Assembly: GCA_027493955.1 (NCBI GenBank)
Contig: JAOSJT010000001.1
Coordinates: 1,349,131-1,413,130 of the forward strand
Source of the DNA: Bacteroidia bacterium
Lineage (GTDB): Bacteria > Bacteroidota > Ignavibacteria > SZUA-365
Direction: 5' to 3'
DNA length: 64,000 bases
The notes under the pieces are model-generated. The model did not search any database, was not told where the DNA came from, and saw only the letters and a list, made by a program, of their open reading frames with translations. Below are positions 1 to 64,000 of this stretch, in pieces. How positions within the stretch are numbered: position 1 is the stretch's first letter; every line of letters begins with the position of its first letter. Position numbers and translations under genes: made by a program.

Positions 1-440
1 CGTAGGCAATGAGATTGATCTTGTCGAGAATGGAAGTGAAGAGATTTTCTTCCTCGTGCTGCTCGCCGACATACCACTGCAGGAAATTCAGCGACGAATA
101 ATCCTTCTCTTCATATGCCAGCGCAACAAGCTCGTTGATCTTGCTGGTGACGAATTTCTCGTGATTGAGAATGAGGCTGAACATTTCCTGCAGCGACTCG
201 TACTCGCTGCGCGGCTTCTCCATCGCGCTGATGATGGCCAGATTCCCGGTTTCACCGAGATAGTTGAACAGCTTCATCATGTGCATGCGCTCTTCCTCGG
301 AATGCGTCTTGAGGAAGGCAGCCGTGCCGTCAAAGCCCTTCCACTCGCACCAGGCGGCCATTTGAAGATACAGATTCGAAGACTCGAATTCGATGGTGAC
401 CTGCTCGTTGAGCTTGTCGATCATCTTTGTGCTCAGCATG
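1..440 (-). CDS. ftnA: Non-heme ferritin (FtnA-like); start codon at 438-440, C-terminus runs off the window start
   Basis: Reverse-strand translation reads MLSTKMIDKLNEQVTIEFESSNLYLQMAAWCEWKGFDGTAAFLKTHSEEERMHMMKLFNYL..., which aligns closely with E. coli FtnA ([31 protein letters not shown]...). It is absent from the ORF track because no stop codon falls inside the window. Confidence 0.85.
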
Positions 441-598
441 TGATTCTCCTTCGGTGATGAAATAGATGCGGATATTCTGACTCAAGTAAGCTCAACAGCG
501 GATTTCTGAAAATCGTTTCCGACTGTGAGGTCCGCCCCTTCGACGCTTGACCCGGAGGGGACGTCCCAGGCAGTCAACAGCGACACCGCGGCGACGCG

Positions 599-2308
599 TT
601 ACACGCTCAGCGACGCGAGCAACTCCTTGCAGACGCGCACAGCGTCGGACACCGGTACGATGCTGCGCTCGCCGGTGTTGCGGACCTTGATTTCCACATT
701 GCCTTCGGCGAGATGTTTTTCTCCGACAATCACATTCAGAGGCATACCCAGCAAATCGGCGTCTTTGAACTTGAAGCCGGGACTCACACCGGTACGATCA
801 TCGAACAGCACCTCGAAACCCGCCGCCTCGAGTGCGTCATGCAGGGACTCGGCATTGTCGCGCACGAGTTCGCTCTCCATTTTCACGCCGGTGAGATGAA
901 TGTGAAATGGTGCGATGGAAGGATGCCAGCATATGCCGTCCTTGTCATGACGCTGTTCGATATGACAGGCCACGATGCGTTCGACACCGATGCCGTAGCT
1001 GCCCATGATAATGGGATGCTCCTGCCCCTTGTCATCGAGGAAGGTGGCCTTGAGCGCTTCGCTATACTTGGTGCCGAGTTTGAAAATATGTCCGACCTCG
1101 ATCGCTTTTTTCACACTGAGCGGCAATCCCTTCAACGGATCCGGCTCGCCCTCGAGCACGGTGCGGAGATCATGATACGCGGTGATGTTCGCGTCGCGGT
1201 CGAGATCGATATTGCGGTAATGGAAGCCGTTTTCATTGGCCCCGCTCACCATCCCATTCGCGTGGGCGATGCGGAGATCCGCGATTTGCGGAATCGTGGA
1301 CTTCAGGTTGATCGGACCGATGGATCCGCTGTCCGCGCCGGTCAACGCGGCGAGTTCTTCGTCATGCGCCGGCCGAATGGTATTGGCCTTCAGCGCTGTC
1401 TGCAGCTTCGCCTCGTTGAGCTGATCGTTGCCGCACATGAAAATCAGATACGGCTGTTCGTCCGCGAAATACACGAGTGACTTTGCGCAGCGTTGCTCGG
1501 GTATTCCATATTGCTCCACCAAATCGTCTATGGATTTGGCCGTCGGTGTGGCAAATTTTTCCGCTGTGGGATTGTCCGCAATACGCTCGACGGACGGAAT
1601 AGCCGAACTCGCGACTTCGATATTCGCCGCATAGCCGCTCTCGAGGTTGAAGGCGCATAAATCCTCGCCGGCGTCGGATTCCACCATGAATTCCTGCGAA
1701 CCACTGCCGCCCATCGCGCCGCTGGAGGCGCCGACGACAAAGAACTGCAGTCCGCAACGCGAGTAAATGCGGCAATACGCCTCGTAATGCTTCTGATAGC
1801 TCGCGTCAAGTCCCTCCCAGGAATTATCCAGGGAATACGCATCCTTCATGAGGAATTGGCGACTGCGAATCACGCCGGATTTGGGGCGCGGTTCGTTGCG
1901 GAATTTCGTCTGTATCTGATACCAGATCTGCGGCATGTCGCGATAGGAATGCACGAATGCCTGCGCGATATGCGTGATGATTTCTTCATGCGTTGGTGCG
2001 AGTACGAGATCGCGGTTCTTGATATGGAACATCGTGTCGCCGAAGGCCTCGACGCGTCCCGTCTCCTCCCAAATATCCTTTGGATTCAAGGCCGGCAGAT
2101 GCAATTCCATTCCACCGATTCCATCCATCTCCTCGCGAATGATCTGCATGACCTTTTTCCATACGCGGTAGCCCAACGGCAACAGCGAGTAAATGCCGGC
2201 TGAAAGTCCCCGAATCATGCCCGCGCGCAGCATGAGCTGATGACTGGGAATGACGGCCTCCGCCGGAACCTCTTTCAGTGTGGGAATGAAGTACTTCGAT
2301 AGACGCAT
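599..2308 (-). CDS. proS: Prolyl-tRNA synthetase (bacterial type, with editing domain)
   Basis: The 569-aa ORF carries class II aaRS motifs and the ProRS-specific anticodon-binding C-terminus. It begins MRLSKYFIPTLKEVPAEA, as bacterial ProS proteins typically do. Confidence 0.95.
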   Translation of the reverse strand: MRLSKYFIPTLKEVPAEAVIPSHQLMLRAGMIRGLSAGIYSLLPLGYRVWKKVMQIIREEMDGIGGMELHLPALNPKDIWEETGRVEAFGDTMFHIKNRDLVLAPTHEEIITHIAQAFVHSYRDMPQIWYQIQTKFRNEPRPKSGVIRSRQFLMKDAYSLDNSWEGLDASYQKHYEAYCRIYSRCGLQFFVVGASSGAMGGSGSQEFMVESDAGEDLCAFNLESGYAANIEVASSAIPSVERIADNPTAEKFATPTAKSIDDLVEQYGIPEQRCAKSLVYFADEQPYLIFMCGNDQLNEAKLQTALKANTIRPAHDEELAALTGADSGSIGPINLKSTIPQIADLRIAHANGMVSGANENGFHYRNIDLDRDANITAYHDLRTVLEGEPDPLKGLPLSVKKAIEVGHIFKLGTKYSEALKATFLDDKGQEHPIIMGSYGIGVERIVACHIEQRHDKDGICWHPSIAPFHIHLTGVKMESELVRDNAESLHDALEAAGFEVLFDDRTGVSPGFKFKDADLLGMPLNVIVGEKHLAEGNVEIKVRNTGERSIVPVSDAVRVCKELLASLSV

Positions 2309-2776
2309 TGAGATAACTCGTTGATATGCAAGCAGTTATAAAATATTCGATACAGGTGTATCTACTAAATATACGACTAATCGCGAGGTGATACAAAAGG
2401 TATAAAAACGATAAGAGACGCAATCCCCGTCACCCCGCCGCGGCAAGTCTGCCACGGCGGGGTGATTCGTTCCGTAACGCACATGGAGACTCTACAGGAC
2501 ATGCAAACAGATCACCCTTCGAGACGCCGCCCCATTTTCTCTGCATCGCGAATGATTATACAGCGGCGGCCCTGTTAATGACATCGATGAATGAGGACCG
2601 ATAATCGCCGTGAAAGCCGGCCCCTGATCATAGCCGAAGGGGCCGGCCCCTTCGGCTCCGCTCAGGGACCGGCACTTCGGTAATCATGGACCCTTTCCCG
2701 GTTGTTGCCCTTCGGCTGAGGCTGAGCGAAGCCGAAGCCACGCTCAGGGATCGAGCCGAAACCACAGAGATCTCAT

Positions 2777-3046
2777 GTCATCGCATGAAATGGACCGGTG
2801 TCCGCCCAGGCGGACGGGTAGGCACACTGCTTATGACATCGAGTCGGGACCTGCTTTACTCGTGCGTTACGGACGGAATCATGCTTCGAGACGCCACCGG
2901 ACGACGTCGGAGCATCAGCTTGAAATTTTACTGCGGTTCAGCCTGAGGCTGATCAGCATGACGAGCTTGGTTAGCGTCGCTGATACCGCCTGATGTCATG
3001 CGCGAAATGGAGCGGTGTCCGCCCAGGCGGTCTGGTGGGCACACTT
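2777..3046. repeat. Two ~56-bp direct repeats (2777-2832 and 2990-3046) with an internal GTCCGCC-CAG-GCGGAC hairpin, inside the 840-bp proS upstream intergenic region
   Basis: Direct comparison of the two copies: ...tgtcatcgcatgaaatggaccggtgtccgcccaggcggacgggtaggcacact vs ...tgtcatgcgcgaaatggagcggtgtccgcccaggcggtctggtgggcacact. A third related copy lies at 48706-48762. Confidence 0.5.
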
Positions 3047-3148
3047 AGGGTGACGAAGTCGACCTACGCCCCGGAAGCTTGAACACCGATGTCTTAGGCA
3101 GGGAGCGATGATAAAAGCAGCATTCAGCTTCGGGATTTCGCCCCTTCG

Positions 3149-4093
3149 CTACGGCAACGTATGTTTCTTCATCCATTCCCAGTGCCGCTCCGCACCTTTC
3201 ATCCAGTGGTTCGTGCCATTGGGATAAGCATGAGCAAGCCCATTTACCATAACGATGTTGAAGCTGTGTGTCTTCATGACGTCGCTCGCCGGAAAAGTCG
3301 CAATCATCGCGGTGTTGGTGTCACCGGTGATCGTGTACGCAGTCGAGCAATGAAAGGTGCTTGTGTGCACCTGAATAACATTCTGGAAATACGGAATCGC
3401 GAACCCGGCTTCGAAGGAGGACAGCGGTACCGGAGCGTGGAAAAATCTGTCGTCCTCATTGCCGAACTGAAACACCACTGGCATATCGGTGCGCCTGGGG
3501 GTAAAGCTGCCGCCATTCGGCGAGGAACCGGCATTTTCCACCGCGGCCGCGAATACGTCGCCCATTTCCACCGCGCAGCGGAAGGCCATCTGACCGCCAT
3601 TGGAAAAACCGGCGACATAGATTCGTTTTTCGTCCACCGTAAATTTGGCCTTGAGCTCGGAGATGATCTGCCGCAGAAACTTGACGTCATCCCTGGGGAT
3701 CTCCCCGGCGCAGTACTCGAAGGACCCGGGGTAAATATTCCACTTCGTGGTGGTGGATCTTCCGTCCTCATCGGTGATACAGTGTCGCCATGACGAAGGG
3801 AAAACCGTCAGAATGTTCTCCTTCTCCCCTACTTCTTTCCATCCGGAAATATTGTAGAATTTCTCGCCGTCTCCGCTGGTGCCGTGCAGCATAAACACCA
3901 CCGGTCGTGCACTGCTCCCGTCGTATCCCGTCGGAACGTGGACGTAGTACTCGCGTTCATCGCCGTCCACCATCGTGGTGAAGCGATTCTTGCCGGTGAC
4001 GAATCCCTGGTCCGACGCAGGGGTTGTCTCGTCCGAACATGCGCTCATGGCGATGAGCAATACAAGAGAAAAAATGCGAGTGTATTTCATCAT
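3149..4093 (-). CDS. Secreted alpha/beta-hydrolase (esterase / PHB-depolymerase-like) lipoprotein
   Basis: I placed the start at MMKYTRIFSLVLLIAMSAC, a lipoprotein signal with a lipobox Cys; the ORF-track start at 4402 is an upstream extension. Esterase-type motifs present: HGTSGDG, and GFSNGG (a G-x-S-x-G nucleophile elbow). Confidence 0.7.
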   Translation of the reverse strand: MMKYTRIFSLVLLIAMSACSDETTPASDQGFVTGKNRFTTMVDGDEREYYVHVPTGYDGSSARPVVFMLHGTSGDGEKFYNISGWKEVGEKENILTVFPSSWRHCITDEDGRSTTTKWNIYPGSFEYCAGEIPRDDVKFLRQIISELKAKFTVDEKRIYVAGFSNGGQMAFRCAVEMGDVFAAAVENAGSSPNGGSFTPRRTDMPVVFQFGNEDDRFFHAPVPLSSFEAGFAIPYFQNVIQVHTSTFHCSTAYTITGDTNTAMIATFPASDVMKTHSFNIVMVNGLAHAYPNGTNHWMKGAERHWEWMKKHTLP

Positions 4094-4476
4094 ATCTCTC
4101 CGATGATTTCTGCGTGCTGGGTTCGTGAACGCTTCCGCTCCTTCTTGTCGCCGGTGCACGGACGCCGCATGCTCCCCGCAAAGGGGAAGGCCGTGCCCTG
4201 ACGGGCGATGGCCTGCGGATGCAATCGGGACGCGGTGGATGATGCGGCAGATAAAATACATGCCGTCGCGCGAAGATGCAAAATAAAATCCCATCCGGCT
4301 TTTTTTTTGCGTCGACGCCGATGCATCTGCGTACTCTGCCGTTTTACGCACGACGTTTCGACGGGAACGCACGACGTTCTTCCCTTGTTGCTTTTGCATC
4401 ACGATCTTCGTCTTTCATCACCCGCGGTACTGCGCTGGCCTATCCCCGTACCATTCATTTTCCCGGCGGAACACTC

Positions 4477-5340
4477 ATGAAGAACATCGCATTCGTAGTC
4501 CTTTTCCTGCTCCTGCTCTCCCCTCTTGAGCTTTCCGCGCAATGCTCCGATGCCGGCGCATGCAGTATCGGCGGAAGCATGCACGAACAGGAATCCGATG
4601 CCGCAAAGCACTCGCTGACGCTTCGCTACGGTTACGGCCAAAGCGGCAAAACAGACGAACTCCGTTTCCATGCGCTGCAGCTCGAAGCAGATATACAAAT
4701 CCTGACACACTCAAGCCTCGGAGTCCGTCTCCCGTGGACGAAGGTGGAAGGACCGCGCGGGAGCGCGAGCGGCATCGGCGATCTGCTGCTGATCTGGGAT
4801 CAGCAGCTGTGGACCGCTGACGACATCGCATTGCATGCGCAAGGCGGGGTCAAACTTGCTACCGGCGAAGACAATGCCGAAGCGTTACCGCAAAGCTATC
4901 AACCAGGCTTGGGGACCAACGATCTCCTCTTCGGACTGAGCCTGGCATACAGCCGCTGGCACGTTGCCGCGGCATACCAGTACAGCCCCGGACGCAGCGC
5001 CAACGCGATCACACGTCTGCGCCGCGGTGATGACATCATGCTGCGGGGCGGGTATGCAACAGATATTTCGGATATGCATGTCGGGATCGAGCTTCTGGCC
5101 GTCAAACGGCTCTCTCTCTCCAGCGTGCTCGATGCGACCGCCGAAGGTGGGGAGATCTTCCTGGACGTCCCCGGCAGCGATCAGTTCCAGCTCAACCTTG
5201 CCGCTCAGGCCTCACTGCCGCTGTCCGACGTCCTGTCCGTGCTCGCGCATACCGCCGTACCACTGCTCAAACGCGAGGTGAATGTGGACGGACTCACAAG
5301 GGCGCTGACCGTGTCCGCCGGTCTGCGCATGCACTTCTGA
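4477..5340 (+). CDS. Putative outer-membrane beta-barrel protein (signal peptide, C-terminal aromatic residue)
   Basis: Trimmed to MKNIAFVVLFLLLLSPLELSAQ, a signal peptide whose ATG at 4477 I verified in the sequence. The protein has alternating amphipathic strands and ends ...GLRMHF, with a terminal Phe typical of outer-membrane proteins. Confidence 0.5.
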   Translation: MKNIAFVVLFLLLLSPLELSAQCSDAGACSIGGSMHEQESDAAKHSLTLRYGYGQSGKTDELRFHALQLEADIQILTHSSLGVRLPWTKVEGPRGSASGIGDLLLIWDQQLWTADDIALHAQGGVKLATGEDNAEALPQSYQPGLGTNDLLFGLSLAYSRWHVAAAYQYSPGRSANAITRLRRGDDIMLRGGYATDISDMHVGIELLAVKRLSLSSVLDATAEGGEIFLDVPGSDQFQLNLAAQASLPLSDVLSVLAHTAVPLLKREVNVDGLTRALTVSAGLRMHF

Positions 5341-5359
5341 ACTTCGGCGGACCCGTGCA

Positions 5360-5917
5360 TCAGTCGAACGAATAACGTGAGAGGTCGCGGTTGACGGTGT
5401 CGGGATCGAAGAATGCTTCGTCGAAATTGTCGCCGATCCATTCACGGAAAAATCCGTGTTCCTCATGCGTTGGATCGTTGATTGCTTTGAGAAACGCGTA
5501 AAATCCCGGTATTCCACCCACATCCTCCGGCGGGCAAGCGAGCGCACCATCCGAACAACGCGGGTAGAGAATATCCGGATCCGGGTCCTGAATGTTTTCA
5601 AGCACAATGTCGTGAAGCCAGCCATCGCCGAAATCATATTCGTAGGTGATGCGGTCGCTGGTCTGACGCAGAAGGTCATGAACGCGCACGGTTGATGCTT
5701 CCACCACACCAAAGGCGTCCGGCGCGGCCGCATCCGCGTAAAAATCCTCACCCGCTCTGAATTGATACAGATGCTGATTCTGCCATCCCATGACGATCTG
5801 CAGCGCTTCGTGCAGTTGCCGGAGTGTCATATCCCCGCGCACGAGAATGCGCCGCCAAATGGGAGGATCACTGTACTGGAGAGTGATGTGAAGCTGACAG
5901 ATCTTTGATTGAGACAT
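5360..5917 (-). CDS. Plasmid pRiA4b ORF-3-like family protein
   Basis: The 185-aa ORF contains the segments PPIWRRILVRGDMTLRQLHEALQIVMGW and YEYDFGDGWLHDIVLE, which I recognise as characteristic of the pRiA4b ORF-3-like (PF07929) family; this is a recalled match, not a database hit. Confidence 0.7.
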   Translation of the reverse strand: MSQSKICQLHITLQYSDPPIWRRILVRGDMTLRQLHEALQIVMGWQNQHLYQFRAGEDFYADAAAPDAFGVVEASTVRVHDLLRQTSDRITYEYDFGDGWLHDIVLENIQDPDPDILYPRCSDGALACPPEDVGGIPGFYAFLKAINDPTHEEHGFFREWIGDNFDEAFFDPDTVNRDLSRYSFD

Positions 5918-6238
5918 GATGACCCGGATGATTGTGTGGCGTCAGGATTACGAATGAAAACATAGTGACAAGCGGTGTTCGGATGCAAAGGGCTGTCCGT
6001 TCATCCGTCATCCGCCACCCGTCTCCACTCTTCCGGACAATCCCTTCAATTACGGCAGGATTTTGACACCGCGTTTCCGTTGTGGTACGGTGGCAGCGCG
6101 GAATATTGTGTTTCGCGTTTGTGCTCACGATGGAGTTTCCTGAAGAAAGCATGTTGATCGTTGGAAGCATATATTCCGCTTTTCGACGATGTTCGCCGCC
6201 ATGCGCCGCATCCCGTTGCGAACGCTGCATGCACGTCG

Positions 6239-6961
6239 TTATGCAGCTTCATCAGGGAAGTGCGACAGTCGCTTCAATCGCGGGTGCAGAAAGAACAACG
6301 GCAGCTTCACCAGCACGAGCGAGTAGTGAATCCAGTAATCGGTGAGGCGTTCCTGTACGCCCGGCGCATGACTGCCGCGCTGTCGCAGCCAGCGCTGATA
6401 CGGCAGGCAGTGCGAGGGTTCATCCCGTTCGATAATACGGAAAATGCGAACGAGGCGTGCATCCCGACGCAGTATGCGCGACCGCAACAACACGTCAACC
6501 TGCCGCATGCCGCGAAATTCCGTGATCATGATCAGACGACACAAGCGGAAAAACAACGCGTCGTCCGCCAGGATCTCGGCGACATCGAGATCATCGAGCG
6601 AGGTCCGGAAAATGAACAACACGAACTGATCGATATACCCGAAGGTGGAGTCCACCGCGAGCGGTGTGCTTTGAAGCGCCTGGAAGTAGCGTTTGAACAT
6701 GAGATAGTGTTTACGCTCATCGCGCGTGTGCTTCTCGACCGCTGCGATAAAGACGCTTTCCTCGGGATATTTCAGCCGAAGCGCCGCGAGCAAGCGCTCG
6801 AGCCCGCGATACGCCTGATACTCGTTGAAGAGATACACCGAGGCGAGCACGTCATGATACCGTTTGGTGAATGCTGTATACATCGGACGTCTCACGCGCG
6901 TGTGCTGCAACATGGTGCGTGCGCGAGGGAAATGGTGTTCGGCACGCCCGCCTGCCCGCAT
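6239..6961 (-). CDS. Ferritin-like (di-iron carboxylate, ExxH motifs) hypothetical protein; true start may be the internal Met at 6913 or 6883
   Basis: Two E-x-x-H motifs are present (EKHTRDERKHY and ERDEPSH), with helical predicted character. The overlapping 458-aa + strand ORF is rejected. Confidence 0.45.
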   Translation of the reverse strand: MRAGGRAEHHFPRARTMLQHTRVRRPMYTAFTKRYHDVLASVYLFNEYQAYRGLERLLAALRLKYPEESVFIAAVEKHTRDERKHYLMFKRYFQALQSTPLAVDSTFGYIDQFVLFIFRTSLDDLDVAEILADDALFFRLCRLIMITEFRGMRQVDVLLRSRILRRDARLVRIFRIIERDEPSHCLPYQRWLRQRGSHAPGVQERLTDYWIHYSLVLVKLPLFFLHPRLKRLSHFPDEAA

Positions 6962-7078
6962 GACACGAAGCTGACACCGCGTGCCGGGCGCACGGAGGCA
7001 CGCGCGCCCGGAAAAGGAAAGCGGATGGACGCAATCGCAGGATCACATCCATCCGCCATCGGTAGACGGGTGACCGCC

Positions 7079-8029
7079 TCAGCCAAGTGGAATGCGATCC
7101 TTGTTCAGCATCACCCATTCCTCGAAGGACTGCAGCGCGGGATTCAGGGAACGCGCTTCCTCGATGTTGCGGACCTCGCAGAAATAGTCGTTGAAATCGC
7201 GTTTAAACTGAAACATGTTGCCCACATCATCCGCACCCGGGAAACCGAAGCTGCGGTACACCTCGGGCTCCACCGCATTGTAGCGCACCTGCTGCCCGAG
7301 GGCTTTCCCCAATTCAGAGGCCATTTCCGCGACGGTGGGATGTCCGCCTGCTATGCCCACCGCCTTGCCGATGTACGCATCACCCCGTTTGAAAATACCG
7401 TAGGCGCACTTTCCAATATCTTCGGCCGCAATGCCGGGCAGCCGTGCGTCACCCATGCACATGGTCAGCCCGAGTACGCCGTCAGGACCTTTGGTGGGAT
7501 TCATGCCGAAGTAAATGAGATTTTCCCAGTAAAATGATGTCAGCAGCAGCGTGGTCGGCACACCCCGGTCCAGAAACGCGGCGTTCGCCTCGCCTTTCGC
7601 ATCGAAATGAGGCACCTTGTATTTCTCCATCAGCGTGGGCATGCTGTTATCACTCAACGGCAGCCACTTTCTCGTATCCTCGAGCGTGGACCAGATGACA
7701 TGCGACACCCCGGCCGCCTTCGCCGCTTCAGCCATGTTCTGCGCCTGTGCGAGCTCTTTTTCCGGCGAAAAATGCTCCCAGAAATTCGTGACACAGTAGG
7801 CACCATGGGCACCGTTGAATGCCTGCTTGATACTTTCCACATCGTCGAGATCCGCCTGCACGACTTCTGCGCCCATGGCTTTTAATGCCTGCGCTTTGTC
7901 CGATGCGGCGTTGCGCGTTATGGCGCGGACGGTGAACGAACTCTCCGTATCGTTGAGAATGGCGCGGACGAGTCCCCCACCCTGCGCACCGGTGGCGCCG
8001 GTGACGGCTATGATTTTCTGTATCGACAT
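7079..8029 (-). CDS. NmrA-family NAD(P)-binding protein
   Basis: Starts MSIQKIIAVTGATGAQGG, a Rossmann GxxGxxG motif; the start at 8029 was verified in the sequence. The rest of the protein follows an NmrA/HSCARG-like pattern. Confidence 0.85.
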   Translation of the reverse strand: MSIQKIIAVTGATGAQGGGLVRAILNDTESSFTVRAITRNAASDKAQALKAMGAEVVQADLDDVESIKQAFNGAHGAYCVTNFWEHFSPEKELAQAQNMAEAAKAAGVSHVIWSTLEDTRKWLPLSDNSMPTLMEKYKVPHFDAKGEANAAFLDRGVPTTLLLTSFYWENLIYFGMNPTKGPDGVLGLTMCMGDARLPGIAAEDIGKCAYGIFKRGDAYIGKAVGIAGGHPTVAEMASELGKALGQQVRYNAVEPEVYRSFGFPGADDVGNMFQFKRDFNDYFCEVRNIEEARSLNPALQSFEEWVMLNKDRIPLG

Positions 8030-8448
8030 AGTATTTCCTTCCGGATGAATATGAAACGTTGTTTGGATCGGAGTATCGGCCGCAATCGTCTGCGGTCTGC
8101 CGGCATATGCGCCGGCCACAAGGATTTCCGCCTGATGCACTGTATGAGTGTTGAAGAAGAAATATGGGATTATTCTGTATCGAAGTCAAGGCACCGCGGC
8201 GGGAATACGAATACGCGCACAGTGCTCTGATCACCGACGTTATCACCGGATATCGTCATCTCATTCAGAATGAATGAAGCGCATTGGGCCGCTGTTCGGG
8301 TTCGTACCATCAAGGATCAGCGGCACGCGTCCACGACCAGCGGATGCGAGTTTTGGACAATGTGCATCGCGCGTCAGTACCGGGTGGAACAGTAGTATTC
8401 ACCGTTCTCTCTTCTCACGGCTCCGGGTATCTTGCCGCAAGCGAGTGA

Positions 8449-8477
8449 TTGACATGCTCCCTGCGTTGCCGTACATT
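8449..8477 (+). promoter_or_regulatory. Sigma70-like promoter: TTGACA, 17-bp spacer, TACATT, upstream of the tonB-like gene
   Basis: TTGACA lies at 8449-8454, the spacer tgctccctgcgttgccg follows, and TACATT lies at 8472-8477. An AGGAGG ribosome-binding site is at 8520-8525, before the GTG/ATG start at 8528/8531. Confidence 0.35.
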
Positions 8478-8527
8478 GGGAAAATCTGATTCGTAGCCCT
8501 TTACGCAACCCGGCATGAAAGGAGGTC

Positions 8528-9175
8528 GTGATGACTTTCAACAGCATCGGAAGGACCGGTATGCGATCAAAAGTCCGTCGCTCCATCAAGGGTAGTCTTC
8601 TCGCCGTCGTATTCCTCATTATCGGCGCATTCGGATTTTTCCTTGCCCTCGACAGAGCACCGGTAGGAACCGCTGCAACCGACGAAATCATCAGTGTCCA
8701 GGTGATTGAGCGAACCCGACAGCTGCAGCCGCCGCCCCCGCCGCATCATGTACCCATCCCGGCCGAAGCCGTCGGTAAGGTATCGGCACCCGAGGTGGAC
8801 GCCGACCGCGACGATGCGCAAGGCGCCTCCACACCCCTTTCAAGGCGCACTCAGGATCAACAGGATGCCGATGACGACAGATTCTATCCCATCGAGGAGG
8901 CGCCGGAAATCATCGGCGGGATGAGCACACTGAGGAAGCATCTCGTCTACCCCGATTTCGCAGTTCGCGCGGGTATTGAAGGATCCGTTACCGTCCTCGC
9001 GTACGTCAACAAGGAAGGTATCGTGATGCGGACAGAAGTTTTGCGCGGCATAGGCGCTGGTTGCGACGAAGCCGCCATGGACGCCGTCAGAAAGGTACGT
9101 TTCAAACCTGCGGAGCAGCGGGGCAAACCCGTAAACGTGAAGGCCTCCGTTCAGGTCAGTTTCCGTTTAAAGTAA
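8528..9175 (+). CDS. Energy transducer TonB-family protein (N-terminal transmembrane anchor, Pro-rich linker, TonB C-terminal domain)
   Basis: It has the TM helix LLAVVFLIIGAFGFFLAL, a PPPPPHHVPIP linker, and a C-terminal domain containing YPDFAVRAGIEGSVTVLAYVNKEG and ending VRFKPAEQRGKPVNV. Confidence 0.8.
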   Translation: MMTFNSIGRTGMRSKVRRSIKGSLLAVVFLIIGAFGFFLALDRAPVGTAATDEIISVQVIERTRQLQPPPPPHHVPIPAEAVGKVSAPEVDADRDDAQGASTPLSRRTQDQQDADDDRFYPIEEAPEIIGGMSTLRKHLVYPDFAVRAGIEGSVTVLAYVNKEGIVMRTEVLRGIGAGCDEAAMDAVRKVRFKPAEQRGKPVNVKASVQVSFRLK

Positions 9176-9310
9176 TCACAGATTTTACGCGACTGCAGTG
9201 TTGCGTCCATACGAACCGGGAACGCTTGCTTCGTGCACTGTGGCAGCGACGCAGAGGGGCCGCCTGACTCTGAATACGGGTTCAGTCGTCGCGAAAACAG
9301 TACTGCGCTG

Positions 9311-10474
9311 TTATCCCTCCGCCTCCGTAAACAGCTCGCCCGGCGTCGCCAGCGTAGCGAGCGGCACGACCTCTACGCGATCGCTCAAGGGATAGCGTTT
9401 GGATCCCGGGTAGACCACAGCCACCCGCTCGAGACCCAGATCCTCCATGGCGATGCGTATCGATGGCGTCAGTTTCGGCGCGTCGCGACGCTTGCACTCG
9501 ACACCAAATAGTTTGTCCCCCCGTCGTAACAGCAGATTCATTTCCGCGCCCTGATGCGTGGCCCAGAACCAGGCATCGTCGTGCGCCTCGGTCGCGAGTA
9601 TATGCTCGATTACGAAGCCTTCCCACGAAGCACCCTGCTTGGGATGGGAGTACAGCGCATTTTCATTCGAGATGCCGAGGAGCTGATGCAATACGCCGCT
9701 GTCGCGGATGTAGATTTTTGGCGACTTCACCTGGCGTTTACCCAGGTTGGCGTGCCAGGGCTGAAGCTGCCGGACCATGAGTGCGTCTGTCAACAGGTCG
9801 AGATAGCGGCGTGTCGTCGACGGACTGACCCCGAGCGCTTTCGCAGGTTCTGTCGCCTTCCAGATTTGGCCGTGGTAATGGGCGAGCATGGTCCAGAAGC
9901 GCAGCAGGGAGATTGCGGGTACCTGCACGCCCCACTGCGGCAAATCGCGTTCGAGCAGTGATTGAACGAACTGCTTGCGCCAGGCGAAGCTCTCACCTTC
10001 GTTCCTCGCAAGAAAGGACCGCGGAAATCCGCCGCGAAGCCAGAGTGCCGTCATCGCGTCCACTCCTGCTTCGTTTAGCGTGAATCCGCCGATCTCGACG
10101 CGCTCCATCCGTCCGGCCAGACTCTCGGAACTCTGACGAAGCAAATCGCCGGAGGCACTGCCAAGAATCAGGAAGCGGGCAGTTTTCGATCTCCTGTCCG
10201 CCAGCACGCGCAGGATGGGAAACAGATCGGGACGCCGCTGCACTTCGTCTATCACGACCAGACCACTCAGTGGCTCCAGTGCGGTTCGTGCCTCGTCCAG
10301 TCGAATGAGGCTCACCGGATCTTCGAGATCGAAGTAATTCGCTGATTCTTCCGACAAAAATTCACGTGCCAGCGTCGTCTTGCCCGATTGCCGCGCTCCG
10401 GTCAGGACGGTAACCGGTACGCGACCGAGCGCCGACCGAATCCTTTCCAGTAAAATGTCGCGTGTGATTATCAT
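9311..10474 (-). CDS. AAA-type ATPase with DUF4143 C-terminal domain
   Basis: Trimmed to MIITRDILLERIRSALGRVPVTVLTGARQSGKTTLAREF, which contains a Walker A motif, and a Walker B motif VVIDEVQ follows. The ATG at 10474 was verified. Confidence 0.8.
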   Translation of the reverse strand: MIITRDILLERIRSALGRVPVTVLTGARQSGKTTLAREFLSEESANYFDLEDPVSLIRLDEARTALEPLSGLVVIDEVQRRPDLFPILRVLADRRSKTARFLILGSASGDLLRQSSESLAGRMERVEIGGFTLNEAGVDAMTALWLRGGFPRSFLARNEGESFAWRKQFVQSLLERDLPQWGVQVPAISLLRFWTMLAHYHGQIWKATEPAKALGVSPSTTRRYLDLLTDALMVRQLQPWHANLGKRQVKSPKIYIRDSGVLHQLLGISNENALYSHPKQGASWEGFVIEHILATEAHDDAWFWATHQGAEMNLLLRRGDKLFGVECKRRDAPKLTPSIRIAMEDLGLERVAVVYPGSKRYPLSDRVEVVPLATLATPGELFTEAEG

Positions 10475-10682
10475 GACAACAATATACCATGAATATCCTG
10501 CATCATGCAACCGTTTTTCATGGTGGCTTCAGGTGGCCACGGACTCGCCCCGGGAGGCATGCGGCAAGCAGCATTCCCGGTCATAGGGCGCCACCCCCTT
10601 CCGGCAGGATTGATACCCTATGCCGCTGTGCAACGCCGGGGCGCGTATTGTATGCTTTTCACAACACGAGTACTTTGTGAGC

Positions 10683-11132
10683 ATGTATTTCGACGACTTC
10701 CATCCCGGCCTGCACATCGAGACGAACGCGCGCACCGTCACCGAAACGGAACTCGACGCCTTTCTGGATCTCGCCGACTTGCATCTACCCATGTTTCTCG
10801 ACGACGAAGGCGCACGGGAGGTCGGGCATTCCCGGCGACTGGTCACTGGTCCCATGATACTTGCCGTGGCGCTCGGCCTTGTGCGCGCACATGGCTGTTT
10901 CGATCAGGTGGTGGCGGCGCTGGAATTCAATCACGTGCGCTTCCGAAAGGCGGTGCATCCGGGCGACTCCCTGCGGGCCGGGCTCACCGTGCGTGAAAGT
11001 CGCCCCACCAGCCATCCCGGCCGCGGATTGGTCATAGTCGATTTTATTGTGCGCAATCAGGAGGACGCGACCGTGCTGGAAATGCAGGGCACGTATCTGT
11101 TCAGGAGATCACCGCAGCCGTCCACCCCCTGA
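10683..11132 (+). CDS. MaoC-like (R)-specific enoyl-CoA hydratase / hotdog-fold dehydratase
   Basis: Hotdog-fold hydratase pattern, with the segments FLDLADLHLPMFLDDEGA and GLVIVDFIVRNQEDATVLEMQGTYLF. The start MYFDDFHPG at 10683 was verified. Confidence 0.75.
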   Translation: MYFDDFHPGLHIETNARTVTETELDAFLDLADLHLPMFLDDEGAREVGHSRRLVTGPMILAVALGLVRAHGCFDQVVAALEFNHVRFRKAVHPGDSLRAGLTVRESRPTSHPGRGLVIVDFIVRNQEDATVLEMQGTYLFRRSPQPSTP

Positions 11133-11139
11133 CCACCCT

Positions 11140-11275
11140 CTTCCCTCTCCCGCTTCCCTCATTCCCATTCTCTTCGCTCTTCACTCTTCCCTCTTCACTC
11201 TTCACCACTCTTTTCACCTCTCTCCACACCATCCGCACACTTCACTATCGCACACTCCACGCTTCATGCCAGGTG
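11140..11275 (+). repeat. CT-rich polypyrimidine low-complexity tract (ctcttcactcttc-type degenerate repeats) between convergent genes
   Basis: The sequence is almost entirely C/T on the + strand for ~135 bp, reading ccctcttccctctcccgcttccctcattcccattctcttcgctcttcactcttccctcttcactcttcacc. Confidence 0.6.
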
Positions 11276-12090
11276 CGTCCGGTGACCTTCAATCCGAATT
11301 CGTGCGACAGCCGCTCCTGAAGATCGGGAAAATGTCCTACCCCGTACAGAATACCGATGTGCATTTTTCCGATACGGCGCTGTTCACGAAGCACATCAAG
11401 CACTCTCTGATTGCGAAGTGGTACACCCCTATCCATCAGGTCCGCAGAATCTTCCCTCTTCAGCAGTCCATCGGCGAACACCCTGCGCAGGGAGAGTCGC
11501 ATTTCCTGCGGGAGCCCCGAGGGAAAGTTCTCCAGCAAGGCATACATGCGTCTATCGTTCGAATAATCCGGCAAGGAATCCGTGAAACCGGGCAGCAGGA
11601 TATTCATCTCCTGTTCCGACAGATCCGCATGGACGAAGGTCGGACGCGTGTAGTCGATGCCTTCCTGCTGCCGCATCATCCCCAACAGCGCGGCGAGGTG
11701 TTTGTAGGAGCGACGCATCGGTGTGTCCTCGAAGAGATCCTCATTCCTGCGCACGGTGTCCGGTACACTGCCTGTTGCCACCATCTCGAACAGCACCACC
11801 TCGCAGGCTGCGGCGGCGCTGTCGATACGACGAAAAAAAGCAGTGTCCGCGACATGCAGCACCGCCAGCAGATCTACCGTCATTCCGTCGTCCGAGGACA
11901 AGCGCGTAATCGCCAGCTCCAACGCGGCGGGAGTACCATCGTCCTGAGTACCCAGGCGCATAAAATCCACGCAGTATGTCTGTTGTCCCTTCGCCGTCCC
12001 GGACAACAGCGCACCCGTTTGACCGAAGCTGAAAGAGGTGTGCAACAAGCAGAGAAGAATGTTCAAACTGAATAACGGCACAACGGACAT
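11245..12090 (-). CDS. Secreted hypothetical protein, possibly TraB/GumN family
   Basis: It has the signal peptide MSVVPLFSLNILLCLLHTSFSFGQ. The C-terminal MHIGILYGVGHFPDL segment resembles the conserved GAGHL region of TraB/GumN proteins; the assignment is weak. Confidence 0.5.
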   Translation of the reverse strand: MSVVPLFSLNILLCLLHTSFSFGQTGALLSGTAKGQQTYCVDFMRLGTQDDGTPAALELAITRLSSDDGMTVDLLAVLHVADTAFFRRIDSAAAACEVVLFEMVATGSVPDTVRRNEDLFEDTPMRRSYKHLAALLGMMRQQEGIDYTRPTFVHADLSEQEMNILLPGFTDSLPDYSNDRRMYALLENFPSGLPQEMRLSLRRVFADGLLKREDSADLMDRGVPLRNQRVLDVLREQRRIGKMHIGILYGVGHFPDLQERLSHEFGLKVTGRTWHEAWSVR

Positions 12091-12226
12091 ACAGGACTCC
12101 TGCTACGTATTTCGCGCACAGGTCAAGATGGCAAAACGCCTTCCCCCAAGCAAGCACCCGTCAGGTATACGTCATCAAATCCCCACCATACAGGGAGACT
12201 GCAGCAGTATTGTTTGCTTTGATTTG

Positions 12227-12300
12227 TACCCCCGGGGTGACTCGAACACCCGACCTGCGGTTTAGGAAACCGTCGCTCTATCCACCTGAGCTACGGGGGC
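12227..12300 (-). tRNA. tRNA-Arg (anticodon CCT)
   Basis: Reverse complement is GCCCCCGTAGCTCAGGTGGATAGAGCGACGGTTTCCTAAACCGCAGGTCGGGTGTTCGAGTCACCCCGGGGGTA, which folds as a cloverleaf with a T-loop TTCGAGT and an anticodon loop TTCCTAA. Confidence 0.85.
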
Positions 12301-12533
12301 GATTAACACCGAAATGTACTGATTTTCATGATGAATCGCCAATGACAGCGTGATTTCTGAATGGAAGATACTTGAATGGAGATGCTGGTCCGCTCGAAGG
12401 TCAGCCTGCTGATATTTGGGACATGGATCATCCTATCCCCAAATCCGCAATTGACTTTTCCGCAAAAATGATGTACTATGGCTCCACGATATCCATCTTG
12501 CACCTACCACACAACCTCGCGAGGGTCGAAGTT

Positions 12534-14285
12534 ATGAAGAACTTCATCGTCTGCACCTTCCTGCTGCTTGTCCTGACCGCCGTTACGAACGCACAGGACA
12601 TCGAAACAACACTCTCCGGTAACACCACGACACAGGGATTCACCGTCAAAAGCTTCGCGGGCACACCGTTATTCACGGTGCGGGCGGACGGAAAAATCGG
12701 ACTCGGCATTCTCAATCCCGACGCGCTGCTGCACGTGGCGGGACAAGTGAAAATCACCGGCGGGTCTCCCGGCGCGGGAAAGTTGCTCACCTCCGACGCC
12801 AACGGGCTCGCCACTTGGACTATGCTTTCGTCGTTGCCTCCGGACGGTCCTGCGGGCGGGGATCTCACCGGCAGCTACCCCAATCCCACCATCGCCAACA
12901 GCGCGATTACCTCGGCAAAGATCGCCGTCGGGGCAGTGACACTTTCAAAAATCAGCATAGCGGGTGCGACCACCGGCGAAGTGCTCACCTACGACGGTAC
13001 CAAACTCGCGTGGTCTCCGCCGACTTCTACCGGCGTCACGCTCGACCAGGCATACGACATGGGAGGAGCGGGAGCGGGTCGTACAATTACCGCCGATGCT
13101 GGTGCGGTGGTTATTGCCGGTGTGGATGGCTTTCTCGTGACTGCCGGAAGCACCTCGCAAGGTTCGATACCGGCAAGCGGAGCCGGTTCGCGCATGATGT
13201 GGTATCCGAAAAAGCGAGCATTTCGGGCAGGCGAGGTACTTGGAACTCAATGGGATGACGCGAACATCGCTGGCTACTCGATGGCGACGGGATTAAATAC
13301 GACTGCCAGCGGAACGGCGTCAAGCGCGCTCGGGCACAGCACAACCGCCAGCGGTTCGAACTCCACGGCACTGGGATGGCTCACAACCGCTAGCGCACAT
13401 GCGTCCATTGCAATGGGTTATGGCGCGACAGCTAGCGGCACCTACTCCATAGCGACCGGCCAAAACACAACTGCAAGTGGATCCAGCTCCACCGCGATGG
13501 GGGCCGCTTCGATCGCAAGCGGTAGCTACTCCACCGCCATGGGTTCCAACTCCACCGCCAGCGGCAACAGCTCGACCTCGATGGGAAACTACGTCACCGC
13601 GAGCGGCAATTACACTACTGCGATCGGGAGATACGCCAGCACCGGTGGTTACGCGGGTTCCATGGCGATCGGGGATAACAGTACTTCCAGCCTTCTGACG
13701 AACACCGCTGAAAACCAATGGATCGTGCGATTCGCCGGGGGTATTCGTTTCTATACCAACTCTGCAATGACGATGGGTTCCTATATGAGTCCTAACACGA
13801 GCGGGTGGATGTTTATCAGTGACCGGAATAAAAAGGAGAATTTCACAGTGGTAGACGGCGAGGACCTCCTCTCGCGGCTGCGTTCCGTCCCCGTTTCCGA
13901 ATGGAATTACAAAGGCACGGATGCGTCTATCCGCTATATCGGACCCATGGCGCAGGATTTCTGGCAGGCCTTCCATCTCGGCGGAACGGACTCGCTCGGC
14001 ATCAACAGTGTGGCCATCGACGGCGTGAATATGGCTGCAATACAGGCGCTGGAAAAACGGACGGCGGAATTGAACGAGAAGACTGCGGAGCTGCAGCGAA
14101 AAACGGATGAGATTGCCTCACTCAAGGAGAAGGTCGCCACACTTGAAAATGCTCAGGCACAGTACGCTGCTCAGGCCGCCGAATTACGCCGGCTCAAGAG
14201 CGAATTCGACACACTCAGAACTCTTCTCACGGAGAAAACCACTGAGATGAGTGTGAAGCATGCATCGCTCGACGCGGGCAAGTGA
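12534..14285 (+). CDS. Secreted tail-fibre-like protein, paralog 1: conserved N-domain, TASG/STAMG (hep_Hag-like) repeats, C-terminal Peptidase_S74 intramolecular chaperone domain plus coiled coil
   Basis: Signal peptide MKNFIVCTFLLLVLTAVTNAQ. The central region has repeats of the form NTTASGxxSTAMG. The C-terminus reads ISDRNKKENFTVVDGEDLLSRLRSVPVSEWNYKGTD...YIGPMAQDFWQAF, which I match from memory to the chaperone-of-endosialidase consensus (SDxRxKxNI...AQE; wording approximate, not database-confirmed), and is followed by heptad coiled coil. Confidence 0.8.
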   Translation: MKNFIVCTFLLLVLTAVTNAQDIETTLSGNTTTQGFTVKSFAGTPLFTVRADGKIGLGILNPDALLHVAGQVKITGGSPGAGKLLTSDANGLATWTMLSSLPPDGPAGGDLTGSYPNPTIANSAITSAKIAVGAVTLSKISIAGATTGEVLTYDGTKLAWSPPTSTGVTLDQAYDMGGAGAGRTITADAGAVVIAGVDGFLVTAGSTSQGSIPASGAGSRMMWYPKKRAFRAGEVLGTQWDDANIAGYSMATGLNTTASGTASSALGHSTTASGSNSTALGWLTTASAHASIAMGYGATASGTYSIATGQNTTASGSSSTAMGAASIASGSYSTAMGSNSTASGNSSTSMGNYVTASGNYTTAIGRYASTGGYAGSMAIGDNSTSSLLTNTAENQWIVRFAGGIRFYTNSAMTMGSYMSPNTSGWMFISDRNKKENFTVVDGEDLLSRLRSVPVSEWNYKGTDASIRYIGPMAQDFWQAFHLGGTDSLGINSVAIDGVNMAAIQALEKRTAELNEKTAELQRKTDEIASLKEKVATLENAQAQYAAQAAELRRLKSEFDTLRTLLTEKTTEMSVKHASLDAGK

Positions 14286-14617
14286 TAAATGACGCGTGTG
14301 TACGCATCTCCAATGTACCGTCCATGTGCATCGACACATGCAGGCACAGCGTTCACCTGCACCGCAGATATTACCCGAGTCTCCATGGTTCAGAGGTTGT
14401 ATTCCGGCTCTTTCGACACATTCGAGCAAAGCGCATTCAAAACCATCACTCGTCCACGATTCCTTTGGCATGTACCCACGATGGGCCATTCGCTGAATGT
14501 TTGCTTCTGACGTATACTACTTTCTCCTCCGATGTTGACTCTGATTGAAATAGTACGCATCTTTGCAGGAGATTTTCCATTATGCACCTACCACACAACC
14601 TCGCGAGGGTCGAAGTT
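14286..14617 (+). repeat. Conserved ~300-bp non-coding leader upstream of fibre paralog 2 (about 90% identical to 16070-16401)
   Basis: Nucleotide-level conservation, with substitutions and indels spread over all three codon positions. It contains a CATGTG-n6-CACATG palindrome and ends in a shared aggagattttccattATGcacctaccacacaacctcgcgagggtcgaagttATGaa block. Confidence 0.7.
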
Positions 14618-16069
14618 ATGAAAAACTTCATCGTCTGCACCTTCCTGCTGCTTGTCCTGACCGCCGTTACGAACGCGCAGGACATCGAAACGACACTCTC
14701 CGGCAACACCACGACACAGGGATTCACCGTCAAAAGCTTCGCGGGCACACCGCTGTTCACCGTACGGGGGGACGGCAAGATCGGCATCAACATCCTGAAT
14801 CCCACCGCAGCACTGCATGTGGCGGGACAACTTATAATCACTGGCGGCACACCCGGCGCGGGCAAGGTGCTGACCTCCGATGCGAATGGCCTTGCGTCAT
14901 GGACATCTCCTGCTTCAACTGGGGTCACGCTCGACCAGGCGTACGACCAGGGCGGCGCGGGAGCGGGTCGCATAATCACTGCGGACGCGGGTGCCGTGGT
15001 TATTGCAGGGGTGGACGGATTACTCGTGACCGCCGGAAGCACATCACAGGGTTCGATACCGGCAAGTGGAGCCGGAGCACGTATGATGTGGTATCCGAAG
15101 AAGCGGGCGTTCCGGACTGGATACGTGGATGGAGGCCAATGGGATGATGCCAACATTGGAATCAACTCCACCGCGATGGGATACAACACAATGGCCAGCG
15201 GCACCTCCTCCACCGCTGTGGGAGGCGCCACAACCGCCAGCGGCGACCGCTCCACCGCGATGGGAGGCGCCACAACCGCCAGCGGCACGCGCTCCACTGC
15301 GATGGGGAGTGGCACAATCGCGAGCGGCGAATACTCCACCGCGATGGGGTATTCCACAACCGCAAGCGGCGACAACTCCACGGCTTTGGGAAGCTACGTG
15401 AGTACCGGCGGATATCTGGGTGCAATGGCGATGGGAGACAGGAGCACGGCCACGCTTCTCTCGAATACTGCTTCGAACCAATGGGTTGCGCGTTTTGCCG
15501 GAGGTATCCGTTTCTACACCAATCCCACCACGACGACAGGTGCCTACATGAATGCCAGCGCCAGCGGCTGGACGAATGTCAGTGACAAGAATAAAAAGGA
15601 GAATTTCACAGCTATCGACGGAGAAGCCCTTCTTGCACGATTGCGCTCCGTCCCCGTCTCCGAATGGAATTACAAAGGCACGGACGTGTCTATCCGCTAT
15701 ATCGGACCCATGGCGCAGGATTTCTGGCAGGCCTTCCATCTCGGCGGAACGGACTCCCTCGGCATCAACAGTGTAGCCATCGACGGCGTGAATATGGCTG
15801 CAATACAGGCGCTGGAGAAACGGACGGCGGAGATGAACGAGAAGACGGCGGAGCTGCAGCAAAAGACGGCCGAGTTAAAGCAAAAGTCCGATGAGATTGC
15901 ATTGTTGAAAGAAGAGGTCGCAGCGCTTAAAACATCTCAGGCACAGTACGCTGCTCAGGCCGCCGAATTACGCCGGCTCAAGAGCGAATTCGACACACTC
16001 AGAACTCTTCTCACGGAGAAAACCACTGAGATGAGTGTGAAACATGCCTCGCTCGACGCGGGCAAGTGA
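14618..16069 (+). CDS. Secreted tail-fibre-like protein, paralog 2 (shortest; lacks the ~60-aa insert present in paralogs 1 and 3)
   Basis: Same signal peptide, N-domain and C-terminal S74 chaperone plus coiled coil as paralog 1. The central repeat count differs: GGATTASGDRSTAMGGATTASGTRSTAMG. Confidence 0.8.
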   Translation: MKNFIVCTFLLLVLTAVTNAQDIETTLSGNTTTQGFTVKSFAGTPLFTVRGDGKIGINILNPTAALHVAGQLIITGGTPGAGKVLTSDANGLASWTSPASTGVTLDQAYDQGGAGAGRIITADAGAVVIAGVDGLLVTAGSTSQGSIPASGAGARMMWYPKKRAFRTGYVDGGQWDDANIGINSTAMGYNTMASGTSSTAVGGATTASGDRSTAMGGATTASGTRSTAMGSGTIASGEYSTAMGYSTTASGDNSTALGSYVSTGGYLGAMAMGDRSTATLLSNTASNQWVARFAGGIRFYTNPTTTTGAYMNASASGWTNVSDKNKKENFTAIDGEALLARLRSVPVSEWNYKGTDVSIRYIGPMAQDFWQAFHLGGTDSLGINSVAIDGVNMAAIQALEKRTAEMNEKTAELQQKTAELKQKSDEIALLKEEVAALKTSQAQYAAQAAELRRLKSEFDTLRTLLTEKTTEMSVKHASLDAGK

Positions 16070-16401
16070 AAAACGACGCGTCTCTATGAATCTCCAATGT
16101 ACCCTGCATGCGCATCGATACATGCAGGCACAGTGTTCACCTGCACCGCAGACATTACCCGAGTCTCCATGGTTCAGAAATTGTATACCGGCTCTTTCGA
16201 CACATTCGAGCAAAGCTCATTCAAAGCCATCGCTCGTCCACGATTCCATCGGCATGTACGGACGGAGGATCGTTCGCTGAATGTTTCCTTCTGACGTATA
16301 CTACTTTCTCCTCCGATGTTGATTCTGATTGAAATAGTACGCATCTTTGCAGGAGAATTTCCATAATGCACCTACCACACAACCTCGCGAGGGTCGAAGT
16401 T
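16070..16401 (+). repeat. Conserved ~300-bp non-coding leader upstream of fibre paralog 3 (duplicate of 14286-14617)
   Basis: See the 14286-14617 feature. In both copies the antisense and sense small ORFs in the ORF track are conserved only because the DNA is. Confidence 0.7.
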
Positions 16402-18300
16402 ATGAAGCACTTCATCGTCTGCAGCTCTCTGCTGCTCATCTTAACCGCCGTGACGAACGCGCAGGACATCGAAACGACACTCTCCGGCAATACCACGACA
16501 CAGGGATTCACCGTCAAAAGCTTCGCGGGCACACCATTGTTCACAGTGCGGGCGGACGGGAAAATCGGACTCGGCATTCTCAATCCAGACGCGCTGCTGC
16601 ATGTGGCGGGACAAGTGAAAATCACCGGCGGCTCTCCCGGCGCGGGAAAGTTGCTGACCTCCGACGCCAATGGGCTCGCCTCATGGACTATGCTCTCGTC
16701 GCTGCCGCCGGACGGTCCTGCGGGCGGGGACCTGACGGGTAACTACCCGAATCCCACAATCGCAAACAGCGCAATAACCTCCGCAAAGATCGCCACAGGA
16801 GCCGTGACGCTCTCGAAAATCAGCACAACGGGAGCGACGTCGGGTGAAATACTCAGATACGACGGTACGAAGATCGTCTGGGATACGCCCTCCGCAGGTG
16901 GCGTCACGCTCGACCAGGCATACGACATGGGAGGAACGGGAGCGGGTCGTACGATCACCGCCGACGCGGGAGCGGTGGTAATTGCCGGAGTAGACGGCTT
17001 TCTCGCGACTGCCGGAACAAGTTCTCAGGGATCGATACCTGCAAGCGGAGCCGGTTCGCGAATGATGTGGTATCCGAAGAAGCGGGCATTCCGGGCAGGA
17101 ACTGTGAATGGAAACCAATGGGATGATGCGAATATTGGTGTTATCTCCAACGCAATGGGATCCAACATAACCGCCAGTGGGAACTACTCCACCGCGATGG
17201 GATTCGCCTCAACCGCGAGCGGCAGCGCTTCCACCGCGATGGGGAGTAACACAACAGCCAGCGGTGATTATTCCACCGCGATTGGGGCCAGCACAACCGC
17301 TAGCGCCAACACGTCCACCGCGATGGGATACAGCACAATCGCGAGAGGCAGCCAATCCACCGCGATGGGAGGCTTCGCAGACGCGAGCGGATTTATTTCC
17401 ACCGCGATGGGGAATAACACCTACGCGAGCGGTGACTACTCCACCGCGCTAGGCAGGTACACAACCGCCAGCGGCATCTCGTCTACCGCTATGGGGAGCA
17501 ACACTACGGCTAGCGGCACCAACTCCACCGCGATGGGGGATTACACAACCGCCAGCGCGTATGGCTCCACCGCGATGGGCAGAAACACAACCGCCAGCGG
17601 AAACTACTCCACCGCAATGGGATACTACACAACCGCCAGCGGCGAAAGCTCCACAGCTATCGGAAGCTACGTGAGTACCGGCAGTTATCTGGGTGCAATG
17701 GCGATGGGAGACAGGAGCACGACCTCGCTTCTTACGAATACTGCTTCGAACCAATGGGTTGCGCGTTTTGCCGGAGGTATTCGCTTCTACACCAATCCGA
17801 CTATAGCATCGGGTGCCTACATGAATCCCAATGCCAGCGGCTGGACCAATGTCAGCGACCGAAATAAAAAGGAAAATTTCACCGCTATTGATGGAGAAGC
17901 CCTTCTTGCACAGCTGCGCTCCGTCCCCGTCTCCGAATGGAATTACAAAGGCACGGACGCGTCTATCCGCTATATCGGACCCATGGCGCAGGATTTCTGG
18001 CAGGCCTTCCATCTCGGCGGAACGGACTCCCTCGGCATCAACAGTGTAGCCATCGACGGCGTGAATATGGCTGCAATACAGGCGCTGGAAAAACGGACGG
18101 CGGAGATGAGACAAAAGACCGACGAAATCGCCCTCCTGAAAGAAGAGCTTGCGGTATTAAAGACTTCTCTGGAAGTTTTTGAAACCCAGGCCGCGGAAAT
18201 TCGTCAGCTCAAAAATGACCTCACCGTGCTCAAAGCGCTTCTCACCGAAGCGTCCCCTGCCGGGAGCGTGAAACATGCATCGCTCGATTCGGGCAAGTGA
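16402..18300 (+). CDS. Secreted tail-fibre-like protein, paralog 3 (longest; most TASGxxSTAMG repeats; coiled-coil tail diverged)
   Basis: Same overall architecture, with about 14 tandem xxTASGxxSTAMG units. The S74 motif reads VSDRNKKENFTAIDGEALLAQLRSVPVSEWNYKGTD. Confidence 0.8.
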   Translation: MKHFIVCSSLLLILTAVTNAQDIETTLSGNTTTQGFTVKSFAGTPLFTVRADGKIGLGILNPDALLHVAGQVKITGGSPGAGKLLTSDANGLASWTMLSSLPPDGPAGGDLTGNYPNPTIANSAITSAKIATGAVTLSKISTTGATSGEILRYDGTKIVWDTPSAGGVTLDQAYDMGGTGAGRTITADAGAVVIAGVDGFLATAGTSSQGSIPASGAGSRMMWYPKKRAFRAGTVNGNQWDDANIGVISNAMGSNITASGNYSTAMGFASTASGSASTAMGSNTTASGDYSTAIGASTTASANTSTAMGYSTIARGSQSTAMGGFADASGFISTAMGNNTYASGDYSTALGRYTTASGISSTAMGSNTTASGTNSTAMGDYTTASAYGSTAMGRNTTASGNYSTAMGYYTTASGESSTAIGSYVSTGSYLGAMAMGDRSTTSLLTNTASNQWVARFAGGIRFYTNPTIASGAYMNPNASGWTNVSDRNKKENFTAIDGEALLAQLRSVPVSEWNYKGTDASIRYIGPMAQDFWQAFHLGGTDSLGINSVAIDGVNMAAIQALEKRTAEMRQKTDEIALLKEELAVLKTSLEVFETQAAEIRQLKNDLTVLKALLTEASPAGSVKHASLDSGK

Positions 18301-18313
18301 AAGGAGGACTTTC

Positions 18314-19099
18314 ATGAAAACAACATCGCTCTTCTTTATCTGCGTTCTGATCGCGGCTTCCACTGCCTTCGCCCAGCGAGGCCAAATAACCATTCCCGTC
18401 GGCGCGCAAATCTCCATCCCGACCCGGGCGCAGCTCTGTGCGGACCGCTACTTTGCGAACCATCCCGGCTATGGCACGTTGAGCTACGGCAACGATCCCG
18501 CGCGCATTTGCGGCTCCGTCATCCCGGTGGAATTCCTCAGTCTCTCGGCGTACCATATCAACGGCAATGTCACCGTGCTGTGGCGGACCGCCGCCGAAAG
18601 CAATTGCGCAGGGTACGAGGTGCAGCGCTCGCCCGATCAGGCATCGTGGCAACCCACGGGCTACGTCCCCGGCCGCGGCACAACCATGCAGGAACACAGC
18701 TACAGCTATGAGGACCTGCTCCCTCCCGGCATTTCCGCAGCGCGGACGCTTTTCTACCGCCTCAGGCAAATCGATTACGATGGCAACTTCGCATATTCGC
18801 CCGTGGTGATGGTGAACATCGGCGCTGCGCCGCAAACGCTTGCGCTGCATGCCGCCTATCCCAACCCCGCGTCGGATCGTATATCCGTGCGCTACACGCT
18901 GCCGGATGCCGGGTCGGCACGCATCGCCGTGTACGCGATGACGGGGCAGGAAGTACTTTCCATTGATGACGGAGAACTCTCTGGCGCCGGAGAGCATTTC
19001 CTTTCGGTGAATACCTCCTACCTGGCGCCGGGTGCGTATTTCATCGAGCTCCTCACAGGCGGCACGCGGCTCGTGCGACCCTTCGTCGTGCGACGATGA
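18314..19099 (+). CDS. T9SS C-terminal-sorting-domain protein with Fn3-like domain
   Basis: AGGAGG ribosome-binding site at 18302-18308. Signal peptide MKTTSLFFICVLIAASTAFAQ. Por_Secre_tail C-terminus reads YPNPASDRISVRYTLPDAGSARIAVYAMTGQEVLS...AYFIELLTGGTRLVRPFVV. Its start is 14 bp after the stop of fibre paralog 3. Confidence 0.8.
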   Translation: MKTTSLFFICVLIAASTAFAQRGQITIPVGAQISIPTRAQLCADRYFANHPGYGTLSYGNDPARICGSVIPVEFLSLSAYHINGNVTVLWRTAAESNCAGYEVQRSPDQASWQPTGYVPGRGTTMQEHSYSYEDLLPPGISAARTLFYRLRQIDYDGNFAYSPVVMVNIGAAPQTLALHAAYPNPASDRISVRYTLPDAGSARIAVYAMTGQEVLSIDDGELSGAGEHFLSVNTSYLAPGAYFIELLTGGTRLVRPFVVRR

Positions 19100-19215
19100 G
19101 CGTCGGGGCAGCTTGCTGCTCGTATAACTGATTTTTCTACTGTGAAGGGTGCGGCCGGTCAGCCGCACCCTTTACATTGTATGTCCGTCACCCGGGGAGT
19201 ACGATAATCTGCTTT

Positions 19216-19372
19216 TCATCCTGGCAGAAGAAGCCTGAATGAAAAGAGAAGCGGTCACTGTGCCATCAATCCTCATATACTACCTGTAAAGTCCCTCTGC
19301 GCCTTGGCGTTTCCTGAGCGTAGTCGAAGGGGCGACTTTGCGTTAATTTCTTCTCCCTGAGCCGCAATGGCG
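19216..19372. repeat. Copy 1 of a ~150-bp direct repeat element; contains a 12-bp perfect inverted repeat TCCCTCTGCGCC...GGCGCAGAGGGA
   Basis: Aligns base-for-base with 19436-19574 (..ggcagaaga.gcctga.tgaaa.gaga...gtgccatc.atcct.ata...taaagtccctctgcgcc...gactttgcgttaatttcttctccctgagccgcaatggcgc). Confidence 0.7.
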
Positions 19373-19435
19373 CAGAGGGAGAGGAAGTTATCGCTAAGAC
19401 GCTAAGGATGCCCTGGGCAAAGCGAGACTCACCTT

Positions 19436-19574
19436 GTCTTCATGGCAGAAGATGCCTGATTGAAACGAGAGATGGGCACCGTGCCATCGATCCTTATACA
19501 GTACCCTTAAAGTCCCTCTGCGCCTTTGCCTCTTTGCGACTTTGCGTTAATTTCTTCTCCCTGAGCCGCAATGG
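19436..19574. repeat. Copy 2 of the ~150-bp direct repeat; overlaps and supplies the last ~27 codons and the stop of the carH-like gene
   Basis: Same alignment as copy 1. The downstream arm of the inverted repeat is lost in this copy. Confidence 0.7.
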
Positions 19575-20504
19575 CGCGTCCCGGACATCGAGCAGCGGGC
19601 CGAGGTCGTCGAGATCGCGAATGATGGCCGCGTCCATCGATTCGAGAGAAGCCGCGTACGCCCCCGCCGCACGTCCTCCCACTGCCACGGCAACGCCACC
19701 GGGAAGAAGCGTGGCGAGGCGACGCAAATCGCGGTGCAGCAGAGCATCGTCGGCGGGATAGACGATGCCGAGAATCAACATGCGCGCACTCAATTGACGC
19801 ACGGCGGCCGCGATTTCCTCCGACGGAAGATTGGCGCCGAGATACACGACATTCCATCCACGCATGGCAACCGTTACTGCCGCGATGAGCGCTCCGAGTT
19901 CGTGTACTTGATTCACCGGCGTGCAAACCAGCGCCGAGGGAGCGCTGGGGAAGCGCGGCGCCGCAGCAACGATGGAGCCGAGAAAGGTGCGCACGGCTGC
20001 GGTCGCCATGTGCTCGTGCGCGATGCGCATCGTCCCCTCCTGCCATTGACGCCCGAGTGCTTCAAGAAACGGTACGATGACCTCCCCTATCAACGCCTGC
20101 TGCGGCAGATGAAGCGAGGCCTGCGTCAGCACATCCTCCAAGGCACGAACGTCCAGCGCGCGGACTGCCGCGAGCATATCGCCCTGAAAATCTCTTCCTT
20201 CGGGAGATCCGGTGCTACCCGGATCCGGCACATGCTTCCCGGTGCGTTCTTTCGCGAGAAGCTCTATAAGCGCTTCGTTGCTCAACGCCGCAAGCTCCCC
20301 GATGGAATGCCTCAGCTCGATAAGCTGGCGGAGCAAAATCAAACGCTCGATATCCCTGTCGGAATAGAGACGGCGGTTGCTTTCCGTCCGCTCCGGAGAC
20401 AAAACCTGATGCCTCTTCTCCCACGCACGGATGACATACACAGACACGCCCGACATCTCCGATGCGAGTCTTATGGGGTATTTGTATGTTTGGCTGTCTT
20501 TCAT
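19494..20504 (-). CDS. MerR-family transcriptional regulator with C-terminal cobalamin-binding-like domain (CarH/LitR-like)
   Basis: N-terminal MerR helix-turn-helix: YPIRLASEMSGVSVYVIRAWEKRHQVLSPERTESNRRLYSDRDIERL. The C-terminal region has a Q-V-H-E-L-G segment resembling the B12-binding DxHxxG motif, followed by LILGIV and VGGRAAG segments. Start placed at MKDSQTYKY. Confidence 0.55.
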   Translation of the reverse strand: MKDSQTYKYPIRLASEMSGVSVYVIRAWEKRHQVLSPERTESNRRLYSDRDIERLILLRQLIELRHSIGELAALSNEALIELLAKERTGKHVPDPGSTGSPEGRDFQGDMLAAVRALDVRALEDVLTQASLHLPQQALIGEVIVPFLEALGRQWQEGTMRIAHEHMATAAVRTFLGSIVAAAPRFPSAPSALVCTPVNQVHELGALIAAVTVAMRGWNVVYLGANLPSEEIAAAVRQLSARMLILGIVYPADDALLHRDLRRLATLLPGGVAVAVGGRAAGAYAASLESMDAAIIRDLDDLGPLLDVRDAPLRLREKKLTQSRKEAKAQRDFKGTV

Positions 20505-20682
20505 TTTGTCTAGTATTTGTATCAAACTTATTGATAAAATGTATGGAATGCAAGCATCATTACGCACTATGCAAAAATTTCTGAAATATTTGTCTAACTA
20601 CGGAACCATTATTTCTAGACACAGGTTTACAATACCGTAAGCATTACAGAGCTTTTCACTCAACGATACAAAAGGACCAGAC

Positions 20683-22047
20683 ATGAAACGGACAATGATT
20701 CAGGCGCTTCCTCTCAACATGGCAACGGCATTGCGCATGCCTGCATTTACGCTCCTTCTTCTCACGGCGGCCCTCCTGTCGATGAGCACCACGGGATGCA
20801 GCGAGGATGAAGCGACACCTGCAGCTCCGATGACGAACAACGGTCAGTCATCGATTCGCGTTGTGCACACCTCGCACGATGCTCCCGCCGTGGATGTGTG
20901 GGTCAACGGGAGCAAAGCCATCAGCAATCTCGCCTACGGTGCGAGCTCAGGGTACGCTGTAGTCAACGCGGGTACGGTCAATGTCAAGGTGGTCCCCGCT
21001 GGAGCGACATCTCCGGTAGTTATTGAGGCGAACCTGCCTATCGAACAGAGCAAAAGGTATACGGTGCTGGCAATGAACACGCTCGCCAACATCACTCCGG
21101 TGGTCGCCAACGATGCTGATGCCGGCGCGAAAGCGAAAGTACGCTTCATTCATGCATCTACCGACGCTCCGGCTGTCGATATCAAGTTGAATAACGGTGC
21201 CGGAGCTTCGCTTTTCGCCAACACCGCATTCAAAGGTGTGAGAGATTTTATTGAAGTCGATGGTGGCTCCTACACGCTGGCCGTCACCGCCGCGGGCAAT
21301 TCCAAAGAAGTTGTGATCCTTGACAAGGTAACTCTGGAAAACGGCAAGATGTACTCGATCGTAGCACATGGCACGCTTGACGCAAGCGACAACTATCCGT
21401 TTGGAGTTCGCGCTTTCATTGACAATGGCGATGGCAAGCTCTTCGCGGATCTCTCCCCCGCGACGGCGCTTCTCAAGGTCATCCACGCCTCTCCCGACGC
21501 CCCGGCTGTCGACCTCTACCTCGATGGTGTCTTGTCCGGTTCCAATCTGACATTTCCGAATAATACCGGCTATTTGAGCATCCCCGCCGGAACGCGTGCT
21601 ATAAAGGTGAATGTGGCCGGAACCATGACCACTGCTATCGGCGCCGACCTCCTGTTCGATGCGGGTAAAAACTACTCCGTCTTCGCGGTCAACCGCGTCG
21701 CCAACATCGAAGCGCTGGTGCTGCAAGATGATCTCACGATGCCTGCTGCCGGTCAAGCGCATGTACGCTTCGTGCATCTCTCGTCCGATGCCCCTGCGGT
21801 AGATATTACCACCAAGGACGGAACAGTCGTCTTCCCCAACGTGTCCTTCAAGAAATTCACGAGCTTTCTCCCGCTCAATGCAGGATCCTATGATCTGCAG
21901 GTTCGTCTGGCCGGGACCTCAACGGTTGTCCTCGATCTGAACGGCATCCGTCTCGACAACGGTAAAATCTACACCGTCTTCGCCCGCGGCTTCGTATCCG
22001 GCTCCGGCGGCACGGCTCTCAACGCGCAGATTATCGTCAACAAGTAA
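20683..22047 (+). CDS. DUF4397 domain lipoprotein (4 repeats)
   Basis: Lipobox LLSMSTTGCS. Four repeats of VRxxHASxDAPAVDV...G, which matches DUF4397 as I remember it. Confidence 0.75.
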   Translation: MKRTMIQALPLNMATALRMPAFTLLLLTAALLSMSTTGCSEDEATPAAPMTNNGQSSIRVVHTSHDAPAVDVWVNGSKAISNLAYGASSGYAVVNAGTVNVKVVPAGATSPVVIEANLPIEQSKRYTVLAMNTLANITPVVANDADAGAKAKVRFIHASTDAPAVDIKLNNGAGASLFANTAFKGVRDFIEVDGGSYTLAVTAAGNSKEVVILDKVTLENGKMYSIVAHGTLDASDNYPFGVRAFIDNGDGKLFADLSPATALLKVIHASPDAPAVDLYLDGVLSGSNLTFPNNTGYLSIPAGTRAIKVNVAGTMTTAIGADLLFDAGKNYSVFAVNRVANIEALVLQDDLTMPAAGQAHVRFVHLSSDAPAVDITTKDGTVVFPNVSFKKFTSFLPLNAGSYDLQVRLAGTSTVVLDLNGIRLDNGKIYTVFARGFVSGSGGTALNAQIIVNK

Positions 22048-22093
22048 AAAATCATCGAACTCAATAACATCACATCAATACAAGGAACACATC

Positions 22094-22597
22094 ATGAAAA
22101 CTCGCATAGCCTCCATCCTCTTCGGCCTTTTATCCATCGCGCTCTTCGCTCAATCCCCTGTTCAGGCGCACGGCCATGAAAAAGGAAAAAAAGACATTGT
22201 GACCGTCGCCGTGGAAGCCGGAAACTTCACCACGCTTGCCAAGGCGCTGACCGCCACCGGCCTTGTCGACGCTCTCAAGGGTAAGGGTCCGTTCACCGTC
22301 TTCGCTCCCACGGACGAAGCCTTCGCCAAACTGCCGAAGGGAACGCTGGAAAGTCTTCTCAAGGACACGGAAGCGCTGAAGAACATCCTTCTCTACCATG
22401 TGGTCAGTGGCAGTGTGACTTCATCAGAAGTTGTCAAACTCAAGAACGCAACGACCTTGTCGGGTCAGTCGGTCATGATCAGCGTCAAAGGCGACAAAGT
22501 GATGATCGACAAGTCTTCCGTCACCGCAGTCGACATTGCCGCATCGAACGGCGTGATTCACGTCATCGATCAGGTGCTGATTCCGGCAACGAAATAA
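22094..22597 (+). CDS. Fasciclin (FAS1) domain protein, secreted
   Basis: Signal peptide MKTRIASILFGLLSIALFAQ. FAS1 motifs present: GPFTVFAPTDEAFAKLP, ILLYHVVSG and VIHVIDQVLIP. Confidence 0.85.
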   Translation: MKTRIASILFGLLSIALFAQSPVQAHGHEKGKKDIVTVAVEAGNFTTLAKALTATGLVDALKGKGPFTVFAPTDEAFAKLPKGTLESLLKDTEALKNILLYHVVSGSVTSSEVVKLKNATTLSGQSVMISVKGDKVMIDKSSVTAVDIAASNGVIHVIDQVLIPATK

Positions 22598-22657
22598 CAC
22601 TCAGAACTCTGTTTTTTTCGAACGCCGCGGAGCTTCTTCGCGGCGTTCGTGTATATT
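22551..22657 (+). repeat. 105-bp direct repeat, copy 1: last 15 codons of the fasciclin gene plus a GC hairpin (putative terminator 22619-22648)
   Basis: Nearly identical to 25014-25117. The hairpin is GAACGCCGCGgagcttcttCGCGGCGTTC, preceded by a T7 run. Confidence 0.8.
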
Positions 22658-22811
22658 GACATTTCCATGACAATACGCCCGGCTTGGCCGCATAATTTGC
22701 TTCCGGAGTCCGCATTCACGATGCCGGATATCCGAGGATCACCAGTACACGACTCACCATTTTGCCAGAACGGAAACGACGCACTTTCACCGACAACCGG
22801 AGTAATACCCA

Positions 22812-24941
22812 ATGCTGAACACACGGATACTGACCATTGCAGCCCTGACGATGGCATTATTCCCTTTGACTTCGGTCAGCCAGAATTTCTGGTCACAGAC
22901 CGACGGTCCTCACGGCGCTTCCGTCAAGTCGCTGGCAATAGCTAACGACGGCTCGCTTCTGGCGGGAACGGAAGGAGGAGGTCTCTTCCGCTCACCGGAC
23001 GACGGAGAACACTGGGAACGAATATTCGTACAGGTTCTCAACGGCATCACGCCGAAGTACAGCGAAGTTCCTGCAATCGCCCTAAACAGCGCCGGTCACA
23101 TTTATATCGGCACCTGGGGTGGTGGTATTTACAGTTCGAGAAACAACGGGAACACGTGGAGCGGCGGGTTGCCTTCGTTCACCGGAGTACGTTCGCTGGT
23201 CTTCAATGCAAGTGGAGACCTGCTTGCGGGATTCGACGGAGGAAGCTACGCATCCGGGGTATATCGGACTACGGACAACGGCTTCAGCTGGACAAACGTC
23301 GGCTTGAAAAGCTATAGACCGAACGCTTTCGCAAAAGGCGAGGACGATACACTGTACGCGTCCTCGAGTTCCGGATGCCACCTATCAACCGATTGCGGTG
23401 CTTCGTGGTCTCCTATGGGCTATCTCATACAGAACAGGGACTGCAACTCTATAGCACTTCTCGAGGACGGCACGATTCTCACTGGCACGGACCGCGGTAT
23501 TTTCAAAACGACAAACAACGGCGTTGAGTGGACGCAGGCGAACAATAATCTGCTCGACACCTTTGTGTTGTCAATCGCCGTCGGGCAGAACGGGACGGTC
23601 TTTGCAGGGACGTCGAAAGGGAGTGTCTATGCTTCGTCCAACCGGGGCGGAAACTGGCAGCGCATCAATGAGGGGTCTATCTGGTCTGCGGTAAACGTAC
23701 TCCTGGCCGATCCAGCACGCGGGCTGTTTGCCGGGACGGCAGGCGGAGGCATTTTTCACACGTCTGACGCCGGGGAGAATTGGATGCGGAAGGACCGCCG
23801 CCTGCCCGCCACGCTCGTACGCTCCATGACGGTCGCAACGGATGGACGCATTTACGCCGCTACGGCGGGCGCTGGCGTGCATCACTCTTCCGATAACGGC
23901 GAATCCTGGTATTCAACGGCGCTGGACAGTATAGACGCGCGGACGATTTTCGCATATTCCGGCGGCCATTTGTTTGCCGGTGCGGACAGTGGCGTCGTCT
24001 ATCGCTCTTCGGATGAAGGACAGACCTGGCAACGGATGCTGACAGGCGGCGTCAATGCTGTCCGCTGCTTCGGCATACATTCCACAGGCACGCTTTTCGC
24101 AGGAACGTTCGGGGAGGGTGTTTTCCGCTCCACCGACGGAGGTGACAACTGGGCGCCATCGAACGCCGGATTGACGAATATGTATATCTCAGCCACCGCC
24201 ACGGCTCGTAACGGCAATATAATCGTCGGGAGTTCCTGGGGACTGTTTATTTCGACAGACGCAGGCCTTAATTGGAGGCTCAATTCCACGCTGTCCACCG
24301 TCGGCATATCCTCGATATCCGTGACCTCGATGGGCGACCTGATAGCAGTCGCCTCGGCATCTCTTTACAAATCAACGAATCATGGGGTCAACTGGACCAG
24401 GATGACGACGGCTTCGACTTCAGGGATTCAGGCGTTGGCAACCGGCCCCGGTGGTCGGATATGGTTCAGCTCCGGACCAAGGTCCTTCAGCAACATTCCC
24501 GTAGTGTATGAATCGACCGACGACGGGGTTACATGGACCGACGTTGATCATTCAACGTCCATTCTCTCCCTCGTCTTGACTGCCAACGGCTACCTTCTTG
24601 CCGGCACAGACGGCAGCGGAGTGCTCCGTAGCGCAAAAGTGGTGCTTCCGACATCTTCCGATAAGCCCCGACCGCCAGCAGAGTGTCGACTGGAATCCAA
24701 CTATCCGAACCCATTCAGTAGCCGAACCACGATCCGCTTCACACTTTCCCACCGGCAATCCGTCCGCCTGACAGTGCACAATCTCGCCGGTGAGCAGGTG
24801 GCGCAGCTCCTGTCGGGCCAATACGATGCCGGCACTCATTGTGTGGAATGGGCTGTGCCGGAATACCCCGACGGTGCGTATTTCTGTCGGCTGATTGCGG
24901 ACGGAGCCGTGCAATCAAGCATGCTCATGATCGTTCGGTGA
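22812..24941 (+). CDS. BNR/Asp-box repeat (sialidase/sortilin-like beta-propeller) protein with T9SS C-terminal sorting domain
   Basis: More than 12 S-x-D-x-G-x-x-W Asp-box motifs (SPDDGEHW, SRNNGNTW, TTDNGFSW, STDCGASW and others). C-terminus reads YPNPFSSRTTIRFTLSHRQSVRLTVHNLAGEQVAQL...AYFCRLIADGAVQSSMLMIV. Confidence 0.8.
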   Translation: MLNTRILTIAALTMALFPLTSVSQNFWSQTDGPHGASVKSLAIANDGSLLAGTEGGGLFRSPDDGEHWERIFVQVLNGITPKYSEVPAIALNSAGHIYIGTWGGGIYSSRNNGNTWSGGLPSFTGVRSLVFNASGDLLAGFDGGSYASGVYRTTDNGFSWTNVGLKSYRPNAFAKGEDDTLYASSSSGCHLSTDCGASWSPMGYLIQNRDCNSIALLEDGTILTGTDRGIFKTTNNGVEWTQANNNLLDTFVLSIAVGQNGTVFAGTSKGSVYASSNRGGNWQRINEGSIWSAVNVLLADPARGLFAGTAGGGIFHTSDAGENWMRKDRRLPATLVRSMTVATDGRIYAATAGAGVHHSSDNGESWYSTALDSIDARTIFAYSGGHLFAGADSGVVYRSSDEGQTWQRMLTGGVNAVRCFGIHSTGTLFAGTFGEGVFRSTDGGDNWAPSNAGLTNMYISATATARNGNIIVGSSWGLFISTDAGLNWRLNSTLSTVGISSISVTSMGDLIAVASASLYKSTNHGVNWTRMTTASTSGIQALATGPGGRIWFSSGPRSFSNIPVVYESTDDGVTWTDVDHSTSILSLVLTANGYLLAGTDGSGVLRSAKVVLPTSSDKPRPPAECRLESNYPNPFSSRTTIRFTLSHRQSVRLTVHNLAGEQVAQLLSGQYDAGTHCVEWAVPEYPDGAYFCRLIADGAVQSSMLMIVR

Positions 24942-25013
24942 GACGTCGGGAGACCTTGGTAGACTGACGGGAACAGAATGATTTGCGGAGTAAGACCAAA
25001 CGAATAGACGAGG

Positions 25014-25117
25014 CGTGATTCACGTCATCGATCAGGTGCTGATTCCCGCAACGAAATAACACTCAGAACTCTGTTCTTTTTCGAACGCCGCGGCGCTTCT
25101 CCGCGGCGTTCGTGTAT
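25014..25117 (+). repeat. 105-bp direct repeat, copy 2 (duplicate of the fasciclin 3' end and hairpin), immediately after the BNR gene
   Basis: gcgtgattcacgtcatcgatcaggtgctgattcc(c/g)gcaacgaaataacactcagaactctgtt...cgaacgccgcgg.gcttct.cgcggcgttcgtgtat. Confidence 0.8.
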
Positions 25118-25417
25118 TTAGCAGCCGAAGGGGGCTTGCTCGCTGTCACATTCCCGCTGTTGATTGCCAGGTGGTACTGCCTTCAAAGGGCCGGGCGACA
25201 TTGACGCTCCGACAGCAGCCACAAGATACACCCGACGGTAGGTATATGATCGATGCCGTGTCGTGGAATGCAGGCGAATATCTGCTGCTCGCGGGATAAC
25301 AGGCTCTCCGCGTTGTGGAACAGCGATGCAGGCGATGGCATTGCGGAGCCAGACGATATCAAAGTGCGGCTCTACCCAACACGGTACCGTAGCAAGAAGG
25401 AGAATATCACTTGCTTT

Positions 25418-25516
25418 TATACCTTTACGGGTATATGTTAAGGGGTGATATCCATTTTTATACCTGCACGGGTATAACAAGTTCGCAACAGAAGCAATTA
25501 TACCCGATCAGGTACA
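25418..25516 (+). promoter_or_regulatory. Three phased palindromic operator sites TATACC-n6-GGTATA (25418-25435, 25459-25476, 25499-25516) in the hipBST promoter region
   Basis: Perfect 6-6-6 palindromes spaced 40-41 bp apart, i.e. about 4 helical turns, directly upstream of the hipB start at 25532. Confidence 0.55.
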
Positions 25517-25531
25517 ATACTCGGTGAGATA

Positions 25532-25786
25532 ATGAACATTCAGCGGTTCGTCAAGGAAAAGCGAAAAGCAACGGGTCTGACACAGCCCGATCTCGCTGAG
25601 CGCGCGGGCGTCGGATTGAGATTCGTCCGGGATTTGGAGCAGGGCAAAGCCACGTTACGAATGGACAAAGTGAACCTTGTGCTCCGTACTTTCGGGCACG
25701 AGTTGGGGCCGGTACCCATGGATCGCGATCTGCTTTTAGAAAGCGAGACCGGTATCGAACGATCAAAGAAGCGGAGCATGCAATGA
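25532..25786 (+). CDS. hipB: HipB-like XRE-family HTH antitoxin/repressor
   Basis: XRE-type helix-turn-helix segment LTQPDLAERAGVGLRFVRDLEQGK. First gene of the operon. Confidence 0.8.
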   Translation: MNIQRFVKEKRKATGLTQPDLAERAGVGLRFVRDLEQGKATLRMDKVNLVLRTFGHELGPVPMDRDLLLESETGIERSKKRSMQ

Positions 25787-26112
25787 GAATCGCAGAGGTA
25801 TTCATGCACGAACAATACGCGGGGAGACTCATCGAAGATGAGAACGGGTACACGTTCACCTATGATCCAACCTACCTCGCCTCCGGAGGAAAACCAGCAA
25901 TCAGCCTCACCCTCCCTCTTCAAAAAGAATCATTCGAAAACCCGGTCCTCTTTCCGTTTTTCGACGGCCTGATTCCCGAGGGATGGCTGCTGGACGTCGC
26001 CCGCGAAAATTGGAAGCTGGATCCGCGCGACCGCATGGGATTACTTATGACGTGTTGTCGCGACTGCATCGGCGCCGTCAGTGTGCGCGCCACCGGAGAA
26101 GCAGGATTATGA
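25783..26112 (+). CDS. hipS: HipS-like protein (HipA N-terminal subdomain as a stand-alone protein)
   Basis: 109 aa. The HipA_N-like couple motif reads VFMHEQYAGRLIEDENGYTFTYDPTYL...LPLQKESFENPVLFPFFDGLIPEGW. ATGA overlaps with both neighbouring genes. Confidence 0.75.
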   Translation: MRIAEVFMHEQYAGRLIEDENGYTFTYDPTYLASGGKPAISLTLPLQKESFENPVLFPFFDGLIPEGWLLDVARENWKLDPRDRMGLLMTCCRDCIGAVSVRATGEAGL

Positions 26113-27074
26113 ACTCTGTGAAACGCTGTCTGTTCTGCTATGCATTGCTCGATGATGAGTCCGGAGATTTTCACCCGGCATGCAGTCGAAAAATGTTCGG
26201 CACTCCTCAACCGCCCAAGTTACCGTACTCCGAGTCGGACATGCTGCGTCTGGCGCTGCAGGTAGTCCGCTCGCGGATAGCGGTAACCGGTGTGCAGGCA
26301 AAATTGTCGCTCGAACTGGAAAAGGCCGTGAAAAACGTACACGACAGGCGGTTTACCATCGTCGGAATGTGGGGACGTTATACTCTCAAACCTCCGACCC
26401 CGCAGTATCCGTACCTGCCGGAAGTGGAAGATTGCACCATGCATTTGGCATCGCTGGCAGGTTTACGCACCGTACCGCACTCACTGATTCGCATGCAATC
26501 AGGAAAGCTCGCGTACATCACCGCGAGAATTGATCGCACAAAGGAGGGGCTGCTGCACATGGAGGACATGTGCCAGATTACGGGTCGGCTCACAGAACAC
26601 AAGTATCACGGCTCACACGAGCAAATTGCGAGAGCCCTCATCCGGTACTCGGCGAATCCCTTGTTCGACGTCGGCATATTCTACGAACAGGTCCTGTTTT
26701 CATTCCTTACGGGGAATGCGGACATGCATCTGAAGAATTTCTCGCTGATCGACAGTCCCGGTATCGGCTATGCGCTCGCCCCGGCGTACGACATGGTCGC
26801 CACCGCGCTGGTCAATCCGAAGGATACGGAGGAACTCGCGCTGACACTTGACGGCAAGAAGCGGAGCATTTCCCGGCGCAGCTTCGAGAATGCGTGTTAT
26901 CTCGCCGGGCTGAATGAAAAATCCGTGGGTGCCATGTTCCGCCGCTTTGAGAAGGCGATCCCGCGCTGGATGGAATTCATAGGAATCAGCTTTTTGCCGG
27001 AAGCCGTGAAGGAAGAATTCAGGGCGATCATAAAGCAACGCGCCGGGAGAGTGGGGCTCTGTACCGGTGAATAG
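26109..27074 (+). CDS. hipT: HipT-like Ser/Thr kinase toxin (HipA C-terminal kinase core) with N-terminal CxxC...HxxC zinc-ribbon-like motif
   Basis: Gly-rich loop IAVTGVQAKLS and catalytic motif GNADMHLKNFSL (D-x-H-x-KN). The start MNSVKRCLFCYALLD at 26109 was verified. Confidence 0.85.
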   Translation: MNSVKRCLFCYALLDDESGDFHPACSRKMFGTPQPPKLPYSESDMLRLALQVVRSRIAVTGVQAKLSLELEKAVKNVHDRRFTIVGMWGRYTLKPPTPQYPYLPEVEDCTMHLASLAGLRTVPHSLIRMQSGKLAYITARIDRTKEGLLHMEDMCQITGRLTEHKYHGSHEQIARALIRYSANPLFDVGIFYEQVLFSFLTGNADMHLKNFSLIDSPGIGYALAPAYDMVATALVNPKDTEELALTLDGKKRSISRRSFENACYLAGLNEKSVGAMFRRFEKAIPRWMEFIGISFLPEAVKEEFRAIIKQRAGRVGLCTGE

Positions 27075-27326
27075 GAATCCGGATTCTCGTCCGGTGATTT
27101 CGTGTATGTCAATACATCCGCTCACCCAATCCGATGTATGCCTTCAACCTGAACCGACGACAACTGTGCACTCGTTCCGCTACATACATCATACAGGCCG
27201 AGTGGGGTCGCGCGATATTCTCGCGGGGAGGAAATCTTCATCCATGCCTTCCGCGATATGTCGAAAAAAACAGCCGGACTGAGCGGTAGCATGCTGCGCA
27301 CACATCCCGGTTTCGCTTCAGACGAA

Positions 27327-28901
27327 TCACCAGACGAGCATACTGCGCATGGACTGCACGCCACCCGCTCGCAGAACGACGGTGTATACGCCTGATGGAA
27401 TCTGCCGCACGCGGAAAGGGACGCTGTACATCCCGCACTCCTGCAGGCCTTCCACAAGCGTCGCGACGCAGCGCCCCATCGCATCGTACACACGCAGCGA
27501 CACCTCGCCTGCAGCGGGGAGTGTGTAATTGATCGTCGTCGCTTCGCGGAAGGGATTCGGATAATTCTGCTCCAATCGCGGACTCGCCGGCGTTGTCTCA
27601 AGCTGCGACCCATGATCTCCCATTCCGGTGGTGGCCGATGCGTCGCGTACCAGACGCACGTAATTATATATGCGAATCGCGTCCCCCTGCGGACCGCGGC
27701 CCTGCGGATAGTCCGCGGGATCGCCCGCTTTGGGATCGGAGCGCTGACAACCGGCGCCGTGCACGTCTATCCACCTGCCGTTCATATAGCCCATTCCCCT
27801 GCCGAAGGCCACATACGCTGCGGCGTTTCCGCTGCCGTTGAATGCCGCGTGCGTGGTCGAAGACCAATAACAGGGGTAATCCTGTTCGCCCGCTTCATTC
27901 GTGATGCTCGTGCAATCGAATACCGGATCGATGGCCGGAGAATTGCTGCTGGCCGGCGCGCGTGTGTAATCAAGTATGCTCTGAAGCTCCTTGACATTGG
28001 GCAGGCGCCAGTCGTTGTGGCCCAGATACGTTTCGTTGTTTTTCTGCGCCGCCCAGGCGAGGGCGTCCTGCCAATTCAGTTTGACGCCGCCGTCGGATTG
28101 CGACCACATCAGTCCTGTTGCACGGTCGGTGATAGTGCCATCGCCATTGTCGAAGAAGTCATTGTTGCCGTAGCTCGTGTTGCCCCGCACGCAGAGCACG
28201 AAATATGTCGCTGTCCGCCCGCCCGGTCCGGTGGATTTCGGGTAACCTTTGATGCGTCCATCGGCGAAATTGACACCGAACATGGTCTCGCCGCCGCCCA
28301 TAGTCGTGGATGTGTACAGCGTGCTGCTCGCGTACTGCGCATCGATAATGCGTTCGCCCGCCGCGGGATCTCCGTAAGCGAATCTGAGATACTCCTGATC
28401 GAGGAAGGACGTCAATTGCCGCGTGTCGGTACCGTTGTAGCCGGAAGGATCGGTGCCGCGAAAATCCATGAGGGAATACAGCTCCTTGATCGTCGGCAGT
28501 CTCCAGTCACTGTAGCCGCCGTGCACCGCAGAATTGAGCGCCACGGGATGAGCCGTGGCCTGCGCGAAGGTGAGCTTATCTGCGGATGAGACAATCCCGT
28601 CGCCGTTGGTGTCCGCAGCCCGCTGCCAGGTCAAACCGCTGACGTGGTCGAACACCGTCAAGCCATCGGTGCTCACGGTATAACTCGGCTGATGTCCCGC
28701 GTACTGTGCGTCCTGCCCGTGGAAGGGTTGCCCGATTTGCGGCGTCGCTATGACCGCGTTGTTGTTGTAGCTCAACTGCTGATGCGTATCAACCACGGAA
28801 TACGGCAATTGCTGCGCATGCGTCATCCATGCTGAAAGAGGACAAAGCACCAGGAAGAGTGTATACGGCAATCGTTTTGTTGAACGATGTGAAGCTTTCA
28901 T
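27327..28901 (-). CDS. DUF1566 (Lcl C-terminal domain) repeat protein with T9SS C-terminal sorting domain
   Basis: Two DUF1566 signatures (YSDWRLPTIKELYSL and HNDWRLPNVKELQSIL). C-terminal tail reads YPNPFREATTINYTLPAAGEVSLRVYDAMGRCVATL...VYTVVLRAGGVQSMRSMLV. Confidence 0.8.
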   Translation of the reverse strand: MKASHRSTKRLPYTLFLVLCPLSAWMTHAQQLPYSVVDTHQQLSYNNNAVIATPQIGQPFHGQDAQYAGHQPSYTVSTDGLTVFDHVSGLTWQRAADTNGDGIVSSADKLTFAQATAHPVALNSAVHGGYSDWRLPTIKELYSLMDFRGTDPSGYNGTDTRQLTSFLDQEYLRFAYGDPAAGERIIDAQYASSTLYTSTTMGGGETMFGVNFADGRIKGYPKSTGPGGRTATYFVLCVRGNTSYGNNDFFDNGDGTITDRATGLMWSQSDGGVKLNWQDALAWAAQKNNETYLGHNDWRLPNVKELQSILDYTRAPASSNSPAIDPVFDCTSITNEAGEQDYPCYWSSTTHAAFNGSGNAAAYVAFGRGMGYMNGRWIDVHGAGCQRSDPKAGDPADYPQGRGPQGDAIRIYNYVRLVRDASATTGMGDHGSQLETTPASPRLEQNYPNPFREATTINYTLPAAGEVSLRVYDAMGRCVATLVEGLQECGMYSVPFRVRQIPSGVYTVVLRAGGVQSMRSMLVW

Positions 28902-29163
28902 GCTGTGTTGCCTCAAAAACCGCTATGTGGGACGCAGTTGCATTTTCTCCGCTCTGCGCCAAAGATGTGTTTGACAGGAAAAGGGTGAGATTCGTTTAAT
29001 GCCCGCAGTGGAGAGCACGAGCGGCCGCTGATCATACGGCGGACGTCTCCACTGAGAGCGCTCTGCTCCGAACGGCAGTACGATAAAATCGCGGATTCTG
29101 TGCGACGCGCATCTTGTTGCATGCTACGTCAAAATACTCCGCCACACGGCGTGGAAACCTGCC

Positions 29164-30849
29164 TTACTTCAACAGCATCATGGATTTGCTGATCGTGGCA
29201 CTTCCGCTGCGCAGTCGGCTGAGAAGTATGCCACTCATGATTCCATCCGCATTAAAAGGCAACTCGTAACTACCCGCTTCCAGCACACCATCGATCAGCG
29301 TTTGCACTACCCTGCCCATCACATCGGATACAGTCAACACAACATGCTCCCTTTGCGGAATGGAAAAACGCATCGTCGTGACGGGATTGAAGGGGTTGGG
29401 GTAGTTCTGATAAAGCGTCACCTCGGAAGGATACCCGGCTTCGCCCTTGACGCCGGTCGGATACAATTCTATCGTTCCGCCAGGTGTGAGATCCCTCCCC
29501 GCAACACCGGCGTAGTCGGGCGCATAGCGATTTATTTTGAACACCGTGTTCCGCATCGGTCTGTCTCCCTGCGTCATCGGACCGGTGATACTCACGGGAT
29601 TGATATACCTCCAGACGATCTCGCCGGCGGCGGTGACTTCAAAAAACACGCCGTCGGGTCCGTCGCAAATCAGGGTGTTCCCGTTCTCCAGGCGTGTCGC
29701 ACCGGAAACGTTGAGAGCGAAGAACGAGGCCGGCGGTGACGCCTTGTACGTCCACGCCGTTCGGTCGGGACCGAAGGCGGAATCTGTTGCGCGCTCGTAG
29801 GAACCATCGGGGGCCAGAGGCGGAACGATCTCCTCGATGGATGAATACGCGCCTCCGGGCCGTCTCGGACCATTGTTGAAAATGAGGATGTTTCCGGCGC
29901 CGGGATATCCCGCATCTATCCAGCGCGCATCGTGTTGCGCGAAAAGCTTCTGATCGGTCGCATTCCCCATTTTGTAGGCCTGCGGATTGCCCCAACGATA
30001 GAGCAGGTCCCCCCCCTTTCCACGCTTTCCACCCGTGTGTCCCGCCGCTTCCGCTTTCGTGGTACTGTGATCGATAACCCATACCTCGTGTGTCGCATGC
30101 ACACTGAGAATGATCTCATCGCGTAACGCATTGTATCGCACGGAATTGATATGCAGCCAGTCGTCCTTCATATCGCCGAAATTGATATCGAAGAGTTCGG
30201 GATGCTGAGATACGATACCGTAATTCGCCTTTGTCGAATCATAATCCTGCACGAGGTGATCCCATATATCCCACTCCCAGACGATGACACCGCCATTGCT
30301 GCCCGTCGGTTGTACTTCTATGACTTTTTCCGACCAGACCTCCGTGTACGTGGCGCCGCTCAGATTTCTCCCCGCCGCGGCGGCTTCCGACAGCGATTTC
30401 TTCATCCAGGCAATCAGCAGGATATTCCCGTTGGGCAACACTTCCACGTCGTGATGCGTGCAGTAACTGTCGCTGAAATAGTCGAAACTCCATGTGAGTG
30501 TGCCGCTCCAGTCGAAGCGCTCGACGCGGCCCGCGGCGCCACCCGCAGTAAACGGATGGCCCGACTCGGCCGCTGCCGCCCGCAGCAGTGAACCGTCTGG
30601 CAGCAACATGGCGGCCTGTCCCGGAAAATAAGCGCTTTTCCATGAGCGCAGCAATTTCCCGTCGTTGTCGATCAGATAGGTCGTGTTGGATCTGACAGGA
30701 GCGAACAGCGTATATCCGCGAAACGCCTTCGCTGTGTCATGCAGCAGCATCCCGACAGTATTGGTCTGACCGTGCAGACTCGCGGCGCAGTACAGCAACA
30801 ACAGAAAGGTGATTCGTGTGAAAGATGTCGTGCGCAAGAGGATCTCCAT
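29164..30849 (-). CDS. Arylsulfotransferase (ASST) family protein with T9SS C-terminal sorting domain
   Basis: ASST-like beta-propeller motifs (HHDVEVLPNGNILLIAW, HINSVRYNALRDEIILSVHATHEVWVIDH) and a C-terminal YPNPFNPVTTMRFSIPQREHVVLTVSDVMGRVVQTL tail. Confidence 0.75.
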   Translation of the reverse strand: MEILLRTTSFTRITFLLLLYCAASLHGQTNTVGMLLHDTAKAFRGYTLFAPVRSNTTYLIDNDGKLLRSWKSAYFPGQAAMLLPDGSLLRAAAAESGHPFTAGGAAGRVERFDWSGTLTWSFDYFSDSYCTHHDVEVLPNGNILLIAWMKKSLSEAAAAGRNLSGATYTEVWSEKVIEVQPTGSNGGVIVWEWDIWDHLVQDYDSTKANYGIVSQHPELFDINFGDMKDDWLHINSVRYNALRDEIILSVHATHEVWVIDHSTTKAEAAGHTGGKRGKGGDLLYRWGNPQAYKMGNATDQKLFAQHDARWIDAGYPGAGNILIFNNGPRRPGGAYSSIEEIVPPLAPDGSYERATDSAFGPDRTAWTYKASPPASFFALNVSGATRLENGNTLICDGPDGVFFEVTAAGEIVWRYINPVSITGPMTQGDRPMRNTVFKINRYAPDYAGVAGRDLTPGGTIELYPTGVKGEAGYPSEVTLYQNYPNPFNPVTTMRFSIPQREHVVLTVSDVMGRVVQTLIDGVLEAGSYELPFNADGIMSGILLSRLRSGSATISKSMMLLK

Positions 30850-31292
30850 GGATGAGGGGGGATGGTTTGGGTTGATGCTTGATCGATTAATATCAGAAAA
30901 CTTCGGTAAAATATGAACCGCGTCGCGCGGCCCGTGGCACAGTTGTTACAAATCTAAAGCCCGCAGCATACGATACTATTGAACCCCAGTCCATGCGCCA
31001 TGATAGCGGATATGGGATCATGTCGAGACAGGCATGCTCGCATACAGGGGATATGGTTGCTACCCGGCGGTGTAGAATCGTGAAATGCTGCTCAGCGCAG
31101 TACACAGGTGCTCCTCACCTTCATAGCTCTTGCGCGTCAATCAGCATTCCTCGGAAATTCTGCGACTTCCTCTGCTCCGTCACTGCTATTGAGGGTCTCC
31201 CCTGCATGAGCTCTCAAAGTACGTATAGACTCGTGGTCCCGACGTAAATCTCAATCAACGGGTCGGTCATCCGCTGAGTACCGCTCCGCATC

Positions 31293-33143
31293 TCACTCCC
31301 CCGCCGTTCCCGCACCCGGTATGGGGATGTTGAGCAGCGGCAGACTCGTGCCGAAAAACCAGTACGGCGTATCGAGAAACAGATTGTATCCGAAGCCCGC
31401 CTGGAGATAATCTCGAAAAATGGATCCGACGATCGCGATGCCCGGCTCCGGCACATCGTCCTTGTCGAAATACAGCGCGCTCACATTGAGCCCGATGCCG
31501 GGATTGATGAGGCGGTTGTACAACGCGCTGCTCCGGCTGCCGGCTTTGAGGAGAACACTGTAGGATGGCGCCGCCTGGAAGCGCCGCTGCACCTCGGTGA
31601 CGCCCAGCGGATCCACAAACACCAATCCGACAGTCGTTTCGATATGCGACACTACCTGATACAACTGTATGGTCGTCGTGTACAGGTCGGTCGCCGTCTC
31701 GCCTTTTCCCGCAGCGGGATCAACGCGCGCCGCACCGAGCCTGATCACGACCGCATCACCCGGCGCACGCTTCCCGGTGTAGCGGAGATCCAGCGTCGTC
31801 TCCGCCGGCAACTGCGCGATGTCGTGCCGCGTGACCAGCGCACCGAACGCGAGCGCCTGCGCGGTGATGTTGTCTCCGGAATGCGCAAGACCGCCGGAAT
31901 AACGCACCTGGTCGAGAATTGCATGAATCGGTGTAATTGCCGTGTGCACGCAGGTGAGCAAGGTCCTCCGCAGGTCCCGCACACGCTCCGCCGTTCGCGC
32001 ATTCAGACCACCCAGTGTGGCGAGGATTCCTCGCTCATCCGCCAGAGCGGCGATATGCTGCGCAAGACGCTTCGTCGCGTTCGCCAGATCATGCACATCA
32101 ATGACAGCGGCCTGCAGCCACACTGTCGCGTCGCCCTTCTCCGCTGCACCCGTGTATTTTCTGTGAAGCCCGGAAACGATATCCGCATACTGCGTGATCT
32201 CCGCTTTCAGTTTCGAGAGTTCCTCCCGCGCGGACCCGCCTATGCCACCCGCTTCGGACAGCAGTGTGTCCATCGTGCCGCGAAGCCCGCCGGCGCAGCC
32301 TTCGATTGTCTCGCGAACGACAGTGAAGGTTTGTGCCAGCATGCTCTCGAGCATACGCTGTACATCGGTTCTGCCCGCGTTGTACTCCTTTGCGAGCGCT
32401 GCGGAACGATCGAGCTGTTTCTTCTGCTCTTCGGTAAGGACGACATTCCATCGGGGGATTTCGTAAAACTCGCCCTGCGGATACGCGTCGAAGCCCGCAA
32501 GATGCAGCGGCACGCTGCCTTCGCCTGTGCGCATCCACGCCCCGAGCGCAATGTACACCGCTTCGTTCGCGATGCGTGCATCGAGCGTGTCGGTGAGCTG
32601 CGCGGTGTATTCCGCCGCCGCCTCAAACACAAGACGATAGGTATCGTGCGTAGACGGACCGGCTTTTTCCAGGCGTCTTTCCACCATCACACCAAATGTT
32701 GCAGCATCCGCATTTGCTATTTCGAGAATCTTGTCTCCGATGGTCGCCGCGGGGTCCATGGCCTGTTCGAAAGCTTTGAGATCCTGCGGCGTCATCGCAC
32801 TTTCCACCAGTGTTTTCAGCGCCACGGCGACATCCGGCAGCACCGCGAGACCCTGACGCGCAGCTTGCTGCAGGACGATCAGGCGCTCCAGTTCCTCTTC
32901 CGGGAAACCCCTGACAGGGAACGATACGGCGAGACGTCTGCGGATTTCGGACAGGTCCAGACGAATATGCAGCGTGCTGTTGATGTCCACTATGGGCGCC
33001 GCACCTTGCATGATCCACTTCCTGCCGTCCTGATCGATTTCCTCCAGTTGTATCGCGCCGGATGTTTGATCCCGCCCGAAGCTCGTGACAGCAGTGAGGA
33101 GCACCGCAGCGCAAATCCACGAAAGGAGCTTCATCCATCTCAT
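31293..33143 (-). CDS. Secreted hypothetical protein (616 aa) with beta-strand-rich C-terminus
   Basis: Signal peptide MKLLSWICAAVLLTAVTSFG. The mid-region is helical and Ala/Leu-rich. The C-terminus has an alternating hydrophobic pattern and ends ...GTSLPLLNIPIPGAGTAGE. No family recognised. Confidence 0.55.
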   Translation of the reverse strand: MRWMKLLSWICAAVLLTAVTSFGRDQTSGAIQLEEIDQDGRKWIMQGAAPIVDINSTLHIRLDLSEIRRRLAVSFPVRGFPEEELERLIVLQQAARQGLAVLPDVAVALKTLVESAMTPQDLKAFEQAMDPAATIGDKILEIANADAATFGVMVERRLEKAGPSTHDTYRLVFEAAAEYTAQLTDTLDARIANEAVYIALGAWMRTGEGSVPLHLAGFDAYPQGEFYEIPRWNVVLTEEQKKQLDRSAALAKEYNAGRTDVQRMLESMLAQTFTVVRETIEGCAGGLRGTMDTLLSEAGGIGGSAREELSKLKAEITQYADIVSGLHRKYTGAAEKGDATVWLQAAVIDVHDLANATKRLAQHIAALADERGILATLGGLNARTAERVRDLRRTLLTCVHTAITPIHAILDQVRYSGGLAHSGDNITAQALAFGALVTRHDIAQLPAETTLDLRYTGKRAPGDAVVIRLGAARVDPAAGKGETATDLYTTTIQLYQVVSHIETTVGLVFVDPLGVTEVQRRFQAAPSYSVLLKAGSRSSALYNRLINPGIGLNVSALYFDKDDVPEPGIAIVGSIFRDYLQAGFGYNLFLDTPYWFFGTSLPLLNIPIPGAGTAGE

Positions 33144-33553
33144 GCGTCTTCCTCCATTTTCTCCGCCCGGAAATACGCCTGCAGGACACGCATAAGATTC
33201 GGTACGCCATCAGATGCGAGCATCACATCCCGTATGGCATCGGTGATGGACATGGAGAAGGCTCTGCAGTGCCCGAGGGCGGCAGGGAGCCTTTCCGCCC
33301 CGGAGAAGTTACGGATCTGCGTTTCGAGCATTACGGGCTGCCTGATCCAGACGACCCATCGTGGCTCAGACTCCGCGCCGCTGAGTTTTGCCGCGCGCTG
33401 CACCAGGTCCTCGGCTTCAGGGCCCGTCCCCAGTACCACGAAGAGTACATAGGGCTGCTCATATACGAGATCCGCGAGCATCCTCCCCGCCAGTTCCGCA
33501 TCGTCGGTGGGGAGTATGGTTGTCTTTCTGAATTCCATCGGTGAGACCTCCAA
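33140..33553 (-). CDS. Small hypothetical protein (137 aa), ATGA-overlapped with the downstream 616-aa gene
   Basis: Translational coupling with 31293-33143. No motif recognised. Confidence 0.45.
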   Translation of the reverse strand: MEVSPMEFRKTTILPTDDAELAGRMLADLVYEQPYVLFVVLGTGPEAEDLVQRAAKLSGAESEPRWVVWIRQPVMLETQIRNFSGAERLPAALGHCRAFSMSITDAIRDVMLASDGVPNLMRVLQAYFRAEKMEEDA

Positions 33554-34270
33554 AGTAATTGCGATGATATGGCGGAAAAAACAATGCCGTATCGGTATTC
33601 AGCAAGAACAAGGTGCGCTTTCTCCGTTGTTCGTACTGTCTCTGGTCACATGCCACAGTGGAGCGGCTGCTTCCTTCTGCATACAAACAGTATTGCACGG
33701 CACGTCGGCTCAGGGAACACGGACCTGTGATATCGCGCACATGACTGACGACTGGCCGGTGACGCCGGAATGCACGAAACGCACGGTGCCGGGTGCGGAT
33801 TTACGGATATTCGACTGATTACACCAAATTTTGTAGCAATATACCTGAAGGTGCGATGGATGTCAATGGGGGGATCAAAGTCCGACGGGCGACCGTCGGT
33901 CGGCCTCTGCCTGGCGAAGGTCTCTATCGGGGATGCCAGCAGGTCCCTGTGGTTTCGGTCCCTGAGCGGAGCCGAAGTGCCGACTTCCATAGTGATCATC
34001 GTGCCATAACCCACGATGTCCTGCTCAACATGGTGACTCGATGGTATCATTCAACATGGCACGGCGTTGCCATGCGAGCGCATCGAGGCTCGAAGCTGCT
34101 CTTCGGGCGTAATGATTGTCCCGAGCAACAGTGAGAGACCTTCAACACCGGGAGTGAATGAGAAGGAACGAGTGCGAGCGGAAGCTCGCCGCAGCACGTG
34201 GTGGAGGAATGTTTTCAGCGCGGATGGTCGAAGAAGAATGCTTCGGGGCGTATAACCCCAACGTATGCAC

Positions 34271-34645
34271 TCACGACCCCTCACCCTCGAAGAGCGGAGT
34301 TTGTGCGTCGTGACCGCGTAACAGATGATGGAGTGCGTTCCGAAGTGGCGGTAAATCCGTCGAAAGAATCTGCCACACGATATCCAGGTCTACTTCCTCA
34401 TAGGCATGAATCAACCTGTTCCGCGTACCACTCATTTCCCTCCACGGTATATCAGGATGCGCAGTTCTCGTTTCTTCGCTGACTTTCGACGCGGCTTCAC
34501 CGATGATTTCGAGAAGTCGTATAATCGCGAGGGCACGCATTTCATCGGACTGGAGGTCCTGACGACGTATCGTGTCGCTAAATCCCAGCGCTTTCTCCGT
34601 CGCGTCAAGCATGTGGCGGATGCGAATGCGGTCCTTATTCAGCAT
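34271..34645 (-). CDS. hepT: HepT-like toxin (DUF86, HEPN-type RNase) of a HepT/MntA toxin-antitoxin pair
   Basis: R-x4-H-x-Y motif (RNRLIHAY) near the C-terminus. Overlaps the upstream nucleotidyltransferase gene. Confidence 0.8.
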   Translation of the reverse strand: MLNKDRIRIRHMLDATEKALGFSDTIRRQDLQSDEMRALAIIRLLEIIGEAASKVSEETRTAHPDIPWREMSGTRNRLIHAYEEVDLDIVWQILSTDLPPLRNALHHLLRGHDAQTPLFEGEGS

Positions 34646-34934
34646 AGAGAACCCGGGCGTGTTGCATGACTTCCTCTCTGAAGTATTTGCTCAAACTGTT
34701 CGGTGTATGAAGATCGACGCGGCGATGCAGTAACTCCTCCAACTCGTCCTGCATTGTGATAAATGCGAACCCGGGAACGTGCCCTTCATGGAATTCCACA
34801 AGAACGTCGATGTCACTCGAATCGGTAAAATGTTGTCCCAGAATTGATCCGAAGAGTGATAACTTCTTCACATGGTATCGGCCACAGAGGGCGGTGAGCG
34901 CTTCGATAGGGATCGATGAGAGATGTTCCGTCAT
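34635..34934 (-). CDS. mntA: MntA-like minimal nucleotidyltransferase antitoxin
   Basis: GS-x10-DxD motif: LFGSILGQHFTDSSDIDVLV. Confidence 0.8.
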   Translation of the reverse strand: MTEHLSSIPIEALTALCGRYHVKKLSLFGSILGQHFTDSSDIDVLVEFHEGHVPGFAFITMQDELEELLHRRVDLHTPNSLSKYFREEVMQHARVLYAE

Positions 34935-35981
34935 GGAGGACCCTTATGAAAAATAACGCAGCGTGTACGGTTGAGTCGTGACAGAAGCTTCTCGCGACAC
35001 AGAAGACGGACGTGCGATGCGGACAACAATGACAATGACCGTGCACGGAGTATAATGTGTTTCCAATTTCTCGTACCTGCAGTATTCACCGCGCAGTCGT
35101 GTCGCTAATATACGGAACAACGCTGATTATCACGTGGATATACCGGCAATGCCATGGAGAGGGCACACTCCCCGGCACCAGCTCTGCATCCACAAATCTC
35201 GTGCATCGTCATCCCGATGTGCCTTCAACGGTACACTATTGCTCCGCGGACCTCGGGTTGTCTCGTGGAATGCAATCTGGTGATTCGCACTGCAGCGCAT
35301 GGTGGAATATGGTACGAAATCCACTCAGGTAATCCCGCAGGCAATTCCTCAACGCCGATTCTCCGCTCTCCATTCCCGGGAGAACGGATCCATACCAATG
35401 GTCTCATTTCCGATACCGGGTGCTTCCCGAGACGGACGCCACAGACACGCAGGTCGCAGATACTATCTCTGAATAGGAGACCCCCTTTTCTTGCCGCACC
35501 AAAAGAGTGATGACTGTGCTGCGGCGTGCACAGACAGGACTCGGGGCTGATGGGGATTTCTTGCCGGTGCAATCAAACATTTCCCATGCATCCACGCCAA
35601 TGCTTGCATGATATTTTTCTGTTCGCGCACAATAGAGATGTCCATGAATATGCACGATAGAAATGTCCGATTTTTCCTTGATCTGGACGAACAGCATGTT
35701 TCGCCCACATAGCGCACGGAAACCGCGAGCGGGTGCATTCGCATGCATGATATTTTTCTCTAGGTTTTCAGAAATCTTGTTTGTACCTTACTAGCTGTCG
35801 TGAGATACACGGCACCCGCCTCTGATCCACAGGTTTCGGACGCGGACTTTTGAGAATCGCTTCCGATCCCGGTGATCCCTCCCCTGAACCAGATTTCTCT
35901 GGCGTAAGACGGACACAGGACACCCCCGCCTGACGGGGCTCCGATCAAGTGCGTCTCTCCAATGCAAATACAAGGAACTCA

Positions 35982-37808
35982 ATGAGTTTTCAATCTCTCG
36001 GTCTCTCCGAGCCGTTGCTGCGCGCAGTGCAGACGGCCGGCTATGAGACACCCTCGGAAATCCAGGCTCTGGCCATCCCTCCCGTTCTTTCCGGCTCCGA
36101 TGTGCTCGGACGCGCAAAGACGGGCTCGGGAAAAACCGCCGCCTTCGTTCTCCCCATTCTCGATCGGCTCACACAAAGCGCGCCATTGAGCAGATTTCAT
36201 GGCCGCGCCCGCCGCGGCAAGGTCCGCGCACTGGTGCTCGCGCCTACGCGTGAGCTCGCGCAACAGATCAACGAGTCAACCCGGAAATACGGCCGCTTCC
36301 TGCAACTCCGCAGCGACGCGCATTTCGGCGGCGTGTCCATCGAACCGCAGATAGATCGTCTGCGGAACGGCATGGATCTGCTCGCCGCCACGCCCGGTCG
36401 ACTTCTCGACCACCTGAATCGCGGCAGCGTGGATCTCAGCGCCTGCGAAGTGCTCATCGTGGACGAAGCTGACCGCATGTTCGACATGGGCTTCATCACC
36501 GACGTCAAGCGCATCATCGCGCATATCCCGAAAGAGCGTCAGACGCTGCTCTTCAGCGCAACCATCAACGACGAGGTGCGCAAGCTCGCCGCCATCATCA
36601 TGAAGGATCCTGTCAAAATCGAGGTCGGCATCGAACGCAGCCCCGTCGAATCCGTCCGTCAGCAATTTCTGGCGGTGGAAAAAGACCAGAAATTCGGTTT
36701 GCTCTCCGATCTTCTCGGACAGAAGGAACTGGAAAGCGTCCTCGTATTTTCCCGCACCAAACACGGTGCCGATAAAATCAGCAAACGTCTCGGAAACGAA
36801 GGCGTCGGTTCGGCGGTCCTCCACGCCAACCGCTCGCAAAGCCAGCGAAACAAGGCGCTCGATGATTTCAAGCGCGGACGTGTCCGCGTGCTCATCGCCA
36901 CCGACATCGCCGCGCGCGGCATCGATGTACAGGGCATCTCGCATGTCATCAATTTCGATACGCCGACCTATGCCGAGGATTACATTCACCGTATTGGTCG
37001 AACCGGCCGCGCGGAAGCCACCGGCGACGCCATCACCTTTGTCTCGCGCGATGAGCGGATCATGCTCAAGCGCATCGAGTCTTTTACCGGACTCCGCTTC
37101 CACCTTGAAACGTCTGATGGTCAGGTCCTCCCGGATCGCACGTATCAGGCGCGGCAGGCCAGCGGTCAGAGCGCATCGCGCAATGGCGGACAGGGCAGGC
37201 CCGACAGTCGCAGGAGCGAGGAATCTCGCGACAACCGCGGCAGAAATGGGAATCAACGCTTCGGTGGTCCTCGCAGCGAACGCGGCGAGCGCGACACGTA
37301 TCGCGGCCGAGGCGGTTCGGAACAAACCGCTCCGGCACCACAGCGTGCCAACGGCGGAGCGCCGCGTCACGGACAGACAGCCCGACCCCTGGAGAGCGAA
37401 GGGCGCCCCTTCCGTACGCATACCGAACGTCCCGGGCAGGGTCCCCGTCCGCAACCGCGTCACGAGCGGACAGATGCGCGTGACAAAGGCGCACCGCGCC
37501 GCTTGAGGGATAACGGAGCAAACGGACTCCCCGCGAACGGCGAACGTCGCGAGCACCGCGAAGCGACAGTCGCCCGACCCGAAGCCCCGCGCAAACGCGT
37601 GGCCTCGAACATCCCCGAATGGGCGCTGCCCGTTGCGAAAAAGCCACGCAACCGCAACAACACGGCACCGAAGCCCGACGGCGCGAACAACTGGTCAACG
37701 GAATACAACGCGTCGTTCCGTGGCGGTTCCGCAAGAAAAAATGGGTTTGCGCCGAAGCATTCCTCCGGGCACTCCGACAACAAAACCTCCTACGGTAAGC
37801 GGAAATAG
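35982..37808 (+). CDS. DEAD-box ATP-dependent RNA helicase (RhlE/DeaD-like) with long Arg/Gly-rich C-terminal tail
   Basis: Q-motif, AKTGSGKTAAF (Walker A), DEAD and SAT motifs, and HRIGRTGR. The start MSFQSLGLSEPLL at 35982 was verified. Confidence 0.9.
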   Translation: MSFQSLGLSEPLLRAVQTAGYETPSEIQALAIPPVLSGSDVLGRAKTGSGKTAAFVLPILDRLTQSAPLSRFHGRARRGKVRALVLAPTRELAQQINESTRKYGRFLQLRSDAHFGGVSIEPQIDRLRNGMDLLAATPGRLLDHLNRGSVDLSACEVLIVDEADRMFDMGFITDVKRIIAHIPKERQTLLFSATINDEVRKLAAIIMKDPVKIEVGIERSPVESVRQQFLAVEKDQKFGLLSDLLGQKELESVLVFSRTKHGADKISKRLGNEGVGSAVLHANRSQSQRNKALDDFKRGRVRVLIATDIAARGIDVQGISHVINFDTPTYAEDYIHRIGRTGRAEATGDAITFVSRDERIMLKRIESFTGLRFHLETSDGQVLPDRTYQARQASGQSASRNGGQGRPDSRRSEESRDNRGRNGNQRFGGPRSERGERDTYRGRGGSEQTAPAPQRANGGAPRHGQTARPLESEGRPFRTHTERPGQGPRPQPRHERTDARDKGAPRRLRDNGANGLPANGERREHREATVARPEAPRKRVASNIPEWALPVAKKPRNRNNTAPKPDGANNWSTEYNASFRGGSARKNGFAPKHSSGHSDNKTSYGKRK

Positions 37809-37894
37809 CCAACCGTGGTCCTGAAATGAGCAACGGCGCTCTCACCTGTGTGAGGGCGCCGTTGCTCTTTGTGTATGCGACACACGGACGACCG

Positions 37895-40800
37895 CTATCC
37901 AGAGGTATTGCTTCCGTTCTGCAACAGCCGCTGCTTCAACACCACTCCCTCACCGGATTGTCCGTTCACGAGAATTTCCACATCCTCCGGCGCGAGAACA
38001 TGCTTGCAATACGTCGTTTCCTCCTGCACCGGCAACGACTCCAGCCAGTCCCAGTCAATGCTGTGCTGCTCGTTGTAATGCCGCAGCGTGAAATACGCAA
38101 TGCGGAACGACGTGAGATTCTGAAAAAAATGCGATCCCTGCGACGGATCAATGATCATGTCCGGGAGAGAGGTCTCGGCGATGGCACGCGCGGAGGAGAT
38201 GTCGGAAAAACCCACCGGGATGCCGAGCGACGGATCGGAGCTACCCCAACGGCCCGGTCCGATCAGCAGATACGGTGTACGCTCGGCAAGCAGGCGCTGA
38301 TTGATGGCGCTGATTTCCTTGACCATCATGCGCGTTTTCATGGCGCTGAAGGTCTCGGGTTTGACGTAGACGATATGCCGCACATGGGTCAGGCCGTTGC
38401 CCAACGCCTGCTCGCTGCGGAAGAGGACGGACTCCTGCGGGACGGCGCTCATATTCACGTTCACGCTCCCCTCCTGCTTGACCATGGGCCGGAGCTGCAG
38501 AAAGCTGAACTCCGCCGGAGCGGCCGCCTTCCGTCCAAGCCGTACGGCGAATTCGATCTCGACGGGACAATTCACCGCGGTCTCGCACATTCCCACCAGA
38601 AGTCGAACCACCTCATTCAACGGAATGATGCCGGATTTGAGAATGGGTGCGAAGGTCAGCACGCGCGGTCCCTGGCGGCCGATGCCTTCGTACAGACGAT
38701 CATCCTGTCCGGAATACGTGGAGGCGAGATGCTCCAGCGTGCCGTGCTTCTCCGCCTCATCAAGGCCGAGGACGACCAGATTCTGATCCTCGCGCGGATA
38801 TTTCCGGACGATATCGGATTCCAGATCCAGCGCGTAGAATTTCAGCTGCGAATTGTGAAACAGATCGCGCGTGGTCCCGAACTGCGGATACACCGTCGGA
38901 TAGGCGGGACTGAACTGCAGGCTCGTACCGCCATCAACGATGGTCTTTCCGAGGCCCAGCGCGAGATTCACGACGCCATCTTTCTGTTTCGCCTTGCCGA
39001 AGGGATAGTAGTTGAAGGAGCGCGCCACACCGGAAATATGCGGATAGAAATAGCGTCCGCAGCGGTCCCCGGCGATTTCCTGTATCACCACCGCCATACG
39101 CTCCTCTTCGATGCGGTTGGATGTGGCTTCGATGTAATTCCGCGCGGCGCGGAAATACGTGGACGCATACACAAATTTCACCGCTTGCGTCAGGTTGTGG
39201 AAACGCACCGACGGATCGCTGCTGCTGTTCGGTATCATCACCGTGGCGTAAATGCCGGCGAAGGGCTGATACATGGCGTCTTCGAGCAGCGACGAGGAAC
39301 GTACGGCCAGAGGAAAGCGCGCTTTGTCCAGAATGGCGCGCAGGTCGCCGAGCACGGTCGGCGGCAGATCAGCGTGTAGAAAGGCGCGGAGTATTTCGCC
39401 GTCGGAGACGTTCAGCAGGGCGAGTTCGAGCAAATCGTTTTGCTCGACAAATTGCGTGAAAACGTCCGTGCCGAGTACGATGGTGCGCGGTATGGAGATG
39501 CTCATGTCCGGGAAGAAATCCCGATCCAGATATTTCCGGAGCAGATTATCCGTGAACGCCAGGCCGCGTCCCTTGCCGCCGAGTGAACCCGAGCCGATGC
39601 GCAAAAAGCGGCTCTCGCTGTCGTAGTCGCTGCGGCTGAAATCCTGTATCACCCCTTTCTGATCCTGCACGAGGTGCTCGGTGATGACGGAGATCAGATA
39701 GGCGCGCAGTTCTTCGATACTCGTGAACTGGCTTACCTTCACCGGCTTGATGCGGTCCGCCAGCTCGAAGCGGGTACGCGCACAGAGCCAGTTGCTGAAG
39801 TGATCGCGCCGCGCATGGAATTCCAGAGACGCGGCGGGGATGTAGCGAAGCTTTTCGCGCAGGTCGCGAATCGTTCGCGCGCGGGACAGCTCGGTGCCAT
39901 CGGGCTCGCGAAACACGAAATCCCCGAAACCGAAGTTCTGCGTCATGAATTCGCTGAGCTCCTGCAACAGAATGCGGGAATTCTTGTCCACGAACGCCAG
40001 CCCTTCGTGTTCGATACGCAGCCGGTATTCCGTGCTCGAAGACTGGATCAGAATGGGGAGTTCCTCATTGAGCAGGCGTGCCTCGGCGGCGAACATCAGA
40101 CCCGCTTCGGGATCGGTCTCGCCGCCCCGGGTGAAGGACAGATCGGAAATAATGCCCAGTATGCCTTTGCCGTACCGCCGGAGCAGCGCGGTGGCTTCCT
40201 CATAGTTTCGCGCGAGCAGAATTTTCGGACGGGCGCGCTGCCGCAGCAATTTGTCCGCGAAGTTTCTCCCCTCTTCGATCAAACCCTGCGTCTGACGGAT
40301 CAGCTCCGCGTAAATCAGCGGGAGATAGGATGAATAAAACCAGGGGGAATCCTCGACAAGCAACACCGCGCGCACACCGAAATCGAGGCAGTCCACCGGC
40401 GCGTTGCGAATATCCTCGAAGAGCTTGATTATGGCGAGAAACAACGTGCGATCACCGGACCAGACGAAGACGTTGTCGAAAATGCGCATATCGGCGGTGT
40501 TCATGAACAGCTCGAACTCCGCCGATTGAAAGGACAGAAGAAACACCGGCAGCTCGGGATGACGATGCTTGAGCGCGGAACAAAAGGACGCCAGGTCCAT
40601 ATCGCCCAGACGCAGCATGCTGATGACGATGTCGAATTCCCGCGTTTCCAGAAGCTGCAGTGCCGCCTCACCCGAACTCACCCGCGTGATATGCGGCGCG
40701 TAGTGAAGGTTCAGCTCGGAGTACTCGTTGAAAATGGCCTCTGTCAACTGACCGTCTTCCACGAGCGTGTAGTAATCGTACAGACTCGACACGAGCAGGA

Positions 40801-40930
40801 TATTGTTCACCCGCACCCGCATCAGATCCTTGAAGTCCAGCTGGCGCCGTTGACGCGCGCGATAATCCTCGCCGAACTGGCTGATCAGTCTGGTGACTTC
40901 ATCGTCGTAGCTGCTAGCGGCAATGGCCAT
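37895..40930 (-). CDS. Large fusion protein: two receiver-like (CheY-like) domains plus a pyruvate-phosphate-dikinase N-terminal-type ATP-grasp (PEP/pyruvate-binding, PPDK_N) domain
   Basis: Receiver-like blocks ILLVSS...DIVISMLRLGDMD and VLLVEDS. PPDK_N-like P-loop region FLRIGSGSLGGKGRGLAF. 1011 aa. Confidence 0.65.
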   Translation of the reverse strand: MAIAASSYDDEVTRLISQFGEDYRARQRRQLDFKDLMRVRVNNILLVSSLYDYYTLVEDGQLTEAIFNEYSELNLHYAPHITRVSSGEAALQLLETREFDIVISMLRLGDMDLASFCSALKHRHPELPVFLLSFQSAEFELFMNTADMRIFDNVFVWSGDRTLFLAIIKLFEDIRNAPVDCLDFGVRAVLLVEDSPWFYSSYLPLIYAELIRQTQGLIEEGRNFADKLLRQRARPKILLARNYEEATALLRRYGKGILGIISDLSFTRGGETDPEAGLMFAAEARLLNEELPILIQSSSTEYRLRIEHEGLAFVDKNSRILLQELSEFMTQNFGFGDFVFREPDGTELSRARTIRDLREKLRYIPAASLEFHARRDHFSNWLCARTRFELADRIKPVKVSQFTSIEELRAYLISVITEHLVQDQKGVIQDFSRSDYDSESRFLRIGSGSLGGKGRGLAFTDNLLRKYLDRDFFPDMSISIPRTIVLGTDVFTQFVEQNDLLELALLNVSDGEILRAFLHADLPPTVLGDLRAILDKARFPLAVRSSSLLEDAMYQPFAGIYATVMIPNSSSDPSVRFHNLTQAVKFVYASTYFRAARNYIEATSNRIEEERMAVVIQEIAGDRCGRYFYPHISGVARSFNYYPFGKAKQKDGVVNLALGLGKTIVDGGTSLQFSPAYPTVYPQFGTTRDLFHNSQLKFYALDLESDIVRKYPREDQNLVVLGLDEAEKHGTLEHLASTYSGQDDRLYEGIGRQGPRVLTFAPILKSGIIPLNEVVRLLVGMCETAVNCPVEIEFAVRLGRKAAAPAEFSFLQLRPMVKQEGSVNVNMSAVPQESVLFRSEQALGNGLTHVRHIVYVKPETFSAMKTRMMVKEISAINQRLLAERTPYLLIGPGRWGSSDPSLGIPVGFSDISSARAIAETSLPDMIIDPSQGSHFFQNLTSFRIAYFTLRHYNEQHSIDWDWLESLPVQEETTYCKHVLAPEDVEILVNGQSGEGVVLKQRLLQNGSNTSG

Positions 40931-41084
40931 GGATACGCACCGTTACACATTGAGCGAGAAGAAGGTTCGGGGTACCGGGATCACCGACCGGCGCGTTTCG
41001 CCGCGCATGCGGGCAGTGTACACCGACGTTGCGGACCGCGTCCGTGCAGAGACACAGAAGCTCCGGCGCGATGCCGTACGCCCG

Positions 41085-42371
41085 CTACACCCAGCCACGC
41101 ATTCTGCAGGCTTCGGCCACGCGGGCGATGGCGATCATGTAGGCGGCGTCGCGCATGGGAATGCCCCGACGATGCGCCATACCCGATACGGCGAAATAGG
41201 CGTCGGTCATTTTCGCGTCCAGTTTACTGATCACCTCGTCGCGTGTCCAGTAGTAATTCATGTTGCTCTGCACCTGCTCGAAGTAGCTGCAGGTAACGCC
41301 GCCGGCGTTCGCGAGGAAATCCGGGATAAGCCAGATGCCTTTCTCGCGTATGACGGGATCAGCCACGGGCGTGGTGGGCCCATTCGCCCCCTCGGCGATG
41401 ATTTTAACGGAGGGAGAAATGGATTTGACCGTATCGCGATTGATTTGATTCTCGAGCGCGGCGGGAATCAGCACATCCACGTCCTGTTCTATCCACGCGT
41501 CGCCCGGCAGCACCTCATAGCCGGCGTCCAGGGCCTTCTCCTTGCTGATCTCTCCGTAGGAGTTCGTGAGTGTGCGCAGCACTTTCAGGTCGACGCCGTC
41601 TTTTTTCCGGAAGGCGACGGCGGTTTGCTCCTTCTGATTCCAGCTCGAGACGCAGATGGTTTTCCCGCCGTAATAGTTGAGCAGCTCTATGGCATACTGG
41701 GCCACGTTGCCGAAGCCCTGTACCGACGCCGTGGCGTCGGCGATGTTCAAGCCCAGTTCCTGCAGCGCTTCGCGTACGGTGTATATTACACCGTAGCCGG
41801 TGGATTCGGCGCGCCCCAGCGAACCGCCGAGACCTACGGGCTTGCCCGTAATGGCGCCGGGGCTGCGATGGCCCACGAGCGTTTCGTACTCATCGAGCAT
41901 CCAGAGCATGTGCTGCGACGAGGTCATCACATCGGGCGCGGGGATGTCGATGTCCGGGCCGATGAATTTCGCCACCTGCCGCACCCAGCCCCTGCAGAGC
42001 GCTTCCTGCTCCCGCTGCGAAAGATTGTGCGGATCGCAGACCACGCCGCCCTTCCCTCCGCCGAGTGGAATATCCACGACGGCTGTTTTCCACGTCATCC
42101 ACATGGACAGTGCCCGGACGGTGTCGGCGGTTTCCTGCGGATGGAAGCGGACACCGCCTTTGCATGGCCCCCGCGCATCATTGTGCTGAATACGGAAGCC
42201 GCGGAACACCTTGCAGCTGCCGTCATCCATACGGATGGGGATGTTGAAATGAAATTCGCGGTCTGGTACGCGCAACAACGAGCGCGTTCCGTCATCCAGC
42301 CCGAGCCGTTCCGCAAAGGAATCGAACTGCTGTTGCGCCATTTTGTAGGGATTGAACGAATCTCCGCTCAT
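41085..42371 (-). CDS. gdhA: Glutamate dehydrogenase (NAD(P)+)
   Basis: Catalytic region GGGKGG and the NAD-binding segment GFGNVAQYA. The start MSGDSFNPYKMAQQQFD at 42371 was verified. Confidence 0.9.
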   Translation of the reverse strand: MSGDSFNPYKMAQQQFDSFAERLGLDDGTRSLLRVPDREFHFNIPIRMDDGSCKVFRGFRIQHNDARGPCKGGVRFHPQETADTVRALSMWMTWKTAVVDIPLGGGKGGVVCDPHNLSQREQEALCRGWVRQVAKFIGPDIDIPAPDVMTSSQHMLWMLDEYETLVGHRSPGAITGKPVGLGGSLGRAESTGYGVIYTVREALQELGLNIADATASVQGFGNVAQYAIELLNYYGGKTICVSSWNQKEQTAVAFRKKDGVDLKVLRTLTNSYGEISKEKALDAGYEVLPGDAWIEQDVDVLIPAALENQINRDTVKSISPSVKIIAEGANGPTTPVADPVIREKGIWLIPDFLANAGGVTCSYFEQVQSNMNYYWTRDEVISKLDAKMTDAYFAVSGMAHRRGIPMRDAAYMIAIARVAEACRMRGWV

Positions 42372-42975
42372 GCCGGCACTCCTGAAAGGTGAGTCGCTTC
42401 TGTTTTTCGATGCAAAGCCGGGGTGCTTCAAGATTCTCAGCCCCGGGACGGATTCATCACTGAAATTAGGGCTTTTCGGCGACATTCTCAATTCTGCATC
42501 GGGAACTCTGAATTGAGTAGGAGGGAGTTGGGGATGTCTGATTTCCTAGCGCTGCCACCTCCACCTCTCGAAACCATGCGTTAATAGTGGCACAGGACTC
42601 GGTAGCGAGTTGCGAAGGTGGGGATTGTAACTTGTGGCACAATTCGAAATTACGTTTTGCGCGAAACGGGTTGTAGGCTGCGGGATCATGATTTGGAAAA
42701 TATATCAGACAGAAGTGCATGCCGACTCAACCGCATGTCATCTCGTGTGTTCTACTGATCAGGGATCAGCATCAGAACTTGTCGCTTCCTTCTTGGATCT
42801 TAACGGGGTATCGAAACTGAATAAATTTATCCCGAACAAGACACGGATTCATAACATGCGGATCTATGAAAAAGGGAGGACGCAGTGTTCCTCCCTTTGT
42901 GAGTATTCGTCGATGATTGAGTAGTAGGACTATATTTCCGGACTTCGGTACTGAGTTCTAACCAGAGTATACATC

Positions 42976-43305
42976 TTACTCGGGAAATTCGGTAATCTCG
43001 TATTCCGTAGGGATACGATCTGTAGAGGCTCCGATACTCGCTCCGCGCCCCTCGAACTCGTCGTGTACGGTAAAATCTTTACCGTCTGATGAGACACAGT
43101 AGCACGGAACTGGTTCTGGCCAACAATAGAAGGTATGAACTCTTCCACCATCTGCGTTCATACCCCAGGTTTTACTTTCATATCTGCCATCCCTACATGT
43201 TCCCGCGCCACTCCAAGTATAGCCATCTTGCGCGGTGTAGTTCGTAGACGTTGACACGCTCAAGAAGGCGAGCGCGAAAACAATGAAGACCATCAGCAAC
43301 TTCAT
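42976..43305 (-). CDS. Small secreted Cys/Trp-rich hypothetical protein (109 aa) in low-GC island
   Basis: Signal peptide MKLLMVFIVFALAFLSVS, and 5 Cys (CRDGRY, FYCWPEPVPCYC). Confidence 0.5.
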   Translation of the reverse strand: MKLLMVFIVFALAFLSVSTSTNYTAQDGYTWSGAGTCRDGRYESKTWGMNADGGRVHTFYCWPEPVPCYCVSSDGKDFTVHDEFEGRGASIGASTDRIPTEYEITEFPE

Positions 43306-43367
43306 TTCACCTCCAGTTTATAACGATGCCCACATTCATTGTGAATCGACAGGTATATGCATTTCGA

Positions 43368-43781
43368 TTACAGTCTGTTTGATTTGCGTTTTAATCTGTA
43401 TATAATTGCAGGAATAGCGTTTTCACTTGTACCGATATATATAGTATCCTTCTTGTGCAAGGCTATCACCCATGGGTACGTCGTTGGATCTATCGACGAA
43501 ACACTGTCCGCTGGATAGTATTTCACATCGAATCCCTTTTTCGCGAACAAAGCAATTCTTTTCCGAGCTTCAATCGGCCGTTCAGCGACAACGTATATTG
43601 TGTTTCGGAAGGAATATAACTCCAACCGCCTACAACACTCTATAAGAGTTGAAACACAAGATATGCAACCATCTGCCGGTATAAACATTTTCACGGTAGC
43701 ATTGTTATCAAATTTCTGCGCTATACTGGGTACCACCGCCCAGAACGAGTAAAATAGGGTACATAGCAGAAACCGTCGCAC
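43368..43781 (-). CDS. Small secreted hypothetical protein with CxxC/CC motifs (thioredoxin-like?) in low-GC island
   Basis: Signal peptide MRRFLLCTLFYSFWAVVPSIAQ, and Cys motifs DGCISCVSTLIECC. Confidence 0.45.
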   Translation of the reverse strand: MRRFLLCTLFYSFWAVVPSIAQKFDNNATVKMFIPADGCISCVSTLIECCRRLELYSFRNTIYVVAERPIEARKRIALFAKKGFDVKYYPADSVSSIDPTTYPWVIALHKKDTIYIGTSENAIPAIIYRLKRKSNRL

Positions 43782-43791
43782 GCCTTCACCC

Positions 43792-44985
43792 TCAATTTAT
43801 TATGATTTTATACTTGTACATAAGGTAGTTCCTCTCCCCCGTTGTGCTCCTGGCAATAACATAGGCATAGTCATTCTCGTCGAGCACGATTTGCTCAATG
43901 ATCCTGGATATGTTTTCAAACGTCGCAGTTCCAATGTAGCGAAGCGAACCTGGATGATATAAGTGAGCTGCATAGCGAATATTGTTACCATATTTTTCCA
44001 TTGCAAAGACGCATAGATGACGACAGGATTCGCTGATTGACCTTATTGCAATTCGATCTGGCGATAACTGTTCACCAACATTCCCGCCTCGTGGGAGCGC
44101 ACATGCTATTCGATCCTCCATATAGTAAAGGTATGGCTCAACCCCATGAGAATACAAACACACGCCATCATTTTTCCAAAATACGACTGGCTCTTCTATG
44201 GCATACTCCCAAGGGGTTGCTTCTCTTTTGGCAAAAATGTATGTATTATCGTCTGGCTTGCTATATCGAAACATTGTTTTAGGATTGTCAATATTGTTCT
44301 TTAATGTCATCAATCCTCCTATAATAGTATCGCATGCGGGATTCAGATAATACGAACCACAAACATAGTTATACGGATACAACGTTATCTGGCAGACTGT
44401 TAGTCTTTTTGAGTGCGTGTCAACGCGTAAGAGTGCCGGTAAACCGAGAACAGTTGTATCCTGCTTATGATTCCTGCTAATGATACACGGACCGGAGACC
44501 AAGGTTAGTAACACAATCTCATCATCTGAGATGATTCTGTAACCTCTGACGTAATGTTGAATTCGCGCAAGTAATTCCTCGTTTCTAATGCATTTACGCG
44601 AAATACTGTAGGCTTGCTGCGAATCAGGCTTGATGTACCCTTTAATTTCCCTGACTTCCCGTTGATTCTGCGGAAACAGCGAATCGACGAGTTCTTCTTT
44701 TAATTCAAAGTGGAATGTAACAGCTCCTGATTTTATGTCTCGAAATGTGATGGAATTATCCATGAATCCTGAGATGATGAGTTGTTCCTTCTCTATACTT
44801 GCAACATTCACAGATACTATCTCACAGCCTTCATCTTCCGACAGAACAACGGAATCCACCAATGAGTACTCAACGATTGCCTCATTAGGACGTTCCAGAG
44901 GTACTTTTGAGGACACAGCTAACGAAATTGCGGCTACCACAATTGGGAGACAGACAATGGCCGCTATTCTTGTTTTCGCCTTCAT
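43792..44985 (-). CDS. Membrane-anchored/secreted hypothetical protein (397 aa), beta-rich, low-GC island
   Basis: Trimmed to MKAKTRIAAIVCLPIVVAAISLAVSS; the ATG at 44985 was verified. Rich in Tyr, Asn and Ile; no family recognised. The ORF-track start at 45219 is an upstream extension rich in Arg and Lys. Confidence 0.5.
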   Translation of the reverse strand: MKAKTRIAAIVCLPIVVAAISLAVSSKVPLERPNEAIVEYSLVDSVVLSEDEGCEIVSVNVASIEKEQLIISGFMDNSITFRDIKSGAVTFHFELKEELVDSLFPQNQREVREIKGYIKPDSQQAYSISRKCIRNEELLARIQHYVRGYRIISDDEIVLLTLVSGPCIISRNHKQDTTVLGLPALLRVDTHSKRLTVCQITLYPYNYVCGSYYLNPACDTIIGGLMTLKNNIDNPKTMFRYSKPDDNTYIFAKREATPWEYAIEEPVVFWKNDGVCLYSHGVEPYLYYMEDRIACALPRGGNVGEQLSPDRIAIRSISESCRHLCVFAMEKYGNNIRYAAHLYHPGSLRYIGTATFENISRIIEQIVLDENDYAYVIARSTTGERNYLMYKYKIIIN

Positions 44986-45225
44986 TCGGACCTCCGTCTT
45001 TCTTCTCGAACCAATTTTCTTTGACTCTCTATTTGTATTTACCCACCACTTGCTCCGCCTTGGCGAGTTTTTTTGTATTTTTTTTTCAGTCGCCGACGTT
45101 TTTCTTCGAAGTTCGCGCGATTCGCCGGTTCTCACTGAGTTTGTCGCGCTCGTGCGGAGCCGTTCCTCGCCTGTTGCCCGGCCTTTTCCATGGCTCCGCG
45201 GCGAAATTTGCCACGACAATGCCGA

Positions 45226-46353
45226 TCACCTTCTACGGTTCCAGGTCGTGCGCAATTCATCCCTGAACCAATTCACGATGTTCAGGTATATCGACCGATA
45301 CGTAGCCCTGTATTCCGCGGAGCTCATGCCTTCGTTCCTACGGAAATACACGGCGGGCTCTTCCGCGATCCCGATCAGACAATCACTGATCCACTCCCGG
45401 ATCGCGCCGAGCATGGCCTCTGCCACAGGCATCGTGAGCTTTCCTTTCCCGACATAGGCCGCACGCACCCATGCCCCCGTCGTATCGAGCGCCGCCTCGA
45501 TGCCGGCCCGCAGCTCATTTTCCTCTCTCTCCGGAATACCATGTTCGCTTGACTCACCCTCCCCGGACTTGTACATAGCCGCAGGCCACATCTTCGTATA
45601 GTGCAACACGTCCCTTTCGGGCACCTCGCGTCTGTAATCCTCCTGAGCGGCGAGGACACTCAGACTGGCAGTCAGAACCTGTACGACGGGATTAGTCGGG
45701 TGCCCCCCGCTCGATGAGGCGACGCGGGCGTTGTAGATCGGGAGATACCGGGGGATGCGCCGGAGGAGCTCCTCGACCGGCATGAACGGTCGGTCTTTCA
45801 GTATATCTCTGCCGGCAAGGCTGTATACGCGACCGAGCTCGGAGTCAGCATGCTTCAGTCCGGGCGTCTTTTTCCTATGATGATCAAGCGCCCTTAGAAG
45901 ATTTGTATGCGTGGCATTGTCTTCCGACAAAATGCGGCAAAACTCCTGACGCACGCAACGCCGGACGAGACCGTGTATATACCCGCACGGGAGTACGAAA
46001 TGCTCAGGGAAAGTGCAAATTGCCGCAAGCGATCGTCTGAGTTTCCCGCAGGGCTTCTTCCCGTCCCAAGCGAGAAGGCCTGCCATGCTATCATTCGCCA
46101 CGTCGCGTTGCGACAGGCCCAACTCGTCGAGCCGCCAATATCCGTGATGCATCTGACGCCCGACTTCCTCATATTCAAACGTCAGCATTATCTGAATAGG
46201 CTCCGCCACCTCGGCGTTGCTCAGCGTCCGCTCCAACAGACCCCGGAACAAACGCTCATGCACGTTTTTGTGTTCGCACTCCGCCATACGGGACTCCTCA
46301 CCTCGTTTGTCCGCAACATCCGGACCCGAACCCTCACGACACCGGGACATCAT
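45226..46353 (-). CDS. Cytoplasmic hypothetical protein (start possibly 46287, MAECEHKNV)
   Basis: High-GC ORF immediately upstream of, and co-oriented with, the low-GC island genes. No motif recognised. Confidence 0.5.
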   Translation of the reverse strand: MMSRCREGSGPDVADKRGEESRMAECEHKNVHERLFRGLLERTLSNAEVAEPIQIMLTFEYEEVGRQMHHGYWRLDELGLSQRDVANDSMAGLLAWDGKKPCGKLRRSLAAICTFPEHFVLPCGYIHGLVRRCVRQEFCRILSEDNATHTNLLRALDHHRKKTPGLKHADSELGRVYSLAGRDILKDRPFMPVEELLRRIPRYLPIYNARVASSSGGHPTNPVVQVLTASLSVLAAQEDYRREVPERDVLHYTKMWPAAMYKSGEGESSEHGIPEREENELRAGIEAALDTTGAWVRAAYVGKGKLTMPVAEAMLGAIREWISDCLIGIAEEPAVYFRRNEGMSSAEYRATYRSIYLNIVNWFRDELRTTWNRRR

Positions 46354-46529
46354 GCGCTCCGCGCGAAACAGGACAGACGATCCCGTCGCGGAGTGATCCA
46401 GGCTCCGGTCAACATTTTACGAGGTTTTTCTCTGATATGCAATATGGATTGAGACCGGAGAAAAGAAAAAGGGAAGCAACCCGGACGGATCACTTCCCTT
46501 CGCATACGGCAGGGTTCACTTCACCGATT

Positions 46530-47528
46530 TCACACCACCTGCCGGAACACTCTCCTCGTCATACGGAGCATGTGGCTTCCCCCCACCGGCAACCAACTGA
46601 AGCGATGCAGCGAGCCCAGAAACAATCCTGACATGATCAGCAGCAGACCCACGAATGTCGAGGGGTATATGCGTTCGCCAACGATGCCGCTTATCAGTAT
46701 CAGCGAAAGAAACGGCACCAGATACACAACATTCCCGATTCGCGCCGACGACTCGCCCGAGGTCAGCGCACGGAACCAGATCACATAGGTTATTCCCATT
46801 TCGAACAAGCCGATATACATCGACCCCAGCAGACCGCGTCCCTGCGGCAGAGTCAGACCATCGGTGAGCAGCAGGTAGATCAAAATAAACGCGGAGCCGA
46901 AGGCAAAGTTGACGAACAGACGGACGATGCGGTCTCGTTCTTCCCGCATGTTCAGTATCCAATAGCCCGCCCAGATCGCCGCGCTTGCCACGGCGCAGAG
47001 CAGTCCGCCGATATGCAACTCCGCCAGCGCGGCGGCACCGCCACCAAGCGAAATCACGACGACACCCACAAAGCTCATACTGATTTTTATATAATCCATA
47101 CGCAGGATTTTCTGGCCGAGGAACACCGCCGAGAGCAGTATCAGAAAAACGGGCCATATATAATTAATCGGCTGCGCGAACTGCGCAGGCAGCAAATCAT
47201 AGGAGGAGAACATCAGCAGATAGTAGAGAAAGGGATTCAGGGCGCCCAGCACGGCGGACTTACCATAATCCCGCAAGGACCAAAGATGCCGCAGTCTCCA
47301 CAACTTCCGCTGGCGGACAAGGACCAGAAACAGGACGACGAGCGAGGTGGCCGAGGCGGTGAGCAACATGGGACCCACCTTCGTATACCCGAGCGTCAGT
47401 TTGAACGCCGACGCGACCGTGGACCACAGAAAGGTGGCGAGTATCGCGTCCTGCAGGCCGCCGCCTTCGCGGAGTCCCGTGATTGCTTTCCAGCCGTTGC
47501 TTCGTATGCTCTGCGCAGATATCTGCAT
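46530..47528 (-). CDS. EamA/DMT-superfamily transporter (10 TM)
   Basis: Two EamA-like halves, each with 5 hydrophobic helices. Start placed at MQISAQSIRSNGWKAITG, 47528 verified. Confidence 0.75.
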   Translation of the reverse strand: MQISAQSIRSNGWKAITGLREGGGLQDAILATFLWSTVASAFKLTLGYTKVGPMLLTASATSLVVLFLVLVRQRKLWRLRHLWSLRDYGKSAVLGALNPFLYYLLMFSSYDLLPAQFAQPINYIWPVFLILLSAVFLGQKILRMDYIKISMSFVGVVVISLGGGAAALAELHIGGLLCAVASAAIWAGYWILNMREERDRIVRLFVNFAFGSAFILIYLLLTDGLTLPQGRGLLGSMYIGLFEMGITYVIWFRALTSGESSARIGNVVYLVPFLSLILISGIVGERIYPSTFVGLLLIMSGLFLGSLHRFSWLPVGGSHMLRMTRRVFRQVV

Positions 47529-48705
47529 TACCGTTTTTTCTGTTTTGCGTTGCGCCCCGCGGCAGTCGGCGCGGAGACACTGTGTTCGATACATGGAGAG
47601 GTTGGCCGGGTGACGGAGTCCGGTAGCGGTTGCTCGCGTCACCCTTCAGCGGAGGGTATGTTCAGAGGGAAGCGATTGCCGACCGCTCGTGAATGAAGTA
47701 CGCGCGCGCCGAGGAATCGTGGAGGGATTTTTGGAGGGGATTGACGTTTGTCATTTTCTCTGAGTTTATGTACCGCAATTGGTCGCGGCAGATTCGCTAT
47801 TAATATAGCGATTTATTTTGAGAAAGCAAGATCCTTGCAAATATATTCCGTATGATACTTCATTTCTCTGCAATTATCCTGCTTTATTCGACCAATAGTG
47901 CAATATTTTCACAAGAGAGAGGCTGCATTCAGCATATCTGCAGTATCGAAGTGGGGCTGGGATTCGCATCCTACGACATCATTAGAAATCGAACACCGGC
48001 GCAGTCCTGCTTATGACATCAGGTGATGTGTACCAAGGATGACTGTGGCCGGTCCCTTCGGCGGTAGGCGAGCGCTCTTCGGCTTCGTTCAGGGTGCGGA
48101 AACTCCGCACAAGGACCGAAACCACCGGGAATAATGTCATCCGCAAAATCGACCGGTGTACGCGCCTCTAAGAACGCTGTTACTGACATCGAGTAGGATT
48201 TACTTGCTTGACCGGACGCTGCTCCTTCGACTCCGTGCCCGTGAACGTCGGTGCATCCTCCAGCGATATTGCTGCGGGCACTCCGCTGCTAAGGACATGT
48301 TGGACGATATGGGTCGACTCTGAGACTACCAAACCTCGTCACCCTGAGTGTTTCTACCGGCGCGTACACCGGCCCATTTCTGAGCTGACATCTGAGACGT
48401 ATCAGTAGCGCCAACAAACCCCGTCACCCTGAGCGAAACGACCGCTGCACGTAGTGAGTCTGAGGCACAGACTTTCACGGTCGTGGAGTCGTCCTTCGAC
48501 AGCCACCGGGTGATACCTGGTCATTGCAGCTAAAATATTCTCGTGGTGGCTGCTCAGGAGGCCTGCGTCCGGAATCCGCGAGTCAAGTAGGTCCGCACAG
48601 TCTCCAAGATGTCATTAACAGGAGGCACGACAGGAAAGGTGCGTTTCGAAGCTCAGATTCAAGCAGAGTGCCGTCAGGGTGACCGTGTTTGCGTCGATTT
48701 CTTCA

Positions 48706-48762
48706 AACCAATGTCACACTCGAAATAAACGGCGTCCACCTGGGCGGACTGGTTGGCACACT
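48706..48762. repeat. Third copy of the 56-bp hairpin repeat seen at 2777-2832 and 2990-3046
   Basis: tgtcacactcgaaataaacggcgtccacctgggcggactggttggcacactt compared with tgtcatcgcatgaaatggaccggtgtccgcccaggcggacgggtaggcacact. Confidence 0.45.
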
Positions 48763-48867
48763 TGGTTCGAAGATCGAAGATTCGCTGTGGCGGACTCGTC
48801 GAGGCGAGCTGACAGGCTTATTTGGCATTGCTGCCGCTCTTACACCCTCTTTCCTTCTGTTCTTTCT

Positions 48868-48942
48868 GTGCCTTCTGTGGTACTGCCTTCTGTGGTACTG
48901 CCTTCTGTGGTACTGCCTTCTGTGGTACTGCCTTCTGTGGTC
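48868..48942 (+). repeat. 15-bp tandem repeat (ctgccttctgtggta) x5, followed by a T8 run
   Basis: Perfect head-to-tail copies at 48868, 48883, 48898, 48913 and 48928. Confidence 0.9.
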
Positions 48943-49090
48943 TGTGTTTTTTTTCACGATTATCCCCGCTGTATATTGCATCTGGTACTATGCTTCCTCC
49001 CCGAGGGTCTCACGCGGAATCCCGATTGAATCCAGTCAGCACCATACATCTACCAAACAGTTTTCTCAGCCGAGAAACAAGGAGCCATCA

Positions 49091-50413
49091 ATGAAACAGG
49101 TCCTCGTGCTGGGCGCCGGCCTCGTCGCGCGTCCGCTTGTACGTTACCTTCTCGAAGATCCCGATTTCCAGGTCACCGTCGCCACGCGTACCGTCAGTAA
49201 AGCCGACGAACTGATCGCCGGACATCCCCACGGCGTCAGTAAAAAAGTGGATGTGAGCGACGAAACCGCTCTCCGCGAGCTGATCGCGACGGCGGATATC
49301 GTTATCAGCCTTCTCCCGTGGATTCATCACCTCACTGTCGCGAACCTCTGTGTCGAATACGGGAAGAACATGGTCACCACCTCGTATGTCAAGCCCGAAA
49401 TGCAGGCGCTGGACGGGCAGGTGCGCGAGAAAGGATTGATTTTCCTCAATGAAATCGGCGTCGATCCGGGTATCGATCACATGGCGGCTATGCGCGTGAT
49501 CAACGGGGTCAAGAACGCGGGCGGAAAGATCACGAGTTTCTATTCGTACTGCGGTGGCCTTCCTGCCTTGCAGGACAACACGAATCCCTGGGGTTACAAG
49601 TTCTCGTGGAGTCCGGTAGGCGTGATGCTCGCAGCGAAAAACAGCGGCCGCTATCTGAAAAACGGCGCCGTCGTGGATGTGGCTCCCGAGCAGCTCTTCG
49701 AACACTACTGGCTGCTTGACGTACCGGGCAGCGGCACGTTCGAGGCGTATGTAAACCGCGACTCCCTCCCGTATGTCGATCTGTACGGCGTGCAGGGCAT
49801 CGAAAGCATGTACCGCGGAACGCTGCGCAACGTCAGTCACTGCGAGTCATGGAATTATTTCAAGAAGCTCGGGCTGTTCGATCAGGAGCGCACCTTCGAC
49901 TTTGGCACTACCGCGCCTCGCCAGGTGCTGGCGGCGCTGGTGGACAGCAACGGCGACGATCTCGTGGCGGACATGGCGCGCTTCCTCGGTATCGCACCGT
50001 ATGCGGTCGCCATAAAGAAGCTCCAATGGCTCGGTCTGTTCAGCGATGAATTGCTGCCGCTGGGCGTGGCGTCGGTGTTCGATATGTTCGCGCATGTCAT
50101 GGAGAAGCGCCTGGTCTACGCTCCGGGTGAGGTGGATCTGCTCGCGCAGCATCACGAATTCATCGCGGAATATCCGGACGGCCGCCGGGAATTCATCACA
50201 TCAACCATGGTGGATACCGGGATACCGCATGGCGACAGCTCCATGGCGCGCACAGTCAGCCTCCCGGCAGCCATCGCCACGAAAATGATTCTGAAGGGCA
50301 TCATCGACCTCAAGGGCGTGGTCATTCCCGTGCATCCGGAGATCTACAATCCGGTGCTGGACGAATTGGAAACCATGGACATCCGTCTCGTCGAGCGCAA
50401 GCGCGATCTCTGA
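49091..50413 (+). CDS. Saccharopine dehydrogenase family protein (NADP-binding Rossmann; LYS9-like)
   Basis: AAGGAG ribosome-binding site at 49076-49083. Starts MKQVLVLGAGLVARPLVRYLL, a GxGxxA-type Rossmann motif. The ORF-track N-terminal extension from 48689 is rejected. Confidence 0.85.
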   Translation: MKQVLVLGAGLVARPLVRYLLEDPDFQVTVATRTVSKADELIAGHPHGVSKKVDVSDETALRELIATADIVISLLPWIHHLTVANLCVEYGKNMVTTSYVKPEMQALDGQVREKGLIFLNEIGVDPGIDHMAAMRVINGVKNAGGKITSFYSYCGGLPALQDNTNPWGYKFSWSPVGVMLAAKNSGRYLKNGAVVDVAPEQLFEHYWLLDVPGSGTFEAYVNRDSLPYVDLYGVQGIESMYRGTLRNVSHCESWNYFKKLGLFDQERTFDFGTTAPRQVLAALVDSNGDDLVADMARFLGIAPYAVAIKKLQWLGLFSDELLPLGVASVFDMFAHVMEKRLVYAPGEVDLLAQHHEFIAEYPDGRREFITSTMVDTGIPHGDSSMARTVSLPAAIATKMILKGIIDLKGVVIPVHPEIYNPVLDELETMDIRLVERKRDL

Positions 50414-50432
50414 GTCGCAATTCTTCCGGAAC

Positions 50433-50469
50433 GAAACGAGGGACATCGCAGGATGTCCCTCGTTTTTTC
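50433..50469. terminator. Bidirectional rho-independent terminator between the convergent SDH and LKR genes
   Basis: AACGAGGGACATCgcagGATGTCCCTCGTT followed by TTTTTT; on the other strand the hairpin is followed by a U-rich run. Confidence 0.7.
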
Positions 50470-50482
50470 GTCTGTGCGACGT

Positions 50483-51805
50483 TCAGGCGTGTTGTACGAG
50501 CTGCTCCTCGAGATAGCGGAAGCGTTCAACGAGCGAACCTTGGTGTGCGATGATTGCGTTCTTGAGTTCCGGCGGGAGATCCAGCGTCTCGAACGGCTGT
50601 GTGAAATCCGCGGCGGCAAGTGCGGGCACCAGCGGTTCGAGCGAAGCACCGAAAGCCGCGGAGGCTTCGCGCGGCAGTTCGGTCGGGAGTTTATCCACCG
50701 CGAGAATGACGGGCCCGGCGCCTTCCCATCCGTCTATGACATTGCCGCTCAGCGGCTCGTACACGTAGACGGGATTGACGGAGCTTGTTTCCTTGACGTT
50801 GAGCTGCACCGAGCCGTCTATGTCGCAGGTGATGTCGCCGACGACACGGAGTCGCGGAGGCGCGGCGCCGCTCCAGAGAGCGCGTGCACCCTCGATGCTG
50901 AGCAGGCGGGGGTAACGGGCCTCCCAGTAAATGCCATTCACCATCAGTGTCAGGTGCGGAAGATAGCGATCGAATTTCGATTGGTAAAATTCCGGATGCT
51001 CGTAGAAATGCTGAAGCACAAACGGCGCGTTCGGATCTTTCGCTTCGAACATATCCTCTTCGCGGAATTCCACCTTGTAGCAGACGCGGTTCGAGAATTC
51101 CCCCTTCGCCATGAATGCCGCGAGCTCCGAGGCCTCGATGCGCTGTGTAGGGAGCAGATCGTACAGATGCTGCGCGCCCCGTGAAACATTGCCGTAGCCG
51201 GTGAAGCCGGTAATGAAGGGCACGATGGCATCCGGAAGTCCGTTGGCGGCGATGTCCTCCCCTACTGCTTTCAATGCCTCCTCGGCGCGATGCAGAAGCT
51301 CATACTCCGTGGCATATTTCACCTGCGCAAAGGGCGAGGCAATACCCTCGGAGAGCAGACGTCGCCCGAGCGCCCAGAGTGAGTCTATCATCCCCGCGAG
51401 GCCCGCGAAATTCCCGAAGAACACCAGGCGGCGGCCCTGCGCATCCTTGACGAGCTCATAGTCAATCAGCGTGATGCGATGGTCGAGGATATAACGCAGC
51501 ATGGGCATGTTGTACGGCTGCCCCTTCACCGTATGGGAGAAGAACATATACGCTTTGTCGTCCAGCATGAACTGCGGCTGAATCTCCTTTACGCCGAAGA
51601 CGACATTCGCATCGCGAAAATCGTCCGTGAGCTCGGCACCGGCGGAAATGTACTCCTGATCGGCAAAGACGCGGCGCTCCATGGGTTCGACGAGCACCCG
51701 CAACCCCCGCCCGGCGATGAGTCGGCCGAGTTGTTCCGGCGACAAGGGCACGCGCCGCTGCGTGATGTCTTTTGTTTCCTTCCGTACGCCGATGCAATTG
51801 ATCAT
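50483..51805 (-). CDS. Lysine-ketoglutarate reductase / saccharopine dehydrogenase (L-lysine-forming; AlaDH/PNT N-terminal domain type)
   Basis: Start MINCIGVRKETKD at 51805 verified. The domain pattern resembles LKR (LYS1-like), with the segments VFFGNFAGLAGMID and VGDITCDIDGS. Confidence 0.8.
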   Translation of the reverse strand: MINCIGVRKETKDITQRRVPLSPEQLGRLIAGRGLRVLVEPMERRVFADQEYISAGAELTDDFRDANVVFGVKEIQPQFMLDDKAYMFFSHTVKGQPYNMPMLRYILDHRITLIDYELVKDAQGRRLVFFGNFAGLAGMIDSLWALGRRLLSEGIASPFAQVKYATEYELLHRAEEALKAVGEDIAANGLPDAIVPFITGFTGYGNVSRGAQHLYDLLPTQRIEASELAAFMAKGEFSNRVCYKVEFREEDMFEAKDPNAPFVLQHFYEHPEFYQSKFDRYLPHLTLMVNGIYWEARYPRLLSIEGARALWSGAAPPRLRVVGDITCDIDGSVQLNVKETSSVNPVYVYEPLSGNVIDGWEGAGPVILAVDKLPTELPREASAAFGASLEPLVPALAAADFTQPFETLDLPPELKNAIIAHQGSLVERFRYLEEQLVQHA

Positions 51806-51929
51806 GGTGAGGGTGCTCCTTCTGTGTTCCCGATGTGCCGCCTCCGTCGCGGAGGCATCCATGAAATGTAGCACCGGACGAACACATCTCCAACCCGTAC
51901 GCCGGAGCAGGTACGGAGCGCTCTCTCCT

Positions 51930-52925
51930 TTATTCCTGACGCTTTCTCGCGTGCAATTGCGCGGCCCCGAAAAGCGTGTCGTGCCGCTCGATATCCGTAA
52001 GCCCTGCGGAGCGCATCCAGGCCGCGACTTCCTGCTCCGTGTACGTGTCCCCGGCCTCGGTGGCCACGAGCATGTTGATCGCGAACAGCGCGGCCGACGG
52101 CGGGTGTACCCGGTCTTCGTCGATAATAAAATCCTGTACGATCAGCCGGCCTCCGTCGTTCAGCGCGTCCGCGCACTTGCGGATAAGCATGGTGTTCTGC
52201 TCAGGACTGTTGCTGTGCACAATAGCGGAGAGGAAGATCACGTCATAGCCGCTCCCGATGCCGTCCGTCAGGTAATCCCCCGCCAGTGTTTCTATCCTGT
52301 GCTCGAGTCCCGCGTCACGTATGTAGCGGCGCGTTATCGGTATGACGGCCGGGAGATCGAAGACTGTGGCCTTGAGATCCTGTTTGACGCGCACCATGGC
52401 CATGGCGTAGGCGCCGGAGCCGCCGCCAAGATCGAGCGCGGACGCGGCGTCGTGGAAATCAATCAGGTTCACATCGGCCGGGGCCTGCACTTTCGCGCGA
52501 TGATGCATGGCGGCGATAAAGTTTTCAAGCCAATCCGGGGTACGATCCTCCACAGGCGTATGCTCAGGCGCTGTACCTGTGCGGACGGCCTCGGTGAGCC
52601 GACTCCAGCGCTCCCACAAATTGGAATAGTGCCCGAGATTCGTGAAGCACTCGTCGGAAGCGGGTGACAGGAATCTGCGGGAAGCGTCCGAATGCCTGTA
52701 GCGCTCTCCGTCCGTATACACCAATCCCAGTGCGCACAGTGCGCTCAACAAGCGATCGGTGGCTCGCGGATCGCTCCCGCAGGCGTTGGCGATTTCCGCG
52801 GCGGTGCGGTTTCCCGCATCGAGGAGCTTCCACAGGCCCAATTCCTCAGCGGTCAGAATGATGCGGCTCTGGCGATACCCGTTGATGGCGGCCAGAAGAG
52901 ATTCCGAAGTCCAGGCTGTACTCAT
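51930..52925 (-). CDS. Class I SAM-dependent O-methyltransferase with N-terminal winged-helix dimerisation domain
   Basis: Trimmed to MSTAWTSESLLAAING. SAM motif I reads LDLGGGSGAYAMAM, and the rest follows a COMT-like pattern. The upstream 185 codons of the ORF-track entry lie antisense to the nucleotidase promoter and start. Confidence 0.8.
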   Translation of the reverse strand: MSTAWTSESLLAAINGYRQSRIILTAEELGLWKLLDAGNRTAAEIANACGSDPRATDRLLSALCALGLVYTDGERYRHSDASRRFLSPASDECFTNLGHYSNLWERWSRLTEAVRTGTAPEHTPVEDRTPDWLENFIAAMHHRAKVQAPADVNLIDFHDAASALDLGGGSGAYAMAMVRVKQDLKATVFDLPAVIPITRRYIRDAGLEHRIETLAGDYLTDGIGSGYDVIFLSAIVHSNSPEQNTMLIRKCADALNDGGRLIVQDFIIDEDRVHPPSAALFAINMLVATEAGDTYTEQEVAAWMRSAGLTDIERHDTLFGAAQLHARKRQE

Positions 52926-53102
52926 GGTGTCGTCCGTTCCTGTCGCGTGTATGAATGACGGATACCCGTTCGACTGCAAGTTAGCACCCTGTGGCGGATC
53001 GCGGTAGTCGTACGACAAGGATTTGACATTTTCATGACAAACAGCACAGCCGCAAATCCGATTTTCGTAACAGTCACCCATCACACTACACAGGAGGTTA
53101 TC

Positions 53103-54998
53103 ATGATCCGTTCTCTGTTCGTCTCGATTGTCGCTCTGCTGCTTTCCGTGAATGTGCAGATGTTCGCGCAGCAGGCCAAACATCTGACAGTATTGCATCT
53201 CAATGATTCTCACAGCAATCTCCTTCCCGGCGCGCCACGGGACATGCTCGGCCAGGGCACAATGGGAGGTATTGCGCGCGTTGCCACCGTCATCAATCGT
53301 GAGCGCCTGGGTGATCAACCCGTCCTGACGCTGCACGCCGGCGACGTATTTATTGGTGATCCCATGTACAATCTGTTCTACGATCAGCCGCTGGAGCTGT
53401 CCCTGCTCGCGGCACTCGGGATCGACGCCATGGCCGTCGGGAATCATGAATTCGATCTGACGCCATACTACCTGGAGCAAGCGCTGAACAATACGCTGGG
53501 TGCGCCTCCCGCCTTTCCGTTGCTTTCCGCAAATCTCGATCTCACCAACTGGTCTTCACTCTCACAGTACATTCAACCTGCCGTGATCAAGCAGTATCCG
53601 GGCATGAAAGTCGGTATTTTCGGATTGACGACACCAGCGGCGAATTACCTTTCACAGCCTTATCCTGTGGTGGTCATCGGCGATCCCGCGAATCCGACAC
53701 CTCTGATGCAGCTGATCGCCGCACAGGTTACGGATCTCCGCGATTCCGGCTGCGATATCGTCATCTGCCTGTCGCACATGGGTGTGGCGCTGGACCAGGC
53801 CATTGCGGCGAATATTCCCGGCATCGATGTCATTGTCGGCGGACACGACCATTGGCCGCTCGCTCAACCCCTCGTTGTCCAGAATCCTTCCGGAAAGCCG
53901 GTCAGTATCGTTCAAACCGTCGGTCATAACCGCCAGATAGGCAAACTGCACCTGAAACTCCATAAGGGCGTGGTCACTGTATTGAATTATCATCTCATCA
54001 ATCTTGACAGCACCGTCCCCGAAGATGCCACCATCAAGGGGATGGTTGACGGCGCGGCATCTTTGCTCGAGGGATATCTTCCCGGACTGTTCAGCCAGCC
54101 GGTAGCGTTGTGTACAGGTACACTCACACAAGAAGCCGTCGGTGTGGATCAGCCGGGTTATCACGACACTCATGCCGGTAACCTCATTACGGATGCGTAC
54201 ATGGCGGCCACCGGCGCGGATATAGCCGTGCAAGCGGGAGGCTCGATCGCACAGCCGCTGTATGCCGGTCCCGTGCTTCCGGTGGACATCTTCCGTATGA
54301 TCGGTTACGGCTTCAACACGACCAACGGCCTTGGATATTTCGTCACCACAATCGACGTCAAGGGGAGTGATCTTTGGATGGCGCTGGAATCCGTGCTTGC
54401 AGATCTCAGCAGCGACGAAATGCTGATGCAGGTGTCCTCATCCATGTCCTATGCGTATGACCCGACAAAAGCGGTTGGCAGCCGGTTACAGTATGTATTG
54501 ATCAATGGGAGCATGATCGATCCCAACACAACCTACACGGTTGCCTGCAACGAGGCCGTCCCGATGTTCCTGACGCTGATGGGTGTTCCGTTCAGCAATC
54601 CGCAGCCCACCATGTACACGGAGTTCGAGGTGATGCTCGATTACATTATGACCCTGGGTACTGTCAGTCCCGGAACACTGCCCGGCCGCGTGCGCGCCAT
54701 CGTGGTACCGAAGCGCGCGGAGGATATCCAGCCGGTGGCATTGTCGGTTACGACATCGCCGAATCCGTTTACCGACAACGCCGTGATCAACGTTACCCTG
54801 TCGGATGCAAGCGAGTTGACGCTGCTGGTGGTGGACGTGCTCGGCAGAACGGTTGCCCGCCTTGCCGAAGGGCGGTATGATGCGGGCATGGTCTCGAAAC
54901 AATTGCACGCTGGAGCACTGCAGGCGGGCGTGTATTTCGTTGTCGCGCAAACGGGTGACGGACATGTGCTGACCTCGCGCATACTCAAGATGCGGTAA
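53103..54998 (+). CDS. Bifunctional metallophosphatase/5'-nucleotidase with T9SS C-terminal sorting domain, paralog 1
   Basis: AGGAGG ribosome-binding site. Signal peptide MIRSLFVSIVALLLSVNVQMFAQ. Metallophosphoesterase motifs LHLNDSHS, GDVF and GNHEFD. C-terminal tail reads SPNPFTDNAVINVTLSDASELTLLVVDVLGRTVARL. Confidence 0.85.
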   Translation: MIRSLFVSIVALLLSVNVQMFAQQAKHLTVLHLNDSHSNLLPGAPRDMLGQGTMGGIARVATVINRERLGDQPVLTLHAGDVFIGDPMYNLFYDQPLELSLLAALGIDAMAVGNHEFDLTPYYLEQALNNTLGAPPAFPLLSANLDLTNWSSLSQYIQPAVIKQYPGMKVGIFGLTTPAANYLSQPYPVVVIGDPANPTPLMQLIAAQVTDLRDSGCDIVICLSHMGVALDQAIAANIPGIDVIVGGHDHWPLAQPLVVQNPSGKPVSIVQTVGHNRQIGKLHLKLHKGVVTVLNYHLINLDSTVPEDATIKGMVDGAASLLEGYLPGLFSQPVALCTGTLTQEAVGVDQPGYHDTHAGNLITDAYMAATGADIAVQAGGSIAQPLYAGPVLPVDIFRMIGYGFNTTNGLGYFVTTIDVKGSDLWMALESVLADLSSDEMLMQVSSSMSYAYDPTKAVGSRLQYVLINGSMIDPNTTYTVACNEAVPMFLTLMGVPFSNPQPTMYTEFEVMLDYIMTLGTVSPGTLPGRVRAIVVPKRAEDIQPVALSVTTSPNPFTDNAVINVTLSDASELTLLVVDVLGRTVARLAEGRYDAGMVSKQLHAGALQAGVYFVVAQTGDGHVLTSRILKMR

Positions 54999-55033
54999 TT
55001 CCGTCGAAGACGCCCACTTTCCCGTACTTGCGA

Positions 55034-55069
55034 CCAGCGGCTGCGCGAACAGCCGCTGGTTGCTTTTTT
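55034..55069 (+). terminator. Rho-independent terminator after 5'-nucleotidase paralog 1
   Basis: ACCAGCGGCTGcgcgaaCAGCCGCTGGT followed by TGCTTTTTTG. Confidence 0.7.
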
Positions 55070-55337
55070 GTGGCCGGGATTGCATATTGCCTGTGTCAGT
55101 ATTTACGAGCTTATACTCATATTTTACAGCTCACATCCGCAACGCCGGAGTATGAAGCGCAATTCTCCCTGCCCGCTCAGCGTGTGGAGCCATCCCCTGC
55201 CGCTGCAGGCCCTGCAGGAGGCTGAATCGTGGATGTACGACAACACATAACGGATTGATGACATTTTTCTGACAATTCGGAGGCGTGCTTTACCGAATTT
55301 CATAGTGGTTTTGAAACCTCACAGCAAGGAGAATCAC

Positions 55338-57236
55338 ATGACACGCTTCACGACTCTCATTCTTCTCGGCCTGCTTGCCGCCATTCCGCTGCAAGGCCAG
55401 CAGGTGCACAATCTGACCATCCTTCACGTCAACGACTCGCACAGCAACTTGCTGCCCATGGCTCCGCGCAACACTTCCGGCGAAGGGTCGGTAGGCGGTA
55501 TCGCGCGAGCCGCGACGATCATTCACAATGAACGCCTGGGGAGCGACCCCGTCCTCACACTTCATGCCGGCGACGTTTTCATCGGCGATCCGATGTACAA
55601 TCTGCTTTACGATCAGCCAGCCGAGCTTTCCCTTTTGGCATTGCTCGGTTTCGACGCAATGGCGGTGGGCAATCACGAGTTTGATCTCACCCCTATGGCG
55701 CTGTTGCTGGGGCTCTCGAACACACTGGGTGATACCCCGCCCTTCCCGCTTCTGTCGGCGAATCTGGACCTGTCGCATGAGCAGGTGCAGCCCTTGCAAC
55801 ATTACATAAAAAATGCCGTGATCAAGGAATACGCGGGGCTCAAGGTGGGTATTTTCGGCCTCACCACTCCGTGGACGAATCACTTCTCCCAACCGTCTCC
55901 GGCCAGCGTGATCGAAGACCCTGAACAACTCATGACGCTGATCGGCACCGAGGTCGCCACACTGCGCGGCCAGGGATGCGATGTGGTGATCTGCCTGTCG
56001 CACATGGGCTTCGATCTTGACGTCCTGATTGCTTCGACGATTCCGGGAATAGACGTCATTGTGGGAGGTCACGACCACAAGGCTCTCGCAACGCCCGTTG
56101 TGGTAAGCGATCCGATGGGTGGGAGTACATCCATCGTCCAAACCGCGGGATTCTACCGTCAGATGGGCCGCATGAAACTTACTGTTCAGGACGGGGTGGT
56201 TTCCGTTGCCGACTATGAGCTGCTTGCTCTCGACCAGAGCGTGGAAGAAGACGCTACGGTGAAAGCGATGATAGACGGTATTGCCGCAGAGATCGAACAG
56301 GTGGTGCCAGGGTTGTTTTCGACACCCATCGCGCAATGCACCGCCGATCTGAGTGAGGAAGCGCGGGATCTGATGCATGCGGGTGCGCATGATACGCATG
56401 TCGGGAATCTGGTTGCCGATGCCTTCGCCGCTGTGACCGGAGCAGATATCGGCATACAGCCGGGCGGTTCGACGGCGCAGCCGCTGTACGCTGGGCCAAT
56501 TCTCCCCGTGGATGTGTTCCGGATGATCGGATACGGTTTCAATGAAACGAACGGACTCGGTTTTCGCGTCGTCACGCTGTCTCTCAGTGGCGCAGCGCTC
56601 ATGATGACGCTGGAAGCGACGCTTGCCGATATTGAGAGCAATGACGAGATGCTCATGCAGGTGTCGTCGTCGCTTGCGTACACATACGATCCGAGGGAAG
56701 CTGTCGGAGCGCGTCTGAAAACCGTACTCTACAATGGCGCCCCTCTGGACCCCGGAGCGACGTACACAGTGGCCAGCAATGAACTGGCCGCCACGTTCCT
56801 GGACATTTTACAAATTCCGTACGACAATCTCGCGATTTTCAATGATATGACGGAGTTCGAAGTTCTCCTCGGCTACCTGATGGACCTGGAAACGGTCAAT
56901 GCAAATCCTCTCCCCGGGCGCGTCGCATCTCTTGCTACCGTCGGTCTGGGTGAGGTGCTCCCGCCCTCGCCGTCGAATATCGCCCTTGATGCGGCCCCAC
57001 ATCCCTTCACCACACAGACGGCGATCACCGTGTCGCTCGAACAGGCGGCAACACTCGACGTCATCGTGCATGATATGCTGGGCCGCGCCGTGTCGCATAT
57101 CGCTTCCGGCAGATATGGTCAAGGAAGACACACCATGCTGTGGAACGCACCCGAGGCGGCTCCCGGCCTGTACTTTTGCATCGCGCGCGATTCCGATGGC
57201 GGGGCCGTGTGCATGCCTCTGCTGAAAGTGCGCTGA
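55338..57236 (+). CDS. Bifunctional metallophosphatase/5'-nucleotidase with T9SS C-terminal sorting domain, paralog 2
   Basis: AAGGAG ribosome-binding site. Signal peptide MTRFTTLILLGLLAAIPLQGQ. Same motifs and same length as paralog 1, and co-linear with it. Confidence 0.85.
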   Translation: MTRFTTLILLGLLAAIPLQGQQVHNLTILHVNDSHSNLLPMAPRNTSGEGSVGGIARAATIIHNERLGSDPVLTLHAGDVFIGDPMYNLLYDQPAELSLLALLGFDAMAVGNHEFDLTPMALLLGLSNTLGDTPPFPLLSANLDLSHEQVQPLQHYIKNAVIKEYAGLKVGIFGLTTPWTNHFSQPSPASVIEDPEQLMTLIGTEVATLRGQGCDVVICLSHMGFDLDVLIASTIPGIDVIVGGHDHKALATPVVVSDPMGGSTSIVQTAGFYRQMGRMKLTVQDGVVSVADYELLALDQSVEEDATVKAMIDGIAAEIEQVVPGLFSTPIAQCTADLSEEARDLMHAGAHDTHVGNLVADAFAAVTGADIGIQPGGSTAQPLYAGPILPVDVFRMIGYGFNETNGLGFRVVTLSLSGAALMMTLEATLADIESNDEMLMQVSSSLAYTYDPREAVGARLKTVLYNGAPLDPGATYTVASNELAATFLDILQIPYDNLAIFNDMTEFEVLLGYLMDLETVNANPLPGRVASLATVGLGEVLPPSPSNIALDAAPHPFTTQTAITVSLEQAATLDVIVHDMLGRAVSHIASGRYGQGRHTMLWNAPEAAPGLYFCIARDSDGGAVCMPLLKVR

Positions 57237-57423
57237 AGCATCCGGTGACGACAGGCCGGTCCTGCGCGTCCTCCGCCGCCCCCGTACGAGGGATATGCGG
57301 AACTCGCAGGACCGGCCTGATGGCCGGCAGTTCCTACCCACCCTGTGACTCCGGTAATTGCATTTGATGCTCCGATGCTGTACCATTGTATTTAAGCTAC
57401 CGACGTCCTCATTTCCCACCAGC

Positions 57424-59937
57424 ATGGAGGCAGCGATGCCTCGGAACAACCTTCGCAAGGCGCTCTTCGTTCTGCTCGAGGTCATCGTGCTGTTTCTCTG
57501 TGCAATGGGCATTAAACAGAGCGCAGAAAAGGCGACCATTCACAAGAGCGACCTCATTGATCGGCAGACGCGCGGAGATTCGATTATCGTGTCCGACAGC
57601 AAAGGGAATCTGCAAAAAGGCGATCAACTGCTGGAGATCGATGGTATCAGGCTCCATCATGTGTACGACGTCGAGTTCGTCCTCGACGGCAAGCCGATCG
57701 GCGCTGATGTCGCCCTGACCATCGGAAGAGATGGAAAGCGGCTGGTCGTTCATGAGAGGCTCACAGCGTATTATTCACCGTTTGACATCGTTGCGCAGCT
57801 GCTCGCCGCGGCCGGCTGTCTCCTGATTGGCATCTTTGTGCTGTCAAGCCGCCCGGGTGATGCTGCCGCTATCCGGTTCAAAGGACTGACGATGGTGGTT
57901 GCCTGTCTTGTCAGCTTTACGGCCGGTTATTACCGAACCGAACCGGAAGGGATCGGCTATCTGCTTCGATTTCTTTTCCCTGCGAAGTACATCTGGACGG
58001 GAGCGTTCCTCCTCGATTTCTGCCTGAGGTATGCCGCCCCACGGCAGCAACCGCGTCGGAGTTTTCTCTACGTATTGTATGCACTGCCCATTATCGCAAC
58101 GATACTGGGTACAGTCTTTTCCATTCGCGCTTTTGCATCCACAGACCTTCTCGATGCTGTGCCGTACTATACCATACTCACCTTGTTCAAGGGCGTGTTG
58201 ATCGTTCTTGCGCTTTGCGCGGTAGGGTATGTACTTCTGCGCTACCATCGTACGAATGACCGCGTCGAGCGGCGAAGACTGATGTGGGTCCTCGGCAGCG
58301 TCGGCTTCAGTGTCGTCTGGTACGTCCTGTTCTGGCAAATACCCACATCCATCGTGATACGGAACACTGTGCCCACGCAGTACCATGCGCTGCTGGATCT
58401 CCTGGAGTTTCCCGAGAGCACGCTGCTGCTTGCGCTGACGCTGAGTTGCCTGGGCATAGCAATCGGAACCGTCCGTCATCGTCTGTTCGACATTGAAGTT
58501 CTTTCGAGGCGTGGACTCGTCACCTTCATTGTCCTGAGTTCTCTTCTTCTGTTGTATGTTCTTACCATGTACATCATCACGCAGAGTTTGGGACAATCGG
58601 ATCAGACCACCTTTATTACGGCATCAACGGTTGTCATGGCACTATTGCTCCTCGCCGTGACACCGATGCGTTCGCTGACACAGCATTTCGTGGATAAATA
58701 CCTGTTTCGTGTCGAGTACGATTTTCGCCTGGCGCTGAGCCGACTACAGGAGGCGATGGATCAGTGCCTGAATACCGACGGTGTCGCCAAAGTGCTTGTG
58801 GATGACCTGACGAATCTGTTGAAAATCGAACAGGCGGTGTTGCTGCAAAGGAACCGAGAGGAGCACTTCACCATCGCCCGGGCGCAGCGGATCACCCGAC
58901 GTCAGGGCTCGTCCATCACCCTCAAGGCGCATCGTCTCCAGGCACTGGACGCTGCGGTGTATGACTTCGGAGGATTCTGCGAACCGAGTGCCGAGATCCC
59001 GCGGCTCGACTTCCCTGGAGCGAAGCGCATGGGTTTCGCACTTGTCAGCGTGTTAAAAGACGAAAGCGACAGGGTTACCGGACTGCTGGTTTTTGGAAGG
59101 AAACTGGGCATGGCACCGTTCAGCGTCGAGGATACCGACATCATTGCCAAGATTTCGGAGCAGGCAACAGGACAACTGGCAAAAATTGTCCTGCAAGAGA
59201 AACTGACGATTGAAATGCATGAAAGTAACCGGCTCCGCGAACTGAACCGCATGAAATCCCAATTCGTGTCCGGTGTGAGTCACGATCTCAAGACACCGCT
59301 CACCGCCATACGCATGTACACGGAAATGATCTCCATGCGTCATGAGAACCTCGACAAAGACACAGGGAAGTATCTGGCCGTGATCGACGGCGAATGCCGG
59401 CGTTTATCGAAACTTGTGGATAATGTGCTCGATTTCTCGCGCATTGAGCAGGGAAAGCGCGAATACCACATGAGAAAAACCGACATTGTGGAACTGGTCG
59501 AAGAGACGGTGGACGTGATGCGCTATCAGTTCGACATCAGCGGCTTCACCTGCACCGTACTCCGCCATTACACATCCTGCCGAGTGCTCATGGACCGACA
59601 GGCCATGCAGGACGCATGCATCAACCTGCTTTCCAATGCGATCAAGTACTCCGGAGAGGCGAAGCATATTACCGTGGAGATCTCGCGTGACGAGTTCTTC
59701 GGACGTATCGCCGTGGAGGATTTCGGCGACGGCATCACCGCGGAGGACATTCCGCATCTTTTTGAGCCGTTCTATCGGTCACACGCCGAGCATGTACAGC
59801 GGCAAGGCGGCGTGGGACTTGGCCTCTCTCTGGTGCGACATATCATGACGGCGCACAAGGGCGCCATAGAAGTACAAAGCGTTCCCGGCCGCGGAAGCAC
59901 GTTCACTCTCATCATACCGATACAGGAGACAGCATGA
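57424..59937 (+). CDS. Multi-pass membrane sensor histidine kinase (N-terminal PDZ-like segment, ~7 TM helices, GAF-like, HisKA, HATPase_c)
   Basis: H-box LKTPLTAIRMYTEM... and SHDLKTPL, N-box LLSNAIKYS, and the G1/G2 boxes DFGDGI...GGVGLGLS. Confidence 0.85.
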   Translation: MEAAMPRNNLRKALFVLLEVIVLFLCAMGIKQSAEKATIHKSDLIDRQTRGDSIIVSDSKGNLQKGDQLLEIDGIRLHHVYDVEFVLDGKPIGADVALTIGRDGKRLVVHERLTAYYSPFDIVAQLLAAAGCLLIGIFVLSSRPGDAAAIRFKGLTMVVACLVSFTAGYYRTEPEGIGYLLRFLFPAKYIWTGAFLLDFCLRYAAPRQQPRRSFLYVLYALPIIATILGTVFSIRAFASTDLLDAVPYYTILTLFKGVLIVLALCAVGYVLLRYHRTNDRVERRRLMWVLGSVGFSVVWYVLFWQIPTSIVIRNTVPTQYHALLDLLEFPESTLLLALTLSCLGIAIGTVRHRLFDIEVLSRRGLVTFIVLSSLLLLYVLTMYIITQSLGQSDQTTFITASTVVMALLLLAVTPMRSLTQHFVDKYLFRVEYDFRLALSRLQEAMDQCLNTDGVAKVLVDDLTNLLKIEQAVLLQRNREEHFTIARAQRITRRQGSSITLKAHRLQALDAAVYDFGGFCEPSAEIPRLDFPGAKRMGFALVSVLKDESDRVTGLLVFGRKLGMAPFSVEDTDIIAKISEQATGQLAKIVLQEKLTIEMHESNRLRELNRMKSQFVSGVSHDLKTPLTAIRMYTEMISMRHENLDKDTGKYLAVIDGECRRLSKLVDNVLDFSRIEQGKREYHMRKTDIVELVEETVDVMRYQFDISGFTCTVLRHYTSCRVLMDRQAMQDACINLLSNAIKYSGEAKHITVEISRDEFFGRIAVEDFGDGITAEDIPHLFEPFYRSHAEHVQRQGGVGLGLSLVRHIMTAHKGAIEVQSVPGRGSTFTLIIPIQETA

Positions 59938-60611
59938 AGCGCATTTTCATTATCGAAGATGATCCGGCGATACGTGAAGGACTCGAAGTAAGCCTCCGGG
60001 ACGCGCATTACGAGGTCGAAGCGGAAGCAGACGGAGAGCGCGGTTTCGTGAAGGTGAAACGCAATCCCCCGGACGCCATCATCCTCGACCTGATGCTGCC
60101 GTCGAAGAACGGTGAGGACATCTGTCGCGACCTTCGCGCGGCAGGTGTGCAAACGCCCATTCTCATGTTGACAAGCAAAGGAAGTGAATTGGATACGGTG
60201 CTGGGTCTGGAACTCGGAGCCGATGATTACATGACAAAACCCTTCTCTCTTCGTGAGCTGCACGCCCGCATCAAGGCCCTGCTCCGACGCGCTCCGGAGA
60301 CGCATCCGGTGGAGGAGATGGAAGTCAACGGTATATGGCTCAACACGCGCACGCGCGAAGTGCTGCGCGACGGGAGCGCCATTGATCTGTCAACGAGGGA
60401 ATTCGATATCCTCACCTATATGATGCAGCATAAGAACGAAGTGATCACACGGGACATGCTGCTCGACGATGTGTGGGGCTACGAGCACTATCCGACGACG
60501 CGCACGGTGGATAACTATATTCTTTCACTGCGTAAAAAAATCGAACCGGAACCGTCGCATCCCAGATACATCATCACCATACACACATCGGGGTATAAAT
60601 TCATTGGCTGA
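59934..60611 (+). CDS. OmpR/PhoB-family response regulator
   Basis: Receiver motif IIEDDP...DAIILDLMLP...LTSKGS, plus a winged-helix trans_reg_C domain. ATGA-overlapped with the kinase gene. Confidence 0.9.
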   Translation: MKRIFIIEDDPAIREGLEVSLRDAHYEVEAEADGERGFVKVKRNPPDAIILDLMLPSKNGEDICRDLRAAGVQTPILMLTSKGSELDTVLGLELGADDYMTKPFSLRELHARIKALLRRAPETHPVEEMEVNGIWLNTRTREVLRDGSAIDLSTREFDILTYMMQHKNEVITRDMLLDDVWGYEHYPTTRTVDNYILSLRKKIEPEPSHPRYIITIHTSGYKFIG

Positions 60612-60715
60612 ACGCAAGCCAGCGATGGAGCCTGCCGCGCTCGGCCCTGAACGCTTCGCTCCGGCACCCACACGCCCGCCGTGGCAGGGAAGTTGCAGTG
60701 GCGGCTCTCTGCGGC

Positions 60716-62683
60716 TCAGGTGGCCGCACTACCACCGACTCCCTCGTGTTCGGAAATCACGATGAGTCGCAATGTCTGACTGATGGCAAGTTGCGATTGA
60801 CGCTCTGGATTGAGCTGCATTGCGGGACTGTCAGTATCACCGCGCTCGATTCCGATCAGCGTATCCCCCGCGGCGGTGACCAGAAGTTGCAGCTGCCCGA
60901 ACGTCATGGTCGTCCCCTCCTCCGCATACCAGACCGACGGTTTGAGATAGATCTCCATTCCCTCTTCATCGAAAAAGTCCCGGATGACAAGTTCGGTGCG
61001 TTTATCCCGGCATATCTGGGCAATCATTTTGCTCACGAGCGAGTTGCTGATAATGACATCTTTTGATGCGCCCGTCGATTCGGCAAGCGCCTTGTTCGCC
61101 GGATCGAGAATCTCGCTGACGATTTGCTGACTGTCGGGAAACGGTTTCCCGCGAAGCACGGCGCTTTCGCGCATGGAGCGCAACAGCAGCAGCAGCATAA
61201 TGACTTTCGTATCCGCGTCCTCATTTCCCTCGCGCCGACCTGCCTCACCGAAAATGATGATCGCGTCATAGTTCTCCGGCTCGACCCGCTCCAGAACTCC
61301 TTCGCTGAGAGCGTCATCGCGAAGAATCTCAAGTGAGAGTGACCGGGTTCTGTAATTTCTGATTTCTGCCTCCGAAAACCAGTCGGGTACGGCAGCGCTC
61401 ACGAGTGTCGCAGTGAACGCGGCGTTCAGTGTGGAAGCATAGCGCAGGTACTCTTCGAGCAATGGCAGCGTTTTCTCATTCCACCCAAGCAGCAGGAGCG
61501 ACTGCACGCGCGGGGTGGTATCGGACGCCGCAGACCGGATTTCAGGCAGTACTGGTATGTTGTTTTCTGTCTGCAGACGCATCGCGTCGTCGCTGCGCGC
61601 GAGACAGATGAGAACGTCGTGCGCGTCCAGGCGGAAATCCGCTTGTCCCGCATGCGGAGCGAGCACGGGTACACCGCGGCGGAAAATGCCTATCGGTATA
61701 GCCTGTGCAAAGGCACGTGCCGCAGCGTGCCACGGCAGCCCGGCCAATGGAGCGGCCGGAGTAAAATGGAGCTCATTTCCGAAATGCGACAGGATTTCCT
61801 CGTACACGCTCACCAGGCCGTTCTGCCGTGCAGTCTGGAGGATGATGCGGCTCAGATGCTCCGCCGGTTGGACCAGGCTGATCGCGACGTCGCCGGCGGC
61901 TGCATACGCGAGACGAAGCATGGATCTGCGATTGAGCTCCGCGACGATCAACGGCGAGCGTCCGCTGTCGGTCTGCTGCACAAGATGCGCGACCGCCATG
62001 ATGCTCTTCACCACCTGCGCATCTCCCCCACTGCTGAGTATGACGACGGTGCTCGCCCGCTGCACGTTGAGGCGTTGCAAATCGCTCATGTCGGTCAGCG
62101 ATCCCTGACGGATCACGCAGCGGGCCTGGCGGCGATTGATGACGCGCTTTACACGTTCATCGATCTCGTCGATGGGATGCTCGGTGTGCAGTACAAAGGT
62201 CGGCCGCGCACCCTCAAGTCCTTCAAGAAGCTCTGTCATGACCGGCAGTACTTTTCCACTCCAACCGAGGATAACGACATGATCCTCTTCAATGACGCGC
62301 GATGTGCCCCGGCGGACCTGCTCGAGTTTTTGCTGCACGCGCGAACCGAACAAACCCACGAGCGCAGCGAAAACGACGAGATTGAACATCGTCATCATGA
62401 GCGAGAGCACCTGCGGCAGTGTAGCGCGCTCTATCCAGTAGCTTTCCAGCACATGCGTGACCACCCACCAGAAGCGCGTGGACGGCCAGAACGGATCGGA
62501 CGCGCCGCTTTCGACATCAAAATCGGATCCGGGTTGTACGGCAAGAATCTCCGCCAGAATATAAAACGCGGAGACAACGGCCGTCACTACCACCGCAGCT
62601 ACCACGAGCTGCAACGCGAAGCCGGATTGGAAGAATTGGTCGCTTTTGTAGCGGAGACGATCCCGGAACGAGGGTGATTTCAT
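60716..62683 (-). CDS. CASTOR/POLLUX-type putative ion channel with tandem RCK (TrkA-N) domains
   Basis: Start MKSPSFRDRLRY at 62683 verified. The N-terminal TM helices are followed by two Rossmann-like RCK domains, HVVILGWSGKV and LLLLGWNEKTL. Confidence 0.65.
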   Translation of the reverse strand: MKSPSFRDRLRYKSDQFFQSGFALQLVVAAVVVTAVVSAFYILAEILAVQPGSDFDVESGASDPFWPSTRFWWVVTHVLESYWIERATLPQVLSLMMTMFNLVVFAALVGLFGSRVQQKLEQVRRGTSRVIEEDHVVILGWSGKVLPVMTELLEGLEGARPTFVLHTEHPIDEIDERVKRVINRRQARCVIRQGSLTDMSDLQRLNVQRASTVVILSSGGDAQVVKSIMAVAHLVQQTDSGRSPLIVAELNRRSMLRLAYAAAGDVAISLVQPAEHLSRIILQTARQNGLVSVYEEILSHFGNELHFTPAAPLAGLPWHAAARAFAQAIPIGIFRRGVPVLAPHAGQADFRLDAHDVLICLARSDDAMRLQTENNIPVLPEIRSAASDTTPRVQSLLLLGWNEKTLPLLEEYLRYASTLNAAFTATLVSAAVPDWFSEAEIRNYRTRSLSLEILRDDALSEGVLERVEPENYDAIIIFGEAGRREGNEDADTKVIMLLLLLRSMRESAVLRGKPFPDSQQIVSEILDPANKALAESTGASKDVIISNSLVSKMIAQICRDKRTELVIRDFFDEEGMEIYLKPSVWYAEEGTTMTFGQLQLLVTAAGDTLIGIERGDTDSPAMQLNPERQSQLAISQTLRLIVISEHEGVGGSAAT

Positions 62684-62964
62684 AAGAGGTACGCCATGTG
62701 AAGAGCATTTCAAGATACAAAAGTCATCCGAAACTGCGAATCCCGTACTGCGACAAACGTCGTGTGCTCTCATCCTGACCGAGTATCGCCACGCCTGCGA
62801 CAGTGCTCCTCACCTCCAGCATGAGGGACTCGTGAAAGAGACCTGTAAACAGAACGGTCCACTGTACCGACTACCAGCGGTATCCTTCCCGCCTCTGTAA
62901 CCCTCCCACTTCGACGCCGATCCTTGACTTCCATTGCCGGCGGGTCTATATTTGCGATGTAGCT

Positions 62965-63040
62965 GCGGGTGTAACTCAGTTGGTAGAGTGTCAGCTTCCC
63001 AAGCTGAATGTCGCGGGTTCGAATCCCGTCTCCCGCTCCA
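62965..63040 (+). tRNA. tRNA-Gly (anticodon CCC), CCA encoded
   Basis: GCGGGTGTAACTCAGTTGGTAGAGTGTCAGCTTCCCAAGCTGAATGTCGCGGGTTCGAATCCCGTCTCCCGCTCCA, with T-loop TTCGAAT and anticodon loop TTCCCAA. Confidence 0.85.
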
Positions 63041-63050
63041 CAAAAGACGC

Positions 63051-63089
63051 AGCGTCCTTCAATTTGTTGGACGCTGTTATTTATTTGGC
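63051..63089 (+). terminator. Putative rho-independent terminator after tRNA-Gly
   Basis: CAGCGTCCttcaatttgttGGACGCTG followed by TTATTTATTT. Confidence 0.5.
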
Positions 63090-63235
63090 AAATCGGGAAT
63101 CGTTCATCGGGAATCGTTCATCGGTCCGCCTGAGATCTCTCATAAGTGCTTCAAATCGTAAATCGGAAGTCGTAAATGCACAAGTCCCGCCCTTTCGGAC
63201 GGGACTTGCGCAGTTTGGAATGTTAGAGATAGCGC

Positions 63236-64000
63236 TTACTTATTCAGCGTCATCTTCACCGTTTTCGAGAAGCTCAGGCCGCTTTCGTTGCCCGTCATGT
63301 TCACGATGGCCAGGTACTGACCGCTCGGAAGATTCGTGGCGTCGAAAGTGTACTGATGCACACCGGCTTCCACAATACCGTCAACCGCCGTCGCCACAAC
63401 GCGACCCAGCATGTCCACCACGCGCAGATGCACGCGGCTCGGCTCGGGTACGCTGTACTGCAGCGTCGTCGTCGGGTTGAACGGATTCGGGAAGTTCTGG
63501 CTCATATCGAAAGTCGTCGGGGCAAAGCTGGCATCGTTGCGCGGCGTGACACCACCGTGCTGCTTCATCCAGTTCATTTTGATGGCGATGTAGTCGAAAT
63601 TATTCACCACACCGTTGCCGTCCGCATCCATGTAGCAGCCCATGGCCGTGAACCACGGCGCGCTGGCCTGCGGCATCCACTGAATGTAGGTCAGCGGATT
63701 CTGTACGGCGTCTGCGCGGTAGCGGGCCGGACCGTTGAGCCACTGCGTGCTCAGGTTGGCGTCATGGATGTACTCGTTCAGATCCTTGCGGTCCGTATAG
63801 TTCACCACGCCGTCGTTGTTCACGTCGCCGGGCCATACTTCGCAGGGCGTGGCGCCGAGGGGCACGAGCAGCAGCGACGAGGGATACGGCATGTAGTTGC
63901 GGTAATAGCCGCAGGAGTTCTTCGTGTTGAAGACAAGCTCGACCTTGTAATAACCCGAAGGCAGCGAAGCTGGCAGATTGAAGTACGAGGTACCGTTCAG
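63236..64000 (-). CDS. T9SS C-terminal-sorting-domain protein with dockerin-like Ca-binding repeats; N-terminus beyond the window end
   Basis: The reading frame continues without a stop to 64000 (I translated it by hand upstream of the ORF-track Met). Dockerin-like segments DVNNDGVVNYTD and DADGNGVVNNFD. C-terminal tail reads FPNPFNPTTTLQYSVPEPSRVHLRVVDMLGRVVATAVDG...YLAIVNMTG. Confidence 0.75.
   Translation of the reverse strand: MNGTSYFNLPASLPSGYYKVELVFNTKNSCGYYRNYMPYPSSLLLVPLGATPCEVWPGDVNNDGVVNYTDRKDLNEYIHDANLSTQWLNGPARYRADAVQNPLTYIQWMPQASAPWFTAMGCYMDADGNGVVNNFDYIAIKMNWMKQHGGVTPRNDASFAPTTFDMSQNFPNPFNPTTTLQYSVPEPSRVHLRVVDMLGRVVATAVDGIVEAGVHQYTFDATNLPSGQYLAIVNMTGNESGLSFSKTVKMTLNK

Follow-up and report, generated by a model that had tools for sequence, protein, structure and literature searches.

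The window analysed here, a 64-kb stretch of chromosome from an uncultured Bacteroidota bacterium, harbors three neighboring, co-oriented fibre genes (A, B and C), flanked by a tRNA-Arg(CCT) gene and by a fourth gene that we refer to as the partner (Table 1). With starts taken at MKNF/MKHF, the open reading frames (ORFs) of A, B and C have exactly the sizes that a sequence-only reading of this DNA had given for three co-oriented genes (583, 483 and 632 aa), and NCBI predicts the same 632-aa product for gene C (record P0001, 100% identity). The ~37-nt leader of gene A recurs identically before B (14581-14617) and C (16365-16401); upstream of it, the sequence of A is unrelated to that of B and C. 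The A-B spacer is 83-95% identical to the B-C spacer, no terminator-like hairpin was found within the former, and the only strong terminator of the region sits after the partner gene.

Table 1 Features of the fibre locus (positions counted from the first nucleotide of the window)
Feature	Position	Strand	Remarks
tRNA-Arg(CCT)	12226..12300	-	Conserved left landmark of the locus; ARAGORN
Gene A 5' leader with palindrome CCTCGCGAGG	12497..12533	+	Seen on aligning the upstream sequences of A, B and C
Fibre gene A, 583 aa	12534..14285	+	N-domain and 61-aa module; YadA-like head; S74 chaperone and coiled coil
A-B intergenic spacer, 332 nt	14286..14617	+	Duplicated unit
Fibre gene B, 483 aa	14618..16069	+	Without 61-aa module; ~5 head repeats; two extra heptads in C-terminal fragment
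B-C intergenic spacer, 332 nt	16070..16401	+	Duplicated unit
Fibre gene C, 632 aa	16402..18300	+	With 61-aa module; ~11 head repeats
Partner gene, 261 aa	18314..19099	+	T9SS type A C-terminal sorting domain
Terminator-like hairpin, 15-bp stem	19141..19176	+	Strongest of the region, 3' of partner gene; hairpin scan, also an inverted repeat in the inverted-repeat search

All three proteins begin with a typical type I (Sec) signal peptide, read from the sequence and modeled in B as a helix (residues 2-18), which is composed of MK, then FIVCTFLLLVLTAV, then TNA|QD, spans residues 1-21 in A and would be cut before Gln. It is followed by a common N-terminal domain (modeled poorly in B, pLDDT <60), a 61-aa module found in A and C and not in B, and a head built of 14-aa (42-nt) repeats, of which TRF counts 5.2 copies in B and 11.4 in C. 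Sequence comparison thus recovers everything that had been described of this part of the proteins, i.e., the conserved signal peptide and N-domain, a ~60-aa module present or absent, and a variable repeat number. The proposed hep_Hag/YadA-head identity of the repeats was checked against the Pfam profile YadA_head (PF05658), which all three match with 71.5, 71.5 and 118.6 bits (A, B and C; gathering cut-off 25 bits; E 6e-20 to 1e-34). The AlphaFold2 model of B, confident in the head (pLDDT 90-98), matches YadA-like heads by structure (3S6L, TM 0.66), and the head repeats strongly match solved heads of several autotransporters (BpaC, E = 5.5e-47 with the family profile; also YadA, EibD, UspA1, AtaA and CbpF). 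We infer that A, B and C encode homotrimeric fibres with an adhesin-type head.

The C-termini, assigned earlier to Peptidase_S74, exceed the gathering cut-off of PF13884 (22 bits) in all three proteins (37.0, 36.3 and 37.4 bits for A, B and C), with a match that covers profile positions 1-53 of 58 and begins exactly at the serine of SD(R/K)NKKENF. The conserved C-terminal block, previously put at ~200 aa, measures 178-192 aa and is 95-100% identical in DNA across the S74 core. Each protein carries a Ser/Lys+5 dyad (S429/K434 in A, S322/K327 in B, S485/K490 in C), and among 30 homologues the lysine at +5 is invariant while the nucleophile is Ser or Cys; the reference dyad of endoNF, Ser911/Lys916, has the same spacing. 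A profile of the block matches the ICA domain of MyRF (7DC3, E = 0.004), the Ser and Lys of the fibres aligning with the MyRF catalytic positions, and Foldseek pairs the model of B with 7DC3 (probability 1.00, target TM 0.55-0.58, rmsd 3.9-5.4 Å, in a region with pLDDT of only 60-80) and weakly with 4UW8. Cleavage is accordingly predicted at I428|S429 (A), V321|S322 (B) and V484|S485 (C), which would leave C-terminal fragments of 155, 162 and 148 aa. The coiled coil behind the S74 domain is predicted to belong to the cleavable chaperone region, and not to form a stalk of the mature fibre, because the MyRF ICA domain has a helix that aligns with it. The proteins therefore resemble phage S74 domains (K1F endoNF and the T5 L-shaped tail fibre pb1) and eukaryotic MyRF in their PF13884 match, in the Ser/Cys and Lys+5 and in having the domain at the C-terminus of a fibre made of repeats, followed by a helix. 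They differ in being cellular, Sec-exported and chromosomally encoded and in having a much longer helix (~85 aa) that varies by whole heptads, and cleavage here is a prediction.

The 14-residue head repeats, alike in sequence and structure to those of trimeric autotransporter adhesins (YadA, BpaC, BoaA, EibD, UspA1, AtaA and CbpF), would also be expected if the fibres were type Vc autotransporters with a divergent, unrecognised anchor. We give this almost no credence, as Pfam and NCBIfam searches of A, B and C returned no match at E <= 0.1 to the 12-stranded beta-barrel YadA_anchor, the C-terminus of B is modeled as a single long, hydrophilic helix (residues 385-471) without beta-strands, and the region between head and helix is filled by the S74 domain. 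Unlike these adhesins, the fibres thus have neither a beta-barrel anchor nor a head-anchor stalk, their trimerisation is presumably driven by S74, and they come from a T9SS-bearing member of the Bacteroidota.

A database search recovered more than 6,300 protein clusters with the same architecture, which the sequence-only reading had implied to be rare. NCBI annotates the family automatically as 'tail fiber domain-containing protein' (gene C being one such record), and JGI annotates Bacteroidota MAGs and isolates with 'Head domain of trimeric autotransporter adhesin/Chaperone of endosialidase'; both sets have the identical PF05658 plus PF13884 architecture, with nothing different in kind. The family ranges over Bacteroidota, other FCB-group bacteria and Acidobacteriota, with loci also in Gemmatimonadota, and we found no functional study of it in the literature. 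A, B and C are hence additional members of a catalogued, uncharacterised family; what the window contributes is their mosaic arrangement in three copies and the linked partner gene.

As S74 domains commonly occur on the tail fibres and tail spikes of phages, A, B and C could be the fibres of a prophage, tailocin or contractile injection system, attaching to a particle encoded elsewhere in the genome. They have weak matches to the phage tail-fibre families phrog_1980 and phrog_6921, and a tRNA gene adjoins the locus, with an integrase beside the same tRNA in one related contig (L009). However, this integrase is found beyond the tRNA-Arg as seen from the fibre gene, which is the usual side of integrase insertion, and phage databases yield only partial matches of 30-49% identity. 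None of the ~40 ORFs scanned across the 64-kb window encodes a phage structural protein (capsid, sheath, tube or baseplate), terminase, integrase or recombinase, and all three proteins carry Sec signal peptides, needless for particles assembled in the cytoplasm. Moreover, the same tRNA lies upstream of a fibre gene in four related contigs (L001, L003, L006 and L009), where synteny beside tRNA-Arg(CCT) is kept; housekeeping-type genes flank the locus in related genomes. Both the ORF scan and the conserved synteny agree with the earlier view of cellular proteins in a locus without phage structural genes or a recombinase, and they support cellular genes of the chromosome as opposed to the tail-fibre set of a prophage. 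S74 fibres have been reported on the extracellular contractile injection systems (eCIS) of Bacteroidota, e.g., Microscilla marina (PMC12923769), and, even with this counted in its favor, we consider a phage-type origin very improbable.

Block-wise comparison of the paralogs reveals that A and C are 95-97% identical in blocks where B has 73%, A and B are 100% identical where C has 68%, and B and C are 85-93% identical where A has 65-77%. The heterogeneity is highly significant (chi2 = 153.7, p = 6e-28), and runs of identity patterns number 176 against 290 expected. The paralogs are mosaics shaped by recombination between copies. Related contigs also differ in copy number at the same tRNA-Arg-linked locus (one in L001, two in L003, three in the window), head repeat numbers vary between copies as well as between strains, and at least two fibre copies are present in 28 of 80 family loci. 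The mosaic block identities, the chi2 test and the TRF counts, together with the comparison across contigs, therefore uphold the suggestion that the family diversifies by repeat change and gene conversion, with polymorphism in both copy and repeat number.

The further suggestion, possible antigenic or phase variation, fares worse. Under programmed variation, A and B would act as cassettes that donate sequence to an expression site at C, or single copies would alternate between on and off states, and the repeated exchange between copies, the repeat numbers that vary among copies and strains, and the presence of the partner gene behind C only would all fit. Against it, A, B and C are all intact ORFs, each beginning with a start codon and signal peptide and preceded by its own copy of the conserved leader; an inverted-repeat search found no inverted repeats around their promoter regions; the scanned ORFs of the window include no invertase, recombinase or reverse transcriptase; no long simple-sequence, homopolymer or short-repeat tract was seen on reading the three upstream regions; and the 21-nt and 42-nt repeat units preserve the reading frame. 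We thus regard programmed variation as improbable: recombination between copies is present and by itself does not define a phase- or antigenic-variation system.

The partner gene begins 14 nt beyond the gene C stop codon and encodes a signal peptide (AFA|Q), a ~50-aa N-terminal segment with two conserved Cys, an Fn3/Ig-like domain and a sorting domain, assignments for which a structure model and a fold search were also used. The sorting domain scores above the cut-offs of both Por_Secre_tail (PF18962, 35.2 bits, cut-off 27) and TIGR04183 (34.2 bits, cut-off 23) and is thus a bona fide type A domain. The earlier remark that T9SS tails are absent consequently stands for the three fibres, in which Pfam and NCBIfam profile searches detected no sorting domain (no Por_Secre_tail match at E <= 0.1), and fails for the very next gene. 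This gene had been overlooked, and it bears on the question of how the outer membrane is crossed.

In every close relative examined, homologues of the partner are found behind a fibre gene, at a distance of 14 nt in L001, L003, L006, L009 and L012 and of ~4 nt in L014 and L015 (ORF analysis); in L010 the partner lies ~150 nt downstream of a fibre whose 3' end appears frameshifted. Among the fibres inspected, those accompanied by the 261-aa partner share a C-terminal tail, [HQ]A[SA]L-x3-[KR], which the others lack. Across 80 species-representative family loci, which are not independent (several adjacent cases come from the genus Dyadobacter), 27 of 41 ORFs with a T9SS tail are immediate, co-oriented neighbors of a fibre gene, where 2.1 would be expected (p ~ 1e-25). 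Such adjacency is seen in 23 of 36 loci of Bacteroidota, 0 of 22 of Gemmatimonadota and 0 of 14 of Acidobacteriota. Rare relatives (L069, P0167, P0172, P0174 and P0176) unite the S74 domain, coiled coil and T9SS sorting domain in one chain, with the sorting domain placed behind the S74 domain. The position of the sole strong terminator, behind the partner gene, likewise favors a link between fibre and partner. Against such a link, T9SS cargo genes are frequent in this genome, as seven ORFs of the window match the sorting-domain model and four of them exceed the Pfam cut-off, and only gene C is directly followed by the partner, which would then have to serve A and B as well. Altogether, T9SS-assisted surface display of the fibres is plausible.

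We consider the locus as a whole best explained by Sec-exported, self-cleaving trimeric fibres, encoded in a mosaic array and displayed at the surface with the aid of a T9SS partner, and assign this reading a probability of about 0.6. A, B and C are chromosomal paralogs within a very large family that would encode such fibres. Once in the periplasm, the C-terminal ~150-160 aa (S74 and long coiled coil) would, by homology to endosialidase and MyRF, nucleate the trimer and template the folding of the upstream YadA-like head, after which the chaperone may remove itself by Ser/Lys-dyad autoproteolysis, leaving mature fibres of ~407, 300 and 463 aa (A, B and C). As the sequences show, the array arose by tandem duplication of a ~1.8-2.2 kb gene-plus-spacer unit, and recombination or gene conversion among its members maintains the mosaic; slippage in the 42-nt head repeats, the repeat-like N-terminal module and the 21-nt heptad repeats yields fibres that differ in length and surface. 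Judging by gene linkage and the rare fusions, the fibres probably reach or stay at the surface via the T9SS through the co-transcribed partner, which most likely binds the cleavable C-terminal handle. Against this step, an S74 cleavage as fast as that of endosialidase would shed the bound partner, or a sorting domain fused to the handle, before export; moreover, to our knowledge, T9SS export of a cargo riding on a partner has no precedent, nor has a two-protein arrangement of cargo and tailed partner been described for this system. Their likely role is adhesion or another form of binding.

The fibres might instead remain in the periplasm or in the vesicle lumen, with no dedicated outer-membrane route and a T9SS neighbor that is just a co-regulated surface protein. 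This would agree with the lack of any known outer-membrane targeting signal in the fibres, with the transmembrane helix in which some relatives end (L025 and L091), by which the precursor would be held at the inner membrane in the manner of MyRF, and with the Gemmatimonadota and Acidobacteriota, in whose loci no sorting-domain ORF was found near the fibre genes; the family thrives there nonetheless, and the T9SS is therefore no general requirement. Vesicle proteomics has also identified a Tannerella forsythia protein annotated as 'tail fiber domain-containing protein' (PMC10682907), a result that would fit a place in the lumen. The excess of adjacent T9SS-tail ORFs and the fusion of a sorting domain to the S74 handle nevertheless speak against such confinement, as does the fast diversification of the head by repeats and gene conversion, which is expected of an exposed binding surface. 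We hold it to be unlikely, and prefer surface display aided by the T9SS partner.

More tentatively, we postulate that the YadA-head fibres of Bacteroidota are an unrecognised T9SS-dependent surface appendage, an idea that we regard as unlikely as a whole. The S74 domain and coiled coil would form a disposable handle, with the export signal supplied in cis (the fusions) or in trans (the partner on the handle's conserved tail), and Ser/Lys self-cleavage would free the trimer after export. If true, the fibres would be the first T9SS cargo to be exported on a carrier that bears the tail in their place, and would mirror in bacteria the MyRF logic (trimerise, cleave, release).

The plus strand between positions 12303 and 18300 carries three fibre genes in the same orientation (A, B and C), followed 14 nt past the stop of C by a gene with a type IX secretion system (T9SS) sorting domain, hereafter the partner. 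Gene C has an identical public counterpart, P0001 ('MAG: tail fiber domain-containing protein [Bacteroidia bacterium]'), on a contig of 5.24 Mb, and tblastn recovered no further fibre paralogs in the 64-kb window. One other stretch with array-like composition (36-38 kb, high GC and high AT skew) was rejected as an array, being a DEAD-box helicase gene. All three fibre proteins begin with a type I signal peptide, i.e., MK, a 14-residue hydrophobic core and a cut between TNA and QD, which fits the cleavage before Gln that is typical of signal peptidase I substrates in Bacteroidota. In a three-way alignment they have in common an N-terminal domain, a conserved block with WDDANIG at its end and a conserved C-terminal block of 178-192 aa; a 61-aa module is found in A and C and not in B, and the count of 14-residue TASGxxSTAMG repeats varies among the copies. 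Tandem Repeats Finder delimited 42-nt units (5.2 copies in B, 11.4 in C) and 21-nt units in the coiled-coil stretch of B.

Features of the fibre array and its surroundings (window coordinates)
Feature	Position	Strand	Remarks
tRNA-Arg(CCT)	12226-12300		
Leader of A	12497-12533		
Fibre gene A	12534-14285	+	583 aa
Leader of B	14581-14617		
Fibre gene B	14618-16069	+	483 aa
Leader of C	16365-16401		
Fibre gene C	16402-18300	+	632 aa
Partner gene	18314-19099	+	261 aa
Strongest terminator site	19141-19176		simple scan
MerR/B12-binding regulator	19494-20567	-	CarH-like domain set
DUF4397 protein	20683-22047	+	four repeats
Sorting-domain-model match	22812-24941		
HipA-like kinase gene	25983-27074		HipA_C E = 4e-40
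Sorting-domain-model match	27327-28916		Pfam Por_Secre_tail above cut-off
Sorting-domain-model match	29164-30849		
Sorting-domain-model match	53034-54998		Pfam Por_Secre_tail above cut-off
Sorting-domain-model match	55305-57236		
Sorting-domain-model match	63236-63892		

The sequence-only reading had proposed YadA-head-like repeats joined to a phage-type intramolecular chaperone, Peptidase_S74 (S74, PF13884), and both domains were borne out by Pfam scores (YadA_head, PF05658, E = 5.9e-20, 6.3e-20 and 1e-34 in the three fibres; S74, 36-37 bits in A, B and C against a cut-off of 22), by the C-terminal profile and by Foldseek. The S74 match starts exactly at the Ser of SD(R/K)NKKENF in all three proteins. 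The Lys five residues beyond this nucleophile is invariant in 30/30 aligned homologues; the nucleophile itself is Ser in A, B, C and most homologues and Cys in about one third of the same alignment (n = 30). The Cys-bearing sequences (database homologues P0002, P0004, P0005, P0007, P0009, P0020, P0040, P0091 and P0112, and loci L018, L019 and L023), for example WTNYCDRNKKENF, in which the Lys at +5 is retained, may carry a Cys-Lys version of the self-cleaving dyad. Single-sequence searches of the PDB and a full-length profile search returned autotransporter heads only, and the S74 relation was detected once the profile was limited to the C-terminal block, with a match to the ICA domain of MyRF (7DC3, E = 0.004), a eukaryotic self-cleaving chaperone domain in an animal transcription factor; the fibre Ser and Lys fall in this alignment on what we take to be the MyRF catalytic positions.

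B was modelled with AlphaFold2 at a pLDDT of 90-98 for the head, 60-80 for the S74 part and < 60 for the N-terminal domain, and in Foldseek the model matched YadA-like heads (BoaA 3S6L, TM 0.66; also CbpF, EibD, AtaA, BpaC, UspA1 and YadA) as well as 7DC3 (TM 0.55-0.58). Its match to the T5 tail fibre and chaperone structure 4UW8 was weak. Because residues 385-471 of this model form one long helix, and given the Foldseek matches to 7DC3 and 4UW8, the heptad coiled coil that had been noticed after the S74 domain is indeed present but is best taken as the chaperone region's helical part, which would depart together with the chaperone on cleavage. By homology, cleavage is predicted between I428 and S429 in A, V321 and S322 in B, and V484 and S485 in C, giving putative mature fibres of ~407, ~300 and ~463 aa, respectively. 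The fibres have the binding head type in common with trimeric autotransporter adhesins, and the folding and self-cleavage device in common with phage tail spikes and MyRF.

Such a device raises the possibility of a prophage tail-fibre set, which we rejected, as the scanned ORFs are devoid of phage genes and the matches in phage databases are weak or partial. Among ~40 ORFs over the 64 kb scanned against Pfam or PHROGs there was no capsid, terminase, sheath, tube, baseplate, integrase or recombinase. Phage tail-fibre PHROGs matched A, B and C weakly, GenBank phages gave partial matches with a best E no better than 1e-4, and IMG/VR contigs matched at 30-49% identity in either the head or the S74 block, with both covered in two loci only. 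The array is instead flanked upstream by a prolyl-tRNA synthetase, an esterase, an NmrA-like protein, a TonB C-terminal domain protein, an AAA_14/DUF4143 ATPase, a MaoC dehydratase and the tRNA-Arg(CCT), and downstream by the T9SS-tailed partner, a MerR/B12-binding regulator, a DUF4397 protein, more T9SS cargo, HipA, metabolic genes and a two-component system. The syntenic contig L001 has the same regulator and DUF4397 pair behind its partner gene as is found just downstream of the partner here. Matches to the sorting-domain model are plentiful in the window, the six further ORFs encoding BNR/Sortilin-like, Lcl_C and arylsulfotransferase-like products, two 5'-nucleotidases and one unnamed product.

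It had also been claimed that no T9SS tail is present, which holds for A, B and C themselves, where Pfam and NCBIfam revealed neither a sorting domain nor an autotransporter anchor, but not for their immediate neighbour. Behind its signal peptide (cut between AFA and Q), the partner has a ~50-aa segment in which two Cys are conserved, then an Fn3/Ig-like domain and, last, a type A sorting domain (PF18962, 35.2 bits, cut-off 27; TIGR04183, 34.2 bits, cut-off 23). A fold search with its model gave generic Ig/Fn3 matches without a functional clue. The partner family is small (29 database matches), and a member comes after a fibre gene wherever context existed (related loci L001, L003, L006, L009, L010 and L012); the last of these is probably a second locus of the same genome as the window, because P0125, a paralog of the partner, is recorded on this 5.24-Mb contig too.

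Own HMMs for the fibre C-terminal block, the partner and the sorting domain were run on all ORFs of the best 80 of at least 566 matching stretches (species representatives). Within these 80, ORFs combining the partner middle domain with a sorting domain each directly adjoin a fibre gene, in Ignavibacteria (L014, L015), L018, L019, L030, Rhodothermales (L025), Marinimicrobia (L090), six Dyadobacter loci, L038, L044 and L052; a second partner-like ORF, ~2 kb downstream in L019, is the sole departure from this pattern. For sorting-domain ORFs in general, 27/41 in the best 80 of at least 566 lie next to a fibre gene, at most 300 nt away on its strand, where uniform placement would predict 2.1 (binomial p ~ 1e-25); the loci are phylogenetically non-independent and come from genomes where sorting-domain genes are common. 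By phylum, such adjacency was seen in 23/36 Bacteroidota, 0/22 Gemmatimonadota and 0/14 Acidobacteriota loci of the same best 80 of at least 566. In other Bacteroidota lineages (L013, L022, L024, L061, L078 and L085) the fibre gene directly adjoins a different, second kind of small T9SS-tailed protein, which measures about 160-215 aa and has (Q)GFQQPE as a conserved motif. Culturable species that pair a fibre gene with a sorting-domain neighbour include Dyadobacter fermentans (L077) and Chitinophaga jiangningensis (L085).

Fibre and sorting domain also occur fused: a single ORF in L069 (Parafilimonas, 3-1808) comprises fibre, S74, coiled coil and sorting domain, S74 is followed by a coiled coil and then a sorting domain in five further database proteins that were read, and two of smaller size contain both Pfam domains. 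A conserved AMSQCCNSFSS motif lies between coiled coil and sorting domain in L069, P0167, P0172, P0174 and P0176; the small proteins P0159 and P0169 correspond to the C-terminal part of the fusions alone. Inspected fibres accompanied by the 261-aa partner type have in common an extreme C-terminal tail, [HQ]A[SA]L-x3-[KR], that is present in none of the other lineages inspected, a co-occurrence confounded by common ancestry. We regard the apparent link of the fibres to T9SS cargo genes, suggested by the statistics and by the fusions, as the new point of greatest use. It makes the open question of how the fibres cross the outer membrane testable and, if true, would extend the rules of T9SS cargo recognition.

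The features seen at the sequence level are a Sec signal peptide, a YadA-type head, an S74 domain whose dyad is intact, tandem copies that recombine, and tight linkage to a T9SS-tailed gene. From what is known of the family, trimer folding would be nucleated at the C-terminus and followed by self-cleavage. We postulate that the export information could reside in the cleavable C-terminal handle (S74 plus coiled coil); the rare fusions would use it in cis, and the window's clade in trans, via the partner. A hydrophobic helix with basic residues follows the coiled coil in L025 (9782-11086, a Rhodothermales MAG) and L091 (7081-8334, a Dyadobacter paralog), and these transmembrane-helix ends match the membrane-anchored handle topology of MyRF. 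Timing is the weak point of this proposal, as cleavage right after folding would part the handle from the fibre before export. Moreover, T9SS cannot be universally required, because the family thrives in lineages where no sorting-domain neighbours were found.

Within the array, the closest pair of copies switches along the genes. A and C are 95-97% identical in DNA at 12682-12860 (B, 73%), B and C are 85-93% identical at positions matching 15357-15657 (A, 65-77%), A and B match at 100% over 14173-14285 (C, 68%), and all three reach 95-100% in the S74 core. The three site-pattern counts are heterogeneous between segments (chi2 = 153.7, 10 d.f., p = 6e-28) and fall into 176 runs against a permutation mean of 290 and a minimum of 254 (5,000 permutations); both results support an exchange between copies by recombination or gene conversion. 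The 332-nt spacers preceding B and C are 83-95% identical to one another, and an identical leader of ~37 nt immediately 5' of each ATG contains a perfect palindrome, CCTCGCGAGG, that could form a hairpin with a regulatory role or bind a protein.

Relatives vary in copy number (one fibre gene in L001, two in L003) and in head-repeat number. The 61-aa module is missing from P0007 and P0008 and lengthened into longer AVTxxKIADGAV repeats in P0003 to P0005, and extra coiled-coil heptads rise from none in C through one in A, two in B and three in P0003 to four in P0007. The homologue P0006 (L010, 8001-10005) ends in EDGGTER repeats followed by a 60-aa ORF, which looks like a frameshift within the 21-nt heptad repeats through assembly error or real slippage. 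The suggestion of a diversifying array is upheld by mosaic identity, repeat counts and 1-3 copies, with the expected polymorphism of copy and repeat number seen across relatives, significant profile matches and no phage modules among the nearby ORFs scanned; the window offers a clear small example of diversification by tandem duplication, gene conversion and in-frame repeat slippage. The further suggestion of phase variation found no support, because no inverted repeats flank the promoter regions of A, B and C, no recombinase occurs among the ORFs scanned in the window, no long slippage-prone tract was seen on reading the leaders, and all three copies are intact. A sigma-70 promoter scan gave 3 sites against 3.2 expected in shuffled sequence, the Bacteroidetes -7 motif TAnnTTTG was not found upstream of A, B and C, and the strongest terminator site comes only after the partner gene.

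A protein search yielded 6,342 clusters at E <= 1e-5 among 8,000 candidates scored, with PF05658 and PF13884 in almost all of the 120 matches listed, and the scan of one genome per species gave the at least 566 matching stretches. The best 80 of these belong to Bacteroidota (Ignavibacteria, Melioribacter, Rhodothermales, Dyadobacter, Chitinophaga, Hymenobacter, Pedobacter), Gemmatimonadota (mainly Longimicrobium), Acidobacteriota (mainly Vicinamibacterales) and others (Delongbacteria, Marinimicrobia, Rudaea); tandem arrangements are common, with two or more fibre copies in 28 of the 80 and four in some. Our literature search found no functional study of the cellular S74/YadA-head family and no paper linking it to T9SS. 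S74 fibres are reported in contractile injection systems (PMC12923769), and a Tannerella protein given this family's NCBI name ('tail fiber domain-containing protein') in a vesicle proteome (PMC10682907). The architecture is catalogued and auto-annotated, yet uncharacterised, and A, B and C are ordinary members of a very large, annotated and unstudied family, present in thousands of Bacteroidota, Gemmatimonadota and Acidobacteriota genomes, often several per genome. If they are surface adhesins, they would represent an extensive and unexplored component of diversity on the cell surfaces of bacteria from soil, water and the gut.

The tRNA-Arg(CCT) also adjoins the fibre locus in the metagenome relatives L001, L003, L006 and L009. 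A genomic island containing the array was rejected, because the tyrosine integrase of L009 (998-2209) and the fibre gene are on opposite sides of the tRNA, which leaves the array outside that element. Extra genes lie between tRNA and fibre gene in L001 and L006, and the tRNA neighbourhood looks like an insertion hotspot.

Follow-up and report, generated by a model that had tools for sequence, protein, structure and literature searches.

The window, by which we mean the whole 64-kb stretch of DNA that was analysed, contains a compact three-gene cassette with the following elements:

25405-27074, + strand: shared hipBST cassette, its extent given by similarity to the closest relative, L081
25523-25528, + strand: Shine-Dalgarno-like GGTGAG ahead of hipB, read from the sequence
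25532-25786, + strand: hipB, predicted 84-aa XRE/Cro-type HTH repressor
25783-26112, + strand: hipS, 109-aa HipA N-subdomain-1 protein, predicted antitoxin
26109-27074, + strand: hipT, 321-aa HipA-core Ser/Thr kinase, predicted toxin
27079-27094, no strand assigned: short GC-rich hairpin CCGGATTCTCGTCCGG immediately downstream of the hipT stop codon, flagged on the minus strand

A sequence-only reading of this DNA had described three ATGA-overlapped genes of 84, 109 and 321 amino acids, and both the ORF sizes and the hipB/hipS and hipS/hipT junctions agree with that description. A longer hipT of 363 amino acids, starting from the ATG at 25983, was rejected: every one of 120 homologs starts close to the Cys motif described below, and at the junction it is the ATGA overlap that is conserved. 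We compared the cassette with two relatives, L081 (93% identical) and L082 (70% identical). Similarity to L081 sets in just 5′ of the distal operator and ends in the final codons of hipT; beyond these limits the flanking DNA is unrelated and different genes adjoin the cassette. The order hipB-hipS-hipT was kept in 79 of 80 related genome loci. Measured against L081, pN/pS was 0.00 for hipB, 0.06 for hipS and 0.20 for hipT, and all three genes are under purifying selection. The GC content of the cassette (0.49–0.56) is near that of its neighbours (0.52–0.63), with no compositional anomaly relative to neighbouring DNA. We also found no direct repeats bracketing the cassette, which were sought as a sign of insertion, and no known RNA families in 24900-27400. 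The sequence GGTGA ahead of hipB is kept in L081 and L082, and GGTGAG is the putative hipB ribosome-binding site. The hairpin might conceivably act as a bidirectional terminator between convergent genes.

Each of the three proteins matched the corresponding Hip family, and among solved structures each has a HipBST component as its best relative. HipB matched HTH_3 in Pfam (4.6e-7) and the curated model TIGR03070 (couple_hipB) at 79.3 bits, above the cutoff of 71.65, and its best solved relative is HipB of Legionella pneumophila, HipB(Lp) (8ezt). It lacks a C-terminal Trp, as do HipBST HipB proteins, and none of the HipB proteins of the related loci has one. HipB is predicted to bind DNA. Whether the 109-aa ORF might lack HipA_N homology had been raised earlier; it matched Couple_hipA in Pfam (2.9e-28) and TIGR03071 (1e-29) over its full length, and its solved relatives are HI_0666, HipS(Lp) and HipS(O127). 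A Trp following the residues PEG was found in HipS of 78 of 79 related loci. In the present protein this residue belongs to the following feature:

25978-25986, + strand: Glu66-Gly67-Trp68 of HipS (Trp wedge), aligned to Glu63-Gly64-Trp65 of E. coli O127 HipS

HipT matched HipA_C in Pfam (3.6e-40, residues 58-286) and had no Couple_hipA match. Its alignment with HipT(Lp) covered residues 2-315 (E 2.2e-46, 162 bits), and that with HipT(O127) covered residues 20-233 (E 2.4e-20, 76 bits). The structural ranking agreed with the sequence ranking: a Foldseek search of the HipT AF2 model (pLDDT 82, pTM 0.86) gave TM scores of 0.84–0.86 to the Legionella HipT structures 7vkc and 7wcf. Four motifs were located in the protein:

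26127-26183, + strand: C7-x2-C10...H22-x2-C25 in an N-terminal minidomain, predicted treble-clef zinc site
26280-26309, + strand: Gly-rich (P) loop A58-V-T60-G-V-Q-A-K-L-S67, aligned to HipT(Lp) and HipT(O127)
26721-26738, + strand: catalytic motif D205-M-H207-L-K209-N210, aligned to GNEDMHLKNFS of HipT(Lp), catalytic Asp D197
26790-26792, + strand: Mg-binding Asp228 in an AYD motif, aligned to AYD (D219) of HipT(Lp)

The catalytic residues are intact. The absence of a D-x-H-x-KN motif would have spoken against a kinase; both this motif and the Mg-binding Asp are present, and in an alignment of 31 homologs (A1) the whole D205-to-N210 motif, Y227 and D228 were invariant. Residues G61, V62, Q63, K65 and S67 of the Gly-rich loop were likewise invariant in A1. 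The loop aligns with MS54VQGVQKKLS in HipT(Lp) and MS57IS59GYQPKL in HipT(O127). The AVTGVQAK loop, proposed earlier to carry Thr in place of the autophosphorylated Ser of E. coli, is indeed present and Thr60 aligns with E. coli Ser59, but the other phosphosite (Ser57 in E. coli, Ser54 in Legionella) is Ala58 here. The AVT variant is common in the family, occurring in 41 of 120. Both characterised HipT proteins autophosphorylate the Ser that Ala58 replaces, so control of the present kinase by autophosphorylation may not follow theirs.

The N-terminal CxxC...HxxC motif had been described as an extra element. It is present, but as the usual condition in this clade rather than an addition, being found in 120/120 close homologs and in 111/118 diverse representatives. 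C7, C10, H22 and C25 were all invariant in A1, and in the HipT model residues 6-13 form a hairpin and residues 23-30 a helix, with pLDDT of 79–93. The motif probably forms a zinc site of the treble-clef type, lost from the HipT of Legionella and of E. coli, and it would be expected to bind metal.

Upstream of hipB lies an array of three palindromes, the predicted HipB operators, each built of two 6-nt arms around a 6-nt centre:

25418-25435, no strand assigned: operator O1 (distal), TATACCTTTACGGGTATA, arms TATACC and GGTATA around TTTACG, perfect palindrome
25459-25476, no strand assigned: operator O2, TATACCTGCACGGGTATA, arms TATACC and GGTATA around TGCACG, perfect palindrome
25499-25516, no strand assigned: operator O3 (proximal), TATACCCGATCAGGTACA, arms TATACC and GGTACA around CGATCA, one mismatch

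The claim of three near-perfect TATACC-N6-GGTATA palindromes at 40–41-bp spacing was thus borne out, with two perfect sites and one carrying a single mismatch. Start-to-start spacing is 41 bp for O1–O2 and 40 bp for O2–O3, O3 ends 15 nt from the hipB ATG, and the arms of O2 extend to 7 bp (TTATACC...GGTATAA). Of the 115 bp that precede hipB, the three 18-bp sites together take up roughly half. Allowing up to two mismatches, we found five matches to the palindrome in the 64-kb window against 0.49 expected, a number reached in 0 of 100 shuffles; with no more than one mismatch, the only matches in the window were the three cassette sites. The other two matches, at 45978 (inside a 375-aa ORF) and at 60580, have two mismatches each and were taken as chance. 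A possible fourth operator, TCTACCCAACACGGTACC at 25372-25389, was also rejected: it has three mismatches, lies 46 bp off, out of register, and falls outside the DNA shared with L081.

The array is conserved well beyond this genome. Of 80 related loci, drawn from several phyla, 76 carried the motif ahead of hipB, its distance from the start codon being fixed; three or four sites were present in 61 of these 76 loci, and 145 of 151 adjacent pairs had a spacing of 40 or 41 bp. O1 is kept in L081 and L082, and the DNA further upstream is unrelated; the imperfect right arm of O3, GGTACA, is also kept in both. In L082 the operators are conserved and the spacers have diverged. This site conservation and fixed spacing strongly support reading the palindromes as HipB operators. 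So strict a spacing suggests that complexes on adjacent operators contact one another, and binding across the array is predicted to be cooperative. An earlier proposal that the sites share one face of the helix is roughly right, but 40–41 bp corresponds to 3.8–3.9 turns (3.86), which is not integral. No sigma-70-type promoter in the operator region reached the scan threshold. Each right half-site, taken with its flanking bases, is similar to a −10 hexamer (family consensus GG-TATAAT).

The resemblance to E. coli O127 HipBST noted earlier holds for the split-kinase tripartite architecture, but the locus is closer to the HipBST of L. pneumophila (2e-46 versus 2e-20). We took Lpg2368-2370 (PDB 7vkb, 7vkc, 7wcf and 8ezr-8ezt) as the Legionella reference and the E. 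coli O127:H6 system (PDB 7ab3-7ab5) as the other. Gene number, gene order and the 4-bp overlaps are as in Legionella, and the two HipT proteins can be aligned along their whole length. The operators, too, follow the Legionella layout: three 18-bp sites at even spacing, each a 6-nt centre between 6-nt arms, with the proximal site just upstream of hipB. In EMSA, HipB(Lp) binds its own three evenly spaced 18-nt 6-6-6 operators, and adding HipT(Lp) causes a supershift (PMC10653801). The operator itself differs, being TATACC-N6-GGTATA at 40–41 bp here and TTACYG-N6-CAGTAA at 71 bp in Legionella, and we found no likeness between the Legionella and FCB half-sites beyond the 6-6-6 layout and even spacing. 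The Legionella motif and its 71-bp spacing are a property of that genus and not a criterion for the subclade; Legionella operator motifs are also absent upstream of hipBST(Ec) (Lin et al.). Further differences from Legionella are the Trp wedge of HipS (Ile65/Met66 there), Ala58 and Thr60 of HipT (autophosphorylated Ser54 and Gln56 there) and the four N-terminal Cys/His ligands of HipT, which Legionella lacks.

With E. coli O127:H6 the locus shares the Glu-Gly-Trp wedge of HipS, a Ser/Thr at the Ser59 position and a HipB without the C-terminal Trp of HipBA HipB, although the E. coli kinase is more distant, has Ser57 where Ala stands here and has no CxxC...HxxC ligands. Trp65 of E. coli O127 HipS acts as the wedge, which is the source of the role assigned here to Trp68, and in that system HipT is neutralised by HipS, and HipB on its own is enough to repress the promoter (PMC10627512). 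By analogy, HipS is the predicted toxin-neutralising protein of this cassette. The E. coli O127:H6 HipT target is TrpS, which should not be assumed for the present HipT; the nearest characterised kinase, HipT(Lp), acts on neither TrpS nor GltX, so no target can be carried over to the present protein. With E. coli K-12 HipBA the locus has in common a HipA-fold kinase core, the catalytic motifs, a predicted XRE HipB repressor and several 18-bp dyad operators upstream of hipB. The K-12 operators are four copies of TATCC-N8-GGATA, with 5-nt arms, an 8-nt centre and spacing of 28/39/28 bp, the proximal one 22 bp from the start codon. K-12 HipA carries the kinase and N-subdomain 1 in one chain, whereas here they are separate ORFs with their own starts and stops, and in K-12 HipBA the antitoxin is HipB and the target is GltX.

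We conclude, with a probability of about 0.9, that these three genes form a functional type II toxin–antitoxin cassette, one of the tripartite HipBST family and its Legionella-like subclade. This identity rests on the homologies, intact catalytic residues, gene order, purifying selection, and operator conservation with fixed spacing. Free HipT, the predicted toxin, would phosphorylate an essential cellular target, most likely an aminoacyl-tRNA synthetase to judge from related kinases, and so arrest growth. HipS, the detached N-subdomain 1 of HipA, would bind the HipT N-lobe with Trp68 inserted beside the Gly-rich loop, holding the loop in an inactive, ejected state and thereby serving as the antitoxin. 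A Cro-type HTH dimer of HipB would occupy the three 18-bp 6-6-6 palindromes and repress the operon, and HipT or HipS–HipT would probably join HipB on the DNA.

An unlikely alternative is that the cassette serves mainly as an abortive-infection system, in which phage infection frees HipT to cause death or arrest, and is no persistence or addiction module. A compact cassette with differing neighbourhoods in close relatives is what mobile defence and toxin–antitoxin genes share, and PADLOC returned the candidate PDC-M03A (E 2.9e-6, 25 bits). These matches are weak and partial, however, no phage-sensing component is evident, and the neighbours within about 6 kb encode secreted or T9SS proteins and regulators, with no defence or mobile-element genes among them. 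Membership of a known defence system was rejected, the PDC-M03A matches being the only ones and weak. An anti-phage role is compatible with the molecular mechanism given above and competes with it on biological role only.

Considerably less probable is a HipT that is a regulatory kinase held at its own promoter rather than a toxin, within a three-site HipB–HipS–HipT nucleoprotein complex whose output is mainly transcriptional control. The very strict conservation of operator number and spacing would suit such a complex, as would the joining of HipT(Lp) to HipB on DNA (PMC10653801) and the failure of screens to yield a HipT(Lp) target. Yet operators with at most one mismatch are confined to the cassette within the 64-kb window, the cassette is autonomous and mobile, and all characterised HipT proteins are growth-inhibitory. 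We gave marginally less weight still to the palindromes being generic repeats, or else recognised by some other factor, for instance a recombinase or host regulator. Their −10-like right half-sites mean that conservation could partly reflect promoter elements, but the motif accompanies hipB across phyla at a fixed start-codon distance, a 6-6-6 dyad fits a Cro-type HTH dimer, HipB binding is proven for the Legionella relative with the same layout, and no recombinase gene lies beside the cassette.

For this genome, the toxin–antitoxin locus is an ordinary chromosomal cassette and an ordinary member of a known family, because it was already clear that Legionella-type HipBST occurs often in Bacteroidota and related groups. 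The Legionella-like subclade is common in Bacteroidota, Chlorobiota and Ignavibacteria, and its homologs are widespread in the FCB superphylum (Lin et al. 2023). Previously undescribed here are the repressor-site array and the probable zinc-binding motif of the kinase. To our knowledge, HipBST has been studied in only three Gammaproteobacteria. The common form of the subclade differs from those systems in a fully conserved Cys2-His-Cys motif at the kinase N terminus, in the pairing of a HipS Trp wedge with a Legionella-like kinase, and in an operator array with a nearly invariant 40–41-bp period. We regard it as a speculative and rather improbable idea that the N-terminal minidomain would be a true zinc (treble-clef) module in most HipT proteins of the clade, lost from the two studied by experiment, that it would serve as a metal- or redox-sensitive switch or as the contact joining HipT to HipB and to neighbouring complexes, and that with the rigid 40–41-bp array it would build a higher-order HipBST–DNA assembly coupling toxin sequestration to promoter occupancy. 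The three differences leave knowledge of how HipBST works unchanged and offer testable handles on its autoregulation and activation.

The window contains the tripartite operon proposed by the sequence-only reading, with its open reading frames, overlaps and upstream palindromes all present as claimed.

Features of the cassette and its flanks in the window
22812-24941, plus strand: flanking gene, secreted protein with a T9SS C-terminal sorting domain
25418-25435: O1, distal palindrome upstream of hipB, TATACCTTTACGGGTATA
25459-25476: O2, palindrome upstream of hipB, TATACCTGCACGGGTATA
25499-25516: O3, proximal palindrome, ending 15 nt 5' of the hipB ATG, TATACCCGATCAGGTACA
25532-25786, plus strand: hipB (predicted repressor), 84 aa
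25783-26112, plus strand: hipS (predicted antitoxin), 109 aa
26109-27074, plus strand: hipT (predicted kinase toxin), 321 aa
27327-28916, minus strand: flanking gene, secreted protein with a T9SS C-terminal sorting domain

The hipB/hipS and hipS/hipT junctions are both ATGA overlaps. The hipB product matched HTH_3 and scored 79.3 bits with the couple_hipB model, above the curated cutoff of 71.65; its best solved relative was Legionella HipB. HipS bore out its proposed HipA N-subdomain homology, being a Couple_hipA domain over its full length (2.9e-28), and matched solved HipS structures from Haemophilus, Legionella and E. coli O127. HipT is a HipA_C kinase without N-subdomain 1. Its alignment with Legionella HipT is full-length (2.2e-46), that with E. 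coli O127 HipT covers residues 20-233 (2.4e-20), and canonical HipA proteins scored only ~1e-6. An AlphaFold model of HipT with 31 homologs as input (pLDDT 82, pTM 0.86) superposed best on Legionella HipT (TM 0.84-0.86), followed by E. coli HipT and then HipA. The kinase motif D-x-H-x-KN is present as D205-M-H-L-K-N210 and was invariant among HipT homologs, as were the Mg-binding D228 and loop residues G61, V62, Q63, K65 and S67. In the aligned Gly-rich loops, Ala58 occupies the position of Ser57 in E. coli and Ser54 in Legionella, and Thr60, which the sequence-only reading took to replace the autophosphorylated serine of the E. coli loop, occupies that of Ser59 in E. coli and Gln56 in Legionella. 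The A-V-T triad is common in the family (TVT 48, AVT 41 and SVT 9 among 120 close homologs) and falls within the Ser/Thr loop motifs of Baerentsen et al. 2023 (PMC10627512). Glu66-Gly67-Trp68 of HipS aligned as the counterpart of the E. coli HipS Trp65 wedge, which is essential to neutralization (PMC10627512).

The kinase family is large, with at least 8000 proteins below 1e-10 (90% clusters) and 5991 representatives at <=1e-3 in 50% clusters. A scan with one genome per species yielded 80 related loci, belonging to Bacteroidota, Chlorobium, Ignavibacteria and a few Melainabacteria-like bins. The order hipB-hipS-hipT was found in 79 of these, the remaining contig being too short to show upstream genes; the HipS Trp was retained in 78/79 loci, and a C-terminal Trp in HipB was found in none of the related loci.

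The strongest new evidence, from comparison across these loci, is conservation of the putative operators. At least one TATACC-N6-GGTATA site (<=2 mismatches) lay within 260-300 bp upstream of hipB in 76 of the 80 loci, three or four such sites were present in 61, and the family consensus was TT-TATACCC-GAWA-RGGTATA-A. A 70% relative (L082) retained the three sites, the proximal one with its imperfect right arm GGTACA, although its spacers have diverged. Within the 64-kb window we found five matches at this stringency against 0.49 expected, a number reached in 0/100 shuffles. Two of the five, each with two mismatches, lie outside the cassette and were taken as chance; one is TATACCCGCACGGGAGTA (45978-45995), inside a 375-aa minus-strand ORF with no hip genes nearby. 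Two 6-bp arms set 12 bp apart form a dyad that fits a Cro-type HTH dimer. Start-to-start distances are 41 bp (O1-O2) and 40 bp (O2-O3), and across the loci 151 adjacent pairs were spaced by 41 bp in 95 cases and 40 bp in 50. The proposed 40-41-bp spacing thus stands, but placement on the same face of the helix is only approximate, because 40.5 bp corresponds to 3.86 B-DNA turns, an offset of ~50 degrees per step. Such rigid spacing argues for a structural constraint, the simplest of which would be contacts between complexes on neighbouring sites. In many Bacteroidota loci the proximal operator ends 2-5 nt 5' of the hipB ATG and follows immediately on a TAnnTTT box, which we take to resemble the Bacteroidota -7 promoter element, implying that transcription in these relatives would start inside the operator and produce a very short leader. 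No sigma-70-type promoter was found in the window's operator region at the scan threshold.

In the closest relative (L081, 93% HipT identity), DNA shared with the window runs only from ~25405, just 5' of O1, to the last hipT codons, and the flanks are unrelated, with different neighbour genes. This comparison indicates that hipBST is a compact ~1.67-kb cassette that has moved. pN/pS between the two loci was 0.00 for hipB, 0.06 for hipS and 0.20 for hipT, which shows purifying selection on each of them. The 14-nt sequence AAGAAGCGGAGCAT is repeated exactly, in direct orientation, at the end of hipB (25766-25779, encoding KKRSM) and within hipT (26856-26869, encoding KKRSI), which may be chance. 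The long intergenic region ahead of the cassette (24942-25405) is not shared with the closest hipBST relative; it carries a strong terminator-like hairpin (25082-25112) after the upstream T9SS gene, and the ~290 bp from there to the cassette contained no recognisable gene and no Rfam match.

The N-terminal CxxC...HxxC motif of HipT is present as claimed, but it is a property of the whole clade, found in 120/120 close homologs and in 111 of 118 diverse representatives whose N-terminus is intact; C7, C10, H22 and C25 were invariant in the 31-sequence alignment. In the model, the CxxC falls within a hairpin (residues 6-13) and the HxxC opens a helix (residues 23-30), both at pLDDT 79-93, a predicted treble-clef arrangement that presumably binds zinc. 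The seven motif-less representatives include sequences like the 'RCxITY' N-terminus of Legionella and E. coli HipT, so the two studied proteins appear to represent a degenerate state. Neither zinc nor cysteine is mentioned in such a sense in Gerdes 2021, Zhen 2022, Lin 2023 or Baerentsen 2023. Zhen et al. refer to an earlier prediction, rejected since, of a resemblance between residues 4-28 of Legionella Lpg2370 and the RING ligase FANCL; speculatively, this may echo a vestigial finger. Twelve representatives of 408-457 aa (including P0162, P0176, P0187, P0198, P0210, P0215, P0216, P0217, P0227 and P0232) join HipS, a linker, the Cys/His minidomain and the HipT core in one polypeptide, 10 of the 12 retaining the ligands. 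The clade thus contains both split and fused forms, a point relevant to whether hipA was divided or hipS and hipT were joined.

For Legionella, Lin et al. 2023 (PMC10653801) demonstrated by EMSA that HipB binds three 18-nt operators at even spacing, each with 6-nt arms and the first lying 24 nt 5' of hipB, and that HipT joins it on DNA. The window shares this layout but differs in half-site (TTACYG-N6-CAGTAA in Legionella, from the oligonucleotides of Lin et al.) and has a shorter period, the Legionella operator starts being 71 bp apart; in E. coli K-12, four TATCC-N8-GGATA sites precede hipBA at spacings of 28, 39 and 28 bp. Because Legionella-type homologs occur widely across the FCB superphylum (PMC10653801) and the layout is shared, the window locus is a member of this already recognised subclade.

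We assign the cassette to HipBST with a probability of about 0.9. HipB dimers would occupy O1-O3 and repress the operon; HipB very probably binds these sites, and that the palindromes are not HipB sites is barely credible. HipS, likely the antitoxin, would bind HipT, with Trp68 blocking the Gly-rich loop. Free HipT would phosphorylate an essential target and growth would stop; the target of Legionella HipT is neither TrpS nor GltX (PMC10653801), and a purely regulatory kinase seems highly improbable. A role in phage defence is unlikely: no mobile-element or defence genes were found among the cassette's neighbours in the window, which encode secreted proteins carrying T9SS tails, together with a fasciclin protein, a DUF4397 protein, a MerR-B12 regulator and an arylsulfotransferase. 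Base composition is unremarkable. One member of the flanking T9SS-sorted pair is a propeller of BNR/Sortilin type, and the second is an Lcl_C (DUF1566-like) protein; in the MerR protein (19494-20567, minus strand) two B12-binding domains are fused to the HTH, as in CarH-like regulators that depend on light or cobalamin.

The finding from sequence is real and was correctly interpreted, and the locus is an intact and ordinary HipBST cassette, from a subclade whose wide occurrence in this bacterial group had been reported before. Unreported so far, and modest in interest, are the operator motif with its 40-41-bp period, the conserved Cys2-His-Cys motif and the combination of a HipS bearing the Trp wedge with a kinase of Legionella-like type, details that belong to the whole clade and not to the window locus.

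Follow-up and report, generated by a model that had tools for sequence, protein, structure and literature searches.

A horizontally acquired, strain-variable low-GC islet in a Bacteroidia genome encodes a predicted exported beta-propeller and a putative thioredoxin-like partner

Upstream of the conserved gdh gene in this Bacteroidia genome, three genes for hypothetical secreted proteins lie together in DNA of low GC, which raises the question of whether this segment was acquired and whether its genes form a functional module. A first-pass annotation of the window (the whole 64-kb stretch of DNA analysed) had called four ORFs here, and all four exist on the minus strand: an upstream gene of 375 or 353 aa, followed by genes of 397, 137 and 109 aa that we refer to as A, B and C. 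It had found no family for any of them, and we likewise obtained no family match for the four proteins in Pfam, NCBIfam, PHROG or PADLOC; PADLOC anti-phage defence models gave no match to any of the four at E<=1. The features discussed below are collected in Table 1.

Table 1. Features of the islet and its upstream flank (window coordinates).
Feature	Position	Strand	Remarks
Low-GC, lineage-specific islet (acquired DNA)	42522..44999	-	GC 0.41-0.49 vs flanks 0.55-0.65
Non-coding low-GC tail	42522..42868	.	Between terminator and conserved gdh upstream region
Hairpin and T-run, 3' of C (likely terminator)	42869..42897	-	AAGGGAGGA-acactgcg-TCCTCCCTTTTT; read by eye from the sequence
Gene C, 109 aa, predicted secreted	42976..43305	-	ORF; RBS GGAGGTGAA; strong leader, KD 3.0
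Gene B, 137 aa from GTG, predicted exported	43368..43781	-	ORF; CISC and CC pair; start 10 nt past A stop
Gene A, 397 aa from ATG	43792..44985	-	ORF; GGAGG RBS; exact protein is MCZ7555856.1
Conserved intergenic segment, 353-aa gene to variable slot	45000..45225	-	95% identical to L003/L005, ~78% to L012
353-aa cytoplasmic protein (375 aa from alternative start 46353)	45226..46287	-	ORF; flanks variable slot

Extent and acquisition of the islet

The strongest compositional outlier of the window is the segment 42522-44999, with a GC content of 0.43-0.44 compared with a window mean of 0.565. The GC dip that had drawn attention to the locus is real, and the window has no second one like it: two 1-kb bins, across 43-45 kb, have GC contents of 0.443 and 0.427, and all other bins are at or above 0.519. 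Codon usage also sets the three islet genes apart, with GC3 values of 0.42, 0.43 and 0.52 versus 0.64-0.76 for 11 other genes. The first-pass entry spanned 42372-46353, with the GC drop at ~42.4-45.2 kb; such an islet does exist, but comparison with relatives draws its borders in to ~42521 and ~44999. The left border is where collinearity with L003/L005 breaks, and the right border is where homology with the nearest species, L013, ends. Thus delimited, the islet measures ~2.5 kb and holds A, B and C, all co-oriented on the minus strand.

A search for orthologous islets and their flanks gave no clade-wide synteny. Neither A, B, C nor a low-GC patch was present upstream of gdh in related species genomes (absent in 13/13), all of which keep the adjacent gdh-PPDK-like pair. 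L003/L011 represent a sister strain with ~95% identity in the flanking DNA; there the slot is occupied by other low-GC signal-peptide genes (333, 176 and 73 aa), and the junction with this alternative cargo is sharp, ~17 nt 5' of the ATG of A. This set and A-B-C are the two slot alleles seen. Same-strain contigs L001 and L002 (99.97-99.99% identity) encode identical A and C proteins, with an identical B also in L002, and public calls include the exact C protein on 4 contigs from this strain. Because it is absent from the 13 species and replaced in a ~95%-identical strain, the islet is horizontally acquired, as the first-pass annotation had proposed, and strain-variable.

Atypical composition, absence in relatives and replacement in a sister strain are hallmarks of genomic islands, and the islet resembles regions of genome plasticity in these features, in its predicted secreted or surface content and in having alternative cargo at the same junction. 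It differs from them in its small size (2.5 kb), in a junction that precedes the first start codon by only ~17 nt, and in having no integrase, tRNA or flanking repeat. We found no direct or inverted repeats at the borders, no att-type repeat, tRNA or mobility gene that would account for the acquisition (the closest tRNAs lie at window positions 12.2 and 63.0 kb), no recombinase domain in the four proteins by Pfam or NCBIfam, and no match in the phage, plasmid and viral-contig collections searched. The non-coding tail resembled neither the DNA of relatives nor any other junction region, and it had no Rfam match.

Upstream of the slot, identity between the conserved intergenic segment and relatives persists until ~17 nt short of the cargo ATG, and the promoter of the cargo genes probably lies in this segment. 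Transcription of the operon probably starts there or reads through from the 353-aa gene. At the other end, the hairpin 3' of C is likely the operon terminator, judging from its stem and T-run; it was not listed by a consensus terminator scan.

The gene that flanks the slot on this side is mostly called at 353 aa, with public calls varying among 234, 353, 374 and 375 aa. It had been described as a high-GC cytoplasmic hypothetical, and this description held: its GC is host-like (GC3 0.68) and the protein has no hydrophobic segment or leader. Its dN/dS is 0.42-0.56, compared with 0.07 for EamA, the gene next to it; dS relative to L003 is 0.059 for the 353-aa gene and 0.32 for this neighbor. The 353-aa gene is species-restricted and fast-evolving and stands outside the imported low-GC DNA.

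A predicted propeller, a CxxC protein and a variable third gene

Each of A, B and C carries one predicted N-terminal hydrophobic export leader, in agreement with the secretion signals claimed for all three. Protein A has only 9 distant relatives among 1.84 billion representatives (E 1e-33 to 5e-4), and belongs to a new, very sparse family. Its AF2 model is all-beta with ~26 strands (pLDDT 84.7; pTM 0.82), and a Foldseek search with this model returned 344 PDB matches at E<=1e-3, all of them propellers; these were generic ones, with TM values of 0.35-0.5. A profile search recognised one WD40-type blade, positions 64-108 matching blades of WDR5 and FBXW7 as well as designed propellers. A is therefore confidently modelled as an exported WD40-like beta-propeller of 6-7 blades. 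The best bacterial Foldseek match was Bacteroides fragilis BF0058 (PDB 4raa; TMq 0.45, TMt 0.50), an exported Bacteroidota propeller of unknown function that A resembles in being exported, all-beta and ~350-400 aa long. The similarity is at the level of the fold only (10% identity; rmsd 9.5 A); the two have no Pfam or NCBIfam family in common, and the sole sequence-recognisable blade of A is of WD40 type.

The N-terminus of A forms a signal or anchor helix that contains SLAVSS and no lipobox Cys. We therefore rejected A itself as a bacterial lipoprotein, as no Cys closes the signal peptide in the window copy. Most relatives do have a Cys at the lipobox position (IAGC, IPGC, TSGC, LTSC and others) and are predicted to be lipoproteins. 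Outside the leader A has 10 Cys; Cys positions are not conserved across the family, and therefore a conserved structural disulfide is not evident. In other hosts too, A-family genes lie in locally low-GC DNA (L008 module 0.30-0.41 vs flanks 0.46-0.54; L006 0.53 vs 0.66).

The CxxC and CC motifs reported for protein B are present as CISC and a CC pair. A single-sequence AF2 model (pLDDT 67; weak in the C-terminal half, residues 76-115) gives a b-a-b-a-b-b-b-a topology in which a strand at 7-13 is followed by a helix at 18-30, the two Cys of the CxxC being residues 17 and 20 of the mature protein. In this model the motif sits at the N-terminus of helix 1, right after strand 1, which is the placement expected of a thioredoxin-type active site. 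With the same model, the best full-length Foldseek matches were thioredoxin domains (4grf, TMq 0.49; 3kcm); Rossmann-like partial matches ranked higher, and no match reached E<=1e-3. Searches for B gave no Pfam or NCBIfam match (E<=1-10) and no PDB match by sequence or profile, and hhalign against Grx and Trx mini-alignments, tiny and of low power, returned probabilities of 0.4% and 0.1%. A thiol-disulfide function had already been suggested for B; the profile tests were negative, and the suggestion draws on the motif and a model of moderate confidence. We regard B as a putative thioredoxin-like thiol-disulfide partner, which fits motif and topology and is statistically unproven.

The third protein, C, is Cys/Trp-rich as described (4 Cys, all in the mature part, and 3 Trp), with a Sec-type leader and an acidic C-terminal tail. 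Among 5.8 billion clusters, B and C each stand as a singleton. In GenBank the accession of A directly adjoins that of gdh, and B and C thus appear to have no annotation.

That these genes form a module had been part of the original proposal, and distant loci uphold this for A and B but not for C. Judged on three loci (the window, L007 and L008), a B-like exported CxxC gene of 137-162 aa lies directly downstream of A in 3/3, its start either overlapping the A stop or 10 nt from it. The CxxC is invariant in the three B proteins (CISC in the window, CMSC and CQKC in L007 and L008), and a candidate cis-Pro (TYPW) occurs in the window copy only. Pairwise shuffle z scores of the B proteins were 4.2, 3.2 and 2.4 with the CxxC in register, compared with controls near 0, so that B-to-B similarity appears weak yet consistent across the three loci. 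Two further A relatives are followed by genes whose size would suit such a partner (132 and 176 aa), and a third, P0024, is followed by a gene of 1187 aa and not by a small CxxC gene. Small secreted Cys-rich proteins adjoin A-B in L007 and L008 as well; the C-type proteins of the three loci show no detectable homology (pairwise z ~0), and C is the least conserved part of the module. These alignments and gene orders point to A and B as the conserved core, with a small Cys-rich protein as a variable third component.

Possible roles of the exported module

With moderate confidence we read this acquired and strain-variable DNA as an accessory operon for an envelope or extracellular module in which B serves as dedicated thiol-disulfide partner of A and/or C. 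The islet would occupy a recombination-prone slot between the species-specific 353-aa gene and conserved gdh, with transcription starting in the conserved intergenic region or reading through from the 353-aa gene and ending at the hairpin after C. All three proteins would cross the inner membrane via Sec. In the periplasm, B would work as a dedicated catalyst: its CxxC dithiol/disulfide, borne by a thioredoxin-like scaffold, may form or shuffle disulfides of its Cys-rich neighbors A and mature C. At the cell surface, the propeller of A would then serve either as an enzyme or as a platform for binding.

A known arrangement of this kind is DsbL/DsbI of uropathogenic E. coli, encoded beside the substrate ASST; in the account of Grimshaw et al. 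(2008) as cited in PMC4460558, DsbL is a dedicated periplasmic dithiol oxidase whose gene lies next to that of its beta-propeller substrate. As far as that account goes, the islet is alike in combining a predicted exported propeller and a small exported CxxC protein in one operon, and in the proposed logic, by which a periplasmic protein gained by horizontal transfer comes with an oxidative-folding catalyst of its own. It is unlike that system in that no sequence homology was detected between A and ASST or between B and DsbL/DsbA, in having no DsbI/DsbB-type membrane partner, and in the much smaller size of B, the putative redox protein (~115 aa mature), which has no DsbA-type helical insertion. 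No membrane re-oxidant of DsbB, VKOR or MauE type is encoded in the islet.

The first-pass annotation had raised a bacteriocin/immunity-like or effector module, in which C would be a disulfide-stabilised antimicrobial or effector, B would oxidise it, and A would be an accessory, receptor or immunity lipoprotein. Strain-variable, acquired content is typical of competition loci, C is small, secreted, Cys-rich and acidic-tailed, proteins of comparable description stand beside A-B in L007 and L008, and the alternative cargo of L003 likewise consists of secreted proteins. We nevertheless consider this reading unlikely, as the islet has no transporter, immunity-type membrane protein or double-glycine leader: no exporter, C39 peptidase or membrane immunity protein is encoded in or beside it, and the leader of C is of Sec type. 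Moreover, C is unconserved whereas A-B is conserved, PADLOC, PHROG and Pfam gave no toxin signal, and an exported propeller as immunity protein would have no precedent open to test. A class II or bacteroidetocin-like peptide bacteriocin locus was rejected specifically, given the Sec-type leader of C and the absence of an adjoining C39-ABC exporter or small membrane protein.

It is also rather improbable that the islet has no function as a module and is a foreign-DNA remnant, in which A would be an orphan surface protein standing alone and the other two genes fortuitous or decaying ORFs. The apparent lack of PGAP annotation for B and C, their singleton status and the ~450 nt of non-coding low-GC DNA after C would fit such a remnant, but B-like CxxC genes recur directly 3' of A in distant loci. 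Furthermore, neither B nor C lacks an RBS or an intact export leader, both are tightly spaced within the operon, and L001 and L002 preserve the A and C proteins unchanged, as L002 does B.

We consider it very improbable that the 353-aa gene, together with the conserved intergenic segment 3' of it, is an integron-like, cargo-capturing platform with an unknown recombinase, for which A-B-C would be one captured cassette. DNA is variable to either side of this gene, with downstream cargo alternating at a sharp junction, and in L003 a 796-nt single-gene insert flanked by a 162-nt direct repeat lies upstream of it. The relaxed selection on this gene and its five-fold lower dS than its neighbor suggest that it was exchanged along with the cargo. 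However, searches of Pfam, NCBIfam and PDB sequences found no recombinase, transposase or nuclease signature in the 353-aa protein, there are no attC-like or repeated sites around A-B-C, the slot alleles number only two, and homologous recombination in the conserved flanks is a simpler account. The L008 module, in addition, has an unrelated HTH-like gene upstream, which suggests a regulator rather than a recombinase. An integron proper was rejected: the 353-aa protein has no Phage_integrase or other Pfam match, and the three cargo genes are not set apart by repeated or imperfectly palindromic sites, the A-B gap being 10 nt.

In the mau gene order, mauB-(E)-D-A, a propeller heavy subunit is followed by MauE/MauD and a small Cys-rich light subunit, MauA; the leader of MauA is of Tat type and longer than that of C, and its Cys number about 12. 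The islet order (propeller gene, then the gene of putative thioredoxin-like B, then a small secreted Cys/Trp protein) mirrors this, and the 3 Trp and 4 Cys of C would suit a two-subunit periplasmic redox enzyme resembling MADH, with A as heavy subunit, B as MauD-like maturation factor and C as light subunit. In the mau system, MauE/MauD mature the MADH small subunit (its disulfides) and are encoded beside it (bioRxiv 10.64898/2026.03.05.709764). Such an enzyme is the least probable of these readings, since A and C have no Pfam match to MADH heavy or light subunits (E<=1), no MauG, MauE, amicyanin or other electron acceptor is nearby (the only neighbor ORFs being the 353-aa gene, EamA and gdh), and C combines a Sec-type leader with only 4 Cys and is not conserved between loci.

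Returning to the accessory operon that we favor, there is a slim chance that it represents something more novel. A-B with a variable Cys-rich partner could be an undescribed mobile, self-contained exported system, either a disulfide-rich toxin or signal with its own folding catalyst and a propeller receptor or immunity lipoprotein, or a new periplasmic redox enzyme; or else the 353-aa gene and its 3' segment could be a new cargo-exchange platform for secretome genes of this lineage. The A-B pair is rare, but it turns up again in other bacteria.

Composition and borders of the low-GC islet

In 400-nt windows, GC content was 0.405-0.495 across ~42.4-45.2 kb compared to 0.55-0.65 in the flanks, confirming the dip described in the first-pass annotation. 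In 1-kb bins, GC fell to 0.443 at 43-44 kb and 0.427 at 44-45 kb against a whole-window mean of 0.565, with all other bins at or above 0.519, and the dip is the strongest compositional outlier in the 64-kb window. GC3 was 0.42, 0.43 and 0.52 in genes A, B and C, respectively, 0.68 in the neighbouring 353-aa gene, and 0.64-0.76 in 11 other genes of the window. All four co-oriented ORFs that had been described were present on the minus strand. A single hydrophobic leader is present at the N-terminus of each of A, B and C; the 353-aa protein lacks hydrophobic segments.

Genes and candidate terminator of the islet and its upstream neighbour (window positions)
Feature	Position	Strand	Remarks
Upstream gene	46353 or 46287..45226	-	375 or 353 aa; host-like GC
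A	44985..43792	-	397 aa; GGAGG then ATG
B	43781..43368	-	137 aa; GTG 10 nt past A stop
C	43305..42976	-	109 aa; GGAGGTGAA then ATG
Candidate hairpin + T-run	42897-42869		3' of C; read by eye, not in the consensus scan output

We compared the locus with contigs of the same strain (L001 and L002, 99.97-99.99% identical), of a sister strain (L003, L005 and L011) and of related species. In the sister-strain contigs, EamA (~92% nucleotide identity), the 353-aa gene and the 225-nt intergenic segment that follows it (95.5%) are all present, and collinearity stops at ~44999, ~17 nt 5' of the A ATG. From this junction, L003 carries low-GC (0.43-0.50) genes for leader-bearing proteins of 333, 176 and 73 aa, none of which resembles A, B or C; the 333-aa protein weakly matches a T9SS C-terminal domain, and past this cargo L003 continues into SOD, not gdh. 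On the opposite side, homology with the nearest species, L013 (gdh 90% identical in amino acids), extends from gdh to 42521. The gdh/PPDK-like pair is kept in 13 related species, and EamA, the 353-aa gene, A, B, C and the low-GC patch are all absent from the 5-9 kb upstream of gdh in these 13, the comparison covering 1.8 kb in L013. These borders define an imported segment of ~42522-44999 that is lineage-specific and strain-variable. Horizontal acquisition, as originally proposed from composition, is thus upheld. The imported segment is narrower than the noted 42372-46353 and leaves out the 353-aa gene, which has host-like GC and is shared with the sister strain.

No tRNAs or recombinase genes were found near the islet, and no repeats at its borders. 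A mobile-element origin was rejected, as phage, plasmid and viral-contig collections returned no matches and the viral structures matching A were the same generic propellers found elsewhere; an integron-like or att-bounded cassette was rejected because the islet lacks bounding repeats. The conserved intergenic segment and the islet tail gave no Rfam matches at E<=1. An inverted repeat, CTCAATTCAG...CAGAATTGAG, at 42487-42517 (~120-145 nt before the start of gdh) is also conserved in L013 and marks the resumption of homology past the islet; a regulatory role for gdh is possible. Directly upstream of the corresponding repeat, L013 has CCTTTTCAC-type units in a tandem array.

Proteins A, B and C and their relatives

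Protein A is identical to GenBank MCZ7555856.1 (from a MAG labelled 'Bacteroidia bacterium', 5.2-Mb contig), and the gdh beside the islet is MCZ7555855.1. Since these accessions are consecutive, B and C (42976-43781, minus strand) are apparently unannotated in the GenBank MAG record; both were called by other gene callers on same-strain contigs. At 90% identity, A, B and C are singletons among 5.8 billion clusters, and a word-indexed search of these clusters returned only A and B themselves and, for the 353-aa protein, only same-species copies. Metagenome scans with an A relative (P0020) and with the 353-aa protein as queries gave no matches. Pfam, NCBIfam, PHROG and PADLOC were likewise empty for all four proteins, in agreement with the earlier view that no family could be assigned.

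HMMER, run exhaustively against 1.84 billion representatives, yielded only nine relatives of A (22-33% identity, E 1e-33 to 5e-4), four of which come from JGI sample 3300075153. Using an alignment of these nine, AlphaFold2 produced an all-beta model (pLDDT 84.7, pTM 0.82) that in Foldseek matched only generic propellers at TM 0.35-0.5, including WD40 proteins, the clathrin N-terminal domain and, among bacterial structures, the B. fragilis exported protein 4raa, Lp49 and BamB; the family profile recognised one WD40-type blade. Most relatives have a lipoprotein-like Cys directly past the leader, which is missing from the window copy, and each family member has 5-11 internal Cys at positions that are not conserved. 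A represents a sparse, new propeller family. Its genes elsewhere also lie in locally low-GC DNA (0.53 in L006 versus 0.66 upstream). In L008, the A-B pair sits inside a larger block (1337-6421; 0.30-0.41 versus 0.46-0.54 in the flanks). Besides the pair, this block encodes a protein with a weak AraC-type HTH match, a secreted protein of 338 aa and a zincin metalloprotease bearing a T9SS C-terminal domain, and it is flanked by T9SS cargo genes.

We examined the genes adjoining A in other hosts, for P0017, P0018, P0019, P0020 and P0024 by gene sizes and order only. The order, in aa, is 399, 138, 112 in L007; 206 (the weak AraC-type HTH match), 137, 414, 162, 338 and the T9SS zincin in L008, L009 and L010; 410, 132, 86+ for P0019; 64+, 411, 176, 103+ for P0020; and 412, 1187 for P0024. 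P0017 (434) is followed by a predicted 103-aa gene that the annotation places on the other strand, and for P0016 and P0018 the contig ends just past the A-family gene. The 138-aa (L007) and 162-aa (L008) proteins resemble B in having a leader, a strand, a G-CxxC motif (CMSC and CQKC; CISC in B) and a helix, and both gene starts overlap the stop of the A-family gene. While BLAST among the B-like proteins was not significant, shuffle-calibrated local alignments gave z = 4.2, 3.2 and 2.4 (p = 0.003, 0.012 and 0.029), and in all three the CxxC motifs align, as does a V-x-A-x-R-E motif; in B-versus-C control alignments, z scattered around 0. Judging from these alignments and gene overlaps, A and B are conserved as a pair, with translational coupling probable. 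Small secreted Cys-rich proteins adjoining the pair (109, 112 and ~115 aa) share acidic tails and a C-x6/7-C past a hydrophobic strand, but homology among them was not detectable by the shuffle test (z about 0), and we rejected a single C-type family in favour of a likeness of class. Of the three-gene module first envisaged, the A-B pair thus recurs, but not a detectably homologous C.

On the suggestion that B is a thiol-disulfide-type partner, the evidence is divided. The invariant CxxC of the B-like proteins lies past strand 1 at the N-terminus of helix 1, and a model of B folded from single sequence has a b-a-b-a-b-b-b-a topology (pLDDT 67, pTM 0.62). Its best full-length Foldseek matches are the thioredoxin domains 4grf (Bacteroides, TMq 0.49) and 3kcm, although Rossmann-like fragments rank higher and no match reached E<=1e-3. 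On the other hand, Pfam and PDB profile searches with B were empty, and hhalign against small Grx/Trx alignments gave probabilities below 1%; thioredoxin ORFs sought among the compared loci for profile building were not present. Given this mixed motif, model and profile evidence, B resembles a thioredoxin-fold oxidoreductase, with membership putative.

The 353-aa neighbour and nearby variable DNA

The 353-aa protein has no homologues beyond its own species cluster and no PDB sequence matches; by eye, its C-terminus looks HTH-like, a candidate HTH. Public gene callers give four lengths (234, 353, 374 and 375 aa) for this gene (45226-46353, minus strand). Its dN/dS was 0.56 against L003 and 0.42 against L012, a relative that also carries the segment, compared to 0.07-0.08 for the adjacent EamA, pointing to relaxed constraint; in L012 the gene is frameshifted. 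Against L003, dS was 0.059, five-fold below that of EamA (0.32), which suggests that the segment was exchanged between strains more recently than this core neighbour.

Between EamA and the 353-aa gene, L003 and L011 carry a 796-nt insert (L003:8705-9824; window ~46464-46624) in which a low-GC gene on the other strand encodes a lipoprotein-like protein of 166 aa. On either side of the insert, in direct orientation, lie copies (98% identical) of a 162-nt unit that comprises the 3' end of EamA and its terminator hairpin; the window has a single copy of this unit and no insert. The insert and repeats are the footprint of a Campbell-type insertion or of the reverse, a deletion between repeats. With variable DNA on both sides of the 353-aa gene, the locus is a recombination hot spot, and because the 353-aa protein lacks a recombinase signature, homologous or Campbell-type exchange fits better than a dedicated cassette system. 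A cargo-capture platform driven by this gene is accordingly very improbable, att-like sites also being missing.

A second strain-variable spot near the islet is found at ~47700-48690, where ~1 kb lacks a credible ORF, has partly low GC (0.475) and is not alignable with L003, where ~3.4 kb of inserted DNA encoding an AAA_14/DUF4143 ATPase occupies the corresponding position. Upstream of a saccharopine-dehydrogenase-like gene, the 15-nt unit TGCCTTCTGTGGTAC forms a perfect tandem repeat of 4.9 copies (48869-48941). At ~34271-34934 (minus strand; GC 0.52-0.53, slightly low), the Pfam assignments for L001, which is identical here, indicate a toxin-antitoxin pair of a nucleotidyltransferase (MNT) with a HepT-like protein. 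L003 also encodes the reverse transcriptase of a group II intron (RVT_1 + GIIM; 18306-19565); it lies downstream of the variable slot, at a distance of ~7 kb, and has no counterpart in the window.

Possible roles of the islet

We give an even chance to the islet being a horizontally acquired accessory operon in which the exported propeller A is functionally paired with B as a private CxxC partner; B would form or rearrange disulfides in A and/or the small Cys-rich C. The logic would parallel DsbL/DsbI, which serve the propeller enzyme ASST (according to a reference in PMC4460558), and the mau system, where MauD/MauE act with the MADH small subunit (bioRxiv 10.64898/2026.03.05.709764). The bacteriocin/immunity-like or effector module raised in the first-pass annotation is unlikely, since the islet has no exporter or immunity gene and C is its unconserved part. 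Decaying foreign DNA holding no functional module is a poorer prospect, as B-like genes recur after A and ribosome-binding sites and leaders are intact. A MADH-like two-subunit enzyme is barely credible, given no homology and no MauG or MauE.

Small orphan-gene islets with secreted-protein genes are common, and both themes met here are known: secretome islets that vary among strains, and redox partners dedicated to a periplasmic protein. What is new here are the precise borders, the replacement polymorphism in the sister strain, the sparse propeller family and the CxxC protein that recurs beside it. The locus is a clean, small case in which secretome genes turn over between strains at one fixed junction, and the slot polymorphism could serve for tracking strain dynamics in metagenomes. 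Beyond this turnover and the A-B pairing the significance is ordinary, and any function of the module is putative. If the pairing is functional, a new and very rare protein-family pair would join the known theme of foreign periplasmic proteins encoded together with a disulfide catalyst of their own; it would do so in a lineage represented by MAGs alone, whose oxidative-folding pathways are poorly mapped.
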